The notes under the pieces were generated by a model. It saw only the letters and a list, made by a program, of their open reading frames with translations, was not told the DNA's origin and did no database searches. 64,000 nt of DNA from a bacterium (GTDB taxonomy: Bacteria; UBA8248), in the NCBI GenBank assembly GCA_965202625.1, contig CBDBBI010000010.1, positions 2,176,001 through 2,240,000 on the forward strand, written 5' to 3'. Below are positions 1 to 64,000 of this stretch, piece after piece. Position 1 is the first letter of the stretch. Every line of letters begins with the position of its first letter. The translations under genes were made by a program, and so were the position numbers.

Positions 1-1
1 C

Positions 2-286
2 GTGGCTTCCTACCAGGGGGATGAGTTCAGGGCGCGCGTCATTAGCGGCTCCATTTGCGGGCGCGGCGTCCTCATGCCGCCAGGGACCCCCGCCCTCGCC
101 CTATACTCGAAGGACGATCCGTGGCGGCGCGGCAGGCCTGCCGATCTGTGTTTTCGCAAGGCGGGAAAGCGGGGCGTGAACATGGAGTTTCATCTGTTCG
201 AGGGCCGGGCGCACAATTTCTCCCGGAATGAAACCGCGCGGCGCCTCATTCTCGATTTTTTGGCGAAGCATCGAAGAGCGGAATAA
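2..286 (+). CDS. C-terminal part of a probable alpha/beta hydrolase (dienelactone hydrolase-like); gene starts before the window
   Basis: Open from the window edge; 'LALYSKDDP' and 'EFHLFEGRAHNF' resemble the Asp and His elements of the catalytic triad. Confidence 0.5.
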   Translation: MASYQGDEFRARVISGSICGRGVLMPPGTPALALYSKDDPWRRGRPADLCFRKAGKRGVNMEFHLFEGRAHNFSRNETARRLILDFLAKHRRAE

Positions 287-760
287 AAACGACTGAATGC
301 CTGAAGTTTCATGCGCGGCGGCTCTCCGCGCAGCCCTCGACCAGCAATGGGGGAACGCGGCATATGCCGCGCGTGGTGCTCCAACCTCGTCCTTGTGGTG
401 AAATTTTTTTCACGCGAATTCGGAACCTGAAAGCGCACCCCCATGCGCGTCGGCGTCTTGCTCGGAGGGAGAATCACTAACCTCAAGATTGGCCCATGTC
501 TCATCCCTGAACGCCGGGTCGGCGGTGGCCAGAGAGCGGGCGGAGATCGGGGTGCCGGATAATTGGGAGTACTTCGCTGCAGATTTGGAGATGCGCCGTC
601 TTTTGGCGGAGTAAGCTCTCGCACGCTCGGGAAGGCTCGGTGCAAAAAGGGGCTGTCTCTCTAGGCGTGCCTACGCTCCGGACTTGTTTTTCTCGTACTT
701 GATCCTCCTCCCTCGCGCGCATTAGTATGGGGGAGCATTGATCCTCCGCCACACTGGAGA

Positions 761-2131
761 GTGAGGTCTATGAACCCAGCGACAGCCGAAGCCTTGCGGG
801 CGATGGACAGAGCGCATGTCTGGCACCCTCTCATGAACCATTCGGGGATGGAAGAAAATCCGCTGGACGTGGTTGTGAAGGCTAAGGGTTCGACTATTCA
901 GGACGCCGGCGGCAGGGAATACATCGACGCCATGGCGGGGCTTTGGTGCGTGAACATTGGTTATGGGCGCGATGCGGTCGCCAGGGCGGCGTATGAGCAG
1001 ATGCTGGAGCTCGCTTATTATCCCCTCACCCAGGTGAACCCGCCGGCGGCCAGGCTCGCCAAGCGCCTCGTCTCCCTGCTGCCGGAAGGACTCGAGCGCG
1101 TCTGGTTCGTGAACTCAGGCTCCGAGGCGGTGGACACCGCTATCAAGATCGCCCGCGTCTATGGGCGACGGGGCGGAGGGAGGCGATACAAGATCATCGC
1201 CCGCCACCAGGGATATCACGGGGCGACCATCGGCGGGGCGAGCGTCACCGGACAGACGCTCAGGCGCGCGACGTTCGAACCGCTTTTGCCGGGGGTGATT
1301 CACGTGAGCGCGCCCTACTTCTACCGAAGCGGCGCGGCCACGGAAGAAGAGCTTGCCAGACGTTGCGCGGAGGAGCTCGACGAGGTGATTCGCTACGAGG
1401 ACCCGGAAACGGTGGCGGCCTTCATCGCCGAGCCCGTCATCGGCGGCGGCGGGGTGATACCCCCCCCGGCGGACTACCTCAAGCGCATGCGCGAGGTTTG
1501 CGCGCGCCACGGCGTCTTGTTCATCGCTGATGAGGTCATCACCGGCTTCGGTCGCACGGGCGCGCTCTTCGCCTCTGATCTCTACGGGATCAGTCCGGAC
1601 GTCATGACGATGGCGAAGGGGCTGAGCAGCGCTTACCTGCCCATTGGGGCGACGGCGACCACGAACGAGATATTCGAGGCGCTGAACGAGGAGGGCGAGT
1701 CGGGATTCCTGCAGATCAACACCTATGGCGGACACCCCGCCTCCTGCGCGGCGGCGCTTAAAAACCTCGATATCATGATGGCGGAGGAACTGCCCGCGCG
1801 CGCGCGAAAAGTAGGTGCCTATCTGGGTGGGCTTTTGCGCAAGCTTTCGGACATCCCCTGCGTGGGCGATGTGCGCGGCGTGGGCCTCATCTGGGGAGTG
1901 GAACTCATAGAGGAGGACGGCGCGCCCTTATCGACGGCGGCCACCTCCAGGGCGCTCGCCTACGCGAAGGAGCAAGGGGTGATTTTCGGCAAAAACGCTG
2001 GCGTCGCCGCCGGTCCCTCGAATACCGTCACCATCAGTCCGCCGCTGGTGTTCACCGAGGCGGAGGCGGAGCGCGCCGCCGCCGCCCTCGCCGCTGCCTT
2101 GCGCCGCGTCCAGGCGGAGATCGGAGCGTGA
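761..2131 (+). CDS. Class-III PLP-dependent aminotransferase (omega-amino acid/diamine type)
   Basis: Motifs YIDAMAGLWC, NSGSEA, YHGAT, FIADEVITGFGRTG, MAKGLSS (PLP Lys), NTYGGHP; start may be ATG at 770. Confidence 0.92.
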   Translation: MRSMNPATAEALRAMDRAHVWHPLMNHSGMEENPLDVVVKAKGSTIQDAGGREYIDAMAGLWCVNIGYGRDAVARAAYEQMLELAYYPLTQVNPPAARLAKRLVSLLPEGLERVWFVNSGSEAVDTAIKIARVYGRRGGGRRYKIIARHQGYHGATIGGASVTGQTLRRATFEPLLPGVIHVSAPYFYRSGAATEEELARRCAEELDEVIRYEDPETVAAFIAEPVIGGGGVIPPPADYLKRMREVCARHGVLFIADEVITGFGRTGALFASDLYGISPDVMTMAKGLSSAYLPIGATATTNEIFEALNEEGESGFLQINTYGGHPASCAAALKNLDIMMAEELPARARKVGAYLGGLLRKLSDIPCVGDVRGVGLIWGVELIEEDGAPLSTAATSRALAYAKEQGVIFGKNAGVAAGPSNTVTISPPLVFTEAEAERAAAALAAALRRVQAEIGA

Positions 2132-2185
2132 GGCGAAAGACCGGAAATTCTGTTTTCATGCGTCATCTTTATAGGAGATGGAGAG

Positions 2186-2863
2186 ATGTCCAACATCACC
2201 ATGCTCGACGTTGAGGAGCTGAAGAAGACGAAGCTGGCCCCTTTCGTCAACAAGGCGCTCAAGCACCGCGCGCCTGACCCCGCCTTTCACGCCATGCAGG
2301 GTCACAACGAGGATTTGGCGAAGTCGATGTATCTGGCTTGGGGGACGCTGTTCAACACCGGTGCTATCGATCACAAGCTCAAGGAGATCATCCGCGTTCA
2401 GCTCTCCCGCCGCGCCTTTTGCAACTACTGAGGCAACGTCCGATCTGCTTCGGCGAAGCAGGCGGGCCTGACCGAGGAGATGATAGACGATGGCATCGAC
2501 AACTGGCGCGAGAGCGGGAATTTCACCGATGCCGAGAAACTGGCGCTCGAATACAGCGAACTCATGGACTCAGAGCCCGAGAAAATTGACGCGGCGTTCT
2601 ATGCGCGCCTGAATGCTCACTATTCAGAGGCGGAAATCGTGGAGCTCGGCTCCTTCATCGGCTTCAACGTTGGCTATCACACCTTTTTCAGAACGCTTGA
2701 TTTCTACCCCATGTTCTCCCCTGCCGGCCGGCTGGTGAGCCAGGAGGAATCGCGTCGCATCTATGGCGAGTGTCCCGTCTCGCACCTGGGCGGCCCGCTC
2801 GCGCGCGCCACGGGGGAGGAGGGTCAGGCGAATGGAAACGAAGGAGAGTCGCCATGCCGATAA
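2186..2863 (+). CDS. AhpD/carboxymuconolactone decarboxylase-like selenoprotein (CxxU; in-frame TGA 2429-2431 read as Sec)
   Basis: ORFs 2186-2431 and 2480-2863 share one frame; read-through gives KLKEIIRVQLSRRAFCNY-U-GNVRSASAKQAGLTEE, so TGA is at the second Cys of the AhpD CxxC motif; SECIS-like hairpin follows. Confidence 0.85.
2438..2467 (+). promoter_or_regulatory. Putative bacterial SECIS element for UGA 2429-2431
   Basis: Upper stem CTGCTTC-ggc-GAAGCAG (2445-2461) with lower stem gtccg/cgggc; G-starting loop begins 20 nt after the UGA. Confidence 0.7.
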
Positions 2864-3459
2864 TCGAGCCGCTTGAGCCGGAGGCGATTGAGGAGAAGGG
2901 CTGGGAACGCGTCATGGAGCGCACAGCTGAGACGCAGGCGCCAGACGCTCTGTTCTCGTGCATCATGGCGCGCGCGCCTGGCTATGTCGGCGCCCTCCAC
3001 GACGCCATGCACCGATCCCACGCCATGGGCGGAGTGGACCATCGCCTCAAGGAGATGATTCGCATTCAGCTTGCCCGCACAGCACAGGATACCTACTTCG
3101 CTAATCTGCGCTCGGAGAAGGCGAAGAAAGAGGGTCTGACGGAAGCGCGCATCGAGGCCGCCTGCGGAGACTTCGAGAACGACCCGCAGTTCTCCGATGC
3201 GGAGAAATGGGCGCTTCTATACGCTTATTGGATGTATCGCGACGCCAAAAGGCTGAACAAGGAATTCTACGATGAGGGAAAAAAGCATTATTCCGAAGCC
3301 CAGATCATGGAGATCGGCTCGATGGCGGCTCTGCACTATGGTCTTCAGGTGTTCATGCGCACGCTGCGTGCCTACCCCCAGCACGATCCAGAGGGAAACC
3401 CCGTGACGCAGGCGCAGTCCGAGAAGATTTACGGAAGAGAGGTATCCCCGCCCGCGTAG
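2854..3459 (+). CDS. AhpD/CMD-like protein, paralog of the upstream gene, lacking the CxxC/CxxU motif
   Basis: ATG 2854 after AAGGAG; VDHRLKEMIRIQLARTAQDTYFANLRS aligns with IDHKLKEIIRVQLSRRAFCNYUGNVRS; overlaps the upstream stop. Confidence 0.8.
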   Translation: MPIIEPLEPEAIEEKGWERVMERTAETQAPDALFSCIMARAPGYVGALHDAMHRSHAMGGVDHRLKEMIRIQLARTAQDTYFANLRSEKAKKEGLTEARIEAACGDFENDPQFSDAEKWALLYAYWMYRDAKRLNKEFYDEGKKHYSEAQIMEIGSMAALHYGLQVFMRTLRAYPQHDPEGNPVTQAQSEKIYGREVSPPA

Positions 3460-4209
3460 TTTCGTCTGAAGGGAAAAACGCTCCTCCCTGGCGCGACGAT
3501 CCCGCACGCAAGGGGTGTTTATCGCTTTGGGGATGGACGCATGGCCTCCCTTTACATACTCACGCGATCTCGCGTCTCGTTTTTTTCGCCTTCATTCCGG
3601 AAATTTCACAGGTGGCGTCGTGCGATCGCGGCTGCCCATCCGCCTTCGTCATCTCCATCACTTCCACGTAGGTTGATCAATAGGGAAAAACGATACGCGC
3701 GGAAACGGATTATGACGAAAAGCGCCGTATCTTGTACTGAATGAAGACATAGAAGGCGAGGTGCTTTTCTCACTGGAGGCTCCGAAGGCGCAGGTTGAGA
3801 CGCGGGGGTTTCGCTTTTTGGAACAATTTAGGTGAGGCCGACAAAAACGCGCTCGGTCTTCTATCATGGAGCAGGGATTTCTGCAGAGAGGACGCCGTTC
3901 CATCGGGCGTCATTCCCCAGGCACATAGGAGCGGAGAGGGAAATCCGCTCGACAAGGGGCGCATACGTGAAGGTGCGCCTCCCTTACGTTTTAAGGTGGA
4001 CGGACCCTTCCGCTGAAGCGGGAAACCAGCATTCTCGCAGGCGAAAAGGCCGGCACAATACGGCGATGCGTAGCCAGAAGAACAAGAATCCAGCACTCGG
4101 GAGCTATCTTCCGCGTCCTTTGTCCGTAAGCGGAAAACTGAGCGACGGAGACTTACCCCCCAAGGGCGTTTCATGAAACTAGAATGCGGATGCGCGCACT
4201 TCATCCGCA

Positions 4210-4962
4210 TCACCGCAACCCGAAATACGCTTTAATTCGTCTGGCGGCTTCCCTGGAGACCCCTTCCATCACCTCGGCCACCCGCGCGGGGGAGGTGTCT
4301 TCTATCCGCCCATACCATCCCGACTCGTACATTTCCCGCACGTCCTTGGGAATGTAATAGACCGCCTTGTCGCGTCGGGCGGCGTCGCTTCGCGCCCCGC
4401 GGTCCATGGGGGATGGGTCGGTGGCACGCTCCAGATGGGCGAGCCCGGGCCTGTCGGCCAAAATGGGGAGAGCCTCGAGCTCCCCTCCATGGGTGAGGCC
4501 CACCTTCTCGCCATACATGTCCTTGGCGATGAAATGCGCGTGAACGATGAGGATTCTCAAATCCTCGTGCGCGTTCTGGGCGTCCTCCGCTACGATCTCT
4601 ATAGCCGGCAGATTGCGCTCGTGCCAGTTCAGAAATACCACCCTTCGCGCCCCGTGGCGATGGAGGCTGGAAACGACGTCGCGCATCAGGCGGATCATTG
4701 TCTCCGACTGCAGCGACACCGTGCCGCCGAACCCCATGTGCAAGGGCGTGACGCCGAAAGGGCAAAAATCCACCACCAGACCGCCGGTGATAAACGCGAT
4801 CCGTTTGGCGAAAGACTCCGCCGCGTAGTAGTCCGTTCCCAGCGGCAGATGGGCGCCGTGCTGCTCTACGCTGCCCAGGGGCAGAATGGCGAGGGCGGTC
4901 TCCGACAGAATTTTCTCGGCCTCGGGGTTCGTCATCTCCATCAGCGAGCGCGCTTTTTCCAT
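4210..4962 (-). CDS. Creatininase-family amidohydrolase
   Basis: LPLGSVEQHGAHLPLGTD, NWHERN (variant of NGHGGN), HGGELE. Confidence 0.88.
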   Translation of the reverse strand: MEKARSLMEMTNPEAEKILSETALAILPLGSVEQHGAHLPLGTDYYAAESFAKRIAFITGGLVVDFCPFGVTPLHMGFGGTVSLQSETMIRLMRDVVSSLHRHGARRVVFLNWHERNLPAIEIVAEDAQNAHEDLRILIVHAHFIAKDMYGEKVGLTHGGELEALPILADRPGLAHLERATDPSPMDRGARSDAARRDKAVYYIPKDVREMYESGWYGRIEDTSPARVAEVMEGVSREAARRIKAYFGLR

Positions 4963-4990
4963 GAACGTATGCTCCTTGATATGTTCTCGA

Positions 4991-5398
4991 CTAGCCGCGC
5001 GACGCCGGAGTGGACGGCTTCGTCTCCATGAGTTCAACTACCACGCCGTCCGGCGCCTGAAAATACAGGTATTTGAGGTGTGGCATGTCGTCTTCTTCCA
5101 GAATGGGGATACCTTTCGCAACAAGCGTTTGGCGGGCGGTGGCGAGCTCCCCTCGCCCCACGTAAAAGCCGATGTGGTCCACCCCCAACCGAGGGGTGCG
5201 GCCCGCTGGAGTAGGGTTTTCTCCCGGGCGAACCCCCCGAATGATGAGCATTCCGCCGCCGAGCATGAGCTTGGTCTGTGGTGCGCCTTTACGCTCGCGC
5301 GAATCGACGACGTGCGCGTCCAGGGTTTCTCTATAAAAGCGCACGGCTTCGTCGTGGTTCTGGTGGATGATGTGCGCATGCTCATAGGTGAGGTGCAT
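4991..5398 (-). CDS. VOC/glyoxalase family protein
   Basis: YEHAHII...AVRFY, GVDHIGF, YFQAPDGVVVELME. Confidence 0.85.
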   Translation of the reverse strand: MHLTYEHAHIIHQNHDEAVRFYRETLDAHVVDSRERKGAPQTKLMLGGGMLIIRGVRPGENPTPAGRTPRLGVDHIGFYVGRGELATARQTLVAKGIPILEEDDMPHLKYLYFQAPDGVVVELMETKPSTPASRG

Positions 5399-5767
5399 AG
5401 CGATCTTTCTCGAAAGCCCGCTGCGTCGTCGATATCCGTGCGGCCATGCGTGAACTTGATGAAAACCTGATATTGCGCGTCGTAGATCCGGCTGATCCGC
5501 ATTGTGGCGCAAAACATCCTTTTTTTGAAGCGTGCCGAGATGGTTCCGGTTCGACGAGTGTGGCGTGAACCGCCACGCACAGGCCGAGTGTTGTTGCGGC
5601 ACTCTCTCCTCCACGCGCATCTGAATCCGTCTGAAGCTTTGCGCATCGTCCCGAATCATTGTATACACGATTTTTACCAACCTGACCCGGCCGCCAAAGC
5701 GGGACGGCTCGCGCGAGAGCCGGGCGGTGCGGTTTGGATGGTCAACGTCCCGCCGGAGGCAATTTCT

Positions 5768-6565
5768 GTGGCACAAGCGGTATGCAACGGAGTCCAGATT
5801 TCCTATAACGACAATGGGGTCAACACCCCGAATCCTCCCATCGTGTTCCTCCACGGGCAAGGGCTGAACCGCTCAATGTGGGATCGCGTAAAGCTCGCGT
5901 TCAGGGGCGCGTATCGGGTCGTGACGTATGACCTCAGAGGGCACGGCCGATCGGAGAAGCCCTCTACGGGCTATGGCCGAAACGTCGAGGTGGCGGACTT
6001 GGCCGACCTGCTCGAAACTACCCGCATATCGAAGGCCCACCTCGTGGGCTTGAGTCGAGGAGGCGCCATCGCCCTCGCCTTCGCCGCGGCGCATCCGGAC
6101 AAGACGGCTTCGGTCGTCGCGATAGGGGCGGGCTATGATTTTCCCCGTCTCATGCCCGAGTTCGCCGACCAAAGGCTTCAGACCATGGCCACCTTGCGGG
6201 CCGAGGGGCTGCGGGCGGCTAAAGGCTATTGGGCGGACCTTCCCATCTTCGCTTCCTTGAGAGAGAAGGAGGACGCTGCTGATTGGGCGGAGGATATGCT
6301 CCTCACCTACACCGGCGCGCATTGGCTCGATCAAGACCCGCCGCAGGACACCTCGCTCCTGAGCGTTGCCGACCGCATCGCCGCGCCCACGCTCCTCATG
6401 GTGGGCGCGAGGGATCTGCCGGGTTTCCACGCCTGCGCGGATGAGTTGGCCGAGAATATAGAGGGTGCCGAGAAGGCGGTGATTCCGGGCGTGGGACACC
6501 TGATGCCGATTGAGGACGCCGAGGCGGTAACCACGCGCGTCTCGGCTTTTTTGGCGAAACATTAA
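5768..6565 (+). CDS. Alpha/beta fold hydrolase
   Basis: GTG after GGAGG; IVFLHG, YDLRGHGRS, GLSRGG nucleophile elbow, GVGHL. Confidence 0.88.
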   Translation: MAQAVCNGVQISYNDNGVNTPNPPIVFLHGQGLNRSMWDRVKLAFRGAYRVVTYDLRGHGRSEKPSTGYGRNVEVADLADLLETTRISKAHLVGLSRGGAIALAFAAAHPDKTASVVAIGAGYDFPRLMPEFADQRLQTMATLRAEGLRAAKGYWADLPIFASLREKEDAADWAEDMLLTYTGAHWLDQDPPQDTSLLSVADRIAAPTLLMVGARDLPGFHACADELAENIEGAEKAVIPGVGHLMPIEDAEAVTTRVSAFLAKH

Positions 6566-6670
6566 TCGTTATAGCAGGGGAAAGTTCGATGGTGGGCTCA
6601 ATTTGAAATGTATGAATATGTTGGGCGACACAGGACAATGTGGAAACAAAGACTAAAACATTATTGCGCG

Positions 6671-6991
6671 CTACTTGTGCCAGTTCATTAGTATTTGGCA
6701 GCTTGCGGCAATTTCGGCGACAGCCATATGACCCAACCTGTAATCAACGGCTACTTCATTTATACACCGGACTAATTGTGCGGCTTTGATTCGCAAGTAG
6801 GGCAACCCACCTCTTTGCTTTATTTTTCTCGCTCCTAAAACTAAGGAGGCCATATCCGTTGCTGTTGCAAGTCGGTTTGCAGATGTTGCGCTGTTCCAAT
6901 CTTGTAAATTTTTGCGGTGTAGATTTCCCCCAACATACCAACCCTCACCAGCTATAAGTGTGGATGGAGACGTTATCGTGATAATCGACAT
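6671..6991 (-). CDS. Hypothetical protein in an AT-rich islet; possibly secreted, with a frameshifted 5' end
   Basis: 106-aa ORF in a locally AT-rich segment; hydrophobic N-terminus. Confidence 0.45.
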   Translation of the reverse strand: MSIITITSPSTLIAGEGWYVGGNLHRKNLQDWNSATSANRLATATDMASLVLGARKIKQRGGLPYLRIKAAQLVRCINEVAVDYRLGHMAVAEIAASCQILMNWHK

Positions 6992-7206
6992 GAGTACTAT
7001 TACCCATTATTCGCGTCTTCAATTTTCTGCTTGTGTGGTGAAACTCTTCAAATAAGTGTTTTCATATTAAGTCTCAAGAACTCATATATGGGTCTTTCTT
7101 TGCATACCTTCTTAATCTGGCAAATCACTCTGATATTGGTATCCTAGGCAAGTTCTGTCTCCGCTTTTCGTTGACCACAGACAAATCTTTGGTAAGAATG
7201 AAGTAA

Positions 7207-8976
7207 ATGGAGGTTCGGGGTTTGAGTCCATTTTCTGAGATCAGAAAAATTGAGACGGACGTGCTCATAATCGGCGGCGGCGTCGCCGGTATGATGGCAG
7301 CGGTGGGTTGCGTTCGATCGGGCGTCAAGCCCATCCTCATCACGAAAGCCACGTTTCCCTCCGGCAGCTCTTCCATGGCGCGCGGGGGCTACACAGCGGC
7401 GATGGGCCATTCCGAGCCCACCGACAGGCCAGAGTTCCTGTATGAGGATTCCATCAAGGCGAGCTACGGCGTGTGCAATCGCCGGCTGATGCGCATCATG
7501 AGCGAGGAGGCGGTCGAGAGAACTTTCGAACTCGACGGCTGGGGACTCGGACTTGTGCGGATGGAGGACGGCAAGTATCACCAGAAAAAAAGCGCGTCGC
7601 ATCGTTTTCCGCGCCTTTTGCATTGCGGAAGGCTGATGGGCAAGCCGCTCATGCAGGCTTTGGCGAAGAAGATGAGGGCGTGGGACGTCGAAACGATTTC
7701 CCACGCCATTTTCGTGGATCTGATGAAAGAAGGCGATCGCGTGGTCGGTGCCTGGGGGTTTTTATACAGAGAGGGCGTTCCCATCGTCGTGCACGCGCGC
7801 TCGACGGTCTTGGCCACGGGCGGCGCTCCTCAGCTGCACGAGGTGAACGACTCGCCGCCCTACATCTCGGGCGATGGCTACGCCATGGCGCTCAGGGCGG
7901 GGGCCGAGCTCATCGACATGGAGTTCATCGACTATCAGTTGCTGGCGGCTGCGCCCCCTAGAATCCGGGGGTATCCGCCGCACACGAGTGGCTTCATCAA
8001 CGCGGGCGCCTATCTCTACAACAGGGATGGAGAACGCTTCATGTGGAATTACGACCCCGAGCGCGGCGAGCGCGCCACGCGCGCCATGGTGAACCGGGGG
8101 GTGGGCGTAGAAATTTTTGAGGGCAGGAGCACGGAGAACCACGGCGTTTATCTCGACGCGCGCCACGTGATCGAAGAGGTGAACGACGGCGCTACGGCGG
8201 ACATCATCCGCGTTTTCAAGACCCAGGGCGTAGATATGGCCGAGTCTCCCATTGAGGTGGCGAGCGGCCCACATACTTATCTGGGGGGCATTCGAATAGA
8301 TGAATGGGGCCGCACGAATCTTGCCGGACTTTACGCGGGAGGCGAGGCCGCCGGCGGCGTCCATGGAGCGAACCGGACGGGCGGAGCGGCCCTGGCGGAC
8401 AGCTACGTGTTCGGGCTTAGGGCGGGAATAGGCGCTGCCTGTGAGGGAGCGAGGCGCGAGAGGCCGGATCCCCAGGACGGTGGCTGGCGAGAGGGGCTGG
8501 AGAGGCTGCGGGCGCGTGAGGCGAGAAAGAGCGGGCCGGACGCCGGCCGCTTGCGTCTAGATGTCCAGCGCGTGGGGGTGGAGGAGATAGGTCAAGTTCG
8601 GGAGAGGGTGAGGCTCAAACGCGCGATCGAGCGCCTCGACGCGCTGGAGGCGGAGAACGAGACGGCTGCTGTGGTCGGTGACCTCCCTCGCAAGCGCTTC
8701 GACTGTATGAGGAAAATTCAGGAGACTCGCAACCTGATCGGCGTGGCGCGGATGCTCAGCGTGGCGGCCTTGACGCGCGAGGAGAGCCGGGGCGGGCATT
8801 TCCGCGCCGATTGCCCCGAGATGCGCGAGGAATGGCGCTGCAACGTCGTGCTCTCACTTGAGGACGGGGAGGTGCGGCCGAGGCGCCAGGAGGTGGTCGG
8901 CGCGGATGAAGCCACCCCCGCGCCTGAGGTGGCGCCCACGACGACGGCCCTGGTGGAGCAGGGCAGAGTCGTTTAA
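7207..8976 (+). CDS. FAD-binding oxidoreductase of the SdhA/FrdA/NadB family (stand-alone flavoprotein)
   Basis: DVLIIGGGVAG, LATGG, SGDGYAMA, DMEFI, HTYLGGI, GLYAGGE, HGANR, ESRGGHFRAD. Confidence 0.88.
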   Translation: MEVRGLSPFSEIRKIETDVLIIGGGVAGMMAAVGCVRSGVKPILITKATFPSGSSSMARGGYTAAMGHSEPTDRPEFLYEDSIKASYGVCNRRLMRIMSEEAVERTFELDGWGLGLVRMEDGKYHQKKSASHRFPRLLHCGRLMGKPLMQALAKKMRAWDVETISHAIFVDLMKEGDRVVGAWGFLYREGVPIVVHARSTVLATGGAPQLHEVNDSPPYISGDGYAMALRAGAELIDMEFIDYQLLAAAPPRIRGYPPHTSGFINAGAYLYNRDGERFMWNYDPERGERATRAMVNRGVGVEIFEGRSTENHGVYLDARHVIEEVNDGATADIIRVFKTQGVDMAESPIEVASGPHTYLGGIRIDEWGRTNLAGLYAGGEAAGGVHGANRTGGAALADSYVFGLRAGIGAACEGARRERPDPQDGGWREGLERLRAREARKSGPDAGRLRLDVQRVGVEEIGQVRERVRLKRAIERLDALEAENETAAVVGDLPRKRFDCMRKIQETRNLIGVARMLSVAALTREESRGGHFRADCPEMREEWRCNVVLSLEDGEVRPRRQEVVGADEATPAPEVAPTTTALVEQGRVV

Positions 8977-9015
8977 GTTTAAGGCGTTTTTTTGAGATAT
9001 TGTGAGAATTTTTGG

Positions 9016-9044
9016 TTGACACGCGCAGTTGTCATTGATAGTCT
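9016..9044 (+). promoter_or_regulatory. Sigma70-type promoter of the rrn operon
   Basis: TTGACA (9016-9021), 17 nt, TAGTCT (9039-9044), upstream of boxA and 16S. Confidence 0.7.
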
Positions 9045-9072
9045 TATATTTCCTTCTTGGTTCAAGAAGATT

Positions 9073-9084
9073 TGCTCTTTGAAA
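9073..9084 (+). promoter_or_regulatory. rrn leader antitermination boxA
   Basis: TGCTCTTTGAAA; a second copy TGTTCTTTGACA at 11443-11454 precedes 23S. Confidence 0.75.
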
Positions 9085-9207
9085 AAAGAATAGGATATGA
9101 GACGGACCTGAACGGGCTCAATTTTAGTTATTCCCGATTGAAACTAGAGGGACGGGAATCTTGGTCGGGAAACCGGCCCAGTGCTTTTCCCTCTGGATGA
9201 GAAATAT

Positions 9208-10767
<1,560 letters not shown>

Positions 10768-11083
10768 TGCTGAGAGGTTTTCGTTTTCAAGAAGCGTGGG
10801 AGGGGAGTGAGATTTATTTCCTCGTCTGGGGAATTGGATCGTTCTCTTGCCTGAGGATCGCGCGATGCCTTTTTACGCTTTCGGGCGTATTGAAGGATGA
10901 TTGCAAAACGAGCCGGTGCTTCGAGGTCAGCGGCCCGTCTCGGGCCGTCCATATCCTGTTCTTAAAATGACGCCACGGCGGGTATGCGAATCACTCCAAT
11001 GCAAGGAGATGCATTCGGTCAAATACCTGGGTGAGGCTTAGGTGTTGCGGAAGGGATTTTCGGAACGCGCAAGCCGCATTCAA

Positions 11084-11160
11084 GGGCCTATAGCTCAGTT
11101 GGTCAGAGCGCGCGCCTGATAAGCGCGAGGTCCCTGGTTCAAATCCAGGTAGGCCCACCA
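11084..11160 (+). tRNA. tRNA-Ile(GAT)
   Basis: GGGCCTATAGCTCAG...cgcgc-ctGATaa-gcgcg...GGTTCAAATCC...CCA in the ITS. Confidence 0.97.
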
Positions 11161-11274
11161 TCTTGCGGGCGTGAAACGCATCGCAAGGGGAAATGGCGGA
11201 GGGACGGATGGACCGTTAAACCGAACCGAGAAAGGCTTGCCTTGGGGGCCGCTCCCTGAACTTAGTTTTACTAT

Positions 11275-11350
11275 GGGGATGTAGCTCAGTTGGGAGAGCA
11301 CCTGGTTTGCAACCAGGAGGTCGGCGGTTCGATTCCGCTCATCTCCACCA
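11275..11350 (+). tRNA. tRNA-Ala(TGC)
   Basis: GGGGATGTAGCTCAG...cctgg-ttTGCaa-ccagg...GGTTCGATTCC...CCA. Confidence 0.97.
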
Positions 11351-11524
11351 TTTTGAGATTTCACGCGCCTCGCTATTGGCTATAGTTTTCGTGACTATCA
11401 TTTTTTGGTGGTGCATTTCATGCGGGAGTTTCTCCCGTTTTTTGTTCTTTGACAATTGAATCGCGTGAATTGGCATAATCATGAAGGCTCTCAGTATTGA
11501 TTGAGAATCGTAATCTCAAGATTC

Positions 11525-14521
<2,997 letters not shown>

Positions 14522-14598
14522 GAATGGAGATTATTTGTTTCCAGTCGGGAGCCTCGTGATGCCAATCGCGCGATTCAGTTGTCGGGATTTTCAATCAT

Positions 14599-14714
14599 TT
14601 CCGGTGGCTATAGCGGCGGGGCCACACCCGTTCCCATCCCGAACACGGCAGTTAAGCCCGCCAGCGCCTATGGTACTGCGGTCCTTTCCGTGGGAGAGTG
14701 GGTCGTTGCCGGAA
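14599..14714 (+). rRNA. rrf: 5S rRNA
   Basis: TTCCGGTGGC...CCCGTTCCCATCCCGAACACGG...GTTGCCGGAA with paired termini. Confidence 0.96.
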
Positions 14715-14720
14715 TATGAC

Positions 14721-14760
14721 GAAAGCCCCGCAGGCGGAACCCAGCCTGCGGGGCTTTTCG
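14721..14760 (+). terminator. Intrinsic terminator of the rrn operon
   Basis: AAAGCCCCGCAGGC-loop-GCCTGCGGGGCTTTT. Confidence 0.85.
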
Positions 14761-14794
14761 CGCAGGGGCGTTTCAAGAAGGGCGTTACCATACC

Positions 14795-15226
14795 ATGTCG
14801 GAGCGTCCTCTTGTTCTCGGAGATCGAAAATTGTATCCCATCCCTTGGAATGCGCGCAGCGACGCGGGTGTATTCCTTTTCAACCAGGGGGAATACTGGT
14901 GCGCCCACGAGGCGTGGGAGGGCGTCTGGATGAGCGCTGCGCCGACGCCGAAGAAGTTCTATCAGGGCCTGATCCAGATCGCTGCCGGCTACGTGAAGCT
15001 CCAGCAGCGTCACCACAAGGGTGCTCTCGCCAACCTGAAGAAGGGCCTCGAACGCTTTCGAGAGGTGGACGATGCCGTGGGTGATCTGGACGCGCCGATT
15101 CTCTACAAAAAATTCGTCAACCAGTCGCGCGGCGTGCGTGTGAGCCTACTGGACCAGGGCGCGGCGCGGTTGCGCGCTCGCGCATGGGACTTATGGCCTA
15201 GAATTGAATACGCCAGGCGACCCTGA
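14795..15226 (+). CDS. DUF309 family protein
   Basis: GVFLFNQGEYWCAHEAWEGVW...FYQGLIQIAAG signature. Confidence 0.85.
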   Translation: MSERPLVLGDRKLYPIPWNARSDAGVFLFNQGEYWCAHEAWEGVWMSAAPTPKKFYQGLIQIAAGYVKLQQRHHKGALANLKKGLERFREVDDAVGDLDAPILYKKFVNQSRGVRVSLLDQGAARLRARAWDLWPRIEYARRP

Positions 15227-15408
15227 AAGCCGGGTTTTCTCGGCACCACTCTCAGCAATCTGAGCATGGGCTCCTATCAGCAGGGCCGCACGCTGTTCTT
15301 GACCGCCAGTTTCATCTTGGGTTCTTAGGCGACCCCGTTGTCGGGGATCTTCGGACAGACGACTCCCCCCAATTCACGGGGACGCGGCGCCTTAATGAGG
15401 CGTTTGAA

Positions 15409-17115
15409 CTAAGGCGCCGCGATAAATTCGTTCTTCATCATTTCCTTGAGTTGTTCCACTGGAAAAACACCCAGCTCCTGCCATGCCGCACGCACTCCGA
15501 TGCGTCTCTGGACACGCTTCAAGGATTTCCCCTGAAACAGACGTTCCTTGTCCGGATCATCCATGAGCTCGGAAAGCGCCCAGATGAGAGCGGTGCGGAC
15601 CTTGACGTCCCCGGGGACGGAATTCCTCGACACGACAAGATTGATCAACTCTTCCCAATAGGACTGCGAGACGCTCAGCACCTTTCGGACGCTTCTCGGT
15701 TCCGCGCCGGACTGCTCGCATATCTCGCGGGTGAGATGTCCGCGCCACCAGGCGCGCGCGAACGGGCAGTTTACGTAGACGCTGCGATTGCCGCGCGCTT
15801 CCGGCAAGCCACTCATGCGCCTGATGGCGGTGCGGACGACGTCGTCAACCTCTTTTTTGTTTTCTCCTTTGAGCACCCGTTCGATTCTTTCGAGTCCTCT
15901 TGAAGCGTCGCCGCCGTTTGCGGCGAGGTAGGAGGATTGAATGCGGCCCGCCTCTATGTGGCGCAAGGTGATGAACCCCCAGAGCGTCACCCGGCACGCA
16001 TCCGCCGGAGAGAGCGATTTCCATGCCTCAAACATCCGTTCCTCAGCACTTTCCGGCGGATCCTTGAACTCCGATTCTGTGAGCGGCTCCTCCAGCATCG
16101 ACGGAGCCTCTCCCTCTTCCACCCTGACTTCATTTCTCATCCAACTGGGAAATTCATCGCTGCGGCACAGGACGGACAGAAATTCACGCTGCGCATCAGA
16201 ACCTTTCGATTTGAGTAAATTCTTGCGCAGCTTGGTATAGGAAGCGTCTTCAAACTTTTCGCAGGGCATCCCTACTCCTTCAACCTCTAAACGAGGCGGA
16301 ACATGGGGATACAACTTCGTCGCGACCTCATCGGCCAAGAAGTCTTTGTCGTCCCATGTCAGGAGGTCGTGTTCTTCAAGCATCTCCCTCAGCGCTTTCA
16401 GGTTGCTGAACGCTTCCCATTTTGGGGCCTCCTCCTCTTCGGCGCTCTCGCCGTAGCCGCGCACCAATATCTCAAAGCACCTGCTCACTACATGGGTCCG
16501 CACGCTATTGCAGTGGGCTTGATGCCCCCCTGCATTTTGCATAAAGGAAAACAGATTGGATGCCGTATGCACCTTGAAATAAAACCCATCCTCCTGACAC
16601 GGCACCACCTGAAAACAGCCATCCGGCAAGTCCGTATCCTTCTCGACGCGAAGTAAATTATGGAGAGAGGCCGTCGGTCGCAGATAGTTTTGCAGGGCCA
16701 GACGCGCGCCGGATGGAATTTCAACCTCTCGGCCTTGCCAGGCTTCCGCCACTCCGTCGTGCGGCCCCAAGATGCAGGAAAATGAAGAAGTAGCGACGAT
16801 GAGGGGACGCAGAATGGGCGGCTCACCCACTACGTCCATCTTCCATTCCACCTGCTGGCGTGCGTCGTCTGCGAGATGCAATTTTCTGTATCCCGTCAAC
16901 GGCACGGCGACCAGACAGCCGTATCTGGCTTTGCCCTCGGAGATTGCGCGCTCGAGGAAAGCCGCCCCCCGGAGTGCGTGATTCAACACCACCGAGGCCC
17001 CGTCTTGCCTGGGCTTCGCCTCCACCAGATATTCTCCCTCTGGATAGGACATATTGCCGTCCTCAAGCGCCGGATAGGGAAGGGAGCGGACGAGTTCTCC
17101 CGCTTTCGCCATCAC
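15409..17115 (-). CDS. Hypothetical protein, probably a fusion of two genes; C-terminal half DUF6339-like
   Basis: 568-aa ORF with internal AAGGAG-N5-ATG at 16269; C-half has 'CPFARAWW'; N-half starts 'LPYPAL'; family assignment tentative. Confidence 0.55.
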   Translation of the reverse strand: MMAKAGELVRSLPYPALEDGNMSYPEGEYLVEAKPRQDGASVVLNHALRGAAFLERAISEGKARYGCLVAVPLTGYRKLHLADDARQQVEWKMDVVGEPPILRPLIVATSSFSCILGPHDGVAEAWQGREVEIPSGARLALQNYLRPTASLHNLLRVEKDTDLPDGCFQVVPCQEDGFYFKVHTASNLFSFMQNAGGHQAHCNSVRTHVVSRCFEILVRGYGESAEEEEAPKWEAFSNLKALREMLEEHDLLTWDDKDFLADEVATKLYPHVPPRLEVEGVGMPCEKFEDASYTKLRKNLLKSKGSDAQREFLSVLCRSDEFPSWMRNEVRVEEGEAPSMLEEPLTESEFKDPPESAEERMFEAWKSLSPADACRVTLWGFITLRHIEAGRIQSSYLAANGGDASRGLERIERVLKGENKKEVDDVVRTAIRRMSGLPEARGNRSVYVNCPFARAWWRGHLTREICEQSGAEPRSVRKVLSVSQSYWEELINLVVSRNSVPGDVKVRTALIWALSELMDDPDKERLFQGKSLKRVQRRIGVRAAWQELGVFPVEQLKEMMKNEFIAAP

Positions 17116-17489
17116 GACTTCCTCTGGTTTTCAGAGCGGGAAGCCCGGTGCATCAGCTGCGCCTTCGACACGACCCGCGCCTCATCCATCAGGTCGACGC
17201 CTGGCGGCAGCTCATAGTCGAATTTGATATGTACCGTCTTTTCGGGATGCTCGGCGGAGGTGTTGTTGAATATGACCACGTCGCCACGCTCCGGGCGCAG
17301 AATCCCCGCCTCAAGAAGCACGAAAAGAAGCATCCCGCTCGTCTGACCTCCGGAGAATTTGACCACGTGCGGCAATTCCTCATGGCCAGGGTATTCATAG
17401 TGAAACGGATGCGCGCTGTCAGGCGATGAAACGGGCCGGGCTTTCCCAAAAATCTCCAGCCTCGGAACGTCATGAACCGCGTGGGTCAT
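17112..17489 (-). pseudogene. Truncated PAPS-reductase/PP-loop family gene joined to an unrelated 3' end
   Basis: VVKFSGGQTSG...VIFNNTSAEHP PP-loop start, followed by a short unrelated tail; only 125 aa. Confidence 0.6.
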
Positions 17490-17681
17490 TTTTGTCCGCA
17501 GTTTTGAGGCGCCTTTTTTATGGAGACAAAAGGCGGAGAATATACAAGATTTCAGATATTTTGCGAGAATGCGCGGAAAATGCCAACGTCCCGGCCGGTT
17601 CGGGTTTTCCGCGTTTCTCTGCGTTTTTCGTGTCGCTCGCCTGGGGCCGGGTCTGTCAGGCTGCTGTTGCGCGCGATGCGT

Positions 17682-18689
17682 TCAACCGTTTTTTTTCTTT
17701 GGATCGTTCACCGGATATTTGGGTCGCTTTCCGTTCAGGACGCGGGCGATGTCCGCGCCCGTACAGGCGGCGATGGCTTCGAGGCACTCTTTCGTGGAGC
17801 CCGCCATGTGCGGCGTCAAGATGACGCCCGGCGCGTCGAAGATGGGACTTTTTGGATTTGGCGGCTCCCCTTCGAGCACGTCGAGTGCCGCTCCACCGAG
17901 TTTGCCGCTTCTGAGCGCGCGCGTGAGCGCGTCCTCGTCCACCAGAGAGCCTCTGGCGGCGTTGACCAGAAAAGCGCCCTTCTTCATCTTGGAGATTGTG
18001 CGTTCGTCGATCAGGTGGCGGGTGGCGGGGGTGAGCGGTGCGTGGAGGGAGAGGAAATCTGCTTGCGCCAGGAGGGAATCAAGCCGCGCGGGCCGCGCTC
18101 CACGCGCCTTGATCTCCTCGCGCGAGAGGCCCGGATCGCGCGCAAGGACCTTCATGCCCATCGCGTCCGCCATTTTCGAGAGCCGGCTTCCCACCTGCCC
18201 AATCCCGATGAGGCCCAGCGTCTTGCCCCGAAGCTCCACGCCCGTGTGGCGCGCCTCCCCCCACGTCCGCTCTGCGCTCACGTGCGACGCTGCTTGGGGA
18301 ATGCGTCTAGCCACGGAGAGCATCAAGCCGAGGGCGAGTTCGGCCACGGCGTTCGCGTTCGCCCCTGGCGCGTTCGTGACGAGCACGCCCCGTTCTGTGC
18401 AGGCGTCCACGTCAACCTGGTCCACGCCCGCGCCGTGCACGGCCACCACCCGCAAGTCCGGAAGCCGCTCGAGCAGGGAGGCGGTGACGTAACCGGGCCG
18501 CAGTAAAACGCCCTCCGCTCCTCGGAGGGTTTGGGCGAAAAGCGCCTCTTCCTCCTCTTCCAGGGGCTTGAAGGGCAGCACCACGGCCCGAACGGGAGCA
18601 ACGCCCGCCAACGCCTTTTTAACGGGCGTCATGGCGACGGGAAAATCAGGGGTGGAGGTGACGGCTACCCATCGTCTCTTTGACGGCAT
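17682..18689 (-). CDS. D-isomer-specific 2-hydroxyacid dehydrogenase (SerA-like catalytic core)
   Basis: GAGVDQVD, NAPGAN, GLIGIGQVG, VNAARG, ALDVLEGEP, TPHMAG. Confidence 0.92.
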   Translation of the reverse strand: MPSKRRWVAVTSTPDFPVAMTPVKKALAGVAPVRAVVLPFKPLEEEEEALFAQTLRGAEGVLLRPGYVTASLLERLPDLRVVAVHGAGVDQVDVDACTERGVLVTNAPGANANAVAELALGLMLSVARRIPQAASHVSAERTWGEARHTGVELRGKTLGLIGIGQVGSRLSKMADAMGMKVLARDPGLSREEIKARGARPARLDSLLAQADFLSLHAPLTPATRHLIDERTISKMKKGAFLVNAARGSLVDEDALTRALRSGKLGGAALDVLEGEPPNPKSPIFDAPGVILTPHMAGSTKECLEAIAACTGADIARVLNGKRPKYPVNDPKKKNG

Positions 18690-18697
18690 GAGGGGAA

Positions 18698-20359
18698 CTA
18701 CATGTGTGTGGCGGTAAAGTCGCCGCCGTAGTTGTATTCGGTTCTCGCTTTTTGAGCGGAGAGGAGTCCCTCTTGGAGGTCATGCTCAATGGCACGCCAT
18801 GAACGGTCTTTGGCGTCCCCGTAGCCGCCTCCGCTGGGCACCTCCAGGACGAGTCTGTCGCTTTGGTTCATGAGCCATTGACGCTTGGGGTTGATGGGGC
18901 GTCCGTTCAGGGTCACTTTGCCGACGCGCCCGTTTTTCCCGCCGAACAGTCCGTAGGCGGGATGCCGGGTGCGCTCGCTCATGAAGGTGAGGAGAATCGG
19001 CCCGTCGGAGAGCGATTTCACGATGACCTGCTGGCCGTTTCCACCGGCATATTTGCCCGCGCCGCCGCTGTCCCTTATGGACGCTTTTCTCTCCACCAGC
19101 AGGGGTACGAGGTGCTCGAGAATTTCGATGGGGGTGTTCGAAGTGTTCGAGGGGAAGTCGAGGCATACTCTCCCGTCGTGCCCATTGGTCGCGCCCTGTC
19201 CGCCGTGCAGAAAAAAGTTGCCGGCGAAGCGTCGGTTTTCCTTTGTGATGCCCGCCGCGTTTATGCCCCACGTGGGACTGCCGCTAGCCGCCTGCACGAG
19301 GTTGGGAACCGCCTTGCACAGCGCGCCGAAAATGGCCGAGGGAATGAAATGTCCTACCATGGAGCGGCCGTTTACGGGCGCCGGGTAGCGCGGATTCAGT
19401 ATGCTACCCTCGGGGGCGGATACCGTTACGGGCCGAAAGTTGCCCTCGTTGTTGGGAATCTGCGGGCAAAACAGGCATTTCAACGAGTAGGCGGAATAGG
19501 AATAGACGTAGTTCAGGACGGAATTTAGGCCGCGGTCCACCTGCGGGGATGAACCCGTGTAATCGACCAGAATGCTGCTTCCGCGAACCTTGACCTCCAC
19601 GCGGATGATTAAAGGCTCGTCATATCCGTCCGTGGACACCTGAAAGCGGTATTCACCGTCCTCTACTTTTTTGATGGCCTCGCGCATCGCGTTCTCAGAG
19701 CGCTGGAAGATCGTGGTGGCCGGCGCTTCGAGATCAGCGAGCTTGTATTCTTCGAGCATCTCGCCGATGCGCCTAGCGGCGAGGCGACCGGCGGACATGT
19801 GGGAGATCAGATCTCCTTCCACCTGGTTCGGCACGCGCACGTTGTTTCTGATGATGCGCAGGATGCCCTCGTTGATTTGGCCCGCCGACATGTATTTGCA
19901 AGGTGGGAGCTGGAGACCTTCTTCGTAGATTTCCCGCACTTCGGGAGACTTCAACTTCCCTCCCATATCTGTTACGTGCGTGGTAATGCCGATGAGGGCG
20001 ACCAGCCTCTTTTTGTAGAACACGGGTGTAAGGGAGGCGAGATCTTGAAGATGGCCGGTTCCCATCCAGGGGTCGTTCGTCAGAATGAGATCGCTCGGGA
20101 CGAGGGTTTCAGGCGGGAAAATCTGCAGAAGTTTTTTGGCCGTGATAGGCAGCGCGCCCACGAAGCTGGGCATGGTGGACCTGGCCTGGGCGATGGACTG
20201 CCCGCTGGGGTTCAATATGATGACTGCGAAATTTTTCGATTCGCGTATCGTGGTGGAGAAAGCGGTACGCACGATCTCGATGGCCGCCTCCTCAGCGATG
20301 GCGATGAGCCGGTTCCAGAGAACCTCCAACGTGATTGAATCAATGCCTTTGCGGGCCAT
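18698..20359 (-). CDS. Hydantoinase B/oxoprolinase family protein
   Basis: IDSITLEV, RTAFSTTIRE, NDPWMGTGHLQD, EIYEEG, DSGGAG, PSGGGYG. Confidence 0.92.
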   Translation of the reverse strand: MARKGIDSITLEVLWNRLIAIAEEAAIEIVRTAFSTTIRESKNFAVIILNPSGQSIAQARSTMPSFVGALPITAKKLLQIFPPETLVPSDLILTNDPWMGTGHLQDLASLTPVFYKKRLVALIGITTHVTDMGGKLKSPEVREIYEEGLQLPPCKYMSAGQINEGILRIIRNNVRVPNQVEGDLISHMSAGRLAARRIGEMLEEYKLADLEAPATTIFQRSENAMREAIKKVEDGEYRFQVSTDGYDEPLIIRVEVKVRGSSILVDYTGSSPQVDRGLNSVLNYVYSYSAYSLKCLFCPQIPNNEGNFRPVTVSAPEGSILNPRYPAPVNGRSMVGHFIPSAIFGALCKAVPNLVQAASGSPTWGINAAGITKENRRFAGNFFLHGGQGATNGHDGRVCLDFPSNTSNTPIEILEHLVPLLVERKASIRDSGGAGKYAGGNGQQVIVKSLSDGPILLTFMSERTRHPAYGLFGGKNGRVGKVTLNGRPINPKRQWLMNQSDRLVLEVPSGGGYGDAKDRSWRAIEHDLQEGLLSAQKARTEYNYGGDFTATHM

Positions 20360-20375
20360 GTTTTCCGTCTCTTCT

Positions 20376-22481
20376 TTAGAGTTCGATTATCAGGTTTTGG
20401 AATTTGTCTACCTGGAAGTTCGAGCGCGGCCCGACGACCGTGGTCGTCATTCGTTCTTCTATCAGCGCGGGCCCCTTGAATTTCTGGCCTGGCTCTAGCA
20501 GATAGCGGTCAAAAATGTTGACTTTCCGAAAGCCTTTGTTCTCCGGCATGTAGATGCGTCGGCTACCCTTCAGGGCGTTTTTGACGTCTTTTTCCGCCAG
20601 ATTCGAGAAATCGAAACTCACGTTGGGTTCTGGTCCCATACCGAAGATGCGCCAACTGAACACTTGAAGTGGCACCTCTTTGATGGCGCGCCCGTGGGCG
20701 GAGGCGTAGTGCTCGTGATAGGTATCGCTGATTTCCCCAAAGTGGTTCTGCGTTAGTTTTCCGCGTGGTATGGGAATAGTGAGGGGGAAGCCTTGGCCCT
20801 CAAAGCTGATGTCGGCCATGCGTTGAATGCGAATCTCGCGCTCTTTCACGCCCGCGTCGATGAGGACTTTCCGAATTCGCTTTTCGCGCCGGACGAGCAT
20901 ATCGTTCAAATCTGAGAGGTTGACGTCCTCAAGCGGCATCACATGGCTGTCCACGGTGTCCACTTTGAAGGGAACGGTGTGCAACCCCAGACTGGAGGCC
21001 AAGCCTGCGCCTGGCGGGCAAACGATGCGCCGCAACCCCACTTTGCGCGCAAGCCGAAAAGCGTGGACAGGGCCGGCGCCCCCCGTAGCCATGAGAGTGA
21101 AGTTGCGCGGATCTTTGCCTCGCTCTGATAGTTTGATGCGTGCGGCGGCGGCCATGGTCTCGTTCGCCAGCTCGTGAATGCCCCAAGCCGCTTGGATATC
21201 CTCAATTTTCATCGGCTCGGCTATTTTGGCGCGTATGGCTTCGGACGCCGCCTCCGGAAAAACGGGCATCTCACCGCCCAGAAAATACTCCGGATTGATG
21301 TAGCCAAGGAGCAGGTTGGCGTCGGTCACAGTAGGCTCATCGCCTCCTAGGCCGTAGCAAGCGGGCCCAGGTGATGCTCCTTGGCTTTCGGGGCCGACTT
21401 TCAACAGTCCTAAATCATCGATTCGCGCGATGCTGCCTCCGCCAGCACCCACCTCGATAAGATCGATGCACGGCACCTGGATGGGTATTCCGCTCCCCTT
21501 GGTGAAGCGTTTGACGCGTGCGATCTCGAATTGAACGGACAAGTGCGGTTCTCCGTTTTCGATGATGCACGATTTCGCCGTAGTCCCACCCATGTCAAAA
21601 GCGATGAGATTTTCGAACTCGCCGAGTTTTCCATAGTAGACCGAGGAAAGTGCTCCAGCCGCAGGGCCTGACTCGAACATGCGAATGGGACTCCGCGCAG
21701 CGGATTTCGCGGTGGCGATGCCGCCGTTTGAGAGCATGATATATAGCGATACGTTTTCGAGATTGATTTCCAAGTCTTCGATATATTTGGAGACAATCGG
21801 CTGAATATAGGCGTTGGCCACTGTAGTGGAGGTCCTCTCGTATTCCCTTATTTCCGGGCACACTTGAGAGGAGAGGCTGAAATCTACATCGGGGAACGAC
21901 TGCGCTATCGCTTCGCCGACTTCATCCTCATGCGCCGAATTGACGTAGGAATGCAGGAGGCAAACTGCGATGGATTTTGCCCCCTTCTCGACGAGTTCCT
22001 GGATGGTTACTTTCACCTCTTGGGTGCTCAGCGGTTGGAGGATTTCACCGGTCGCAGAAATTCTCTCGGTTAATTCGCGCCGAAAAGGTCCGGACACGAG
22101 AGGTTCTGGAAATTCGGGCACGATGTCGTAGATGTCGTATCTTGATTCACGACCCATCAAAAGGATGTCGGCGAATCCCTTTGTTGCGAGAAGACCTGTG
22201 GGGACGCCTTTCTTCTCAATGATCGCGTTGGTGGCTAGAGTGGTTGCATGAATCGCTTGGCCGAGGTCGCGAAAGCGCAGATTTTCCTCATCAAGCAACG
22301 TCCGCAGACCTGCGAGGGCACCGATGGAAGGATCGTTCAGCGTCGTGAGATATTTCCCAACTGCGGTTCTTCCGTTCGAGGGACTATAAATCGCGATATC
22401 AGTGAACGTGCCTCCGATGTCTATAGCGGCGACAAGTCGCTTTCTCGATCTTGATGTGGATGATGAAGCAGATTTTACCAT
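20376..22481 (-). CDS. Hydantoinase A/oxoprolinase family protein
   Basis: DIGGTFTD, HATTLATN, EYERTSTT, ESGPAAG, DMGGTT, GAGGGS, PGPACY. Confidence 0.93.
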   Translation of the reverse strand: MVKSASSSTSRSRKRLVAAIDIGGTFTDIAIYSPSNGRTAVGKYLTTLNDPSIGALAGLRTLLDEENLRFRDLGQAIHATTLATNAIIEKKGVPTGLLATKGFADILLMGRESRYDIYDIVPEFPEPLVSGPFRRELTERISATGEILQPLSTQEVKVTIQELVEKGAKSIAVCLLHSYVNSAHEDEVGEAIAQSFPDVDFSLSSQVCPEIREYERTSTTVANAYIQPIVSKYIEDLEINLENVSLYIMLSNGGIATAKSAARSPIRMFESGPAAGALSSVYYGKLGEFENLIAFDMGGTTAKSCIIENGEPHLSVQFEIARVKRFTKGSGIPIQVPCIDLIEVGAGGGSIARIDDLGLLKVGPESQGASPGPACYGLGGDEPTVTDANLLLGYINPEYFLGGEMPVFPEAASEAIRAKIAEPMKIEDIQAAWGIHELANETMAAAARIKLSERGKDPRNFTLMATGGAGPVHAFRLARKVGLRRIVCPPGAGLASSLGLHTVPFKVDTVDSHVMPLEDVNLSDLNDMLVRREKRIRKVLIDAGVKEREIRIQRMADISFEGQGFPLTIPIPRGKLTQNHFGEISDTYHEHYASAHGRAIKEVPLQVFSWRIFGMGPEPNVSFDFSNLAEKDVKNALKGSRRIYMPENKGFRKVNIFDRYLLEPGQKFKGPALIEERMTTTVVGPRSNFQVDKFQNLIIEL

Positions 22482-22844
22482 TTCTAAGTTGTGGGCAAGC
22501 CTCTTGAAGTAGAAATAGAAAAGATTAGCGAAACATCATCATTCTCTATAAGTATATGAAAATATACGCTTTGTCAATTCTCGATCAGATGGATGCGCTT
22601 TAAGGTATTGAATTTTAATAAGTTAAGGATTTTGGAAAATGGGCAGAAATAATGAAAGTAATATAAATATGATGGGATGTTTGGGTTAAACTGTTGATAT
22701 ATTTATAGTTGTAAAATTATAATCGAATATCTACATTGTCAATAAAACATGAAATATCGTAATTTGTGTAGCAGGGCGGAATTTCTATACGACATGGTGC
22801 GTGTTTTCTTCCGTAAGGGTGAGGTGTGATTTGACGGTGAAAGG

Positions 22845-23855
22845 GTGAAAGATGGTAGGGGATCAGTCGTTCAATATGCCGTGGTGGATTGCGATCCAGG
22901 CGTGGATGACGCGCTTGCTTTGGCAATGGGTTTCTCGTCTTCCTTTTTGCAATACGTTGCGGTGACAACCGTGCATGGTAATGTTTCCGCGCGTTTGGCT
23001 TACCAAAATGCGAGGAAACTCACGGCGTTTCTGCGCGCGCACCTCAAGCATTCCATTGAAGATGTTCCTGTCTACCGGGGGGCCTCGCTGGCCTTGGACG
23101 GAAGCCGCTTGAACCGGAGCGAATCACTTAAGATTCACGGGGCGGATGGCCTAGGGATGATGTTCAGGAGCGAAGGACGCTCTCGTCGCCTGGGCAAAGG
23201 AGGCGCAAAATCGTCTTGTGATGTGCTCGTTGAGCAGGCTCGTTATTGGGGCTCGCAACTCACCATCATCACCTTGGGGCCGTTGACGAATTTAGCCTTG
23301 GCCTTGCGACGTGCCCCTGATGCCTTCTCTCGGGTGCACCGGATTGTCGTCATGGGAGGGGCCGCTCAAATGCCTGGCAACGTGACTCCAGCGGCCGAAT
23401 TCAACATCTATTGCGACCCCCAGGCAGCGGCCGAAGTATTCTCATCCGGGCTTCCCATCACGATGGTGGGTCTTGATGTCACGAGGCGTGCTCTTCTTCA
23501 CGTCAATAAATTTGAAGGCGGCGGACCATTTCGGGCGGCGCTTCGAGATCTCATCAAAGCGTATGCCCAATTCTCCAGAAAAAGAAGAGGGACAAATGAT
23601 ATTACTTTACACGATCCTCTGGCGCTCGCCGTCGGAATGAAGCCAGGTTTCGTAGAAACAAGGCGGTGTCGGGTAGACGTGGACACGAGCAAGGGCATCG
23701 CGCGAGGGATGACGGTAGTGGATTTGAGGGAGAAGGTGCAGTCTCGCGTCAAAAATCCGATCGACGTGGCCTTGGATGTGGACGTAAAGTGTTTTTTGGC
23801 GTTCTTCATCTCGCAGCTGCGTAAATATCGTGGATGGAGCGCCGATGAAAAATGA
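22845..23855 (+). CDS. Inosine/uridine-preferring nucleoside hydrolase
   Basis: DCDPGVDD, HGADGLG, GPLTN, MGG...GNVTPAAEFNIYCDP, LHDPLA. Confidence 0.92.
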   Translation: MKDGRGSVVQYAVVDCDPGVDDALALAMGFSSSFLQYVAVTTVHGNVSARLAYQNARKLTAFLRAHLKHSIEDVPVYRGASLALDGSRLNRSESLKIHGADGLGMMFRSEGRSRRLGKGGAKSSCDVLVEQARYWGSQLTIITLGPLTNLALALRRAPDAFSRVHRIVVMGGAAQMPGNVTPAAEFNIYCDPQAAAEVFSSGLPITMVGLDVTRRALLHVNKFEGGGPFRAALRDLIKAYAQFSRKRRGTNDITLHDPLALAVGMKPGFVETRRCRVDVDTSKGIARGMTVVDLREKVQSRVKNPIDVALDVDVKCFLAFFISQLRKYRGWSADEK

Positions 23856-24805
23856 AAAAGGCACCATTTTGGTGCTAGGGAGCTCGAATGTCGACATCGT
23901 CGTTCGTGTGGATAGACTCCCGTCTGCGGGTGAAACGGTAATGGGAGAGAGCTTTCAGGAACATTGGGGTGGAAAAGGGGCGAACCAAGCTCTTGCTGCC
24001 GCCCGCGCTGGCGCGGAGGTCCATTTTGTCACCATGTTGGGAAATGACGCGGAAGGCGACGCCTATCGTCGTTATTTGATGGAAAGTGGGTTATCGCCCG
24101 ATGGCGTATTGCGTTGTAAGTCAAGGACGGGTAGGGCGCTGATTGTGGTGGGGAAAGGGGGTGAGAACCAAATCGCTGTGACTCCTGGCGCAAATCGGTT
24201 CCTCACGCCTGGAAGAATGAGAAGGAAACCAAGGCTTTTGGATTTCTGAGAGATTGTCTTAGCGCAACTAGGTCCCGGTTTCATCCATTACAGCCGTGTT
24301 CCGAAAGGGGAGGAGGCGCGGTGCTCGCAACATCTTAAATCCGGCCCCGGCGCCCGAAAGTTTGCCTCAAGAGCTGATTCGATTGGTCGATGTGTTGACG
24401 CCAAACGAAACGGAAGCGGCGAAGCTGGCCAAGCTCAAGAGAATACCCACGAGTGCCGAGGAGTTTTTGCGCGCTTCGCGCGCTTTGGAAATGTTGGGGC
24501 CTTCTTGCGTCATCATTACGGCGGGGGGAAAGGGCGCTTTTGTTCTGAATCAAAACAAGGCTTATTGGCTGAGAGCTCCCGTTGGACTGAAGGCGGTGGA
24601 TACGACAGGGGCGGGCGATGCTTTTTGTGGGGCGCTAGTGGCTAAATTTTCAGAGTGCACGGAACTTGAAGATGCGGTTCGTTTCGCAGTTGGCGCGGGC
24701 TCGTGTTCTGTAAAAAGACATGGTGCTCAGGCGGGCTTGCCTTCGCGCCGACAAATTATGAAAACCCAGGGCGAGGTGCGCCACAAACAGGTTTGGGTTG
24801 GTTGA
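23845..24805 (+). pseudogene. rbsK: Ribokinase, disrupted by TGA 24247-24249 and a frameshift near 24271
   Basis: N-half GSSNVD...GGKGANQA; C-half NPAPA, PNETEA, DTTGAGDAF in a different frame; 'QL(E)VP' lacks 2 nt. Confidence 0.8.
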
Positions 24806-24910
24806 CTTCAATCAATAACCCGCATAGGGTAAATTTGAGTGGGTGTTGGATGAACGACATTCGCCTCTCATAATTTTGATTGCGTCGCCAACCAAAAGGA
24901 GAAACTCCTC

Positions 24911-25939
24911 ATGCCGATGGATTGGGATGAGTTCAAATCGAAAAGACAAGGCGGTGGCGGTGGCATGCCCCCACAAATCAAGCTGCCCCAGTTCCGTTTG
25001 CCCAGTTTCAAGCTGCCATCGGCGGCGATATTCGTGGTGGTCGTGCTGATTTGGCTGGCGTCTGGAATTTTCAGCGTTGGGCCGGACGAGCAAGGGATCG
25101 TTCTTCGATTCGGACAGATTGACCGAGTCGTGTCCTCGGGTTTGAACTATCATATCCCCTTCCCGATAGAGACTGCCTACACGCCGAAAGTAACAGAGGT
25201 AAAGCGCGTGGAAATTGGTTTCCGCACCATCGATCCGGGGCCTCCTGCGCGGTATTCGGACAAGCCCCATGAATCGAGAATGTTGACGGGTGATGAAAAC
25301 ATGGTGGACGTCGATATGATCGTTCAATACCGCATCGTAGAGGCGGACAAATACCTCTTCAAGGTTCGGAACCCGAAAGAGACTGTGATCCACGCTGCAG
25401 AGGCCGCCATCCGGCAAGTGGTAGGCAGCAAGCCCATTGATGAGGCGCTCACTACGGGAAAAGGCGCGATTCAACAAGAGACGTCGGTAGAGTTGCAAAA
25501 GATATTGGATCGCTATGAAACTGGTTTGCGCGTGGTGGCAGTACAGCTTCAAGACGTGACGCCGCCGCGAGAGGTTATCCATGCTTTTAAGGATGTGGCC
25601 AGTGCTCGTGAAGACAGGAACCGCCTCGTGAATGAGGCGCAGGGCTATCAAAACCAGGTGATACCGGAGACCCGGGGCAAGGTGGCCGCTGTTCTCAGAA
25701 AAGCGGAAGCCTACCGGGAGACAAAAATTCTTCATGCGCGCGGAGATGCGAATCGTTTCCTGGCGACGCTCAAAGAATACAGAAAGGCGCCAGCGATTAC
25801 GCGCGAACGTTTGTATCTCGAGATGATGGAGGAAGTGATGCCGACGGTGGACAAGGTGATCATGGATCAAGGCAAATCGGGTGTATTGCCGATCCTCCCG
25901 CTCCGGGGCAATGGAATCGAAGGGATAACGAAACGATGA
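24911..25939 (+). CDS. hflK: FtsH protease modulator HflK
   Basis: SPFH domain, MLTGDENMV, AFKDVASAREDR, TRERLYLE. Confidence 0.95.
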   Translation: MPMDWDEFKSKRQGGGGGMPPQIKLPQFRLPSFKLPSAAIFVVVVLIWLASGIFSVGPDEQGIVLRFGQIDRVVSSGLNYHIPFPIETAYTPKVTEVKRVEIGFRTIDPGPPARYSDKPHESRMLTGDENMVDVDMIVQYRIVEADKYLFKVRNPKETVIHAAEAAIRQVVGSKPIDEALTTGKGAIQQETSVELQKILDRYETGLRVVAVQLQDVTPPREVIHAFKDVASAREDRNRLVNEAQGYQNQVIPETRGKVAAVLRKAEAYRETKILHARGDANRFLATLKEYRKAPAITRERLYLEMMEEVMPTVDKVIMDQGKSGVLPILPLRGNGIEGITKR

Positions 25940-26841
25940 GCACCGAGGGAACCGTAAAATTGCCCAAAAAGACGATCGTTCTGTTTGTTGTCGTGGCGCT
26001 TCTTGTCGTTGCGTCCAATGCTCTTTTGTTTACGGTTCGCGAAGACAGGCAAGTGGTTGTCACTCGGTTTGGTAAGCCGGTGCGCGTTTTGCGTAATGCG
26101 GGTCTTCACTATCGGTTACCATTTGTGGAGCAACTATCGTTTTTTGATCGTCGCTTGCTTGAGTATGACTCCAACCCGACGGAGATCATCACGCAGGATA
26201 AAAAGTCCCTCGTTGTGGATAATTTTTCGCGTTGGCGTATCGTCGACCCGCTGCAATTTCTGCGCACGGTCCGAAGCGAAACGGGGGCGCAGGCGAGGCT
26301 TGATGACATCATCTACAGTGAATTGCGTCTGGAACTTGGCCGCAAGGATTTGATCGACATCGTGGCCAAAGACCGCGCGCAGTTGATGGCCAAAGTCACG
26401 AGAGAGAGCGATAAAAAGGCGCGTCAATATGGCATTCAGATAGTAGACGTTCGCTTGAAGCGCGCGGATTTGCCGGGGGAGAACTTAAAGGCGATTTATG
26501 GGCGCATGCAAGCTGAGCGTCAAAGGATTGCGCGCCAATATCGCTCAGAAGGAAAAGAGCAGGCCGAAAAGATACGGGCGGAAACGAATCGTGAACGTGA
26601 CGTGCTCTTGGCGGGAGCCTATGAGAAAGAACAAGTCATCAAAGGCGAGGGAGACGCCAAAAGCATTGACATTAACGCTAGGGCGTTTGGGCAGGATCAG
26701 GAATTTTATGCGTTCTTGAAGAGTTTGGAAGTTTATCATCGCTCTCTAAAAGATAAGACGACTATCGTGTTGCCCGCGAGCAGTGATTTCCTCAGATTTT
26801 TGCAGGGGTCAAAGAACGAAAATCTAAAAAAATCCGAATGA
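25936..26841 (+). CDS. hflC: FtsH protease modulator HflC
   Basis: VTRFGKP, TQDKKSLVVD, RMQAER, EFYAFLKSLE; overlaps the hflK stop. Confidence 0.95.
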   Translation: MSTEGTVKLPKKTIVLFVVVALLVVASNALLFTVREDRQVVVTRFGKPVRVLRNAGLHYRLPFVEQLSFFDRRLLEYDSNPTEIITQDKKSLVVDNFSRWRIVDPLQFLRTVRSETGAQARLDDIIYSELRLELGRKDLIDIVAKDRAQLMAKVTRESDKKARQYGIQIVDVRLKRADLPGENLKAIYGRMQAERQRIARQYRSEGKEQAEKIRAETNRERDVLLAGAYEKEQVIKGEGDAKSIDINARAFGQDQEFYAFLKSLEVYHRSLKDKTTIVLPASSDFLRFLQGSKNENLKKSE

Positions 26842-26854
26842 GGCTGATTCTGGT

Positions 26855-26891
26855 GAAAAAGAACCCCCTCTTTATGAGGGGGCTCTTTTTC
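26855..26891 (+). terminator. Intrinsic terminator after hflC
   Basis: GAAAAAGAACCCCCTC-ttat-GAGGGGGCTCTTTTTC hairpin with T-tail. Confidence 0.75.
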
Positions 26892-27091
26892 TGAATGGCG
26901 AAGGAAAGACGGAAAGCGGATTTTCCGGTTTTTCTGTATGAAGGGAAGGCATGGGCGATGCCCAAAAGAGTTGCCTGCTATCTTTCCTTTTATATATGAA
27001 GACGCGTCAATCAATCATCCGTGAGTGGGGAGCAAAAATGTGGAGGTGCACTTGCCTGAAATATTGCTTAATATGATTGCTAGATGACTTC

Positions 27092-27261
27092 ATACAAAAT
27101 GTAGTGTGTTTTTTCATGATTCCGCAATATGTAGCGATCTGGATAGAGTTTTACCCACAGTTTATCCAGAGGGGAATAGACCAATTAGATTATAAAAAGC
27201 AATGGGTTATAGGGAATCTATATGTAGTATAACTCTGAGCTGTGGATACAATATCTTGCAC
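27092..27261. promoter_or_regulatory. Two tandem pairs of NrdR-like boxes interleaved with DnaA-like boxes
   Basis: NrdR-like cores CAAAATGTAG 27095, CAATATGTAG 27125, CTATATGTAG 27218, CAATATCTTG 27249 (spacing 30 and 31 nt); DnaA-like TTACCCACA 27151, TTATCCAGA 27162, TGTGGATAC 27241, TCTGGATAG 27138. Confidence 0.6.
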
Positions 27262-27422
27262 GTAAGAGAAAACTCCGGCTTTCTAACCGCTCTCTCGGGA
27301 ACGAATCATTTTGTCGGTTTCACCGTCAAGCGCGTTGCGGCGAAGGCGCGACGCCCAAATATGGGCAAAAGAGCAAAGCAAGCGACGTTTTTTGCTGTCT
27401 TGACCACCCTGATGGAAATGTC

Positions 27423-27788
27423 TCATTGCTTGTCCCTTAAATAACCATCGCTTCCATCAAGCCAGTCTTTCCGAATGGGGCTGAATATATCGTAATCTAT
27501 CACCGTTTCATCACCCACGACTTCTGCGGAGTGTGGAACGTTTGGGGGGATCAAAAGCGTTTCTCCAGGCCCAATCTCCACAGGTTCGTCGTCAATGACG
27601 AATCTAAGTTTTCCCTTGATGACGTGAGATATCTGCTCGTTCTCGTGGCTGTGCGTAGGAACCCGGCATCCCGGTTTTAGCTTGATCCAACAGAGCATCT
27701 CTTTTTCACCCACCACCATTTTTCTCGAAAAAGAAGTGGTCACGGTTTCTTCTACTATCTCATTCCAATGATATTTTTTGGCGCGCAT
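27423..27788 (-). CDS. Cupin domain protein
   Basis: PTHSHENEQ...IPPNVPHS; AGGAGA RBS. Confidence 0.88.
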   Translation of the reverse strand: MRAKKYHWNEIVEETVTTSFSRKMVVGEKEMLCWIKLKPGCRVPTHSHENEQISHVIKGKLRFVIDDEPVEIGPGETLLIPPNVPHSAEVVGDETVIDYDIFSPIRKDWLDGSDGYLRDKQ

Positions 27789-27993
27789 GGCGTATCTCCT
27801 CAGATTCGGTCGCTTCAATTGCGAATGCAAGAAGCCCTTTTTTCACTTAAGCGCGGTCTTTGTGATGAGAACGTGCTCAGGAAATCTTGCTCTATGAACT
27901 TATGCAGTCCATATGACATTCATGCTTTTCACTGGAAAACGTCCCATTGTGCGTTGTTTCACTTTTGGGTGGCGGGGAAACGCGCCGACGTAG

Positions 27994-28272
27994 TTACTGC
28001 TTATACTCAGGAAGCGTTCTGTTGAATCCTTTCCGCATGACCCGACCCTTTTTGAGCACGTAATAATCCTGGCCATATCGGATGACGCTGGTGAGAGGCG
28101 GAATTTGACATTCTTTAGAGATGATCTGGTTTTTTTGGGATTCGTCGCGGGGAAGGTAGCGCTCCGCGTCTTGGTCGGATAAATAAACCTTCCGATTGCA
28201 GTTGCTAGACGCTTTTTTGTATTCACCTTCCAGTCTGATGTTCTTGCATTCGCAAGCAATCGCATCGCTCAT
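27994..28272 (-). CDS. Small hypothetical protein
   Basis: 92-aa ORF with AGGAGA RBS and an upstream TTGACA-N18-TAGCAT promoter-like site. Confidence 0.5.
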   Translation of the reverse strand: MSDAIACECKNIRLEGEYKKASSNCNRKVYLSDQDAERYLPRDESQKNQIISKECQIPPLTSVIRYGQDYYVLKKGRVMRKGFNRTLPEYKQ

Positions 28273-28386
28273 TGTCGATCTCCTGGAAAAGTAGGCCTAT
28301 GCTAAGAAAACGTACCTCTTGGTGTCAAGACCACTTCAGGTGAGAAACTTCAAAATTCTCAGAGAGGGGAGAGATTCCAAATTAGT

Positions 28387-28415
28387 TTGAAATATCTCCG
28401 TCCCCCAAGTATAAT
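28387..28415 (+). promoter_or_regulatory. Sigma70-type promoter of the peroxiredoxin-like selenoprotein gene
   Basis: TTGAAA (28387-28392), 17 nt, TATAAT (28410-28415). Confidence 0.7.
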
Positions 28416-28481
28416 TGATTGGGCTTTTTCCTCATTATTTTGGATTTGTTTGCACTTCACTCATTTTCGGAGGTTACACAG

Positions 28482-28982
28482 ATGCCACGCATGGCGGAAA
28501 AGATAATTGATTCGGGCAATCCCTTCCCCAGCATTGAAGTAGATCGAGTGGGGGGAGGTAAAATCTCTCTTCCCGGCGATCTGTCGGGTGCATGGGGAGT
28601 AGTTCTTTTATACCGGGGGCACTGGTGACCGTATTGCAAGCAGCAACTTACTGCCTTCGAACGAGCTGTGAAGCTCCAGGAAGAGGGCGTCAAGGTTGTT
28701 GCCGCCTCCGTGGACACGGAGGAGCAAGCCCAGGGGACGATAGATGAATGTGGACTCCACTTTCCCGTGGGCTATGGCCTCGACAACAAACAGGTATCCG
28801 AGCTCCTTGGTTGTTTTTATGAAGAGAAACGCCAGATTCTTCACAGCACGGGCTACGTTCTAAAGCCGGATGGAACGGTTGCTGTGGGTGTTTACAGTAC
28901 CGGGCCCATCGGCCGGCTCGTGTGGCAGGATGTTCTGAATATGGTTCAGTTTCATAAGAAAATGATGGCGGCGCAAAACTAG
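28482..28982 (+). CDS. Peroxiredoxin-like (AhpC/TSA, thioredoxin fold) selenoprotein, UxxC; TGA 28626-28628 read as Sec
   Basis: GGAGGT RBS; the two ORF halves share one frame; read-through VVLLYRGHW-U-PYCKQQL matches the FYRGxWCPxC motif of AhpC/TSA-like proteins. Confidence 0.85.
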
Positions 28983-28996
28983 GAGCGGATTTTTGA

Positions 28997-29035
28997 GAGC
29001 ACCCTCTCAGCCGTTGATGCTGAGGGGGTGTTTTT
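28997..29035 (+). terminator. Intrinsic terminator-like hairpin between the two Prx-like genes
   Basis: GAGCACCCTCTCAGC-loop-GCTGAGGGGGTGTTTTT. Confidence 0.7.
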
Positions 29036-29091
29036 CTCGTGCGCAAGCTCGGTTCGCCGGCTTTCATCTTTCAATAAAAGTGGAGTTGATT

Positions 29092-29619
29092 ATGCCGAAA
29101 GTGAACGATTTGTTTCTAGATACCGGGGATGATTTCCCGAGTATGTATATCTCGAAAGTGGGTGGTGGAAAAATTACTCTGCCTGATGATTTGAGGGGTG
29201 CGTGGGGTGTTGTGTTGTTCTACCGAAGTCATTGGTGACCTTATTGACTCGCACAGATGGCGGGGTTCTCCCGGGCGGGAGAAAAGCTTGAAGCGGAAGG
29301 CATCAAAGTCGTCGCGGCGTCTACTGACCCTGAAAATGAAGCCATGCAATCCATCGAAGCGAGCAAGGTGAACTTTCCAGTCGGTCACAGCCTGAATCCC
29401 GTGCGCATCTCTGAGGTGACAGGCGCTTATTACGCGCCCGAAGCGGGCGAGAAGCCAAGACCATACCTTCATTCTACGAATTTTTTGCTCTCGCCGGACG
29501 GGAAGGTGAACGTCGCGCTATACAGCTCAGGCCCTCTCGGGCGGCTCGTCTGGCAGGACGTGATCCAGGCTGTGCAGTTTCGAAAAAGACGGATGGCTCA
29601 GGCTCGGGATAGGGATTAG
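29092..29619 (+). CDS. Peroxiredoxin-like selenoprotein with UxxU motif (TGA 29236-29238 and 29245-29247)
   Basis: tgg TGA cct tat TGA ctc gca cag atg encodes W-U-P-Y-U-L-A-Q-M; colinear over its full length with the upstream UPYC paralog; no frameshifts. Confidence 0.82.
29266..29283 (+). promoter_or_regulatory. Putative SECIS hairpin for the UxxU gene
   Basis: TTCTCCC-gggc-GGGAGAA perfect 7-bp stem; G-rich loop begins 34 nt and 25 nt after the two UGAs. Confidence 0.55.
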
Positions 29620-29620
29620 A

Positions 29621-29652
29621 AAAAGCCGGCGAGGCTGCCCTCACCGGCTTTT
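29621..29652. terminator. Bidirectional intrinsic terminator
   Basis: AAAAGCCGG...CCGGCTTTT between convergent genes. Confidence 0.75.
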
Positions 29653-29662
29653 GGAGCTGTCT

Positions 29663-30052
29663 TTACGTGTTTTTGAGACGTTCTTTTATTTCATCCGCAT
29701 CGGACGCCTTGTTGTAGTCTTGGTCCAACGTGCCGTCGCCCGCAGGACTTTTGACCGCGAAGAATTTTGCTGGTCCTTCGGTGATGTGAATGCCATGTCG
29801 CGTGTTCCGGGGGATGTGCGCCAAGTCACCAGGCCCAATTTCTCGAATCTCCTCGCCACAGATCATGTTCATCTTTCCCTCGAGCATCAAAATGTATTGC
29901 TCTTCGTTGGGATGGAAGTGCGGCGGCGGGCCATCCCCTTGTGAATAGATGACCCACCCCACCTTCATCAACTCGCCAGTCGTTGCGTGATTGATGGCTG
30001 GACCTACTTTTGACCTGCCTTTGGGGAGTTCTTCCATTCTATAAAAAGGCAT
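29663..30052 (-). CDS. Cupin domain protein
   Basis: PPHFHPNEEQ...IPRNTRHG. Confidence 0.88.
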   Translation of the reverse strand: MPFYRMEELPKGRSKVGPAINHATTGELMKVGWVIYSQGDGPPPHFHPNEEQYILMLEGKMNMICGEEIREIGPGDLAHIPRNTRHGIHITEGPAKFFAVKSPAGDGTLDQDYNKASDADEIKERLKNT

Positions 30053-30075
30053 CCCAAATCTCCTTTTGAGATATA

Positions 30076-30465
30076 TCAGATTGATTTCAGTTTTTTTCGC
30101 GCCTCCTCGACGTCTTTGTCCATGTTGTAGTCTTGGTAGAGGTCGCCGTCCCCCGCGGGGCTTTTTACGGTAAAGAACGAGAAAGGTCCCTCCATGATGA
30201 AAAGGCCATGTCGCTCACCGCGGCGAATATGGACCAAATCTCCGGGACCGACAACGCGGGTTTCCTCGCCCAGGAGCATATTCGCCTTGCCCGCCATCAC
30301 TAAAAGGAACTGCTCCTCGTTCGGATGAAAATGAGGGGGCGGACCGCCGCCTTCAGGATAGGTTATCATTCCGGCCTTCATGAGCTCCCCGCCCACGCTT
30401 TGCATACGTGCGTTCCCCATATCAACGAATTGCGTTTCCATTTCAGATATCCTGTAAAATGGCAA
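30076..30465 (-). CDS. Cupin domain protein (tandem paralog; TTG start)
   Basis: MPFYR..., PPHFHPNEEQ, VKSPAGDG shared with the neighbouring cupin. Confidence 0.88.
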   Translation of the reverse strand: MPFYRISEMETQFVDMGNARMQSVGGELMKAGMITYPEGGGPPPHFHPNEEQFLLVMAGKANMLLGEETRVVGPGDLVHIRRGERHGLFIMEGPFSFFTVKSPAGDGDLYQDYNMDKDVEEARKKLKSI

Positions 30466-30483
30466 TTTTACGCCCCCTTGTTT

Positions 30484-31164
30484 TCAATTAAGCCGAGCGA
30501 CCACCCGAGTGGGCGCTCCCTCAATTTTATAGAGCTTCATGGGAAATGCGAACATTTCAAATTCGGTTTCATCAAACGTGTCCAAATTGACGATGTGTTC
30601 AATGAGTGGAATGCCTCGTCCCAATACCGCCCGGTGGCCGGGGGAATCTTCGTGGTGGACGATGGAGTCTGGTCGCAAGCCCGGGTCGATCGCATGGTCC
30701 ATGCACAGGGCCTTCATTCCGCAATCACATAAAAAATGACACGCTTCTGTGTCGAGATGAGGATTGGGGCCAAAGTAATCAGGGGTGAAGATTTTCTCTT
30801 TCGACCAACCAGTCCATGTAACGGCGATGGCGCCATCCAGTCGCTTGGGGTCGAACCCGGAGGAAGAGGCAATCATCTTTCGGTTGATGGGGCGCGCCTC
30901 TCGGGCGATTCCCCTCAAGTCGATTTTCACGGCGCGGCCACAAAATGTTTCAAGTGGCATTTCATCGATCGTTCTTCCATCTGTGTAGAAATGGTTGGGC
31001 GCATCGATATGTGTTCCTTGGTGTATCGCCATTTTTACCGCGCTGTTTTGACGGCCATGAGATGCATGTTCATGAAACTGCCAGTATTCCACCGGGGGAA
31101 ACGTCGGAACTTCACAAAGGTCCGGATGCCCCAGAGGCACAGTGAGATCAATGAGTCGGCTCAT
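30484..31164 (-). CDS. Cyclase family (kynurenine formamidase-like) metal-dependent hydrolase
   Basis: LIDLTVPL, HQGTHIDAPNHF, IEHIVNL, GAPTRVVA. Confidence 0.88.
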   Translation of the reverse strand: MSRLIDLTVPLGHPDLCEVPTFPPVEYWQFHEHASHGRQNSAVKMAIHQGTHIDAPNHFYTDGRTIDEMPLETFCGRAVKIDLRGIAREARPINRKMIASSSGFDPKRLDGAIAVTWTGWSKEKIFTPDYFGPNPHLDTEACHFLCDCGMKALCMDHAIDPGLRPDSIVHHEDSPGHRAVLGRGIPLIEHIVNLDTFDETEFEMFAFPMKLYKIEGAPTRVVARLN

Positions 31165-32035
31165 CGTCTTCCTCCGTTGAGTTGGCAACTACGAGATGAT
31201 GTTTTCTAAGGAAATCATGGATGAGGGCAAGCGTCGCCTCCGCCTTGTCCAGTTGAACGTAACGGCTCGTCCCTTCTATTAAAACAGATTCGCATCGGGA
31301 AATTTTTGTGGACAGCATTTGAATGTCCGGATGATATTCCCCATCGTGTTCACCTGTAAGCGCGAGAACCGGGCAGGAGACCTCGCCTAGGCGATCCAAT
31401 AAGTCGGGTGCCAGCAGTTCTGCGTATCCAGCCGAAGCATACCCGGACGGGTTATTTTGTAAGAAGAGGCGATGGTGCTGCGCGCGCTCTCGAGGGTTCA
31501 TGCCTCTGGGTTCTCTGTTCTCGTTTTTTCTGTTCTTGTAGGCTTCGCGCATTTCTCCTGCTTCGGCCAGATGGATTCGCTCGGCGATTCCCCTGCGCAC
31601 GCTCTTGCTGGCGGGCGCGGCGCCCGTCGCAATGAGAACGAGCGCGGCTGGGTGACGGGGCTGCTCGATCGCGAACAGGAGCGCCGCTCTTGCGCCTAAC
31701 CCGTGTCCGATGATGATGGGTTTCTCCAGGCTCAAAAGAGCGATGACATTCTGGATATCGCCCGCCATCTCATCCAGTGTATATTTTCCCCGAGGGCTTG
31801 AAGAGCGACCATGCCCTCTTGGCTCTAGGGCGATGACGCGGTGCAGGTGCATTAAAGTAGGGATGAGCTTGCGCCATACCCAGTTGGTGTCCCCAAGCCC
31901 TGGGACGCACAGAATCGGTGCGCCATCCCCAAAAGCCTCATAGCATAAAACGACAGGATCGTCTGTGCTGGAATGGCTGACGTTGACGTATTTGGCCGTT
32001 CGGGAGAATCGATTGAATTCGCGGCCCATGATCAT
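31148..32035 (-). CDS. Alpha/beta fold hydrolase-like protein (nucleophile motif GHGLG lacks Ser)
   Basis: EPRGHGRS, GHGLGA; no obvious catalytic His near the C-terminus. Confidence 0.75.
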   Translation of the reverse strand: MIMGREFNRFSRTAKYVNVSHSSTDDPVVLCYEAFGDGAPILCVPGLGDTNWVWRKLIPTLMHLHRVIALEPRGHGRSSSPRGKYTLDEMAGDIQNVIALLSLEKPIIIGHGLGARAALLFAIEQPRHPAALVLIATGAAPASKSVRRGIAERIHLAEAGEMREAYKNRKNENREPRGMNPRERAQHHRLFLQNNPSGYASAGYAELLAPDLLDRLGEVSCPVLALTGEHDGEYHPDIQMLSTKISRCESVLIEGTSRYVQLDKAEATLALIHDFLRKHHLVVANSTEEDDEPTH

Positions 32036-32331
32036 CCGAGGGCAGACGAGGGGAGATTATCTATCATCTTCATAGCGTAGCCCTTATCCTCCGAGATAGA
32101 GGATTTCACGATCTTCTCTGTTTTGGTCGTCCTTGGCCATCTATCTTTACCATACCCAACAAACGTAATCATTTCTCCGGGCGCGGAATGATACGGCTGC
32201 ATGTCGTATTCCCAATTTGAGTATTTTCCACAAGAAAGCACGGTCGCAGCTCTTCATACACGTTTTGGTGCTTGTTTTGTTCATTCGAACCCCATTCCTG
32301 GGATTGGAATTCGTTCTGGAGGCTGATTGTC

Positions 32332-33117
32332 CTAGGTCTTGAGGGCAGCCATATCTTCAATCAAACTATGCAGGCGGGCGGATACGGATTCAAAGTATTT
32401 CCCCCCATTTTCCGCCGTTGCCGCCGTTGGAGTGCCTGACACGCCCGAGGGTGCTCGGTTTCTGTTGAAGTCCACGGGGTGGAAAAGCATTCCACGACGG
32501 TGCATATCTTTTGTCATCAAAGGGTGCGTGTTTGCGTTGGGTTGATCCACGGCATCATCCATGTTCACTAGGTCAGGGCGAAGATGTAGCATCATAGCAG
32601 TTTCAAATTCGCCGCTGTGCCCCATGCCGCCAACCTCGCTTTTTCTGACCGTCTGCGCGATTTCGTTTCCAAGGTGAAAGTAGGTGACCATCCAGATGGT
32701 GATGTCGAGGTCATAGCCGATGTCGTTCAACGTCGCTTGAAGGGGTTGCGCGTTGCCGCCGTGGCCGTTCACGGTGAATATTTTTTTGTATCCATGGTGC
32801 GCGACGGAACGGATGATGTCCTTGATGAGCGCGACGTAGGTTTCAAGTCTGAGTGAGATGGTTCCCGGATATTCAATATGATGGCAAGACGCGCCTGCCC
32901 ACATGGTGGGGGTGAGGAGTACGTTCTCCAGGCCATCCACCGCCTTTTGGCAAACGCTCTCGCACAACAAGGTGTCCACCACGACGGGATTATGAGGCCC
33001 GTGTTGTTCCATTGAAGCGAAGGGGACGACGACCACGGCACCGGCTTGGACCATTTTCTTGTGTTCCGGCCAACTTAACTCTTCCCAAAGCATGGAGGTA
33101 TCCTTAAAATAAGGCAA
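32332..33117 (-). CDS. Creatininase-family amidohydrolase
   Basis: SMEQHGPH, HHIEYPGT, NGHGGN, HSGEFET. Confidence 0.9.
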   Translation of the reverse strand: MPYFKDTSMLWEELSWPEHKKMVQAGAVVVVPFASMEQHGPHNPVVVDTLLCESVCQKAVDGLENVLLTPTMWAGASCHHIEYPGTISLRLETYVALIKDIIRSVAHHGYKKIFTVNGHGGNAQPLQATLNDIGYDLDITIWMVTYFHLGNEIAQTVRKSEVGGMGHSGEFETAMMLHLRPDLVNMDDAVDQPNANTHPLMTKDMHRRGMLFHPVDFNRNRAPSGVSGTPTAATAENGGKYFESVSARLHSLIEDMAALKT

Positions 33118-33499
33118 GAAATATGGAAGGCGTTAAGACTCTCAGGTTTTTTCGTGCTCGGCAAGGACTCTCATATATCCAGGCTATGACGTGAAGGTTT
33201 TGGCGGGGTTTATCAGGGGGCCTCGGCGGATTTTGCTCTCCCCACTGATTGACAGGCGTGGAGTTGCGCGCGTCCCCTGTGGTATCCGTATCTTCGCTCA
33301 CGGTAGGGCGGGGCGTGGGCGTTCAAGGCGCGCATCCGGATCGGACGATGTGAGCCGGTGCGTTTCTCATTTTCGGGTGGCCCGAAAGCGAGAAAAAAGG
33401 CGCGGACGTTCACCTTGGCGAGCGCTTTAGGCGGGAGATGCTTTCTGGCTTGCCAGAGGTTTCGATTCATGGTCTTTTAAGGGGCGTGAAAGAGCACGA

Positions 33500-34015
33500 A
33501 TGGAGGAGAGGGAAGTGCATTCGGTGAAGCAGGAGGGGGAAGACCAGCGATGGATGGAAGAAGCGCTGGCATTGGCCAAAAGGGCTGAGAATGCGGGAGA
33601 TGTGCCCGTGGGTGCCCTTGTGGTTCGTGAAGGTCGAGTGCTGGGGCGCGGGTTCAATAGACGGGAGGCCGCTTGCGACCCCACGGCGCACGCCGAAGTC
33701 TTGGCGCTTAGAGAAGCGGCTGAGACCGACGGTATATGGCGCCTCGATGGCGCCACTTTGTATGTGACGCTTGAGCCGTGCCCCATGTGCGCGGGCGCCA
33801 TGATCAATTCGAGGATCGCCAGGCTCGTGTTTGGCGCCAAAGACCCCAAGGGCGGGGCCTGTGGCTCTTTGTTTGACATTCCCTCGGACCCGCGCGTGAA
33901 CCACCGCGTCCCCATAACCTCGGGGGTGATGGCTGAGGAGAGCGGCAAAATGCTGCGCGCTTTTTTTGAAGAGCGACGCCGCGTCGCTCGAGAGGCGAGG
34001 GGGGCCGTCCGCTGA
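33500..34015 (+). CDS. tadA: tRNA adenosine(34) deaminase
   Basis: DVPVGA, DPTAHAE, TLEPCPMCAGA, DPKGGA, NHR. Confidence 0.95.
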   Translation: MEEREVHSVKQEGEDQRWMEEALALAKRAENAGDVPVGALVVREGRVLGRGFNRREAACDPTAHAEVLALREAAETDGIWRLDGATLYVTLEPCPMCAGAMINSRIARLVFGAKDPKGGACGSLFDIPSDPRVNHRVPITSGVMAEESGKMLRAFFEERRRVAREARGAVR

Positions 34016-34028
34016 AGACGCCCGTCTG

Positions 34029-34120
34029 GGAGAGGTGGCCGAGTCCGGTTTAAGGCGGCAGACTCGAAATCTGTTGTGCAGGCGACTGTACCGGGGGTTC
34101 GAATCCCTCCCTCTCCGCCA
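34029..34120 (+). tRNA. tRNA-Ser(CGA); island integration site
   Basis: GGAGAGG/CCTCTCC acceptor stem, gcaga-ctCGAaa-tctgt anticodon arm, long variable arm, GCCA end. Confidence 0.95.
34090..34120 (+). repeat. attL-like direct repeat (31 bp, 3' end of tRNA-Ser)
   Basis: ACCGGGGGTTCGAATCCCTCCCTCTCCGCCA identical to 41830-41860. Confidence 0.92.
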
Positions 34121-34224
34121 ATAAATCCATAACTTAGATGCCAATCGTCGGGGACGAGCTTCAACCCCTGGCGCCATCGCTCGACAACAGCGTCCTGGTG
34201 AGGAAGACGAAGTCGCAACGCCTG

Positions 34225-34475
34225 CCAAGGCCGCTCAAGCCGAAGCGATTCCATGGAACCGTGCAGATCGACGCCACGCGCGTTGGGACGCGGATGCGAG
34301 CAAGATCGCGGATGAGGTTATTGCGCACCTCTCCGGTCTCGTTGGCGCCAAAGTTACTGTGACCCTGGAGATCGACGCGGAGATCCCGTCGGGCGCACCC
34401 GACCAGGTCGTTCGCACGGTTACGGAGAACGGGCGGATCTTGAAGTTCACGAGCCAAGGCTTCGAGGAGGAATAG
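34225..34475 (+). pseudogene. C-terminal remnant of a DUF499-like ATPase
   Basis: PKRFHGTVQIDATRVG, frameshift near 34290, then DASKIADEVIAHLSGLVGAKVTVTLEIDAEIPSGAPDQVVRTVTENGRILKFTSQGFEEE*, recognised as the typical DUF499-protein C-terminus. Confidence 0.65.
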
Positions 34476-34539
34476 GCCGCATGTCGACATTTTGCTTTCT
34501 GAAATGCCGCCGGCAGGAGTTTCTGTGGAGCCAAGATCG

Positions 34540-34917
34540 ATGACGGACGATAGCCAACAAGCAGATCCCGCAACGCTGCCGAAATCGCTGCTAGACTTTG
34601 TCGTGGATTCGTGGCATTTCGGGCGCTTGTGCGACCGGTTGCTGCGGAAGCTGGACGCGGGCGAACAAGGAAGGTATCGAGGCCAGTTTCGTTGGTTTCA
34701 GAGAAAACTCGAGGACTCCCTCACGGACGCCGGGATGCGGATTGTCAACGTCGAAGGACACCCATTCGATATGGGGATGGCTGCGACACCCCTCAATATC
34801 AAGGAGTTTGGATCTGAGGACGCGCTGGTCGTCGATCAGATGCTCGAACCAATAATTATGGGCCCGGAGGGCGTAGTCCGATTAGGCACGGTCACGCTCA
34901 GGAAGGTGGAGTCATGA
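34540..34917 (+). CDS. GrpE-like small protein
   Basis: Helical N-part then 'GMRIVNVEGHPFDMG...VVDQMLEP...GVVRLGTV', resembling the GrpE beta-domain; ATGA overlap with Hsp70. Confidence 0.6.
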   Translation: MTDDSQQADPATLPKSLLDFVVDSWHFGRLCDRLLRKLDAGEQGRYRGQFRWFQRKLEDSLTDAGMRIVNVEGHPFDMGMAATPLNIKEFGSEDALVVDQMLEPIIMGPEGVVRLGTVTLRKVES

Positions 34918-37412
34918 ATAACTATGTTGGTATTGACCTGGGTACGACGAACAGTGCGATCTGTTCATACGACGGCGACGAGACCCGTATCTGGAAAAGC
35001 CCCGAGCAGAACGATGTGACGCCATCGGTGATCTACATGGACCGGCGGGGAAACAAGTACGTAGGTAAACGGGCCTATGACTCGGCACCCCACAGCCCGG
35101 ACAACGCCGCAATGCTATTCAAACGCCTGATGGGCACGAGTACGCCCATTAAGCTATCAGCGGTCGATATCACAATGAGCCCAGAGGAATGTTCTTCCGA
35201 GATTCTTCGGGTGCTATATGGCTACCTACCGGAGGAACTTCGAAACGATTCGGACGTTGGGACCGTTATCACGGTGCCTGCCGCCTTCAATCAGATGCAG
35301 AAGAACGCCACGATGCAGGCGGCAGAGCTGGCCGGAATCGGCCGGGTCGCACTGATGCAAGAGCCCGTTGCGGCGGTGATGAGCGTCATGAAGGCGCGCA
35401 ATGCGGACGGCATCTTTGTTGTCTACGACCTTGGAGGCGGCACGCTTGACGTTGCGCTTGCAGAGAGCATTGGGGGGCGAATTAACCTTCTTGCGCATGG
35501 TGGCATAGCGATGTGCGGCGGAAGGGATTTCGACCGTTTTCTCCTCGATAGCGTCATCAAACCTTGGCTATTCAAGAATTTTGATCTCCCTGAAGATATT
35601 TCGACCGACTCGACCTATAAACCCTTGCTTCGATTGGCAGCTTGGGCAGCCGAACGCGCCAAGATTGAACTGTCGGCGCGCAAAGAGGCGATCATCAGTC
35701 TGTCCGAGACTGAGGCGCGCGTTCGAGACCAATCCAATCAGGAGATCTACATCGATATTCCGCTGGATCGGAGCGCCCTGGACGAATTGATCAATGAGAA
35801 GGTTGGCGAATCAATCGAGGCCGCACGGGAGGCGCTTGCCAAAGCTGGATGGAGTCCTCACGACGTCGAGCGGGTCGTTTTCGTTGGCGGTCCCACGAAC
35901 TACAAGCCGCTGCGAGACAAAGTGTCGTTCGAGCTTGGGATATCTGCGAGCACCGAAGTCAATCCGATGACGGCCGTTGCTGAAGGCGCTGCTCTTTTTG
36001 CCGAATCTATTGAGTGGGGTTCAGAGAATCGCAGTCGTAAGAGCAATCGCGGAAGGTTAGCATCGAGCGGACAACTCGATCTGTCCTTCAATTACACCGC
36101 ACGCACGCCGGATACTCGGGCGAAGATCGTCGTGCAGGTTGGCGGTCAGGTGATGCCAGGTGCGGAGTTCCAGGTGGACAGTCTGGATACTGGTTGGACC
36201 TCTGGCCGATTGCCGCTGAGCAATGGCGCCGCCGTCGACGTATCACTCTCGAAGAGCGGAGAAAACGGGTTCAAAGTCTTTGTTTTCGATGCGGCTGGCG
36301 GCCCGTTGCCGTTGACGCTCGAACAGGACAAGATTGCGATCACGAGGACTGCGGCTACGGTCGATGCTATCCCGGCCTCGCACTCCATAGGCATTGAAGT
36401 GCTGGAGAAGCTCGGTGGTACACCCACTATCGAATGGCTTGTCCGGGCGGGAGACCAGTTACCGAAGAAGGGAAAGCGAGTTTTCAAGGCGGGCGAGTCG
36501 TTGAAGGCCGGTAGCACTGGTGCGCTCAATTTCAAATTGCTTGAGGGCGAGAGCGACGTGCCAGCCGACAATCGCTTTATCGGGCTTCTAAAGATCACGG
36601 GCAGCGACTTCGACGATGGGGTGATCCCGGCCGGAGCGGACCTCCAGTGCGATTTCGAAATGCTTGATTCCGGAAACATAGTGCTCGAGGTGTCCGTTCC
36701 GAGCATCCGTGGAACGTTTCATTCCGGTCGGAACTTCTACTCGCGCCAAAAAGGCCAGATGGACTTCAGTAGCGAATCCGCGCGTATCAGTAAAGAGGGA
36801 GAACGGACACTTCAGCGCCTCGACGACATCGCCGAAGTCATAGACGACCCCAAACTCGAGCAGGCGCACAGGAAGCTGACTTTGGCATCACAACTCAATG
36901 CGGATGAGCCGGATACCGAGCGCGCCCAAGAAGCGATGGAGGGAGTCGTTGAAGTGCGTCGTCTGTTGGCGAAGTTGCGAAAAGAGAACCTTAAGAAGAT
37001 TCGGCCGATGGAGCTTGACAGTGCTACTGAATTCTTCAATGAGCACATTCGTAAATTCGCGCGCCCGAGCGAGAAAAACGCGTTCGATAATCTGGTGCGG
37101 ACCGCTCAGCGCGCTATTGAACGAAAAGACAAGGACTTTGAGAGCCATCTGGAGGAACTCAAACGCACGAACTTCGAAATCCTGTGGCGGCAAGACTGGT
37201 TCGTCGTGCGGAAGTTCCAGTGGATGGCTGATTCACCACACCACTTCTCTGACCCGGTTCGATTCAAGGAATTCGTTTCAATGGGCCTGAATTCACTCCA
37301 GGCTGACGATATTGACTCGCTGCGGCAGATCGTCGGGCGCCTTGAACATATCCGGATTGATACGGGAGCGGATACGGACATGCTCGACATCGCCAACATC
37401 ATCCGAGGCTAG
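34914..37412 (+). CDS. Non-canonical Hsp70 family protein (832 aa)
   Basis: GIDLGTTNS, TVPAAF, EPVAA, YDLGGGTLD, GGRDFD, VGGPT; extended divergent C-terminal region; not housekeeping DnaK. Confidence 0.92.
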   Translation: MNNYVGIDLGTTNSAICSYDGDETRIWKSPEQNDVTPSVIYMDRRGNKYVGKRAYDSAPHSPDNAAMLFKRLMGTSTPIKLSAVDITMSPEECSSEILRVLYGYLPEELRNDSDVGTVITVPAAFNQMQKNATMQAAELAGIGRVALMQEPVAAVMSVMKARNADGIFVVYDLGGGTLDVALAESIGGRINLLAHGGIAMCGGRDFDRFLLDSVIKPWLFKNFDLPEDISTDSTYKPLLRLAAWAAERAKIELSARKEAIISLSETEARVRDQSNQEIYIDIPLDRSALDELINEKVGESIEAAREALAKAGWSPHDVERVVFVGGPTNYKPLRDKVSFELGISASTEVNPMTAVAEGAALFAESIEWGSENRSRKSNRGRLASSGQLDLSFNYTARTPDTRAKIVVQVGGQVMPGAEFQVDSLDTGWTSGRLPLSNGAAVDVSLSKSGENGFKVFVFDAAGGPLPLTLEQDKIAITRTAATVDAIPASHSIGIEVLEKLGGTPTIEWLVRAGDQLPKKGKRVFKAGESLKAGSTGALNFKLLEGESDVPADNRFIGLLKITGSDFDDGVIPAGADLQCDFEMLDSGNIVLEVSVPSIRGTFHSGRNFYSRQKGQMDFSSESARISKEGERTLQRLDDIAEVIDDPKLEQAHRKLTLASQLNADEPDTERAQEAMEGVVEVRRLLAKLRKENLKKIRPMELDSATEFFNEHIRKFARPSEKNAFDNLVRTAQRAIERKDKDFESHLEELKRTNFEILWRQDWFVVRKFQWMADSPHHFSDPVRFKEFVSMGLNSLQADDIDSLRQIVGRLEHIRIDTGADTDMLDIANIIRG

Positions 37413-37414
37413 CC

Positions 37415-38872
37415 ATGGCTCAAGAGCGCTGGTTTCCGGTAAAGCACGAGCTGTCAGGCCGGTCTAAGCTCGGTCGCCTTCTGCACTGCGGGGCGGACTG
37501 GCAGATCTACCGACTTGACCGTGAGAATTCGGTGTTGGTAGCGCGAAGCACTCTTGCCGACCGGTGGGTAGAAGCGGGTTTTTTGCCGGATACTGTTCTT
37601 GAGTTGTTCACGTTCGGCAAGGAGAGCTACAAGGCAATGGCGTCAGGGCCGGACCAGAGACTAGAGCCTGTCGCGGAAGGTGGTTCCCCGGACAGCAAAG
37701 CGGATGGGCTCTCTTTTGCGCTCAGTCTACGCGAAAGCCGAAAGATTGACGCCGAGGTTCCGCTGCATGACGCCGTATACGCGGAGCGCTACTCGCGGCT
37801 GCTCCCGACCTGGACCGTGTCGGAAGCAACCTCTGATGAGGAGGTTCTGGGACGATGGTTGACCGGCGGCGTATCCATTCCCGCGACCTCCTTTCGGCGC
37901 CTGTCCAGCCTGCTGGGGTGGCTTGACAAGAAGGACGTTCACGACCTCGTTGAGGCAGCAGGATTTTCGGCGCCGCTGGATTCAGGCGGGTCGCTGACGA
38001 AAGAGAGGCCGAAGCGCGGAAAAACAAAGCCTGAAAGCGAGAAGGCTGCAACGCCTCGGACGCTGACTGAAGGAGACTCAGGTGAGCGTCCGCAAATGCG
38101 ACAGTTCCAGCTTTCGGGGCGCCCGGACCTGGAGGCGTTCTTCAACGAGCACGTTATCGACATCATCGAAAACACGGAGCGGTACAAGGCGCTGGGGATC
38201 GAGTTCCCGACGGCCATCGTCTTGCACGGACCGCCGGGATGCGGAAAGACATTCGCTGTGGAGCGGCTCGTCGAGTATCTCGATTGGCCGATCTTTTATG
38301 TCGACTCTAACAGTGTCAGCAGTCCATACATTCACGAAACCAGCCGCAAGGTAAGCGAGGTGTTCGATAAGGCAATGGACGCATCCCCATCGATGATCGT
38401 GATCGATGAAATGGAGTCATACCTGTCGGACCGGCAAATCCATGAATCTACCGGCCTTCACCACGTCGAAGAAGTTGCCGAGTTCCTTCGCCGTATTCCG
38501 GAGGCGAACAAGCGCGGCGTCCTAGTGATTGGCATGACCAATCGGCTAGAGATGATCGACTCGGCCATTCTTCGACGTGGTCGATTTGACCATATTGTTG
38601 AGGTGGGCATGCCATCCGCCACTGAAGTTTCGAGCTTGATTGACTCACTGCTGGTCAAGGTTCCGGTAGAAGGCGCAATTGACACCAAGGATGTGGTGGA
38701 GGCATTGACCGGTAGGGCGTTATCGGACACTGTGTTCGTTGTGCGGGAGGCCGCGCGGCTCGCGGCGCGCGCCGGGAAGAACGCTCTGGACGACGAGTTT
38801 TTGCGGGCAGCGCTCGCGAGTCTTCCCCCGGCCGAGCCGAAGAAGCGATCGATCGGTTTCATTCAGGATTAG
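37415..38872 (+). CDS. AAA+ ATPase (CDC48/FtsH-like single module) with an uncharacterised N-terminal domain
   Basis: GPPGCGKT Walker A, IVIDEME Walker B, MTNR...IDSAILRRGRFD second region of homology, C-terminal RSIGF. Confidence 0.9.
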   Translation: MAQERWFPVKHELSGRSKLGRLLHCGADWQIYRLDRENSVLVARSTLADRWVEAGFLPDTVLELFTFGKESYKAMASGPDQRLEPVAEGGSPDSKADGLSFALSLRESRKIDAEVPLHDAVYAERYSRLLPTWTVSEATSDEEVLGRWLTGGVSIPATSFRRLSSLLGWLDKKDVHDLVEAAGFSAPLDSGGSLTKERPKRGKTKPESEKAATPRTLTEGDSGERPQMRQFQLSGRPDLEAFFNEHVIDIIENTERYKALGIEFPTAIVLHGPPGCGKTFAVERLVEYLDWPIFYVDSNSVSSPYIHETSRKVSEVFDKAMDASPSMIVIDEMESYLSDRQIHESTGLHHVEEVAEFLRRIPEANKRGVLVIGMTNRLEMIDSAILRRGRFDHIVEVGMPSATEVSSLIDSLLVKVPVEGAIDTKDVVEALTGRALSDTVFVVREAARLAARAGKNALDDEFLRAALASLPPAEPKKRSIGFIQD

Positions 38873-38875
38873 GCC

Positions 38876-40537
38876 GTGGAGCTGCTAAAGAATCCATTTT
38901 TCGTCCTTGGTGCCACGATGCGAGATGACCGGCGCCGCATCATGGAACTGGCCGAAGAGAAAAGTCTGCTCTCTGACGAGAGCTCGGTTCGTGATGCCAG
39001 AGCGACCCTTACTAATCCGAGAAGGCGCCTCGCAGCAGAGGTGGGTTGGCTGCCGGGGCTCGGCCCGAAGCGAATTACAGAGACGTTGTTTGTTCTAGAA
39101 AAAGACCCTATCAAGGTCCGCACTCAGGGAAATTTGCCGGCCCTCGCACTTGCCAATCTTTTAGCTGATGGCTTGGTGCGCGCCGCTGCGAAGCTGCCAC
39201 TCGACGAGGTTGCGAAATGGATCGTTCAACTTGCCGAGGCCGAGGCGTATGACGACCTCGAAATCGAGCTAACGGTCATGTTGTTGAACAAGGAACGTTC
39301 GGTGGCTGGCTTCCCCGATATTTCAGATCTCCAGAATGTAGAGGAAGAGCTTCGGGCTCGGCGCCGGTACTACTGCCAGGCGATAAAGGATGCTCTCGAC
39401 CAGTTGCCTGCTACATCTCTCGTGGAGGTCGTAACACGGGCGGTTGATCAGGCGACCGCCAACGGCTCAAAGCACGCTCCGATTCTGATTGACGATTTGG
39501 CGGATAGTTTTGCACTTGAGGCCCAGGGTTTTCTTGAAATGGAGACGAAGAATATCGCGGGGCTTGTGCAGGGAGTACGAAGCGCGGCCGAGGGCGAGAA
39601 AGGCGAGAGATATATCGGTGGCCTTGTCGGACAGCTAGAAAAAGTGCTCAAGAACTGGGACACGGTGGTTCAGCCGATCCAAGTGAGTGCCCAGAGCCGG
39701 GGCATGAGGCACGATCCCAGCCATGAGGTTGCGCGCGAGATTAGAAGTCTCGCGGTGGACCTGTTCAACGAGCATGGCCTCCTCGATCTTTCCAAGCGAC
39801 TAACGGCACTCCAGCAGGAGGTGTTTGCCGAGGTTGACAGGGTAGTGGAACAGTTGGAGAAGGATGCCTCCGCGCTGGATGAGATTGCCGAGCAGAGGAG
39901 TCAGTTTCTCGCAGACATGGAGACTCGAGCTGAGTCCTGGAAACGCGAAGTCACCTACGAAGCCGACGTTGGTGTGATGTTCAAGGATAAGCTGCGTATC
40001 TCACCGGCCGGGGTCCTGTGGAAAGGAACGAAGATTCCACTGGAAGATATCAATCGAGTGAGATGGGGCGGTACCCGGCATTCCGTCAACGGTATTCCAA
40101 CTGGTACGACGTACAACATCTTCGTTGGCGCCGCGAGGGGCGGGACCACTATCAATCTGAGAAAAGAGCATATCTACTCGGAGTTTGTAGGCCGCCTCTG
40201 GAAGACGGCGGGTGTGCGCCTCCTAACGGAGATGCTCGAGGGGCTGAAGGCCGGCAAGCGATATAGGTTCGGAACAGCCGTCATTACTGATGATGGTGTT
40301 GAGCTGGAAAGGCGCCATCTCTTCGCAGCCAATGAACGGGTTCTCTGCCCGTGGACGGAACTGGTCATCGGCAACAGAGGCGGTACGTTCTACATCGCCA
40401 AGAAGGATGAGAAGAAGGTAGCGGTCGAGTTGCCTTATCAGGATATGGACAACGTCCACATCCTCGAGGCTGCGATGCGCGTTTTCTGGAAGAACGCCAG
40501 CCCCAGGCTGAGCGATCTGCTAAACAAGACGCACTAA
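38876..40537 (+). CDS. Hypothetical protein with J-domain-like N-terminus (no HPD), helical core and C-terminal PH-like repeats
   Basis: NPFFVLG...ARATLTNPRRR resembles J-domain helices I and IV; two beta-rich C-terminal segments. Confidence 0.6.
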   Translation: MELLKNPFFVLGATMRDDRRRIMELAEEKSLLSDESSVRDARATLTNPRRRLAAEVGWLPGLGPKRITETLFVLEKDPIKVRTQGNLPALALANLLADGLVRAAAKLPLDEVAKWIVQLAEAEAYDDLEIELTVMLLNKERSVAGFPDISDLQNVEEELRARRRYYCQAIKDALDQLPATSLVEVVTRAVDQATANGSKHAPILIDDLADSFALEAQGFLEMETKNIAGLVQGVRSAAEGEKGERYIGGLVGQLEKVLKNWDTVVQPIQVSAQSRGMRHDPSHEVAREIRSLAVDLFNEHGLLDLSKRLTALQQEVFAEVDRVVEQLEKDASALDEIAEQRSQFLADMETRAESWKREVTYEADVGVMFKDKLRISPAGVLWKGTKIPLEDINRVRWGGTRHSVNGIPTGTTYNIFVGAARGGTTINLRKEHIYSEFVGRLWKTAGVRLLTEMLEGLKAGKRYRFGTAVITDDGVELERRHLFAANERVLCPWTELVIGNRGGTFYIAKKDEKKVAVELPYQDMDNVHILEAAMRVFWKNASPRLSDLLNKTH

Positions 40538-41752
40538 GTGGCAATTGGCGTGAGAGGATACAATGAGCGACGAGAAGGAAAAAAAGGGTTCTCTGGGCTC
40601 TCGTCTCTTGCCTCCGACGTTGAGGAAGTCGCGGCAGACACACCGCGCCAAAAGGATCAAACGGAAAGACGCGCTGCGCAACCGCAGAGACAGAGCACCG
40701 GATCCTCCACGCATAGTTCAGCAGCACAGACGAAGCCCTCACATTCTCAACGGCCCGAGCCGGAGGAGGTGGCTTCAGGTACATCCCGAGCCCCTACCTC
40801 CGGATCTTCTGGCGCAAAGTGGTTCTGGGGTCTGGTCGGGGTTGGTGTGTTGATCTGGCTGTTCAACGCTGCTCAAGAGGACAGCAGCAGTCCGAGCCGT
40901 GGTCGCTCGTATACCCAACCCACCCCTACGCCTAGTTACACGCCGCCGGTGTCACCGGCGCAGCAACCGGGGCTCGATTTTTCGCAGCCACCTGTAGGCC
41001 AGAACAAAGTGCTGTCCGTCGCGCAAATACGATGGTGCCTTCGGGAGGAGATTCGGATTGAAGTCTTGCGACCTCTGCCGACGACGAACTCGCAGATAGA
41101 CCAGTTCAACGCCGTCGTCGCTGACTACAACAACCGATGCGGGAACTACCGTTACCGTGGAGGAACGTTGACGCGCGCACGACGAGAAGTCGAACGTGTG
41201 AGAGCGCAGATCGTTGCGAGCGTCGCGCCGGCGCAGCCTCGGCCGGTTCAGCAACAGTCACAATTAGCACTGGACGTGCAGAATGCACTGACCGCGTTGG
41301 GGTACGAACCGGGGCCTGCTGACGGCTTGTATGGCGCCAGAACCAGGTCGGCGATCCAGTCCTTCCAGCGGGACGTCGGACTCGCCGCTGACGGGCAAGT
41401 GACAGAGGCACTGCTAGAGCGCCTTCGGCTAGAGGTTGTCTCGCGTCGATCACGAGGCACATCGGCGACCACTGGCGGTGTCACGCCACCGAGTACGGCC
41501 ACACGCTCGAAGGGCGAGCCAAACGCGTACTTTACTAGGAACTCACACCAGGACGACGTACTTCGATTGCAGGGGACACCATCGGATATCACGCGCTACG
41601 ATGCCTTGGGATACGAGACGTGGTATTTCGGCCGCAGCACGGTGAACATCGATTCTCGTACGCGGCGGGTGCTCGAGTGGGACAACAAACCAGGCAGTCA
41701 GGTTACCTCGTCTACGGCGTTTACACGGAACTCGCACGCGGACGAAGACTAA
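40538..41752 (+). CDS. Single-pass membrane protein with a peptidoglycan-binding domain; C-terminus probably truncated
   Basis: TM segment WFWGLVGVGVLIWLF; VQNALTALGY.PGPADGLYGARTRSAIQSFQ...GL.ADG (PG_binding_1); repeat FTRNSH(Q/A)D whose second copy is cut short. Confidence 0.75.
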   Translation: MAIGVRGYNERREGKKGFSGLSSLASDVEEVAADTPRQKDQTERRAAQPQRQSTGSSTHSSAAQTKPSHSQRPEPEEVASGTSRAPTSGSSGAKWFWGLVGVGVLIWLFNAAQEDSSSPSRGRSYTQPTPTPSYTPPVSPAQQPGLDFSQPPVGQNKVLSVAQIRWCLREEIRIEVLRPLPTTNSQIDQFNAVVADYNNRCGNYRYRGGTLTRARREVERVRAQIVASVAPAQPRPVQQQSQLALDVQNALTALGYEPGPADGLYGARTRSAIQSFQRDVGLAADGQVTEALLERLRLEVVSRRSRGTSATTGGVTPPSTATRSKGEPNAYFTRNSHQDDVLRLQGTPSDITRYDALGYETWYFGRSTVNIDSRTRRVLEWDNKPGSQVTSSTAFTRNSHADED

Positions 41753-41829
41753 ACGCGCGAGAGGATGGCGTTCGAATTAGACGCGATCTGGACACGGTAC
41801 CTTTTTAACTTATTGAAAAATAAGGAAAC

Positions 41830-41860
41830 ACCGGGGGTTCGAATCCCTCCCTCTCCGCCA
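41830..41860 (+). repeat. attR-like direct repeat (duplicated tRNA-Ser 3' end)
   Basis: Identical to 34090-34120. Confidence 0.92.
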
Positions 41861-42278
41861 TTCGGATTTCAGGAAGCGAAGATCTGCTGGAGCGGCTCTC
41901 CCGTTGGATCCTTTCCGTGCGCGGTTGCGCGCGCCCTTCCCCCTTGGGGAAGGATTTTCCGCTTTTCATTCAAGCAGAAGCGTCTCACCGCCCGGGGGTC
42001 GTTCGACAGATCTAAGGATAAGAATTTCAGGGTTGCCCATGTGCGCCCGATGCACATCTCATATTGCTCCCTCCCAGAATGAAATGAAATCCCAGAAGCA
42101 TTCGAGAAATAAATCAGAAATTCAGAATTAACGCTTGCGAAACGAACAATATATGTATCGCCCATATCATGGATGTAGTCATGGGGTGGCGGCGTTTACT
42201 TTGTTTGAATCTTCATCTGTATTGGCCCACTAATTCCCCTAAAACCGAGATACTCGTTTTAACGAAGGAGATGGCCCA

Positions 42279-43451
42279 ATGAAGGAAAATTTGTCTCATG
42301 ACAGGCGGTTCAGGCGCCGTGATTTTCTGAAAATGGGAGCAAGCGCGGCTGGCGCGGGGTTGTTGCCACTCCTGAAATATTTGCCCGCGGAGGCCGCCAC
42401 GGGCCGCGGCATGCTCGTGGTCGTCATTGGCAACGGCCCCAACGGCATGGACATTCACAGAAAAGGAACAAATCGCCCAAGCTATCAAGTTGCCGTGAAC
42501 CTCTATGATCGTTTGGTTACCTATGGAAGAAAGAAACTCACAGACGGGAACGTCATGTACGATTATCAGAAGATTGAACCGGAGCTGGCTGAATCCTGGG
42601 CGTTCGCCCCGGACGGCATGGCCGTCACCTTCAAGATTCGCCAGGATGCCAAGTTCCACGACGGAAAACCCGTCACCGCTCATGACGTGAAATGGTCTTT
42701 CGACCGGGCGGTTTTCCAGCCGTCCAGATGAAGGCAGGTTCGCTTGTTCGCCCCGATCAGTTCATCGTCGTTGATGACTATACTTTCAAGATCAAATTTA
42801 TCCGCAAGAGCAAGCTCACATTGCCCGACCTCGGCGTTCCCGTTCCCATCATTATGAACTCGGTGGTCGCCAAAGCAAAAGCTACAAAGAGCGACCCGTG
42901 GGCGACGGAATACTTGCACAGGAACCCGCAGGGAAGCGGCGCATTCAAGTTGCAGCAATGGAAACCCAGACAGCATACAGTTTGCATTCGCAACGATGCC
43001 TGGAAATCGGGCCCCCTGCCTGGCGTGAAGCGGGTGATCATTCGGGAAGTGGCGTCGGCCTCCACGCGTCGCGCCCTGTTGTTGCGAGGAGATGCCGATG
43101 TGTCTCTTGATCTCCCGCCGAAGGACACCAAGGAACTTACGAACAACAAAAAGATCAAGATCGCTGGTGTTCCCCTGGGCCTATCAGCCGAAGCGCCTTT
43201 TCAACTCGATGAACTACAACACCCCGATGCTGAACAAACTTGTGGACGAAACCCTGCACATGCCGGTGGGCAGCCCCGGCTATGCGGAGCGCGTCAAAGC
43301 TTTCATCAAAATCGCTTTCGAGGAAGTGCCCCTCATTCCGCTCTGGCAACCTTATCTGGATGTCGCGATGCAAAAGAACATAGAGGGGTACGAATATTGG
43401 TTTCACCGTCAGCTTGACGTGAGGTCGTTCACGAAATTGCGTAGAGCCTAG
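42279..43451 (+). pseudogene. Degraded peptide/nickel ABC substrate-binding protein (Tat signal)
   Basis: RRRDFLK Tat motif, LAESW, FHDGKPVTAHDVKWSF; frameshift near 42712 and a large deletion near 43170. Confidence 0.85.
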
Positions 43452-43512
43452 AGGTTTGGGGCAAGTACGTCGCAACATGAGACAGCGCGTCTCTTGAAGG
43501 GTGGACTATGAG

Positions 43513-45228
43513 ATGAGAGGCAATCCTTTGCTCCTGATCGGCCGGTGCTTCCTCCAGGCGGCACCGGTCGTGATGGGCATTATCTTGGTGACGTTCATTC
43601 TGACGCGCGCTTTGCCTGGCGATCCTGCGGTATTCTTCGCTGGTCCCGCGGCGGATGAGAAATCCATCGCCGACATACGCGCCTCGCTCGGATTCGACAA
43701 GAGTTGGCCCGAGCAGTTTTGGCTCTACCTGCAGGGTTTGTCGTGTGGAGACTTGGGTAAATCCATCAGCACGGGTCAGCCGGTTCTGGAGGAACTCGCC
43801 ACGCGGTTGCCAGCTTCCTTGGAACTTACGCTCACGAGCCTATTGCTAGCCATCGCCATACCTCTGGGGGTGCTGGCGGCCACGCGGCCCAACTCATTTG
43901 TCGATCATCTCTGCCGGCTCGTCGTTACCATCGGTGTTTCGCTGCCCACTTTCTTTACCGGCCTGTTTCTAGTCTATGTCTTCTATTTTCTTCTGGGGTT
44001 CTCGCCCGCCCCTATCGGACGACTCAGCATCATTCATCTCGCTCCCGAGCATCTCACAGGCTTCTACCTCGTTGACAGCCTCATCGCGGGTGATTTCGAG
44101 GTCTTTCGCGCCGCGCTTTCGCAGATGATTCTTCCCGCCTCGACGTTGGCTATTTTCGCTTTGGCTCCGATTACACGCATGACGCGGGCCCGCGATGCTG
44201 GGGGTTTTATCGAGCGACTTCGTACGCACGGCGCGCGCGAGCGGCTTGTCGCGCCGTTCCATCCTCTGGATATACGCCTTTCAGAACGCCATCCTTCCCG
44301 GCCTCACTACGTTGGGAATGGTATTCTCTTTTTTGCTTGGAGCGAACGTTTTGGTGGAACAGGTCTTCGCTTGGCCCGGAATCGGCTCCTTCGCCATTGA
44401 GGCGCTTATCACTTCGGACTACGCTGTGGTGCAGGGCTTTGTTCTGACGATGGCGTTGATGTACTTGCTCCTCAACCTGGCGATTGACGTCCTCTATACA
44501 GCCATCGACCCGCGCGCCAGCGACATCGCCAACGCTCTAAAGCCGCCCTCGTGGGTTCATTTGTTCGGCACGGACAACCTGGGACGAGACGTTTTCAGTC
44601 GCGTCATTACGGCCACGCGGCTCGACTTGGCGATATCCGTGGCGGCTGTTTCGCTTTCTTTTGTCGCGGGAAGCGTTGCCGGTGCTTGCGCGGGTTACTT
44701 CGGCGGCGCAACGGGCAAGCTCATCGGTCGGCTCACCGACACCATCATGGCGTTTCCCCTGTTTGTGCTGGCCATGGGCATTGTATCCGCCCTGGGGAAT
44801 ACAATTGAAAACATCGTCTATACGACAGCCGTCATCAACTTTCCCTTCTACGCCCGCGTGGCGCGGGCTGAGACGAGCTCGCGCGCGAGGCGGGCTTCGT
44901 GGAGGCGGCGCGCCTCTCGGGGAAATGGACACGAACGGGTTCTTTTCTTCCACATGTGGCCCAACATCATGCCGCCGATGATGGTGCAGATATCGCTGAA
45001 TATGGGTTACGCGATACTGAACGCCGCGGGTCTTTCTTCATCGGCCTCGGCGTCCGGCCCCCGACCCCTGAGTGGGGGATCATGGTGGCCGAGGGGGCCA
45101 AGTTCATCGTCTCGGGCGAGTGGTGGCTCGCCATCTTTCCCGGAGCCGCTCTGATGCTCGCCGTGTTGTGCTTCAACCTTCTGGGCGATGGTCTCCGAGA
45201 CCTGAGCGGCCCGAGAATGCGAGCCTGA
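43513..45228 (+). pseudogene. Two degraded DppB/DppC-like permease genes joined by a deletion
   Basis: LPGDP, RLPASLEL, DFVRTARASG, FGTDNLGRDVFSR, PTPEWG; several frameshifts; junction IDPRA|SDIANAL. Confidence 0.85.
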
Positions 45229-46610
45229 TGGAGTCCCCCATTCCTCTCTTGGTCGTCAACGACCTCTCGCTTGAGTTCCGCACGCGCACCGGCATTGTCA
45301 AGGCACTGGAAAACGTGAGCTTCGAGGTTGAAAAAGGGCAGACGGTTGGCGTGGTTGGCGAGAGCGGATCGGGCAAGTCCGTTATGTCTTACGCCATTAT
45401 GGATATCTCCGATCCGGCGGCGAAAATCACCTCGGGTCAGGTTGTTTTTGGAGGCGTTTCTTTGCTTGGGAAATCCGGAAGCGAACTGGAAGAGATGCGA
45501 GGACGCGAGATAGCGATGATCTTTCAGAGTCCAAGAACGGCGCTGAACCCCATCTGAACCATTGGCAGACAACTCGAGGACGTCATTTATCGCCATAGCA
45601 GCTTTCGCGGCTGACAGATTCGTGTGCGCGCGATCGACCTGCTCAACCAGGTGTGCATCCCTGATCCGGAAAAACGCTATAATGCTTATCCATCTGAGAT
45701 TTCTGGTGGTATGTGTCAGCGCGTGATGATAGCGATCGCAATCTCTTCGGACCCTTGGCTCCTCATTGCGGACGAACCTGTAACCGGTCTGGACGTCACG
45801 ACCCAGGCGTTGATCATGGACCTTGTCAGTGACGCCGCGCGTGAACGCAACATGGCCACCATTCTCGCACTCGATGGACACGTCGTCGAGGTTGCCGATA
45901 CCGAGCGCCTGTTCATGCGCCCAAGGCATCCCTACACGGCGAAACTGATTCGCGCCACGCCGAACACAAACGGAGACATGACGGAGCTTTCCTCAAAAAA
46001 TTTCCTATCAGCCAAGGCGGGGCGCTTCGCAGGGCTTGGAGCGCTTTGCGGGGAATGGGGACGCAAAGGGAAGGCGAGACGGACTATCTCCACGCCGTGG
46101 ACGAAGTGTCCTTTTCAATCAAAGCAGGGGAGAGCGTCGGCCTCGTCGGCGAGTCAGGTTGCGGGAAATCTACACTCGCCCGTTTAATCGCCCGCCTGCA
46201 AGATCCCACGTCGGGCGATATTGTTTTTGAGGGGAGAAACATAGGGAGGATTCCGTCGACTCTTCTGCCAACGGGTTCTGGTGATGTACCTCGGCAAGAT
46301 CGTAGAGGCTGGCCCTACAGGGGAAATTTTGCGCCGCCCGCGTCACCCTTATACACAAGCGCTCCTCTCCGCTATACCTGTTGTTGACGCGACCGAGCAC
46401 ACCAAACGGGTCCGACTGACCGGCGAGGCGATGAGTCCCATCAATCCTTCCCCGCGCATCTGTCGGTTTTATAGCCGTTGCCCGCAGAGGGAGGAGAAAT
46501 GTAAAAAAGAGATGCCCACGCTCATGTCCTATTCTCACGGAATCGAGGCCGCCTGCCACTTTCCATTGGAGAGAAGGGAGAGTGCCGGAATACCGGCGGC
46601 CACTTCGTGA
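45228..46610 (+). pseudogene. Two degraded DppD/DppF-like ABC ATPase genes
   Basis: GESGSGKS, ISGGMCQR, GESGCGKST, HPYTQALL, CRFYSRCP; nonsense TGA 45555-45557, frameshifts and deletions. Confidence 0.85.
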
Positions 46611-46735
46611 GTGGCGGCTCAGTGAAACCAAGGTTGGGGTCTGGCAGCTTGCGCTCGAAAAATGCATTGCGAAGGAGGTGGTGCGGGAACATGGCACCGC
46701 GCGTCTTTTGATCTGAAACCCTCGGAGGAGGCGCC

Positions 46736-47707
46736 TTATTTGCGGATGGTGCCAAAACTGAAGCCCGTGATGAGATGCTTTTGAATCAAGACGCCGAGAA
46801 TGACCACAGGGATGGTGATCACGGTGCCGATCGCCGCTTGGGGGCCGTAGAGTCTGCCCTCCACGGCGCTTTGGAACTTATTGAGTAGGATGGGGAGGGT
46901 GATTACGTTCGGCTGGGTCAGTGTCAGCGCGAGCAGAAATTCGCTCCAGTTCAGAATGAAGATGAAAAGAAAAGTCACCACCATGCCTGGAGCAACTAGG
47001 GGGATGACCACGCGGCGCAGCGTGTAGATTCGGCTCGCGCCCATAATTTGAGCGGCGTGTTCGATGGTATAGGGGACCTCCTCAATGAAGTTCAGCATCA
47101 TCCAGATGACAAACGGCAACGTGGTTGCCGTGTAGAGGAGCCCGAGGCCGATGTAGGTGTCGATCAGGCTGATTCGGAATCCGAGAATCGCCTGGGATGA
47201 GAACGGAATCAGAATGGCGTAGTACATCACGATGGGGATCGCGATAACGATGGGCGGCACCATCCGGATGGTCAGAATCATGTAGCGGAAATACTTTCCG
47301 CCGACGTTGAACCTCGATATCGAATAGGCCAGAAACGTCCCCAGCAGAAGCGCGGCCAAGGCGCTGAGAGAGGCGATAAGCATCGAATCTCTCACCGCTC
47401 CCCAGATGGCGTAGGCCTGTTCGGTGGCTTCCCGGCTGAGGCTTTCGCCGTGCCCGGCCAGAGTGAAAATTTGTTGGTAGTTCAGAAGAGTGGGTTCGTA
47501 CCCCCCGCCGAGGAAGGTCGGAAACCAGTTCGGCGGCCAGGCGACCCAATCGCCCGAATCCTTGAAGGAAGTCGATATCATCCAGAAGATCGGAAACATA
47601 ACAATCATGGCCCAGCCCAGCAGCATGGCGTGGCGGAACCAAACGAAAAGGTTGTGCCGTTTGGCGAAAGAGATATCTGATCGGTCGGAGCGGGCATCGT
47701 TCATCAT
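46736..47707 (-). CDS. Carbohydrate ABC transporter permease (MalG-like)
   Basis: IEHAAQIMGAS EAA loop, FILNWSEF; ATGA overlap with the upstream permease. Confidence 0.9.
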   Translation of the reverse strand: MMNDARSDRSDISFAKRHNLFVWFRHAMLLGWAMIVMFPIFWMISTSFKDSGDWVAWPPNWFPTFLGGGYEPTLLNYQQIFTLAGHGESLSREATEQAYAIWGAVRDSMLIASLSALAALLLGTFLAYSISRFNVGGKYFRYMILTIRMVPPIVIAIPIVMYYAILIPFSSQAILGFRISLIDTYIGLGLLYTATTLPFVIWMMLNFIEEVPYTIEHAAQIMGASRIYTLRRVVIPLVAPGMVVTFLFIFILNWSEFLLALTLTQPNVITLPILLNKFQSAVEGRLYGPQAAIGTVITIPVVILGVLIQKHLITGFSFGTIRK

Positions 47708-48654
47708 CTTAGTCGTTCCTCTTCGACGATGGAGCGCTCCCGGACGAGCAAATGAATTCCATAGAAGATGAGTGCTCCAAACATGAAGAGCAGCAGGACC
47801 GAGGCGGCGGCGCCGAAGCTGTATTTGTTGAACTGCCACACCTGACGCCAGAGGAAGAACGCGATGGTTTCAGTCGAAGTCCCCGGGCCGCCGAAGGTGA
47901 GCAGCACGGAGAGGTCAAAAAGTTTAAGCGCTTCCATCGATCGGATGATGACGGCGATCGTGATCGCAGGCTTGAGTAGCGGCAGATGGATTTGCCAGAA
48001 TATCTGCCATCGGTTCGCCCCCAGAACACGAGCGGCGTTGGTGAGCTGCTGGGGAAGGGCGGTGAAGCCGGAGAGGAAAATCAGGAACGTCAGCGATGTC
48101 CACTGCCACACGTCGGCGAGGATGATCGCCCACTGGGCGGCGATGGGGTGAGAGAGCCAGCGGATGCGGGGGTTGATTCCCAAAGTCTCCGTGATCGGGG
48201 ATAGAATCTGGTTAAGGGGCCCTGAGTCGATATAGATCATCGAGAAATTATAGCCCCCGACGACTGGCACCACCATCATGGGGATCAGAAAAATGGTGAT
48301 GTAAAATCGCCTGCCCCGAAACTGCTTGTAGGCCAGCATGGCGAGAAGGAAGCCCAGGAGCAATTCAAGGATGACCGCCGTTCCGGCGAAATAGAACGTC
48401 CGTCCGAGTGCCCACCAGAAATCCTCGTTGGTGAGGACGCGAACGTAGTTCAGAAGGCCGTGAAAATAAGCCATCTCGAAGGGGCGGTTGGCGCGCCATT
48501 TGAGGAGGCTGATGTAAATCGTGAGTAGGAAGGGAATGGCGAGAAGCAGGAGGAAAATAGCCTCCACCATGACGAACGGAATCAGGCGGAACACCCTTTC
48601 CTGTCCCAGCCAGGCGGAGAAGCTTCGGCGTTCTGTTGTTGGGGCTTGGTTCAT
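47704..48654 (-). CDS. Carbohydrate ABC transporter permease (MalF-like)
   Basis: GLLNY, DVWQWT, AARVLGANRWQIF, GGPGTSTET. Confidence 0.92.
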   Translation of the reverse strand: MNQAPTTERRSFSAWLGQERVFRLIPFVMVEAIFLLLLAIPFLLTIYISLLKWRANRPFEMAYFHGLLNYVRVLTNEDFWWALGRTFYFAGTAVILELLLGFLLAMLAYKQFRGRRFYITIFLIPMMVVPVVGGYNFSMIYIDSGPLNQILSPITETLGINPRIRWLSHPIAAQWAIILADVWQWTSLTFLIFLSGFTALPQQLTNAARVLGANRWQIFWQIHLPLLKPAITIAVIIRSMEALKLFDLSVLLTFGGPGTSTETIAFFLWRQVWQFNKYSFGAAASVLLLFMFGALIFYGIHLLVRERSIVEEERLR

Positions 48655-48738
48655 TTTTTCATCTTTTATTGTGTATCGCGCAGGACGCCTGCCCCGGTCT
48701 TTGTTGCGCGCCGGAGCAGGCGCCCTTAGGCGCCGTGC

Positions 48739-50208
48739 TTAATTCGTCGGCGCGAACTTGTCGATATAGGCGCCGCTGGCGACGCTCTTCCTCCAAGCGT
48801 CGATCTGCTCTGCCCGACCGATGTCTTCGGTGACGCGGTTCCAGCCTTTCTCTATGTTCTTCGCTGCCTGTTCTGCGGATATGTTGCCTTGCATAACCTG
48901 GGCCAGGTTTTTGTCGAGCACGTTGAAATACTCGTAGTTGCCCTCGATCATGAGAAGAGAGATGGCGTTTTTCGCGTTCTTCATCGTCATCTTGACGAAA
49001 GGCTCGGTGTGTTTGGCGAGCACCGCCTTGTTCGTCAGGTTTGAGGCGCGCATCGGGTCCCAGAAGCCCTTGGGATCGGCGATGGCTTCATCGCCCTTGG
49101 TCGGGCCCGTGAACCACTGGATGAAGTAATAGGCGAGCTCGGGGTGCTTGCCATGCGCATTCACCATGTAGCCGGTGCCGGCCGCCTGGGGAGCGCGCTG
49201 GGCCAGCTTGCCGTTCACTTGGACAGCAGGAACCGGGCAGGCGAGTTGGTTCCCGCTGATCTTGCTCTTCGGGCTGCGGTTGGCGTAGCCCATCGCCGAG
49301 GGGAAGGACATGAAGGAGAAGGCCTGTCCGCTTCCCCAGTGGGGGTAGAGCTGCGGCGTTCCCCAACCCTGCACGTCAGGAGGCATATACTTGACGATGG
49401 AGGAGAATTCCTTGATGGCCCGGACGCCGTTCGGAGTGTTGATGGTGGGGTTCATGTCCCTGTCGAAAAGCAATCCGCCCATATAAGCCGGAAAGTGCCG
49501 GTAGGAGAAATTGATGCTCCGGTAGGCCTGGGCACCGTAGAGCGGCTGGTCGAACTTTTTGCCCCAGCGCGTCTCACCCTTTTTCGTGTGGAAGAACTTG
49601 GCCATCTGTTCCCATTCGGCCATCGTATCGGGGCAGCCCGGCTCTTTGCCGAATTTGGTTTTGTATTCGGCCGCTCCCAGTTTCATGATGTCGGAGCGCA
49701 GGAACAAGGCGAGGTGGTCGCCGTCCAGAATGAACCAGTAGTGTTTTCCCTTGTAGGTTTGCTGCGCCAGAAGACCGGGGTCGATGCCCGTGAAGTCAGG
49801 CTTTCCCTTCGCCATGAAGGCGTCAAGCGGCTGAAGAACGCCGGCGCCCACGGCGTCCGGTATGACGTAGGGGAAGTGGTTGATGATGTCGTACTGCCCC
49901 GTCTTCGCTATGGCTTCCGCCATGATTTTGGCCGGAATGTCCGTGTAGCCATACTGGATGGTGTTGATCTTGACGCCGGTGAGTTCCTCCCATTCTCTGA
50001 GGTATTTCGGCTGAGAGTTTTTGAAGAGCGAAATCAGAAGCATGGTCTGGGTCGGATTCTTCAGATTGTGCTTCTTGACGTACGCCTTCGCCCCATTGAT
50101 GGCCCGCTCCTCCACCGTCGCGCCAGGCAAGGCCTGAGCGATGGCCCCTGAGGCCATAAATCCCGTGAGGCCCATCAGTATCAGCGCTGAGAAAATGATT
50201 CTCTTCAT
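48739..50208 (-). CDS. Extracellular solute-binding protein (family 1, sugar-type)
   Basis: Signal peptide MKRIIFSALILMG after GGAGGA; WEELTGVKI; operon context. Confidence 0.85.
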   Translation of the reverse strand: MKRIIFSALILMGLTGFMASGAIAQALPGATVEERAINGAKAYVKKHNLKNPTQTMLLISLFKNSQPKYLREWEELTGVKINTIQYGYTDIPAKIMAEAIAKTGQYDIINHFPYVIPDAVGAGVLQPLDAFMAKGKPDFTGIDPGLLAQQTYKGKHYWFILDGDHLALFLRSDIMKLGAAEYKTKFGKEPGCPDTMAEWEQMAKFFHTKKGETRWGKKFDQPLYGAQAYRSINFSYRHFPAYMGGLLFDRDMNPTINTPNGVRAIKEFSSIVKYMPPDVQGWGTPQLYPHWGSGQAFSFMSFPSAMGYANRSPKSKISGNQLACPVPAVQVNGKLAQRAPQAAGTGYMVNAHGKHPELAYYFIQWFTGPTKGDEAIADPKGFWDPMRASNLTNKAVLAKHTEPFVKMTMKNAKNAISLLMIEGNYEYFNVLDKNLAQVMQGNISAEQAAKNIEKGWNRVTEDIGRAEQIDAWRKSVASGAYIDKFAPTN

Positions 50209-50345
50209 CTTGATTCCTCCTCCCTTCGCGTTAGAAATGGCGATAGCACGCTTCCAAATCGCCGAGGTCGAACACAAAACCTCCGAGGCTGCTCCCAGCT
50301 CCCAAACCTTCGTTTTTCCTTTCATGGGTGCCTCGCAGACTTAAT

Positions 50346-51419
50346 TTACAGCCGCAACCCGCTGTCGGCATCGAAAAAATGCATTCCGCTGGACTGAAAA
50401 CCAAAATGGATTTTCTCGCCCGGGGTGAATTCGCGCTCGGCGTCCACCTTGGCCACGAGGAATTCTTCGCTGCCGCAGGAGAAGAATATGAGCGTTTCGT
50501 CTCCCATCGGCTCGATGAGTCTGACCTCGCCGTGCGCGCCCTCCTCCCCGATGGTCACATTCTCCGCGCGCGCCCCAAGGTGGATCGGCTGATTGCCGAC
50601 AGATGCGGGTACGATGTCCGGATCGATGCTTGTCTCGAAATGCGCGGACGCGAACCTCAACGAACCATCCTTCTCGCCAATGCGTCCCGAAATGATGTTC
50701 ATCGCTGGTTGACCAAAGAACGTGGCGACGAACTGATTTTTAGGCTTTCTGTATATTCCGAGCGGCGTGTCGATTTGCTGCACGTGCCCGCCTTCCATGA
50801 CCATGATGCGGTCCGCCATCGTCATGGCTTCGGCCTGATCATGGGTGACGTAGACGAAGGTAGATTTCAACTCCTCGTGGAGGCGCTTGAGTTCTGTGCG
50901 CATTTCGATGCGCAGTTTGGCGTCCAGACTGGAGAGCGGCTCGTCCATGAGCAACACTTCCGGCTCGGTTACAATCGTTCGCGCCAGGGCGATTCGCTGC
51001 GCCTCGCCTCCGGAGCATTGGGCGGGTTTTTTGGAAAGCAGGTGGGATATTTTCATGGTTGTGGCGACCTTTGAAACCCGCTCTCTTAGCTCCGCTTCGG
51101 CAACCTTGTCCACGCGCAAACCAAAAGCGATGTTTTCAAAAACGCTCATGTGGGGAAACAGGGCGAGGTCTTGAAACACCATGCCCAAGCCGCGGTCCCC
51201 CGGATCGAGGTGATTCACCACGCGATCGCCGATCAGCATTGTGCCGCTCGTGGGCTCCTCGAAACCGGAGATCATGTTGAGCGTGGTGGTTTTTCCGCAG
51301 CCCGAAGGTCCGACCACCACCATGAACTCCCCGTCAATGACATCAAGGTCGACTCCCGCGACTGCGGTGACGTTTTCCCCGAATTTCTTGATCAGACTTT
51401 TGAGCGTAATGGACGCCAC
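50346..51419 (-). CDS. ABC transporter ATP-binding protein (MalK/UgpC-like)
   Basis: GPSGCGKTT, CSGGEAQR, LLMDEP, YVTHDQAEAMTMADRI, TOBE tail. Confidence 0.93.
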   Translation of the reverse strand: MASITLKSLIKKFGENVTAVAGVDLDVIDGEFMVVVGPSGCGKTTTLNMISGFEEPTSGTMLIGDRVVNHLDPGDRGLGMVFQDLALFPHMSVFENIAFGLRVDKVAEAELRERVSKVATTMKISHLLSKKPAQCSGGEAQRIALARTIVTEPEVLLMDEPLSSLDAKLRIEMRTELKRLHEELKSTFVYVTHDQAEAMTMADRIMVMEGGHVQQIDTPLGIYRKPKNQFVATFFGQPAMNIISGRIGEKDGSLRFASAHFETSIDPDIVPASVGNQPIHLGARAENVTIGEEGAHGEVRLIEPMGDETLIFFSCGSEEFLVAKVDAEREFTPGEKIHFGFQSSGMHFFDADSGLRL

Positions 51420-51831
51420 CTCAATTTTCCCCTTGAAATTGGATGGTCAACGAGCATCACCAAAACCCTATGAGCAATGCGTCAACATATTTATCGCCTC
51501 GAGCCTTGAATGATGAGCAGCTCGCTCTTATTTTCAAATTTTAACCTATTTTTATACTTTCACATTATACATTATACTATCAGTCATTCCGATTTTCCAA
51601 CCTCCCCCCGCTCGCTTGTTCGGGGATGATGAGGCGTCTGGTGAGAAGTCGTTTCCTTCCGCGTATGCGTTGGAACGCCCATCGGTTGCACCGCAGCGAA
51701 ATCCATCACCCACCGGCTGCCCCACGCCTTCCTGCAGCCTCCATGGTTGAATTTATTTATATAACTTGAATACTGGAGCCAGGCGTCGATCAAATGAACG
51801 CGATATTTTGGTGGATGGCGGAGAGAGAAAA

Positions 51832-52539
51832 GTGTCGCAAAGGATTCTCGTCGTAGAGGATGAGTCCGATATTCGTGAACTCCTGACTTACAACATGGAG
51901 GCGGAAGGGTTCGAAGCATTGGGTGCGGCCAATGGCGAGGAGGCTTTTCATATCCTCAGGGATGAGTCGATTCAGTTGGTCATTCTCGATCTGATGTTGC
52001 CGGACGTTTCTGGCCTGGAGATTTGTCGCTACATTCGGCGCGATTCTTCCCTCGCTCATCTCCCCGTCATCATGTTAACCGCCAAGGGTGAGGAGATAGA
52101 CCGGATCGTCGGCTTTGAATTGGGCGCGGATGATTACGTGACCAAGCCCTTCAACATCAGAGAGGTGCTCCTGCGGGTGAAAGCCGTGCTCGCGCGCTCA
52201 AAGGCGACCGTGGGGCTTGCGGGAAAAGCGCTCCGGCGCGGCGCGCTCGTCATCGACCCCGAACAGCACGAAGCGACAGTGAACGGACGCCAGATTCTCT
52301 TGACGGCGACGGAGTTCCGGCTTTTGCACCACCTGGCGGCTCACTCCGGGCGCGTTCAGAATCGCGATGAGTTGCTCGACGTAATCTGGGGGGAAGACAA
52401 ATTCGTCACCCCGCGCACCGTCGACACGTACATCCGCCGCCTTCGGGAGAAACTCGGCTCCGCCGGAGACATGATCCAGACGCTTCGGGGCGTGGGGTAT
52501 CGGTTTCAGAAAATGTCCGAAGGCGGATTCCCTCCCTGA
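51832..52539 (+). CDS. phoB: Phosphate regulon response regulator (OmpR family)
   Basis: ILVVEDE, LDLMLP, GADDYVTKPF, RTVD, TLRGVGY; upstream of phoR and pst. Confidence 0.88.
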   Translation: MSQRILVVEDESDIRELLTYNMEAEGFEALGAANGEEAFHILRDESIQLVILDLMLPDVSGLEICRYIRRDSSLAHLPVIMLTAKGEEIDRIVGFELGADDYVTKPFNIREVLLRVKAVLARSKATVGLAGKALRRGALVIDPEQHEATVNGRQILLTATEFRLLHHLAAHSGRVQNRDELLDVIWGEDKFVTPRTVDTYIRRLREKLGSAGDMIQTLRGVGYRFQKMSEGGFPP

Positions 52540-52560
52540 TGCCTAGAAAGCATTCCGGAT

Positions 52561-54336
52561 ATGCGCAGGTCATTTTACAAGAAATGGATGGCGAGCTATC
52601 TCGTGGTCATCACCGTAGTCTTCACTGCGGGATTGATCTATCTCCATTTCGGCTTCTCCGCGCAGTGGATGAAAAAAGCGAGGGAGAATCTTGCGCGCAA
52701 CGCACGTCTCGCGCGCTACCAGTTGGCTTCGTTGCCCTCCAAGGGTTCTGAGAGCAAACGAATGGATGAGCTCGCCGATGGAATCGCCCGCGCACTTGGC
52801 GTCCGGGTGACGATCATATCTGCGGCGGGACAGTTGCTCTCTGATTCCCATCTTGCCCTTGGTGGCTCCGCTCAAGTCGAAAGACGCGCCGCCCGGCCCG
52901 AAGTCATAGCGGCCAGAAAGAAAGGGGTGGGTTCGAGCGTCCGTCACAGCCAGACGCTTGGCGGAGACTCGCTTTACCTGGCCCTTCCCATAGACGCGGG
53001 CCCGGTTTCGGGAGGCGTGATTCGGCTGGCGATGCATCTTGGCGAGATCGAGGAGGCGATCTACGAGATGTGGCGACTTCTCCTCGTATTTGGCGTTTTC
53101 GCGCTTCTGCTCGCCGTTGCAGTCAGTTTGGGGGCGGGCGCGATCGTACGGCGGGGATTTTACGACATCTACAGCGCCGTGGAAAAAATTTCCCGCGGCG
53201 ACTTCAGTCGTCGAATCGCTTCCCGACGCAAGGACGAGCTGGGAGACTTTGCGCGGACAATGGACAGGCTCGCCTCAGAGGTGGAAGCCCGTCTTGATGA
53301 ATCGCGCTACGAACGTGAGCGCCTAGAGGCGATTCTTGAAGGAATGACCGAAGGCGTCATGGTCACGGACGTTTCTGGGGATATCCTTCTCGTGAATGCC
53401 GCGCTGAGGGATTTCTTCCCCTCGCTTCCGGGGTTCGAGGACGGATCGCCGATTCCCCTGGAAGCCGTGCGCTCCACCGAGGTGCAAGAGACGGTGCGGG
53501 AGATGCTCTCGCGCTCCGCCGCTCGGATGGAGCGCGAGGTGAAAATCCTTCCTGCCCGAACGCTGACCTTGCACGCCAAGCGACAGGGGTCGGAAAAAGA
53601 ACCGAACCTCGTTCTGGTATTTCACGATATCACGGAAATGAAGCGGCTTGCGGGAGTGCGGCGGGAGTTCACTTCCAATGCCTCGCATGAGTTACGCACG
53701 CCCCTGACGGCAATACAGTGGGCGTCCGAGACGCTCCAGCAGACCGCGCACGCAGACCCAGAAGCGACGCGCAGGTTCGCCTCGACCATCGCCCGGCACG
53801 CCCGGCGCCTCTCTGCCTTGGTGGAGGACCTGTTGGAGTTGGGCAAGATAGAGTCGAAGGAAGAGCACGTTCGACCCGAGGAGGTTTCCATCCGAGGCGC
53901 GATGGACTCAGCCGCGCATACTTTGGGCCCCCTCGTTGAGGAAAAAGGAGTTCGCCTGGACGTGGAGATTCCCGAAGAGGCCGACCAGGTGTGGGCGGAT
54001 CCCATGGCGCTGGAGAGGATTCTGATCAACCTGGTGGAAAACGGGGTGAGCTTCAGTGCCGAGGGAAACGCGGTCACCGTCTCCGGGCGCCTGCGCGAAG
54101 ATGGTTTTGTCGAGATCGCGGTGGCTGATCGGGGAGAAGGAATTCCCCCCGAGCACCTCCCCCGGATATTCGAGCGGTTCTACCGGGTGGATTCGGCCCG
54201 CTCTCGAGATAATGGAGGCACGGGCCTCGGGCTCTCCATCGTGAAGCATCTCGTTCAGGAAATGGGAGGAGACGTGCGGGTCGAGAGCACGCCTGGCCGA
54301 GGTTCCACCTTTCGCTTCACCGTTCCCACTCCTTGA
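52561..54336 (+). CDS. phoR: Phosphate regulon sensor histidine kinase
   Basis: Two TM segments, HAMP, PAS, ASHELRTPLT, FERFYRVD, GGTGLGLSIVKH. Confidence 0.9.
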   Translation: MRRSFYKKWMASYLVVITVVFTAGLIYLHFGFSAQWMKKARENLARNARLARYQLASLPSKGSESKRMDELADGIARALGVRVTIISAAGQLLSDSHLALGGSAQVERRAARPEVIAARKKGVGSSVRHSQTLGGDSLYLALPIDAGPVSGGVIRLAMHLGEIEEAIYEMWRLLLVFGVFALLLAVAVSLGAGAIVRRGFYDIYSAVEKISRGDFSRRIASRRKDELGDFARTMDRLASEVEARLDESRYERERLEAILEGMTEGVMVTDVSGDILLVNAALRDFFPSLPGFEDGSPIPLEAVRSTEVQETVREMLSRSAARMEREVKILPARTLTLHAKRQGSEKEPNLVLVFHDITEMKRLAGVRREFTSNASHELRTPLTAIQWASETLQQTAHADPEATRRFASTIARHARRLSALVEDLLELGKIESKEEHVRPEEVSIRGAMDSAAHTLGPLVEEKGVRLDVEIPEEADQVWADPMALERILINLVENGVSFSAEGNAVTVSGRLREDGFVEIAVADRGEGIPPEHLPRIFERFYRVDSARSRDNGGTGLGLSIVKHLVQEMGGDVRVESTPGRGSTFRFTVPTP

Positions 54337-54657
54337 AGGAGAGGGAAATTTCCTTCTCTCGGACTCAAGGGTGCGCGCGCCTCTTAAATCGCACAGTGCA
54401 GACAGTGAGGCGGGCATCTTGAAAAATTGGTTTATCCGAAAAATCACCTGACCGCCACGCTGCTTTAACATTCCCCCCCGCTTTCTGCACTATATTCCAC
54501 GCGCTCGGAGATCGATCGCGGCAAAGAGCGCTTCTGCTCATGGCCGCTGACGCGCAGTCCGCAGTCGCTATAAAGGGCGATGCCGTTCTCTGGGCACCGA
54601 CGCTCGTGGCGAGTGCGCGTTCCGCTGTCGCAGGTGGAAAATGCCGATGTCGCGGTA

Positions 54658-54690
54658 TGTTCAATGCTTTGTCACGCAAATGTAACAAAG
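54658..54690 (+). promoter_or_regulatory. Pho box upstream of pstS
   Basis: 11-bp-periodic repeats TGTTCAA 54658, TTGTCAC 54669, ATGTAAC 54680. Confidence 0.7.
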
Positions 54691-54738
54691 TTTTTTGCTT
54701 TTTCCTGTAGTTTTAACCTGATTAGAGGAGAGGACAGG

Positions 54739-55749
54739 ATGTCAGCAACAAGCGGTTTCTTAAGAGTTTGGGGTTTGTTGGCGGTCATCGCCGCCATATG
54801 TTGCGCGTTCGTTTCGCAGCCCAGCGCCGCCCTAGTGGTGGACTCGAAATTGCCCGTCTATAAAGCCGCCAGCGGCGTTTCGGGGAACGTGAAGTCGGTG
54901 GGTTCGGATACGCTGAACAACCTGATGACCCTTTGGGCCGAGGGCTTCAAGCGCGCTTATCCAGACGTGCGAATCGAAATTGAGGGGAAGGGCTCCTCCA
55001 CGGCACCGCCCGCCCTTATCGCTGGAACTTCCAACTTTGGCCCGATGTCCCGCGCCATGAAGTCTAAGGAAGTGGACGCTTTCGAGAAGCGATTTGGCTA
55101 CAAGCCCGGCCGCATCCGCGTTGCGGTGGACGCCCTGGCCGTTTTCACGAACAAGGACAACCCTCTCAAGTGCCTGAGCCTACAGCAGGTTGACGCCATT
55201 TTCTCCAAGACCCGCAGGGGGGGTATGCGGACGAGCGTCGGCACTTGGGGTCAGGCGGGTCTCTCGGGCACGTGGGCGCGCAAGCCCATTTCCGTCTATG
55301 GTCGCAACTCCGCTTCAGGCACTTACGGCTACTTCAAAAAAGTGGCCCTCTTCAGGGGCGACTTCAAAGATTCCGTCAAAGAACAGCCCGGCTCCTCGGC
55401 AGTGGTCCAGGGGGTGGCTTCGGACAAGTTCTCCATTGGCTACTCTGGCATAGGGTATAAAACCGCAGACGTCGTCGTGCTCCCGATTTCCCGGAAGCCC
55501 GGCGCCAAATGCTATGCGCCTGAGGCGAAGGAAGCCTATTCGGGCAACTATCCAGTCGCGCGCTTCCTCTACGTCTACGTCAACAAGAACCCGAACCGGG
55601 CACTCGACCCCCTGCGGGCGCAGTTCATCAAATACATCTTCTCCAGGGCCGGTCAGCAGGCGGTCATCAAGGCGGGTTTCTTCCCCGTGAACTCGGCTAT
55701 CGCCGAGAGTGACCTGGGCGCTCTCCGCCTCGGACTGGGGAGCAACTAA
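54739..55749 (+). CDS. pstS: Phosphate ABC transporter substrate-binding protein
   Basis: SVGSDTL, GKGSSTAPPAL, GRNSASGTYGYF; AGAGGAG RBS. Confidence 0.93.
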   Translation: MSATSGFLRVWGLLAVIAAICCAFVSQPSAALVVDSKLPVYKAASGVSGNVKSVGSDTLNNLMTLWAEGFKRAYPDVRIEIEGKGSSTAPPALIAGTSNFGPMSRAMKSKEVDAFEKRFGYKPGRIRVAVDALAVFTNKDNPLKCLSLQQVDAIFSKTRRGGMRTSVGTWGQAGLSGTWARKPISVYGRNSASGTYGYFKKVALFRGDFKDSVKEQPGSSAVVQGVASDKFSIGYSGIGYKTADVVVLPISRKPGAKCYAPEAKEAYSGNYPVARFLYVYVNKNPNRALDPLRAQFIKYIFSRAGQQAVIKAGFFPVNSAIAESDLGALRLGLGSN

Positions 55750-55840
55750 GGCAGGGGAATTTCCCTTCGTTATCGTGCAGCAGCGGGGGGCCGCGAGCCG
55801 ATTTGTCCCCCCGCCGCTTTCATTTTTGAAAACGAGAGAT

Positions 55841-58474
55841 ATGAGCGGCCGGCGAGCATTAGGCGAAGACGACGCAATCCAGGGTAAGCCCAGGCGCGCG
55901 CGAGATTTAAGCACGAGGCGTTCTGTTCGAATAATCGACAAGGTTGCCGGCAAGGTTATCGCCGTCGGCGGGCTGTTCGTGATTTTGGCCGTCCTCGGAA
56001 TTATGGTGTTTCTCATCGCCGTGACCCTGCCGCTTTTCGCTGGAGAGACGATAACCCACTCCGCCGCTTTTAGAATCACCCCTCCGGAGAGCCCTCTCCT
56101 CAGTGTTGAAGTGGATGACTACAACAGCGTGGCCGTTTTGATTTCAAAGGACGGGACTTTCACTTCCGTGCACGCGCCAACGGGAAGCCCTCTCACGAAG
56201 TGGAAACTGGATTTTGGGGGAGCGCGCGCGACCGCGTTCGCGCGAACGCTCAAGGATGGAAACGTCGCTTTCGGTTTTGTCGATGGAACGGTTCGTTTTG
56301 GAAAAATCCATTTTCGTGCAGAGGTGTTGCCCGCTGAGCGGGCGCCCAGAAGCCTCGCCAGGCTCAACAGTCGCGATTTTAGCGATGGGCGCTTTGTTTT
56401 CTCGAAAATTCCAGGTCAGCAGGTTCGGAAAATTTGGGTGGAGGTAGAGCTGGGAGACCCGCAACAGGTGGCGCCGAAGGGGACACCCATCGTGAACCTG
56501 GACTACAAGGTGGGGGGAACGCCTGAGCGCCCGAGCGTCTCCTTCGCCACGTTGGACGCCAATGGAGTGGCGCGCCTCAGCCTGACCCAGACGAGGGTCA
56601 ATCTTCTGACGGGGCTGACCACCCCATCCGTAGAGAGCGTGGTTCTGCCCGACTTGCCGCGTCGGACGCGCATTTTCGGAATTCTCCTCACGGAAAGAGC
56701 CGACGCGGTTTACATCGGCACAGAACGAGGAGTCCTCCTGCGTTACGATGCGAGAAATTTCAACGGTGTATCCCTCGTAGAAAAGCAAAACCTCCTTCCC
56801 GAGGATGAAAAATTGACGGTGTTCGATTTTCTCATTGGCGATGAATCCATCGTCGCGGGAGGCTCTAAAGGGTCTTTGAACGTCTTTTTCCGGATACGCC
56901 GACCGGGGGCGACGACGCCGGACGGCTTGGTGATGGCGCGCGCACGCAATCTCGAGAAACACGCCGCAGGAGTCTCGGGCTTCTCCGCGTCCCAGAGGAG
57001 TCGAATGTTCCTCACGCTGGATTTCGGCGGAGACGTTTGGCTGCGCCATTCCACGAGTGAGGCGACTCTGTTGCGGTTTCGGATGAAAGGTATGACAGAC
57101 GCCAGGCGCTTTGTCCGTCTCTCTCCCCGAGATGACGCGCTCATCACGGCGGATGAAAATGGCGTGATGCATTTTTGGAAATTCTCTGCCGAGCACCCCG
57201 AGACGACCTTTCAGACCTTGTTCGGAAAAATTTGGTATGAGGGCTATTCCAAACCTGAATACACATGGCAATCTTCTTCTGGAGACGATGCGTTCGAGGA
57301 GAAGATATCGCTTGTTCCTCTTATTTTTGGAACCATCAAGGGGACGGTCTACTCCTTAATTTTTGCGATACCCATCGCGGTTTTAGCCGCTATTTTCACC
57401 TCTGAGTTCGTCGGCCCGGAAATCCGATCCATCGTGAAGCCCGCTATGGAGATGATGGCCTCGTTGCCCTCGGTGGTGCTCGGTTTCGTGGCCGCCTTAA
57501 TCCTGGCCCCGATAGTGGAAACATGGATTGCCGCGGTTATCCTCACTTTCATGTTGATCCCTTTTCTGTTGTTGCTCTCGGCCTATCTATGGCAGTTGAC
57601 GCCGCCTCGAATCTCCCTCTCGCTGTCGGGATTTCCCAAAGTCGGCTTGATGTTCATCGTGATAGCTCTCGGATCGCTGCTCGCCTATCAGCTCGGACCG
57701 GGGTTCGAGAGATTTTTCTTTGGGGGTGATTTCAAGGCTTGGGCGAATGGGAACATCGGGTTGGCGACGCCGGTTTTGTTCCTCGTTTTCCTCCCCTTGT
57801 CTTTTGTGGCAGTCGCTTTTGTGACCGATCGGCTCTTTGGCTATGAATGGAAACAAAAGATGAGGCGGATGCCGCATTCCCGGGCCGCGTTTTTTGAACT
57901 CCTCCGCTGGTGTGGAATGCTCGCCGCTGCCGCCCTGCTGAGCTGGGGGACGGCCGCGGCGCTTACGATGCTCGGCTTCGACGCACGCGGCGGGGTAATC
58001 GACACTTATGTTCAGCGCAACTCCCTCGTCGTGGGCTTCGCGATGGGCTTTGCCGTCATTCCGCTCATCTACACCATCGCCGAGGACGCGCTCCATTCCG
58101 TGCCGAGCCACCTCAGGGCGGCGAGCCTCGCTTGTGGCGCGACGCCGTGGCAGACCGCCCTTTGGGTCATCTTGCCCACCGCGGCCAGCGGAATTTTCGC
58201 CGCAGTGATGATTGGCATGGGCCGCGCAGTGGGCGAAACCATGATTGTGGTCATGGCGGCGGGGAACACTCCGATTCTGGATTGGAACGTCTTCTCGGGA
58301 CTCAGAGCGCTTTCGGCGAACATCGCCGTGGAACTTCCCGAAGCCGTCAAGGACGGGACGCTCTACCGGGTGTTGTTCCTCGCGGCGCTCGTTCTCTTCG
58401 CGATGACGTTTATCGTCAATACGGTTGCGGAGGTGGTGCGCCTTCGCTTCCGGAAGCGCGCCGCGCAGCTGTGA
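55841..58474 (+). CDS. pstC: Phosphate ABC permease PstC, long form with a large beta-rich extracytoplasmic insertion
   Basis: LVPLIFGT, EMMASLPSVVLG, GRAVGETM, LSANIAVELPE. Confidence 0.88.
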   Translation: MSGRRALGEDDAIQGKPRRARDLSTRRSVRIIDKVAGKVIAVGGLFVILAVLGIMVFLIAVTLPLFAGETITHSAAFRITPPESPLLSVEVDDYNSVAVLISKDGTFTSVHAPTGSPLTKWKLDFGGARATAFARTLKDGNVAFGFVDGTVRFGKIHFRAEVLPAERAPRSLARLNSRDFSDGRFVFSKIPGQQVRKIWVEVELGDPQQVAPKGTPIVNLDYKVGGTPERPSVSFATLDANGVARLSLTQTRVNLLTGLTTPSVESVVLPDLPRRTRIFGILLTERADAVYIGTERGVLLRYDARNFNGVSLVEKQNLLPEDEKLTVFDFLIGDESIVAGGSKGSLNVFFRIRRPGATTPDGLVMARARNLEKHAAGVSGFSASQRSRMFLTLDFGGDVWLRHSTSEATLLRFRMKGMTDARRFVRLSPRDDALITADENGVMHFWKFSAEHPETTFQTLFGKIWYEGYSKPEYTWQSSSGDDAFEEKISLVPLIFGTIKGTVYSLIFAIPIAVLAAIFTSEFVGPEIRSIVKPAMEMMASLPSVVLGFVAALILAPIVETWIAAVILTFMLIPFLLLLSAYLWQLTPPRISLSLSGFPKVGLMFIVIALGSLLAYQLGPGFERFFFGGDFKAWANGNIGLATPVLFLVFLPLSFVAVAFVTDRLFGYEWKQKMRRMPHSRAAFFELLRWCGMLAAAALLSWGTAAALTMLGFDARGGVIDTYVQRNSLVVGFAMGFAVIPLIYTIAEDALHSVPSHLRAASLACGATPWQTALWVILPTAASGIFAAVMIGMGRAVGETMIVVMAAGNTPILDWNVFSGLRALSANIAVELPEAVKDGTLYRVLFLAALVLFAMTFIVNTVAEVVRLRFRKRAAQL

Positions 58475-58481
58475 GGGCGGA

Positions 58482-60305
58482 ATGAATACAGAAAAGCCCC
58501 AAAAGCCGGAGGACAGTCGAGCGGAGGAGATGTGGACTCCGCAAAAAGAATCGGGAAATGATGCGGCGTATTCTCCCCAAAAAGGAGAGGCCGTCGAAGG
58601 CGAAAAAGGCTCCCCCGGGACGGGCCTTCGGGCCGCGCTGGATTTCAAGGCCAGGGGCGAGCCCTTCATCTGGCTCATGGGCGGCGCGCTCGCCCTCGGC
58701 GTGTTGATGATCGTGGGCTTCCTCGCACTTGTCCTCTGGAACGGAATCGTGACTTTTTATCCTGGGCCGTTGCGTGTGGTGACGCTCAAAAACGGAGAGC
58801 GCATCGCCGGAGAGCCGTTTCGCTCGGAGCGTTTTCGTCCCTCTGACGAGCAGTTGAAGGGCCTCGACGCGCCATCCCGCCGTGCGATAAGGGAGGCGGA
58901 GGGATTTGCGAGCCGCACGCTGTACCGGATCGGAAATTTCGACCTCTACAACGAAGATTTCAAGTGGGCGGTTGAACATCAGATCGCCAAGAACGAGACG
59001 CCGCCAGGTGTATTTTTCGTCGAGCGCAGGGAATGGGGGCCGTTTATCGGTTTTGTCGAAGTTCTGGAGCTCGACGGGCGCCGCATCGCGGGCGAGAACA
59101 TGTCGCTGGAAGAATTGTTCGCCGCCCATGAGCAAGCACTTGATCGCAGAAACGCGATTCGGGCTATTGAGGTGGACGAGATAGGCGCCATCAACTACTA
59201 CATAGAAAAGGAGCGGCTCGCCTTGCGCCGCGCCGCGCTGGACTACGGGGAGAACAGCGAGAAGTATCGCGTCGAGAAAGCGAAGTTTGACCGGTGGGTG
59301 CGGGAGATGGGAAGGGGATTCTCGGCGCTCAAGAAAAGAATCGCCTCGATCAACGCCGAGGATGAAAGATACGCGATCACCTTGCGAGAAATTGGCGGCC
59401 GCGAGAAAAATTTACGGCTCTCCGAGGTGGTCCGCATCTATCCGCCGAATCGCCTTTCATTCGGGGGAAAAATCGGAGTCTATTTCTCCCGGTGGACGGA
59501 GTTTCTGACGGAAGATCCGCGGGAGGCGAATACGGAAGGCGGCGTTCTGCCGGCGATATTCGGCACCGTCCTGATGACGTTGCTCATGGTCGTCTTCGTT
59601 GCTCCCCTTGGCGTGATCACGGCCCTTTATCTGCGCGAATACGCCAAGCAGGGGACTCTGGTTTCCATTGTGCGTATCTGCGTGAACAATTTGGCGGGGG
59701 TGCCCTCCATCGTTTACGGTGTGTTTGGCCTCGGGTTCTTCGCCTACACCGTCGGTGTCAGAATCGACCAGTTGTTTTATCCGGAACGACTCCCCACCCC
59801 CACGTTTGGAACGGGCGGTCTTTTGTGGGCGTCTCTCACGCTTGCGCTCCTCACCGTTCCCGTGGTCATCGTGGCGACCGAGGAGGCGCTCTCTGCCGTC
59901 CCCCGCTCCATGCGGGAAGGCTCGCTCGCCTGCGGAGCTTCGAAATGGCAGACGATTCGGCACATCGTCCTGCCCCAGGCTATGCCGGGCATCATGACTG
60001 GCCTGATACTGGCGATGGCGCGCGGCGCGGGCGAGGTGGCACCACTCATGCTCGTAGGGGTTGTGAAGCTGGCGCCGGAACTTCCCTTCGATGGCTTCTT
60101 TCCGTTCCTCCACCTGGAGAGAAGCTTCATGCACTTAGGTTTCCACATTTACGATGTGGGCTTTCAGTCCCGAAACTCTGAGGCTGGAAAACCTATGGTG
60201 TTCGTCACGACGTTTCTTTTAATCGCGATCATCGCCTTCATGAACGCTTTCGCCATCGTGGTTCGCAACCGCCTTCGCCGAAAATTCGTAGAAGGTCAAT
60301 TTTAA
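58482..60305 (+). CDS. pstA: Phosphate ABC permease PstA, long form
   Basis: PREANTEGG, NLAGVPSIVYGVFGLG, ARGAGEVAPL. Confidence 0.92.
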   Translation: MNTEKPQKPEDSRAEEMWTPQKESGNDAAYSPQKGEAVEGEKGSPGTGLRAALDFKARGEPFIWLMGGALALGVLMIVGFLALVLWNGIVTFYPGPLRVVTLKNGERIAGEPFRSERFRPSDEQLKGLDAPSRRAIREAEGFASRTLYRIGNFDLYNEDFKWAVEHQIAKNETPPGVFFVERREWGPFIGFVEVLELDGRRIAGENMSLEELFAAHEQALDRRNAIRAIEVDEIGAINYYIEKERLALRRAALDYGENSEKYRVEKAKFDRWVREMGRGFSALKKRIASINAEDERYAITLREIGGREKNLRLSEVVRIYPPNRLSFGGKIGVYFSRWTEFLTEDPREANTEGGVLPAIFGTVLMTLLMVVFVAPLGVITALYLREYAKQGTLVSIVRICVNNLAGVPSIVYGVFGLGFFAYTVGVRIDQLFYPERLPTPTFGTGGLLWASLTLALLTVPVVIVATEEALSAVPRSMREGSLACGASKWQTIRHIVLPQAMPGIMTGLILAMARGAGEVAPLMLVGVVKLAPELPFDGFFPFLHLERSFMHLGFHIYDVGFQSRNSEAGKPMVFVTTFLLIAIIAFMNAFAIVVRNRLRRKFVEGQF

Positions 60306-60320
60306 TGGAGATGTATCGAG

Positions 60321-61151
60321 ATGTCGTTCAGCAAGACAATGGCTGATCCGCAGGTCGAATTCGAAGCCACGGCGTACCATCCCGTTGAAAGCGCGGAGGG
60401 GAGCGTTATCGATGTTGAAAAATTTAGCCTCTGGTATGGAGAGAAACAGGCGCTGTTCGACAACAGCCTGAAAATCCAGAAAGAGCTTGTCACCGCCCTG
60501 ATCGGTCCTTCCGGTTGCGGAAAATCTACGCTTCTGCGCTCGCTGAACCGGATGAACGACCTCATCGACGGTATTCGCCACGATGGAAAGATACGGATTG
60601 ACGGAAACGAGATTCACGATCCGCGTGTCGAGGTCATCGAGCTGCGAAAGCGTCTCGGCATGGTTTTCCAAAAACCGAATCCCTTTCCGATGTCCATATT
60701 TGAAAACGTCGTCTATCCCTTGCGAGTCGACGGGATTCGCGACAGGCGCGTGCTGGAGGAGACCTGCGAGCGCGTTCTTAGGGACGCGGCGCTCTGGGAT
60801 GAGGTGTCAGACCGCTTGCAGGACAACGCGCTTGGCCTCTCCGGAGGCCAGCAACAGCGCTTGTGCATCGCCCGGGCGATTGCCTCCGAACCCGAGATCA
60901 TCTTGATGGATGAGCCTTGCTCGGCGCTCGACCCGATCGCCACGGCCCGCATTGAGGATTTGATCGCGCAGCTCAAGGAGCATTTCTCCATCGTCATCGT
61001 GACGCACAACATGCAGCAAGCGGCCCGCGTCTCGGACAACACAGCTTTCATGTTTCTGGGACGATTGATCGAGTATGGAGATACGAAAAAGATTTTTATG
61101 AACCCCAGGCACGTCCGGACCTCTGATTACATCACCGGTCGATTCGGCTAA
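60321..61151 (+). CDS. pstB: Phosphate ABC ATP-binding protein
   Basis: [46 protein letters not shown]. Confidence 0.96.
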
Positions 61152-61169
61152 GCGAAGGAGGAAATTGAC

Positions 61170-61853
61170 ATGGCGCTGACGAGCGGAAGAACACACACGA
61201 GCAAGGAGTTTGACAACGAACTCCAAGAGCTCCGCCGCCTTATTCTGGAGCTGGGCGCCAAGGTAGAGATGATGATGGCGAAAAGCATCGAAAGCCTTAC
61301 TCGGCGCGATTCCCAGGTTGCCCAGGCTATCATCGCAGAGGATGCGGAAGTCAACGAGCTCGAAGTTGACGTGAACGCTCTTTGCATACAGATGGTGGCG
61401 TTGAGACAGCCGACGGCGGTGGACCTTCGCTTTATCACGACGGGCCTGAAAATTGCTTCGGATCTCGAACGGGTGGGCGACTTGGCCGCCAACGTTTGCG
61501 AACGAGCACTGGAATTGAACGAGGAGCCTCCCCTCAAGCCCTATATCGAACTGCCCCGGATGGCTAGCGCCTCCAGCCAGATGCTGCGCGAGAGCTTGGA
61601 TAGTTTCATCAAGGAAGACGTGGCTTTGGCTCGAAAGGTCATCTCGAGCGATGATGAGGTGGACAACATGAACGAGGAGTTGTTCCGAGAGCTATTGACC
61701 TATATGCTGGATAACCCGCGCAACATCAGCCGAGCCACTCGCCTCACGTTCATCTCGAAATACCTAGAGAGAATCGCCGATCATGCGACGAACATCGCAG
61801 AGGCCGTCCTCTTCATGGTGGAAGGCCACAACCCGAGGCGAAGCCCGGAGTAG
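61170..61853 (+). CDS. phoU: Phosphate signalling complex protein PhoU
   Basis: [29 protein letters not shown]. Confidence 0.95.
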
Positions 61854-62012
61854 TTCTTCTCATTCCCAATTCCCATCAATTTTCTTTGCGTCCAAGCAGG
61901 GTTTGCGGGTAGTATCCGTATCACGCCATCGCGGGTTTTGCATTCAAAGGATCGATTTGCTCAGAAATTCCCGGATGGAAAATTCGAGGAGAATTCCCGC
62001 GCGAAGAGGGAG

Positions 62013-62501
62013 TCAGTTCTGCGCCAGAATGCGCGGCCAGTTTTCGTCAGCGCGCTTGATGTGCCCGTCGGTATTCTCTTCCCAGAGCCTCTGAACGCCC
62101 TTGCTGTAATTCAAATAGAGTTTTCCCTCCACGATTTTCCATGCGTGGGGGTTGATGCTTGCGGTGTAGCCTTGGCTCACGGCGTATGCGCAATAGCCGC
62201 CATATTGGGGGGCATACTTCTGTGGGTTGGTGCGAAATAATTGGCGGTTTCGTGCGCTTGCAAAACGCCATGTGGCGTTTTTCCATTGGTGGGAAAAGGC
62301 TTTTTTTCCCTTTATGGGCTGATTCTCCGTGAAATAGGCCACCGGGTCATACCCTCGAATGGCCCCTCCAAGGAGGGTGGAGAAAACAGGGTATAAGGCT
62401 TCCACCGACGCCGGAAGGGCGAGCAAAAAAGCAGCGATCCATATGACCGTCATCACCCGGCGTTTGCGGGGGTCCTGTTTCAGTTTGCTCGTTTTGTGCA
62501 T
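62013..62501 (-). CDS. Secreted YHS-domain protein (Cys-containing form of the YHS (seleno)protein family)
   Basis: AIRGYDPVAYF, WRFAS, YAPQYGGYCAYAV, GKLYLNY; N-terminal signal peptide. Confidence 0.85.
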   Translation of the reverse strand: MHKTSKLKQDPRKRRVMTVIWIAAFLLALPASVEALYPVFSTLLGGAIRGYDPVAYFTENQPIKGKKAFSHQWKNATWRFASARNRQLFRTNPQKYAPQYGGYCAYAVSQGYTASINPHAWKIVEGKLYLNYSKGVQRLWEENTDGHIKRADENWPRILAQN

Positions 62502-62937
62502 ATCTTCAGCCAGCCACCCTTTGAAAAAGTTGGAGAACCGAGGAAATATCTTGCGGCCAAGAGGAGCGTATCGGCGTTGTGCACCGCGTGTCAACACTTG
62601 AAATATGGAGGCGATGCGTTGGGGGGCGGCGTGGAGGGCATGTAGCGCGACAAGAATCATTGCGAATGGCTTGGAAAACCCACCGTTTCAGGGGGCGGGA
62701 AAGGGCGTTGCGCGAGCGATGCAAGGGGGTTTCATTTTTGAGCCTCGCCATCGCGTTTTGACGATGGATTCAGGGCTGATGGCGTCGATCACTTGCCGCG
62801 ACCTGGGCGCATGAATTTCCATCATCCAAGTCAGATGTTGCATTCACGATTCACTCCCGAAGACGGAGGTGAAGAAATATCCGGATTCGGGCTAGAATGA
62901 CGCCGTCACGCGCATCCCTTGATGAAACGGGAAATCT

Positions 62938-64000
62938 ATGAATCAGGCGTTTGTCCGAGAAATAGACCCCATATCCCTTGAAGTGATAAATGAATCCTTC
63001 GTGGCCGTCGTACGAGAGATGCGGGCGAACATGGTGCGGACGGCGTATTCGTCCATCATCTATGAGGGGCATGATTTTTCATGCGTCCTCGTGGATGGCG
63101 AGGGGGGGCTCGTTGCTATGGCGGAGGATAATCCTGTCCATATTTTTCCGGTGCCGATGGAAGTCGCGCAGATGCGTAAACGCTTCTCCGGAGACGTCCA
63201 TCCGGGCGATGTGTTCATTCATAACGATCCCTACACGGGCGGAACGCACCTGAACGACGTGGCGATGGTCGCGCCCCTGTTTGATGGCGCGGAAACGACC
63301 ATCTCCCCCGTCATTCGCGCCCATTGGGGCGATGTGGGCGGCACTACTCCGGGAAGCATTTCCGGCAAGAATACCGAAATTCTCCACGATGGCGTTCGCA
63401 TACCCATACTGCGCATTATCGAAAGAGGAAAAATAAACCAGGGGATTCTTGACCTTCTCCTGCACAATATGCGGGTTCCCGATGAGAGGCGTGGAGATTT
63501 TTTCGCCATGTTGGCCACGTGCCATACAGCCCACAGGCGGCTTGAGGAGTTGGCGGCGAAGTATGGCTGGAGTGCCGTGCTCGCCGCGAAGGATCGTCTG
63601 CTCGATAGGGCCGAGGCTTCCATGCGTCGCAGAATCGCCTCTTTGCCTGATGGAGAATCCACCTATGAGCATTTCATGGATCACGACGGTCACTCGCTCG
63701 AGCCGATACGAATCAGCGTAAAACTCAAGAAATCAGGCGATGGTTTGGTGATTGATTTTCGTGGAACAGACGCGCAGACGAAGGGGGCATACAACGTTGG
63801 GCCCGCCATGGCACCATCCGCCGCTTTCAGCGTCATCAAGTCGTTCCTCGACCCAAAGGGCGCGATCAACCAGGGGGCTTTTCGTCCGCTCCGCATCGAA
63901 GTCGAGCCCGGCTCCTTGCTTTCGGCCCGTTATCCCGCGAGTTGCGCGGGTTCCATGGAGGTGAGCCACGCCGTGGTCTCCGCCTTGATTGGCGTAGCTG
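62938..64000 (+). CDS. Hydantoinase B/oxoprolinase family protein, running off the window end (absent from the ORF track)
   Basis: ATG 62938 reads MNQAFVREIDPISLEV...RTAYSSIIYEGHDFSC...HNDPYTGGTHLND...AHWGDVGG. Confidence 0.88.
   Translation, partial: MNQAFVREIDPISLEVINESFVAVVREMRANMVRTAYSSIIYEGHDFSCVLVDGEGGLVAMAEDNPVHIFPVPMEVAQMRKRFSGDVHPGDVFIHNDPYTGGTHLNDVAMVAPLFDGAETTISPVIRAHWGDVGGTTPGSISGKNTEILHDGVRIPILRIIERGKINQGILDLLLHNMRVPDERRGDFFAMLATCHTAHRRLEELAAKYGWSAVLAAKDRLLDRAEASMRRRIASLPDGESTYEHFMDHDGHSLEPIRISVKLKKSGDGLVIDFRGTDAQTKGAYNVGPAMAPSAAFSVIKSFLDPKGAINQGAFRPLRIEVEPGSLLSARYPASCAGSMEVSHAVVSALIGVA

What the first reader, a model, noticed from the sequence alone, without database searches (positions are those of the whole stretch)
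29092..29619. Peroxiredoxin-like protein with two in-frame UGAs forming a UxxU motif (double selenocysteine)
Seen in sequence: tgg TGA cct tat TGA ctc encodes W-U-P-Y-U, with both TGAs at the two Cys positions of the YRxxWCPxC motif. The gene is otherwise intact, has an RBS, and is colinear with its neighbour. A perfect hairpin TTCTCCC-gggc-GGGAGAA has its loop 34 and 25 nt after the two UGAs. Established: UxxU is rare and is known from the diselenide-forming SelL family. Inference: two independent nonsense mutations hitting exactly both catalytic codons are unlikely, so this is probably a diselenide oxidoreductase. A single bacterial SECIS might serve two UGAs three codons apart. Standard annotation would split or miss this gene.
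Basis: partly seen in the sequence, partly recalled or inferred. Interest (0 to 1): 0.85.

Follow-up and report, generated by a model that had tools for sequence, protein, structure and literature searches.

The report
Double-selenocysteine (UxxU) peroxiredoxin-like redox gene
This is a real, conserved gene for a small peroxiredoxin-fold redox protein whose two active-site cysteines are both replaced by selenocysteine; the family and its two-selenocysteine form are already catalogued, so it is a well-supported new example and not a new kind of thing.

Summary
Window 29092-29619 (+) encodes a 175-aa AhpC/TSA-fold protein with in-frame TGAs at 29236-29238 and 29245-29247, giving HWUPYU. A tandem paralog at 28482-28982 has HWUPYC. 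The genome has selA, selB, selD and tRNA-Sec.

Across 38 related genomes:
- The first site is TGA in 38 of 38.
- The second site is TGA in 20 and TGC/TGT in 18, needing at least 5-8 switches on the gene tree.
- The frame after both TGAs is under purifying selection (dN/dS 0.11).
- All-Cys homologs in other phyla have WCPYC at the same place.

It covers the only run of five codons with no synonymous change (0 of 100,000 permutations). UxxC and UxxU forms share it, so one SECIS probably serves both UGAs. A second hairpin (29248-29264) shows compensatory changes.

Public protein sets hold only 102-122-aa C-terminal fragments of this gene.

It is not SelL (26.9 bits against a cut-off of 120). It fits the published "Prx-like thiol:disulfide oxidoreductase" selenoprotein family, which two reviews list as PF00578 with UxxC/UxxU and 1-2 Sec. 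It is a new member of a known kind. The diselenide chemistry is untested.

The parts
28387..28415 (+). Promoter-like site TTGAAA-17-TATAAT upstream of the first paralog
   Evidence: 11 of 12 consensus matches. This is a consensus match only; function is not shown.
28482..28982 (+). Upstream tandem paralog, 166 aa, AhpC/TSA fold, one Sec (HWUPYC; TGA at 28626-28628)
   Evidence: Pfam PF00578 E 3.1e-19; 54% identical to the downstream gene; WUPYC in 35 of 35 paralog copies found.
28995..29038 (+). Terminator-like hairpin followed by UUUUUCU, between the two paralogs
   Evidence: -28.1 kcal/mol, z -4.96, 0 of 200 shuffles fold as well. The terminator scan did not list it. The reading as a terminator is inference.
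29082..29085 (+). Shine-Dalgarno GGAG, 6 nt before the ATG
   Evidence: Read directly.
29092..29619 (+). Prx-like thiol:disulfide oxidoreductase selenoprotein gene, 175 aa, two Sec (HWUPYU)
   Evidence: PF00578 64.2 bits against cut-off 26; orthologs in 38 genomes; dN/dS 0.11-0.14; AF2 model pLDDT 90.6; Prx/BCP/ResA folds are the best PDB matches.
29236..29238 (+). UGA 1 = Sec49, the N-terminal position of the CxxC-type motif (aligns with the conserved Thr of peroxiredoxins)
   Evidence: TGA in 38 of 38 orthologs; aligned with invariant C49 of Cys homologs; aligned with Thr of Prx 6q5v and the first Cys of ResA.
29245..29247 (+). UGA 2 = Sec52, the C-terminal position of the motif (aligns with the peroxidatic Cys of peroxiredoxins)
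   Evidence: TGA in 20 and TGC/TGT in 18 of 38 orthologs; 8 state changes on the tree, at least 5 forced by well-supported branches; aligned with invariant C52.
29248..29264 (+). Hairpin A, directly after UGA2 (stem 29248-53 / 29259-64, 5 of 6 pairs in this genome)
   Evidence: 6 pairs, 3 with compensatory double changes (CG/GC, CG/GC, CG/GC/AU/GU), 84.6% of cells paired. RNAalifold finds pairs 14-18/24-28. Its role is unknown.
29266..29283 (+). Hairpin B, the best SECIS candidate: UUCUCCC-GGGC-GGGAGAA, loop 34 nt after UGA1 and 25 nt after UGA2
   Evidence: Identical 18 nt in 33 of 38 orthologs. Codons 60-64 are the only run of single-codon columns: 5 of the 6 such columns among 142; 0 of 100,000 permutations give a run of 5. 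97.3% of cells paired. Present in both UxxC and UxxU forms.
29621..29652 (+). Terminator-like hairpin after the stop codon
   Evidence: -21.1 kcal/mol, z -2.90, 3 of 200 shuffles fold as well. The T-run is weak (UUUUGG). Inference.

Best explanation
Window 29092-29619 is a functional gene for a cytoplasmic selenoprotein of 175 aa with a peroxiredoxin (AhpC/TSA) fold. It carries a thioredoxin-type redox motif, W-U-P-Y-U, at the N-terminus of the first helix, and both UGAs are decoded as selenocysteine. Shown here: the gene, its conservation, the Sec/Cys interchange at site 52, the Sec machinery, and an RNA-level constraint on the hairpins. Inferred: SelB bound to hairpin B (29266-29283) delivers Sec-tRNA at both UGAs, which lie 9 nt apart. 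Hairpin B is homologous in position to the SECIS of the single-Sec paralog and of UxxC orthologs. Also inferred: Sec49 is the exposed nucleophile and Sec52 the resolving residue, so the oxidised form holds an intramolecular diselenide, or a selenenylsulfide in UxxC orthologs. On this reading the protein works as a thiol/selenol-disulfide oxidoreductase, not as a canonical peroxidase. The gene belongs to the already described 'Prx-like thiol:disulfide oxidoreductase' selenoprotein family. It sits next to a UxxC paralog in a selenoprotein-rich marine lineage whose public records are titled Nitrospinota, Nitrospinaceae or Tectomicrobia.
For: Sec machinery in the same genome: selA 565.5 bits, selB 361.4 bits (adjacent to selA), selD 332.6 bits (itself with one in-frame TGA), tRNA-Sec 75.8 bits; all are above the curated cut-offs.

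Orthologs: 38 genomes carry the gene. Site 49 is TGA in 38 of 38. Site 52 is TGA in 20 and TGC/TGT in 18. The ML tree needs 8 changes of state, and starred branches force at least 5 (7 and at least 5 with 30 rows).

Selection among UxxU forms only: dN/dS is 0.139 before the TGAs and 0.113 after the hairpins.

All-Cys homologs (45-55% identical, Actinomycetota, Alphaproteobacteria and others) have invariant Y44 R45 W48 C49 P50 C52.

Hairpin B: the same 18 nt in 33 of 38 orthologs. Five consecutive codons use a single codon while only 1 of the other 137 degenerate columns does, with 0 of 100,000 permutations matching.

Two-hairpin structure: 91.4% of cells paired against 85.6% shuffled (0 of 500); covariation score 0.135 against 0.069 (0 of 500).

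Fold: pLDDT 90.6, and helix 50-61 starts right after U49. Best PDB folds are BCP/Prx (5enu, 3hjp, TM 0.73-0.78) and ResA. The ResA CxxC aligns with U49/U52.

Independent sequence: a contig from another study and two RNA-library contigs carry both TGAs.

Literature: PF00578 'Prx-like thiol:disulfide oxidoreductase' is listed with 'UxxC, UxxU' and 1~2 Sec in PMC9312934 and PMC13188914 (passages).
Against: No protein-level evidence exists here: no 75Se labelling or mass spectrometry.

Single-sequence folding of the region after the UGAs is not exceptional (z -0.7 to -1.6; z -2.41 for the 37-nt two-hairpin core).

Hairpin B is nearly invariant, so it gives almost no covariation. Its support comes from synonymous-site conservation.

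In one search the control with partners slid by +3 columns gave a covariation score (0.161) above the observed one (0.135).

RNAalifold on A2 did not return hairpin B in its consensus.

No Rfam family matched, and bSECISearch was not available.

Two UxxC orthologs look damaged: an in-frame internal deletion in L149, and a frameshift in L150 from a 79%-complete assembly. The gene is therefore dispensable or mis-assembled in some lineages.

Neighbouring genes (cupins, cyclase, hydrolase, creatininase, Band 7) give no functional clue.

Contigs from RNA libraries do not prove transcription.
Confidence: 0.8

Rival explanations
1. The protein is a peroxidase and not a disulfide oxidoreductase. Sec52, which occupies the place of the peroxiredoxin peroxidatic Cys, attacks peroxide, and Sec49 resolves the selenenic acid. 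Both TGAs would still be Sec.
For: U52 aligns with the peroxidatic Cys of Prx 6q5v. The best structural matches are BCP/PrxQ and 1-Cys peroxiredoxins. Pfam AhpC-TSA is the top family. Sec-containing Prx (TxxU) is a known selenoprotein (Table in PMC13188914).
Against: The Prx catalytic set is not kept. The Pro seven residues before the Cys is an invariant Arg45, and the Thr is Sec/Cys49. The residue aligned with the Prx Arg is not conserved among the Cys homologs. No peroxiredoxin NCBIfam model comes near its cut-off: the best is 32.7 bits against 211. The site that never varies is 49, not 52.
Confidence: 0.2
2. Two SECIS elements. Hairpin A (29248-29264, 9 nt after UGA1) serves UGA1, and hairpin B (18 nt after UGA2) serves UGA2.
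For: Hairpin A has three pairs with compensatory changes. Its 9-nt distance from UGA1 is close to the roughly 11-nt spacer of E. coli fdhF (recalled, not from a call).
Against: Both hairpins are equally present in UxxC orthologs, which have only one UGA. The loop of hairpin A lacks G in L052, L053 and L148 (CAACU). The UxxC paralog and the class-level single-copy UxxC homologs place their predicted hairpin loop about 30-35 nt after the UGA, which is the position of hairpin B relative to UGA1.
Confidence: 0.12
3. UGA2 is mainly a stop or a leaky stop. The cell would make a 51-aa peptide, or read UGA2 through with Trp/Cys, and the gene is decaying or split.
For: Public gene calls start a 120-aa ORF at Met56. 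Two orthologs look damaged (L149, L150).
Against: TGA at site 52 is kept in 20 genomes spanning several genera. The downstream frame is intact there with dN/dS 0.113. Codon 56 is Leu, not Met, in 14 of the 20 UxxU orthologs, so the annotated C-terminal ORF has no conserved start. The state alternates only with Cys codons. Both damaged copies are UxxC forms, not UxxU.
Confidence: 0.05

Closest known systems
Prx-like thiol:disulfide oxidoreductase selenoprotein family (PF00578; motif UxxC/UxxU; 1-2 Sec), as listed in PMC9312934 and PMC13188914 and counted in PMC1976440 and PMC2398784 ('Prx-like 1', pfam00578, UxxC)
   Same: PF00578 domain. Sec sits at the first, or at both, positions of a CxxC-type motif. 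All-Cys homologs are abundant. A hairpin follows the UGA. The function is predicted only.
   Different: Nothing in kind. Added here: a tandem UxxC + UxxU gene pair, repeated U/C switching at the second site within one lineage, a letter-invariant SECIS candidate shared by both forms, and an extra covarying hairpin. I could not fetch the family's reference sequence (WP_010940744.1) to measure identity.
SelL (selenoprotein L; UxxU; diselenide shown experimentally for the animal protein, Shchedrina et al. 2007, cited in PMC2397514; the paper itself was not held)
   Same: Prx-like/thioredoxin fold, UxxU redox motif, aquatic organisms. One SECIS proposed for two Sec (recalled from the abstract, not seen here).
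   Different: A different family: the NCBIfam SelL-related model NF040769 scores 26.9 bits against a cut-off of 120 and covers only residues 17-93. The GOS paper places bacterial UxxU sequences in 'Prx-like 2' (weak pfam04592 similarity), not in pfam00578.
ResA / TlpA-type thiol-disulfide oxidoreductases (for example PDB 3c71, 1st9)
   Same: Best PDB sequence match (E 4.5e-7). Both Cys of the ResA CxxC align with U49 and U52. Thioredoxin-like fold.
   Different: ResA is an extracytoplasmic, membrane-anchored Cys protein. This protein has no hydrophobic N-terminus (read). It scores 29.4 bits against a cut-off of 170 for the ResA model. The structural match is weaker than to BCP/Prx (TMq 0.58 against 0.73-0.78).
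BCP/PrxQ and 1-Cys peroxiredoxins (PDB 5enu, 3hjp, 6q5v) and the Sec-containing Prx (TxxU)
   Same: Best structural matches. U52 occupies the peroxidatic position.
   Different: The PxxxTxxC signature is replaced by RxxxUxxU/C. No Prx model reaches its cut-off.

Membership tests
Prx-like thiol:disulfide oxidoreductase selenoproteins (PF00578, UxxC/UxxU) | AhpC/TSA (PF00578) domain above the gathering score | tested here: met
   64.2 bits against cut-off 26, residues 12-140.
Prx-like thiol:disulfide oxidoreductase selenoproteins (PF00578, UxxC/UxxU) | In-frame UGA(s) at the Cys positions of a CxxC-type motif, with Cys homologs | tested here: met
   U49 and U52 align with invariant C49 and C52 of 80 all-Cys homologs. 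Motif instances in L056-L139: 63 CxxC, 26 UxxC, 11 UxxU.
Prx-like thiol:disulfide oxidoreductase selenoproteins (PF00578, UxxC/UxxU) | Bacterial SECIS hairpin shortly downstream of the UGA | tested here: inconclusive
   Hairpin B has a G-rich loop 25 and 34 nt after the UGAs and is conserved at synonymous sites. bSECISearch was not available, there was no Rfam match, and binding to SelB is untested.
Prx-like thiol:disulfide oxidoreductase selenoproteins (PF00578, UxxC/UxxU) | Sec-decoding trait in the genome (selA, selB, selC, selD) | tested here: met
   All four found above their cut-offs.
Prx-like thiol:disulfide oxidoreductase selenoproteins (PF00578, UxxC/UxxU) | Sequence similarity to the family's reference protein (WP_010940744.1) | not tested
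   The reference sequence could not be fetched with these tools.
SelL | Match to the SelL-related family model | tested here: not met
   NF040769 scores 26.9 bits against a cut-off of 120.
SelL | UxxU motif forming a diselenide | not testable with these tools
   The motif is present. The bond needs biochemistry or a structure.
Canonical peroxiredoxin | PxxxTxxC active site plus conserved Arg | tested here: not met
   The corresponding residues are R45, U49 and U52. The aligned Arg is not conserved in homologs. The best Prx NCBIfam scores 32.7 bits against 211.
ResA/TlpA thiol-disulfide oxidoreductases | Family model and extracytoplasmic anchoring | tested here: not met
   NF002854 scores 29.4 bits against 170. 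No N-terminal hydrophobic segment in the sequence.

The most novel reading that the evidence does not exclude
One invariant 18-nt SECIS hairpin, helped by an adjacent covarying hairpin that starts at the base after UGA2, directs Sec insertion at two UGAs only 9 nt apart. The lineage has switched the second site between Sec and Cys at least five times without touching the RNA element. That would make this gene a natural, ready-made series for two open measurements: how far bacterial SelB/SECIS spacing can stretch, and what a diselenide offers over a selenenylsulfide in the same scaffold. I found no experiment on either for a bacterial UxxU protein (full-text searches).
Probability: 0.2. Interest if true: 0.6.

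Novelty: new member of a known kind. Interest (0 to 1): 0.4.

Why it matters
Natural proteins with two selenocysteines in one redox motif are few. Only the animal SelL has been shown to form a diselenide (cited in PMC2397514, passages).

This locus gives a clean comparative series:
- the same protein with UxxU (20 genomes) or UxxC (18 genomes);
- CxxC relatives in other phyla;
- a UxxC paralog next door;
- one shared SECIS candidate across the Sec forms.

That makes two questions directly testable. The first is the spacing tolerance of bacterial Sec insertion, with two UGAs 18 and 27 nt from one hairpin. The second is the redox consequence of Se-Se against Se-S.

On the practical side, public gene calls truncate this gene to a 102-122-aa fragment. 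Selenoproteomes of this lineage will therefore be under-counted unless Sec-aware annotation is used. A 2026 database paper ranks organisms with such names among the most selenoprotein-rich bacteria, with 48-54 selenoprotein genes (PMC13326102, passages).

Tried and rejected
Pseudogene or double nonsense mutation: rejected because of conservation, dN/dS and the Sec/Cys interchange.

Sequencing error: rejected because the state recurs in 20 genomes and in contigs of other studies.

SelL membership: rejected.

Rfam scan of 28400-29700 at E up to 10: 5 weak matches, none relevant, all far below gathering scores.

Single-sequence folds of 56-86-nt stretches after the UGAs were not distinctive (z -0.7 to -1.6).

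The RNAalifold consensus of A2 kept hairpin A but replaced hairpin B by a weak long-range pairing. I rely instead on the explicit pair counts and the synonymous-site test.

Genomic neighbours gave no functional link.

The terminator scan found none of the hairpins that flank the genes. Those are my own reading.

- 29 had blastp E <= 1e-3 to the query.
- 10 of these are clear orthologs (64-79% identical).
- 7 are distant AhpC/TSA proteins with WUPxU, and 7 of 7 exceed the PF00578 cut-off. UxxU therefore recurs in other branches of the fold.
- 12 are short chance motif matches.

RNA-library contigs show presence only, not transcription or expression level.

Parts of the stretch lacked cover in X5, X7 and X8. 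This is not evidence of anything.

I did not see supplementary files. Dataset S1 and Table S1 of PMC2398784, and the BSepDB tables, may already contain this very gene.

Shchedrina et al. 2007 (PMC1955791) was not held. What I say of it comes from citing passages in PMC2397514 and PMC2398784, or from recall, as marked.

Full report
**What is there**

Window 29092-29619 (+) is an open frame of 175 codons if TGA is read as Sec. It has GGAG six bases before the ATG, TGA at 29236-29238 and 29245-29247 (FYRSHWUPYULAQ), and a TAG stop at 29617-29619.

Pfam places residues 12-140 in AhpC/TSA (PF00578, 64.2 bits, cut-off 26). No NCBIfam model comes near its cut-off: the best Prx model scores 32.7 against 211, ResA 29.4 against 170, and the SelL-related model 26.9 against 120.

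Directly upstream on the same strand, 28482-28982 is a 54%-identical paralog of 166 aa with a single TGA, giving HWUPYC. Strong hairpins followed by U-runs lie after each gene. This suggests separate transcripts, which is my inference. The consensus scan did not list them; it found a promoter-like site at 28387-28415.

**Sec machinery**

The window's genome (3.09 Mb, 99.7% complete) has selA, an adjacent selB, a selD that itself holds one in-frame TGA, and a tRNA-Sec. All are above the curated cut-offs.

**Comparative evidence that both TGAs are sense codons**

A six-frame search with stop read-through found the gene pair in most relatives: 50 of 61 genomes at E <= 0.001 and 47 of the 51 genomes held for the phylum at E <= 1e-25. 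With this query it was not found in G024 (87% complete), G027 (88%), G032 (91%) and G038 (99%).

I examined the ortholog of the downstream gene in 38 genomes (L022, L027-L059, L147-L150):
- Codon 49 is TGA in 38 of 38.
- Codon 52 is TGA in 20 and TGC or TGT in 18.
- The upstream paralog is WUPYC in 35 of 35 copies found.

I built an ML tree of the 38 genes with codon 52 masked. On it the U/C state needs 8 changes, and well-supported branches alone force at least 5 (7 and at least 5 with the first 30 rows). The tool warned of one long branch (L147) and three rows of odd composition. The deep branches of the main clade carry U, and C states are nested among them. That fits repeated Sec-to-Cys replacement, but the direction is not proven.

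Among UxxU-bearing genes alone, dN/dS is 0.139 for codons 1-48 and 0.113 for the codons after the hairpins. The frame behind both TGAs is therefore under purifying selection.

Codon 56, where public gene calls start, is Leu in 14 of the 20 UxxU orthologs.

Two UxxC orthologs look damaged: an in-frame internal deletion in L149, and a frameshift in L150 from a 79%-complete assembly.

**Cys homologs**

Outside this lineage the family is all-Cys. In the 80 best genome loci plus four extra orthologs I counted 63 CxxC, 26 UxxC and 11 UxxU motif instances, and no motif was found in one locus, L124. UxxU occurred only in records titled Nitrospinota, Nitrospinaceae or Tectomicrobia, or untitled 'bacterium'. 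There was one UxxC in a Thermodesulfobacteriota record.

An alignment of the query, its paralog and 80 all-Cys proteins has Y44, R45, W48, C49, P50 and C52 invariant.

**RNA elements**

Two more differ only in the loop (GGGU). Three distant UxxC orthologs have other sequences there.

In the 30-ortholog codon alignment, 142 columns hold a degenerate residue shared by at least 20 sequences. Only 6 of them use a single codon, and 5 of those are the consecutive codons 60-64 (TCC CGG GCG GGA GAA) that form the hairpin. No run of 5 arose in 100,000 permutations. This is an RNA-level constraint, and it is the same in UxxC and UxxU forms.

A second hairpin starts at the base after UGA2 (29248-29264). 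Three of its six pairs show compensatory double changes. For the two helices together:
- 91.4% of cells pair, against 85.6% in shuffles (0 of 500).
- The covariation score is 0.135 against 0.069 (0 of 500).
- Slid controls pair in 52-70% of cells, but the +3 slide gave a higher covariation score (0.161).

The paralog and the class-level single-copy UxxC homologs place their predicted hairpin about 30-35 nt after the UGA, which is where hairpin B lies relative to UGA1.

My reading is that hairpin B is the ancestral SECIS of UGA1 and that UGA2 arose 9 nt closer to it. Both distances (34 and 25 nt to the loop) lie inside the 16-37-nt range of the bSECISearch model, a figure I recall and did not check in a call. 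The role of hairpin A is open.

**Fold and mechanism**

The AlphaFold model is confident (pLDDT 90.6, pTM 0.88). U49 sits just before helix 50-61 and U52 in its first turn, the classic place of a thioredoxin-type CxxC.

Foldseek's best solved folds are BCP/PrxQ and 1-Cys peroxiredoxins (TM 0.73-0.78), followed by ResA. By sequence, the ResA CxxC aligns with U49/U52. In peroxiredoxin 6q5v the Thr and the peroxidatic Cys align with U49 and U52.

The peroxiredoxin Pro-Thr-Arg set is not kept (R45, U49, no conserved Arg). I therefore favour a dithiol/diselenol oxidoreductase mechanism with an intramolecular Se-Se bond, and I give the peroxidase reading about 0.2.

**Independent sequence and annotation**

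A DNA contig from a different study (X5) and RNA-library contigs (X7, X8) cover both TGAs with no difference listed there. X2 may be the source and is not counted. RNA-library contigs do not prove transcription.

The 21 best database proteins (P0002-P0022, 65-100% identical) are 102-122 aa long and cover only 52-69% of the query. Full-length hits begin at 53-55% identity and are Cys forms named 'peroxiredoxin'. Standard annotation does truncate the gene.

**What is known**

- 'Prx-like thiol:disulfide oxidoreductase' is an established predicted selenoprotein family (Table 1 of PMC1976440).
- The GOS survey lists 'Prx-like 1, pfam00578, UxxC' with 225 sequences, and reports UxxU only in the distant 'Prx-like 2' group (PMC2398784, passages).
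- Reviews of 2022 and 2026 list the PF00578 family with 'UxxC, UxxU' and '1~2' Sec (PMC9312934, PMC13188914; passages).
- A 2026 database paper ranks organisms named Nitrospinota/Nitrospinaceae (GTDB UBA8248) among the most selenoprotein-rich bacteria, with 48-54 genes, and says its pipeline handles two or more Sec residues (PMC13326102, passages).
- My metagenome scan found seven further, distantly related AhpC/TSA genes with WUPxU. The double-Sec state therefore recurs in this fold.
- Full-text searches for UxxU, SelL/diselenide, and Nitrospina with selenoprotein or selenocysteine turned up no experimental study of a bacterial UxxU protein.

**Verdict**

The object is a new, very well supported member of a catalogued family and not a new kind of system. 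What this analysis adds is the tandem UxxC/UxxU pair, the repeated Sec/Cys switching at the resolving position, the shared invariant SECIS candidate and the extra covarying hairpin.

Noticed in passing
G000:C10:1611050-1612009 (-), locus L010: The genome's selD matches TIGR00476 at 332.6 bits with one in-frame TGA, so selenophosphate synthetase is itself probably a selenoprotein here.
   Followed up: no
G000:C10:1123110-1123358 (-), locus L025: Another weak AhpC/TSA-like match (28% identity, E 1.4e-5) with one in-frame TGA inside a 289-aa open frame. It may be a further Prx-like selenoprotein. Similar single-TGA hits appear in many relatives.
   Followed up: no
L149 (G008) and L150 (G017): In two UxxC-type orthologs the downstream gene looks damaged. 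L149 lacks about 45 residues in frame (…EAGKMNISLYSSGPL…). L150 has a frameshift after …AFYAPE, in a 79%-complete assembly.
   Followed up: partly
L238, L184, L252, L207, L174, L153, L221 (metagenome contigs): Seven distantly related AhpC/TSA genes (25-44% identical to the query over the aligned part) also carry W-U-P-x-U. Several have a hydrophobic N-terminal segment. 7 of 7 exceed the PF00578 cut-off.
   Followed up: partly
window 27423-27830 (-), 29663-30052 (-), 30076-30465 (-), 30484-31188 (-): Three small cupin-domain genes and a putative cyclase (PF04199) flank the selenoprotein pair. An alpha/beta hydrolase and a creatininase-family gene lie further on. There is no obvious redox link.
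   Followed up: no
window 11084-11350 (+) and 34029-34120 (+): tRNA-Ile(gat) and tRNA-Ala(tgc) lie side by side, the usual spacer of an rRNA operon, and there is a tRNA-Ser(cga). The tRNA-Ser is the sub-threshold 'tRNA-Sec' hit at G000:C10:2210029-2210116.
   Followed up: no
window 28448-28989 (upstream paralog): In both RNA-library runs of one study, the contig over the upstream paralog ends at 28989, just before the terminator-like hairpin at 28995-29038. Both runs are from the same study, so this is a weak hint at most.
   Followed up: no

What the first reader, a model, noticed from the sequence alone, without database searches (positions are those of the whole stretch)
34540..41752. Island-borne five-gene operon GrpE-like / Hsp70 / AAA+ / J-like / membrane PG-binding protein: candidate uncharacterised chaperone-based defence or envelope-surveillance system
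Seen in sequence: five co-directional genes with gaps of -4, 2, 3 and 0 nt, which points to one translationally coupled unit, filling almost all of a tRNA-integrated island. Established: DnaK works with GrpE and J-proteins, and tRNA-integrated islands commonly carry defence systems. Here every partner is atypical. The Hsp70 is 832 aa with an inserted and extended C-terminal region, the GrpE-like protein is short, the J-like protein lacks HPD and ends in PH-like domains, the AAA+ is a single-module CDC48/FtsH-like type with an unknown N-domain, and the last gene is a single-pass protein with an external peptidoglycan-binding domain. Inference: this is a dedicated Hsp70 machine coupled to an envelope sensor, possibly anti-phage or host-interaction, and not a housekeeping chaperone. 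I do not recognise it as a named system.
Basis: partly seen in the sequence, partly recalled or inferred. Interest (0 to 1): 0.85.

Follow-up and report, generated by a model that had tools for sequence, protein, structure and literature searches.

The report
Mobile membrane-tethered Hsp70 chaperone operon
A small mobile island carries a self-contained Hsp70 chaperone machine with its own GrpE-like exchange factor, an uncharacterised adaptor, an AAA+ unfoldase and a cell-wall-facing membrane protein; the set recurs across many bacterial phyla, often beside anti-phage genes, and its function is untested.

Summary
Five co-directional genes (gaps -4, 2, 3, 0 nt) fill 94% of a 7.7-kb island bounded by a perfect 31-nt repeat of the tRNA-Ser 3' end.

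The unit recurs. In 28 genome loci from about a dozen phyla, g1-Hsp70-g4 is present wherever the sequence allows. The AAA+ gene is in 16 of 27 loci and the membrane protein in 12 of 28.

- **g1:** its model matches GrpE (VIA Z 9.6-8.6 for the five best GrpE entries).
- **g2:** it keeps the Hsp70 ATPase motifs. It has a roughly 110-aa insert and a barely recognisable substrate-binding region.
- **g4:** no J-domain could be shown (no HPD in 120 relatives, hhalign 22%). Its tail is tandem PH-like.
- **Fusions:** natural Hsp70-g4 and g4-g5 fusions argue for one membrane-tethered complex.

The system rides on Tn7-like transposons, plasmids and a relaxase-bearing element. Five of seven annotated plasmid contexts hold restriction, Zorya/BREX, helicase-nuclease or toxin-antitoxin genes. 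PADLOC does not know it, and eight literature searches found no description.

My reading is a dedicated, envelope-coupled Hsp70 machine (about 0.8), probably acting in conflict or defence (about 0.45-0.5). There is no recognisable effector and no experimental data.

The parts
34029..34120 (+). tRNA-Ser (anticodon CGA), the integration target. Its 3' 31 nt (34090-34120) form the left copy of the island's direct repeat.
   Evidence: ARAGORN, Rfam tRNA 57.4 bits, repeat family D4.
34161..34475 (+). C-terminal remnant of a Swt1-HEPN/DUF499-type gene. There is no start codon and a stop lies upstream in frame. It is debris of another, defence-associated cargo gene.
   Evidence: Translation. tblastn against plasmids gave 29 records, the best 71% identical to the end of genes annotated as Swt1 family HEPN or DUF499 proteins. 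No Pfam hit.
34540..34917 (+). g1: a 125-aa GrpE-like protein (helical hairpin plus beta domain), the predicted nucleotide-exchange factor of g2. Its stop overlaps the g2 start by 4 nt.
   Evidence: AF2 model, pLDDT 90.6. The 10 best Foldseek matches are all GrpE chains. VIA Z: 9.6 (1dkg_B), 9.5, 9.3, 9.2, 8.6. Present directly upstream of g2 in 26 of 26 informative loci. No Pfam, NCBIfam or PDB sequence match.
34914..37412 (+). g2: an 832-aa Hsp70 paralogue. It has an ATPase domain (1-364), an insert of about 110 aa (about 377-480), a weakly SBD-beta-like stretch (about 486-599) and a long helical tail of unknown fold.
   Evidence: Pfam HSP70 2.8e-56 on residues 5-364. Below every NCBIfam DnaK/HscA cut-off. 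hhalign against the genome's own DnaK gives 99.96%; the SBD stretch alone gives P=0.0037. ATPase motifs are invariant in 23 sequences.
37415..38872 (+). g3: a 485-aa classic-clade AAA+ ATPase (core 244-467) with a conserved N-domain (1-195) of unknown fold. It is an optional module of the system.
   Evidence: Pfam AAA 4.4e-27. Partial NCBIfam matches to PAN, FtsH and CDC48. PADLOC IetA 5.3e-26, core only. Walker A GPPGCGKT, Walker B VIDE and the RRGRFD motif are read from the sequence. The N-domain profile finds nothing in the PDB. Present in 16 of 27 informative loci.
38876..40537 (+). g4: a 553-aa adaptor of no known family. Its conserved N-module (1-345) has four short helices, then an all-alpha domain. 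Two PH-like beta modules follow (361-458, 463-540).
   Evidence: AF2 model, pLDDT 90.0. PH-type VIA matches: 2yf0_A Z 8.4, 3qij_A Z 7.9, 1qqg_B Z 7.9. No Pfam. The family has 1291 clusters at E<=1e-10. Fused to Hsp70 and to the g5 domain.
40538..41752 (+). g5: a 404-aa membrane protein. It has a conserved N-terminal motif KKGFSGLSSLxSDV, a hydrophobic stretch (about 95-112), a conserved domain of about 80 aa with two Cys (about 145-231), PG_binding_1 (246-296) and a variable tail.
   Evidence: Pfam PG_binding_1 7.3e-15. Alignment of 15 homologues. My Kyte-Doolittle scan at threshold 1.6 did not flag the window's own hydrophobic stretch, so the single-pass topology is inferred from the sequence and from homologues.
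41830..41860 (+). Right copy of the 31-nt direct repeat (attR-like), which ends the island.
   Evidence: 100% identical to 34090-34120. Public contigs break at both copies, and the island forms its own 7762-nt unitig.

Best explanation
The island carries a self-contained, horizontally mobile Hsp70 machine that works at the inner membrane.

**Shown here**
- g1, g2 and g4 always travel together.
- g2 keeps the Hsp70 ATPase motifs.
- g1 has the GrpE fold.
- g4 is found naturally fused to Hsp70 in some lineages. In others it is fused, through a transmembrane helix, to the conserved domain of g5.
- That g5 domain carries a peptidoglycan-binding module of one of two unrelated types in a subset of lineages.

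**Inferred mechanism**
1. g5 sits in the inner membrane, with its two-Cys domain and peptidoglycan-binding module in the periplasm.
2. g4 docks on the cytoplasmic side and recruits g2 through its conserved N-module.
3. g1 resets g2 by ADP release, as GrpE does for DnaK.
4. Where present, the AAA+ g3 threads or unfolds a client handed over by g2, as ClpB does with DnaK.
5. An event at the envelope, relayed through g5 and g4, switches this remodelling activity onto a target.

The elements and neighbours the system keeps suggest that the target is an invading phage or other mobile element, or a host protein whose unfolding aborts infection.

**My odds**
- One dedicated Hsp70/NEF/adaptor complex: about 0.8.
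- Coupled to the envelope: about 0.65.
- Acts in defence or conflict: about 0.45-0.5.

The trigger, the client and the killing or blocking step are unknown.
For: **Conserved order across phyla**
- tblastn of the five proteins on 28 loci found g1 in 26 of 26 informative loci, g4 in 27 of 27, g3 in 16 of 27 and g5 in 12 of 28.
- The loci come from Gammaproteobacteria, Acidobacteriota, Desulfobacterota, Nitrospirales, Poribacteria, Synergistaceae, Elusimicrobia, Negativicutes and others.
- A distant S. meliloti variant (Hsp70 35% identical) still has g4N, the g5 domain, g1 and Hsp70.
- No other neighbour is conserved.

**Fusions**
- Hsp70 NBD fused to the g4 N-module in two Poribacteria loci (812 and 805 aa).
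- A near-complete HSP70 fused to g4 in P0154.
- g4 N-module, TM helix and g5 domain in single ORFs of 638 and 842 aa.

**Folds and motifs**
- g1 matches GrpE.
- The g2 ATPase motifs are invariant, and g2 aligns with the genome's own DnaK at 99.96%.
- g3 has Walker A, Walker B and arginine-finger motifs.

**Accessory and mobile**
- Present in 2 of 42 genomes of the family and 2 of 51 of the phylum.
- The second copy in the genus lies at another locus, beside a TrwC relaxase.
- g2 homologues are 70-87% identical across phyla.
- The system is cargo directly after tnsABCDE on two plasmids.
- In the window it sits in a tRNA island with a perfect direct repeat.

**Defence context**
- Five of seven annotated plasmid contexts hold defence or toxin-antitoxin genes: ZorA and BrxD; RelE/ParE with a helicase and a PLD protein; a TaqI-like enzyme with an ATP-dependent endonuclease and a UvrD helicase; a restriction endonuclease, a methyltransferase, Fic/VbhA and RelE; an AAA ATPase, a helicase and a RES toxin.
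- The window's island also holds a remnant of a Swt1-HEPN/DUF499 gene.
- Among 142 flanking ORFs of 17 genome loci there are strong single PADLOC matches: MkoC 4.6e-59, MkoA 1.2e-53, a type IIG enzyme 3.1e-51, DrmMI 7.8e-30 and Hhe 2e-27.
Against: - No recognisable effector (nuclease, protease, NADase, pore former) is among the five genes or their conserved neighbours.
- PADLOC has no model for g1, g2, g4 or g5. Its IetA match to g3 covers only the generic AAA+ core.
- In the 17 genome loci, the commonest flanking Pfam families are housekeeping ones: NADH dehydrogenase/antiporter subunits in 6 ORFs, then ATP synthase and transporters. I could not compute an enrichment over background, and I do not know how many of the 17 loci hold a defence gene.
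- g4 shows no J-domain by any sequence test. The arginine of the DnaK 'qRiinEp' segment aligns with Ala146 in g2; that this arginine contacts the J-domain is recalled. Canonical J-type stimulation is therefore doubtful.
- The substrate-binding domain of g2 is not statistically supported on its own.
- g3 and g5 are missing from many loci, and PG-binding modules from many g5 proteins.
- No binding, expression or phenotype was tested.
Confidence: 0.5

Rival explanations
1. It is a mobile proteostasis or stress-tolerance module. The extra Hsp70, NEF, adaptor and AAA+ unfoldase protect or repair envelope and membrane proteins under heat, desiccation or chemical stress. This would resemble the horizontally transferred heat-resistance and protein-quality-control islands of Gammaproteobacteria (recalled, not tested here).
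For: - All recognisable parts are chaperone-type: Hsp70 ATPase, GrpE fold and a classic AAA+ related to PAN, FtsH and CDC48.
- There is no toxin-like effector.
- Flanks in chromosomal loci are mostly housekeeping genes.
- A 2026 review regards bacterial DnaK derivatives as unexplored co-chaperones (PMC13580251; I read section 9).
Against: - The system is rare and patchy: 2 of 51 genomes of the phylum.
- It repeatedly sits beside restriction, Zorya/BREX and toxin-antitoxin genes.
- No small heat-shock protein, protease or other stress gene is conserved beside it.
- The adaptor is private and lacks HPD, and the substrate-binding region is highly diverged. Both argue for one specific client and against general refolding.
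Confidence: 0.25
2. It serves the mobile element that carries it and not the host. Possible roles are establishment after transfer, entry exclusion, remodelling of replication or transfer proteins, or counter-defence.
For: - It is always on or beside mobile DNA: Tn7-like cargo, plasmids, next to a TrwC relaxase and in a tRNA island.
- DnaK-type chaperones are known to remodel plasmid and phage replication initiators, according to a passage of PMC8215388 seen.
Against: - The carriers are of unrelated kinds (Tn7-like element, IncP plasmid, relaxase-bearing element, integrase-less island), so no single element function is shared.
- The partner is a periplasm-facing, cell-wall-binding protein, which has no obvious link to replication.
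- g4 found no match in 50,697 phage records.
Confidence: 0.12
3. It is an ordinary housekeeping chaperone paralogue set, or a chance juxtaposition of unrelated genes.
For: Many bacteria have extra DnaK paralogues (title and abstract of PMC11019930, from the listing).
Against: - The genome has its own DnaK, DnaJ and CbpA-type genes elsewhere.
- The five genes lie inside an island bounded by a perfect 31-nt repeat.
- The order is kept in 28 loci across phyla at up to 87% identity.
- Natural fusions link three of the components.
Confidence: 0.03

Closest known systems
DnaK-DnaJ-GrpE chaperone triad
   Same: - An Hsp70 ATPase with conserved catalytic motifs.
- A GrpE-fold partner encoded directly upstream.
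- A third, obligatorily co-occurring partner (g4).
   Different: - g2 scores 209 bits against a DnaK cut-off of 822. It has an insert of about 110 aa where the interdomain linker should be, and its substrate-binding region is barely detectable.
- g1 lacks the long N-terminal helix and matches no GrpE sequence model.
- g4 has no HPD and no detectable J-domain.
- The set is rare, mobile and membrane-linked.
Specialised bacterial Hsp70 pairs HscA-HscB and HscC-DjlC (review PMC8215388; listing and passages seen; details of DjlC recalled)
   Same: A diverged Hsp70 paralogue works with a private co-chaperone encoded beside it. The paralogue is sporadically distributed and thought to spread by gene transfer. 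DjlC is membrane-anchored (recalled).
   Different: - Those partners are true J-domain proteins with HPD, and those pairs have no private GrpE (recalled).
- g2 falls far below the HscA cut-offs (186-193 bits against 620-708).
- Here there is also an AAA+ and a periplasmic, peptidoglycan-binding partner.
GAP1-N2 GTPase-centred conflict systems with HSP70, GrpE and DnaJ-fused proteins (Kaur et al. 2020, PMC7159879; passages read)
   Same: It is a computationally predicted conflict system in which an HSP70 and its GrpE, together with a DnaJ-type partner, are recruited outside housekeeping proteostasis.
   Different: - Those systems are built around TRAFAC GTPases, with FNIII-repeat proteins, and occur mainly in Actinobacteria and Firmicutes.
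- Here there is no GTPase. The partner has no J-domain, an AAA+ is present, and the spread is mainly in Gram-negative phyla.
IetAS anti-phage system (PADLOC IetA models, NCBIfam 'anti-phage ATPase IteA')
   Same: The g3 AAA+ core matches IetA models at 5.3e-26 and NF042959 at 6.2e-22.
   Different: - The match covers only the AAA+ core (residues 246-467). It scores 78 bits against a cut-off of 510, no better than the matches to PAN, FtsH or CDC48.
- No IetS-type protease partner is present (the partner's identity is recalled).
ClpB-DnaK bi-chaperone disaggregase, and Cdc48/FtsH-type membrane extraction
   Same: An Hsp70 is encoded with a hexamer-type AAA+ unfoldase, and the AAA+ is of the clade that includes FtsH and Cdc48. 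This is the model for step 4 of my mechanism.
   Different: - g3 has one AAA+ module, no ClpB middle domain, no FtsH protease or membrane anchor and a novel N-domain.
- It is dispensable in 11 of 27 loci.
Zorya ZorAB envelope-anchored sensing (concept recalled; ZorA, an OmpA-family protein, an EH-signature protein and an SNF2-related protein are annotated next to the system)
   Same: A defence-island system whose membrane component carries a peptidoglycan-binding module (PG_binding_1 or OmpA-like in g5).
   Different: g5 is a single-pass protein and not a MotAB-like stator. There is no homology to ZorA or ZorB. The cytoplasmic partners are chaperones and not a nuclease or helicase.

Membership tests
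Hsp70 (g2) | Actin-like nucleotide-binding domain matching the HSP70 model | tested here: met
   Pfam PF00012 2.8e-56, 191 bits against a cut-off of 20.6, on residues 5-364. hhalign with the genome's own DnaK gives 99.96%.
Hsp70 (g2) | Conserved ATPase motifs (phosphate-1 GIDLGTTNS, the Lys of FKRLMG, QEPVAA Glu, DLGGGTLD, VGGPT, NPMTAVAEGAA) | tested here: met
   These residues are invariant or nearly invariant in 23 aligned family members. Their catalytic roles are recalled from DnaK.
Hsp70 (g2) | Substrate-binding beta domain and helical lid following a short hydrophobic linker | tested here: inconclusive
   The Pfam match stops at model position 373 of 599. hhalign places 486-599 collinear with the DnaK SBD after an insert of about 110 aa. 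That stretch alone gives only P=0.0037 and probability 9%. A profile of the C-terminal 363 positions finds no Hsp70 in the PDB.
DnaK / HscA equivalogs (g2) | Score above NCBIfam's curated cut-off | tested here: not met
   DnaK TIGR02350: 209 bits against 822. HscA TIGR01991: 186 bits against 708.
GrpE (g1) | Helical hairpin (four-helix-bundle half) followed by a small beta domain | tested here: met
   The model (pLDDT 90.6) has helices 12-36 and 40-63, then six strands. The 10 best Foldseek matches are all GrpE chains, E 1e-3 to 0.1. VIA gives Z 9.6 (1dkg_B, 113 aligned, rmsd 6.7), 9.5, 9.3, 9.2 and 8.6. The high rmsd reflects a different angle between the domains.
GrpE (g1) | Match to a GrpE sequence model | tested here: not met
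   No Pfam or NCBIfam family at E<=0.1. A profile of 27 homologues finds no GrpE in PDB sequences at E<=10.
GrpE (g1) | Long N-terminal dimerising helix | tested here: not met
   g1 is 125 aa, and its model aligns with residues 70-195 of E. coli GrpE chain 1dkg_B. The part before that is absent.
J-domain proteins (g4) | HPD tripeptide between helices II and III | tested here: not met
   None of the 120 family representatives in which the N-terminal motif was located (of 150 examined) shows HPD at that place. The loop reads SLxxD (alignment).
J-domain proteins (g4) | Match to a J-domain sequence model | tested here: not met
   - No Pfam DnaJ hit at E<=0.1.
- hhalign of g4 residues 1-78 against 21 J-domains gives probability 22% over 16 columns, helix III only.
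- An HMM of those J-domains against 177 family sequences has a best E of 0.16.
- The J-domain set was small and of low diversity.
J-domain proteins (g4) | Four-helix J fold | tested here: inconclusive
   The model has four short helices (7-11, 19-30, 35-46, 48-56), a J-like order. Neither fold search of the whole 553-aa model listed a J-domain, and the N-terminal part was barely tested.
PH-like domains (g4 C-terminus) | Beta sandwich capped by a C-terminal helix | tested here: met
   The model has two beta-plus-helix modules (361-458, 463-540). VIA matches: MTMR6 PH-GRAM 2yf0_A Z 8.4 (77 aligned, rmsd 2.8), FERM 3qij_A Z 7.9, IRS-1 PH-PTB tandem 1qqg_B Z 7.9 (146 aligned over 357-547). These Z values are middling, so the fold is likely but not certain.
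Classic-clade AAA+ (g3) | Walker A, Walker B and second region of homology with arginine fingers | tested here: met
   Pfam AAA 4.4e-27, model positions 1-130 of 131. GPPGCGKT, IVIDEME and ILRRGRFD are read in the sequence. Best partial matches are PAN, FtsH and CDC48.
IetAS defence system | IetA above cut-off, together with its protease partner | tested here: not met
   NF042959: 78 bits against a cut-off of 510. No protease domain occurs in the five genes.
PG_binding_1 proteins (g5) | Match above Pfam's cut-off | tested here: met
   PF01471: 55.3 bits against a cut-off of 23, residues 246-296. The module is present in 5 of 15 aligned g5 homologues, and one other has an OmpA-like end.
GAP1-N2 GTPase / HSP70 / GrpE conflict systems (Kaur 2020) | TRAFAC GTPase core component | tested here: not met
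   No GTPase family is found in any of the five proteins, and none among the conserved neighbours.
Known anti-phage systems (PADLOC-DB 2.0.0) | Any component model matched over its length | tested here: not met
   No family at E<=0.1 for g1, g2, g4 or g5. Only generic AAA+ matches for g3. The library dates from 2023.

The most novel reading that the evidence does not exclude
This is the first Hsp70-centred immune system of bacteria. A periplasmic, cell-wall-attached sensor (g5) signals across the membrane through a private HPD-less adaptor (g4) to an Hsp70 motor that has its own GrpE. With or without an AAA+ unfoldase, the motor then dismantles a phage or plasmid protein, or unfolds a host protein to abort infection. 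That would be defence by protein remodelling, with no nuclease, NADase or pore.
Probability: 0.35. Interest if true: 0.9.

Novelty: new variant of a known kind. Interest (0 to 1): 0.72.

Why it matters
Hsp70 with GrpE and a targeting partner is one of the best-understood molecular machines. Yet bacterial DnaK derivatives were called largely unexplored 'dark matter' in a 2026 review (PMC13580251, section 9).

This family is large. The g4 signature protein alone has 1291 clusters at 50% identity with E<=1e-10. It crosses phylum boundaries at 70-87% identity, and it has a defined, testable parts list.

If it defends against phages, it adds a mechanism class to bacterial immunity: ATP-driven protein remodelling, possibly triggered from the cell wall. 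If it is a stress module, it is a transferable envelope proteostasis kit.

Either way, it offers a natural example of an Hsp70 run by an adaptor without HPD. That bears on how Hsp70 ATPase cycles can be controlled.

Tried and rejected
**Sequence searches that gave nothing**
- PDB hmmsearch with profiles of g1, g4, the g3 N-domain and the g2 C-terminal part gave no credible match.
- Foldseek of the whole g4 model against the PDB gave nothing at E<=0.001.
- The VIA wide search of g4 is dominated by helical repeats and designed proteins. It does not test the first 60 residues.
- ESM Atlas on g4 returned only clusters of hypothetical proteins and held no structure.

**J-domain tests.** All were negative or weak. 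I keep 'J-like' only as a lead.

**Defence-neighbourhood survey.**
- I pooled 142 flanking ORFs from the 17 loci L001-L008, L011, L014, L018-L022, L025 and L028, out of 238 flanking ORFs from 27 loci (L016 had none).
- The 96 ORFs of the Poribacteria and Synergistaceae loci were left out for size.
- I scanned the pool with PADLOC and Pfam. The output gives counts per family, not per locus.
- I therefore cannot say how many loci hold a defence gene, and I have no background rate.

**Other dead ends**
- Empty site: relatives of the genus do not have tRNA-Ser beside the downstream transporter gene, so no empty site could be compared.
- Promoter and terminator scan: 1 promoter-like and 5 terminator-like sites, both below the shuffled expectation. 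Uninformative.
- Expression: no RNA holder is listed among the 12 runs, so nothing can be said.
- Laid contigs show no joint across the island, but unitigs break at the repeat, so an empty site could not have been seen.
- Phage records: no g4 match.

**Literature.** I ran nine full-text searches: all noted below, plus one search's source search.
- Searches found no paper with all their terms.
- The other searches on the system listed nothing that describes it.
- searched for HscC, DjlC and J-domain proteins.
- Passages read: PMC7159879, PMC11090510, the 2026 ParA preprint, PMC13580251 (section 9), PMC8195603, PMC13692203, PMC12642450 and PMC8215388. None concerns this gene set.
Supplementary tables of the Aravind and Koonin surveys, and of Tn7-cargo surveys, could list this family without my seeing it.

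**Considered and rejected**
- CoCoNuT CnuD Hsp70 units: there is no McrBC here.
- A TerB-type or MoxR-vWA ternary system: no such domains appear.

Full report
**1. What is in the window**

Five ORFs lie head to tail on the + strand:
- g1: 34540-34917
- g2: 34914-37412
- g3: 37415-38872
- g4: 38876-40537
- g5: 40538-41752

The gaps are -4, 2, 3 and 0 nt.

Directly upstream lies tRNA-Ser(cga), 34029-34120 (Rfam). Its last 31 nt recur perfectly at 41830-41860. A 7.7-kb island is therefore delimited, and the operon fills 94% of it.

The rest of the island (34161-34475) is the C-terminal remnant of a Swt1-HEPN/DUF499-type gene. The island has no integrase.

G+C content does not set the island apart: 0.56-0.59 against a similar background.

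**2. The parts**

*g2.*
- It matches Pfam HSP70 only over its ATPase domain (2.8e-56, residues 5-364). It falls far below the DnaK and HscA cut-offs.
- In an alignment of 23 family members, the phosphate-binding, Lys, Glu and DLGGGTLD motifs are invariant.
- Profile comparison with the genome's own DnaK gives 99.96%. It places residues 486-599 collinear with the DnaK substrate-binding beta domain, after an insert of about 110 residues.
- That stretch alone is weak (P=0.0037). A profile of the C-terminal part finds no Hsp70 in the PDB.
- The arginine of the DnaK 'qRiinEp' segment aligns with Ala146. That this arginine contacts the J-domain is recalled.

*g1.*
- It has no family by sequence.
- Its model (pLDDT 90.6) is a helical hairpin plus a beta domain.
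- The ten best Foldseek matches are all GrpE chains. VIA-align gives Z 9.6, 9.5, 9.3, 9.2 and 8.6 to GrpE entries over nearly its whole length.

*g3.*
- It is a single-module classic AAA+ with Walker A, Walker B and arginine-finger motifs.
- Its conserved N-domain is of unknown fold.
- Its PADLOC IetA match covers only the AAA+ core.

*g4.*
- It has no Pfam family, and all of its listed homologues that carry a source name are called hypothetical protein.
- Its model (pLDDT 90.0) has four short N-terminal helices, an all-alpha domain to residue 359, and two beta-plus-helix modules.
- Those modules match PH-type domains at Z about 8.

*g5.*
- It has a conserved N-terminal motif (KKGFSGLSSLxSDV), a hydrophobic stretch and a conserved domain of about 80 residues with two cysteines.
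- Its end is variable: PG_binding_1 in the window and four other homologues, OmpA-like in one, and nothing recognisable in the rest.

**3. Is g4 a J-protein?**

I could not show it.
- HPD is absent from all 120 of 150 family representatives in which the motif could be located.
- hhalign against 21 J-domains reaches only 22% over 16 columns of helix III.
- A J-domain HMM finds nothing significant in 177 family sequences.
- The fold searches of the whole model do not probe the N-terminus.

The helix order and the 'LTNPRxR' motif resemble a J-domain. That remains a lead and no more.

**4. The unit recurs**

A scan of species-representative genomes found 28 loci. tblastn with the five proteins gives:

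| Gene | Loci with the gene | Informative loci |
|---|---|---|
| g1 | 26 | 26 |
| g4 | 27 | 27 |
| g3 | 16 | 27 |
| g5 | 12 | 28 |

- The hosts span many phyla. g2 homologues are 70-87% identical across them.
- The order is sometimes g3-g5-g4 (L008, L014 and the Tn7-borne copies).
- All-against-all comparison of neighbours finds no further conserved gene.
- A distant S. meliloti variant (Hsp70 35% identical) still has g4N, the g5 domain, g1 and Hsp70, without the AAA+.
- The g4 family has 1831 clusters at 50% identity with E<=0.001, and 1291 with E<=1e-10.

**5. Fusions**

- Two Poribacteria loci encode an Hsp70 ATPase domain fused to the g4 N-module.
- P0154 is a near-complete HSP70 (Pfam model positions 78-594 of 599) fused to g4.
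- In Sinorhizobium sp. and Aminobacter plasmids, one ORF joins the g4 N-module, a transmembrane helix and the g5 domain.
- In other lineages, g4 itself ends in hydrophobic or transmembrane segments.

Together these argue that Hsp70, g4 and g5 form one assembly at the inner membrane.

**6. Mobility and company**

- The system is found in 2 of 42 genomes of the window's family and 2 of 51 of its phylum.
- The other copy in the genus lies elsewhere, beside a TrwC relaxase.
- On Shewanella and Aeromonas plasmids it is the first cargo after tnsABCDE.
- Polaromonas pPNAP01: it lies between ZorA/OmpA/EH/SNF2 genes and helicase and BrxD genes.
- S. meliloti pSymA: beside a TaqI-like enzyme and an endonuclease-helicase pair.
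- Sinorhizobium sp. plasmid: beside restriction, methylase, Fic/VbhA and RelE genes.
- Aminobacter plasmid: beside an integrase, an ATPase-helicase pair and a RES toxin.
- Vibrio rumoiensis plasmid: beside helicase and PLD genes, an integrase and RelE/ParE.

Against this, the pooled flanks of 17 chromosomal loci are mostly housekeeping genes, with scattered strong defence matches. I have no background rate. No phage record holds g4.

**7. Reading**

The evidence is strong that this is one dedicated Hsp70/NEF/adaptor machine tethered to the envelope. Its company and carriers fit a conflict or defence role. No effector is recognisable, however, and nothing was tested.

The main rival is a transferable envelope proteostasis module. 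A role for the carrying element itself is a lesser rival.

**8. Known or new**

- PADLOC-DB (2023) has no model for four of the five proteins.
- Eight of my nine literature searches looked for a description of the system and found none; the searches and passages read are listed in Tried and rejected.
- The nearest printed precedent is the HSP70-GrpE-DnaJ theme inside GTPase-centred conflict systems (PMC7159879; passages), which differs in core and distribution.
- A 2026 review calls bacterial DnaK derivatives unexplored (PMC13580251, section 9).
- Supplements were closed and might list the family.

I rate it a new variant of a known kind of machine.

**9. Limits**

The g2 C-terminus, the g3 N-domain and the g5 ectodomain are therefore unfolded.
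- No RNA run is listed.

Noticed in passing
window 34161-34475: A gene remnant between the tRNA and the operon. It is the last ~70-100 codons of a Swt1-HEPN/DUF499-type protein (up to 71% identical to plasmid genes), with no start. It suggests the island once carried, or recombined with, another defence-type cargo.
   Followed up: partly
window 42279-43417: The solute-binding protein gene downstream of the island looks broken. It is split into two overlapping frames (42279-42731 and 42692-43417). It also lacks about 470 nt that twelve relatives of the genus have between window positions 43174 and 43175.
   Followed up: partly
window 23830-24805: A pfkB-family kinase is split into two ORFs (23830-24249 matches model positions 4-118; 24296-24805 matches 158-301). 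This is either a frameshift or deletion, or an assembly error.
   Followed up: no
window 33400-42600 (runs X1-X4): In public contigs the island is its own 7762-nt unitig. Its depth equals that of the flanks in two runs. In two other runs it is lower or partial, and there the flanks carry variant letters. This is a weak hint that a co-occurring strain lacks the island. Contig depths cannot prove it.
   Followed up: partly
L017 12621-15059; L023 12584-15001; L024, L026, L027: Poribacteria variants lack the AAA+ and g5. They have two or three g4 paralogues in tandem and an extra protein that fuses an Hsp70 ATPase domain to the g4 N-module. Several g4 copies end in a short hydrophobic tail.
   Followed up: partly
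L021 8033-16297: In a Marinacidobacterium MAG, both g2 and g3 are interrupted. g2 pieces lie at 8033-8536 and 10001-11797; g3 pieces at 13454-14329 and 15764-16297. Insertions of about 1.4 kb each are likely, so this copy is probably decaying.
   Followed up: no
L029 19446-23253; L030 19572-23379: In the Tn7-like cargo of the Shewanella and Aeromonas plasmids, six further small co-directional genes follow the system, one of them an RDD-family membrane protein. One of the six also occurs upstream of the system in L006. In the Aeromonas copy the Hsp70 gene is annotated in two pieces.
   Followed up: no
window 9208-14714: A complete rRNA operon (16S, tRNA-Ile, tRNA-Ala, 23S, 5S) lies 20 kb upstream of the island.
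   Followed up: no
L019 13802-15688; L020 4312-6318: In Elusimicrobia and Parasutterella, the g4 N-module is followed by hydrophobic segments, a Ser-rich linker and a beta-rich domain that is probably outside the cell. This is another way of linking the adaptor to the envelope.
   Followed up: no
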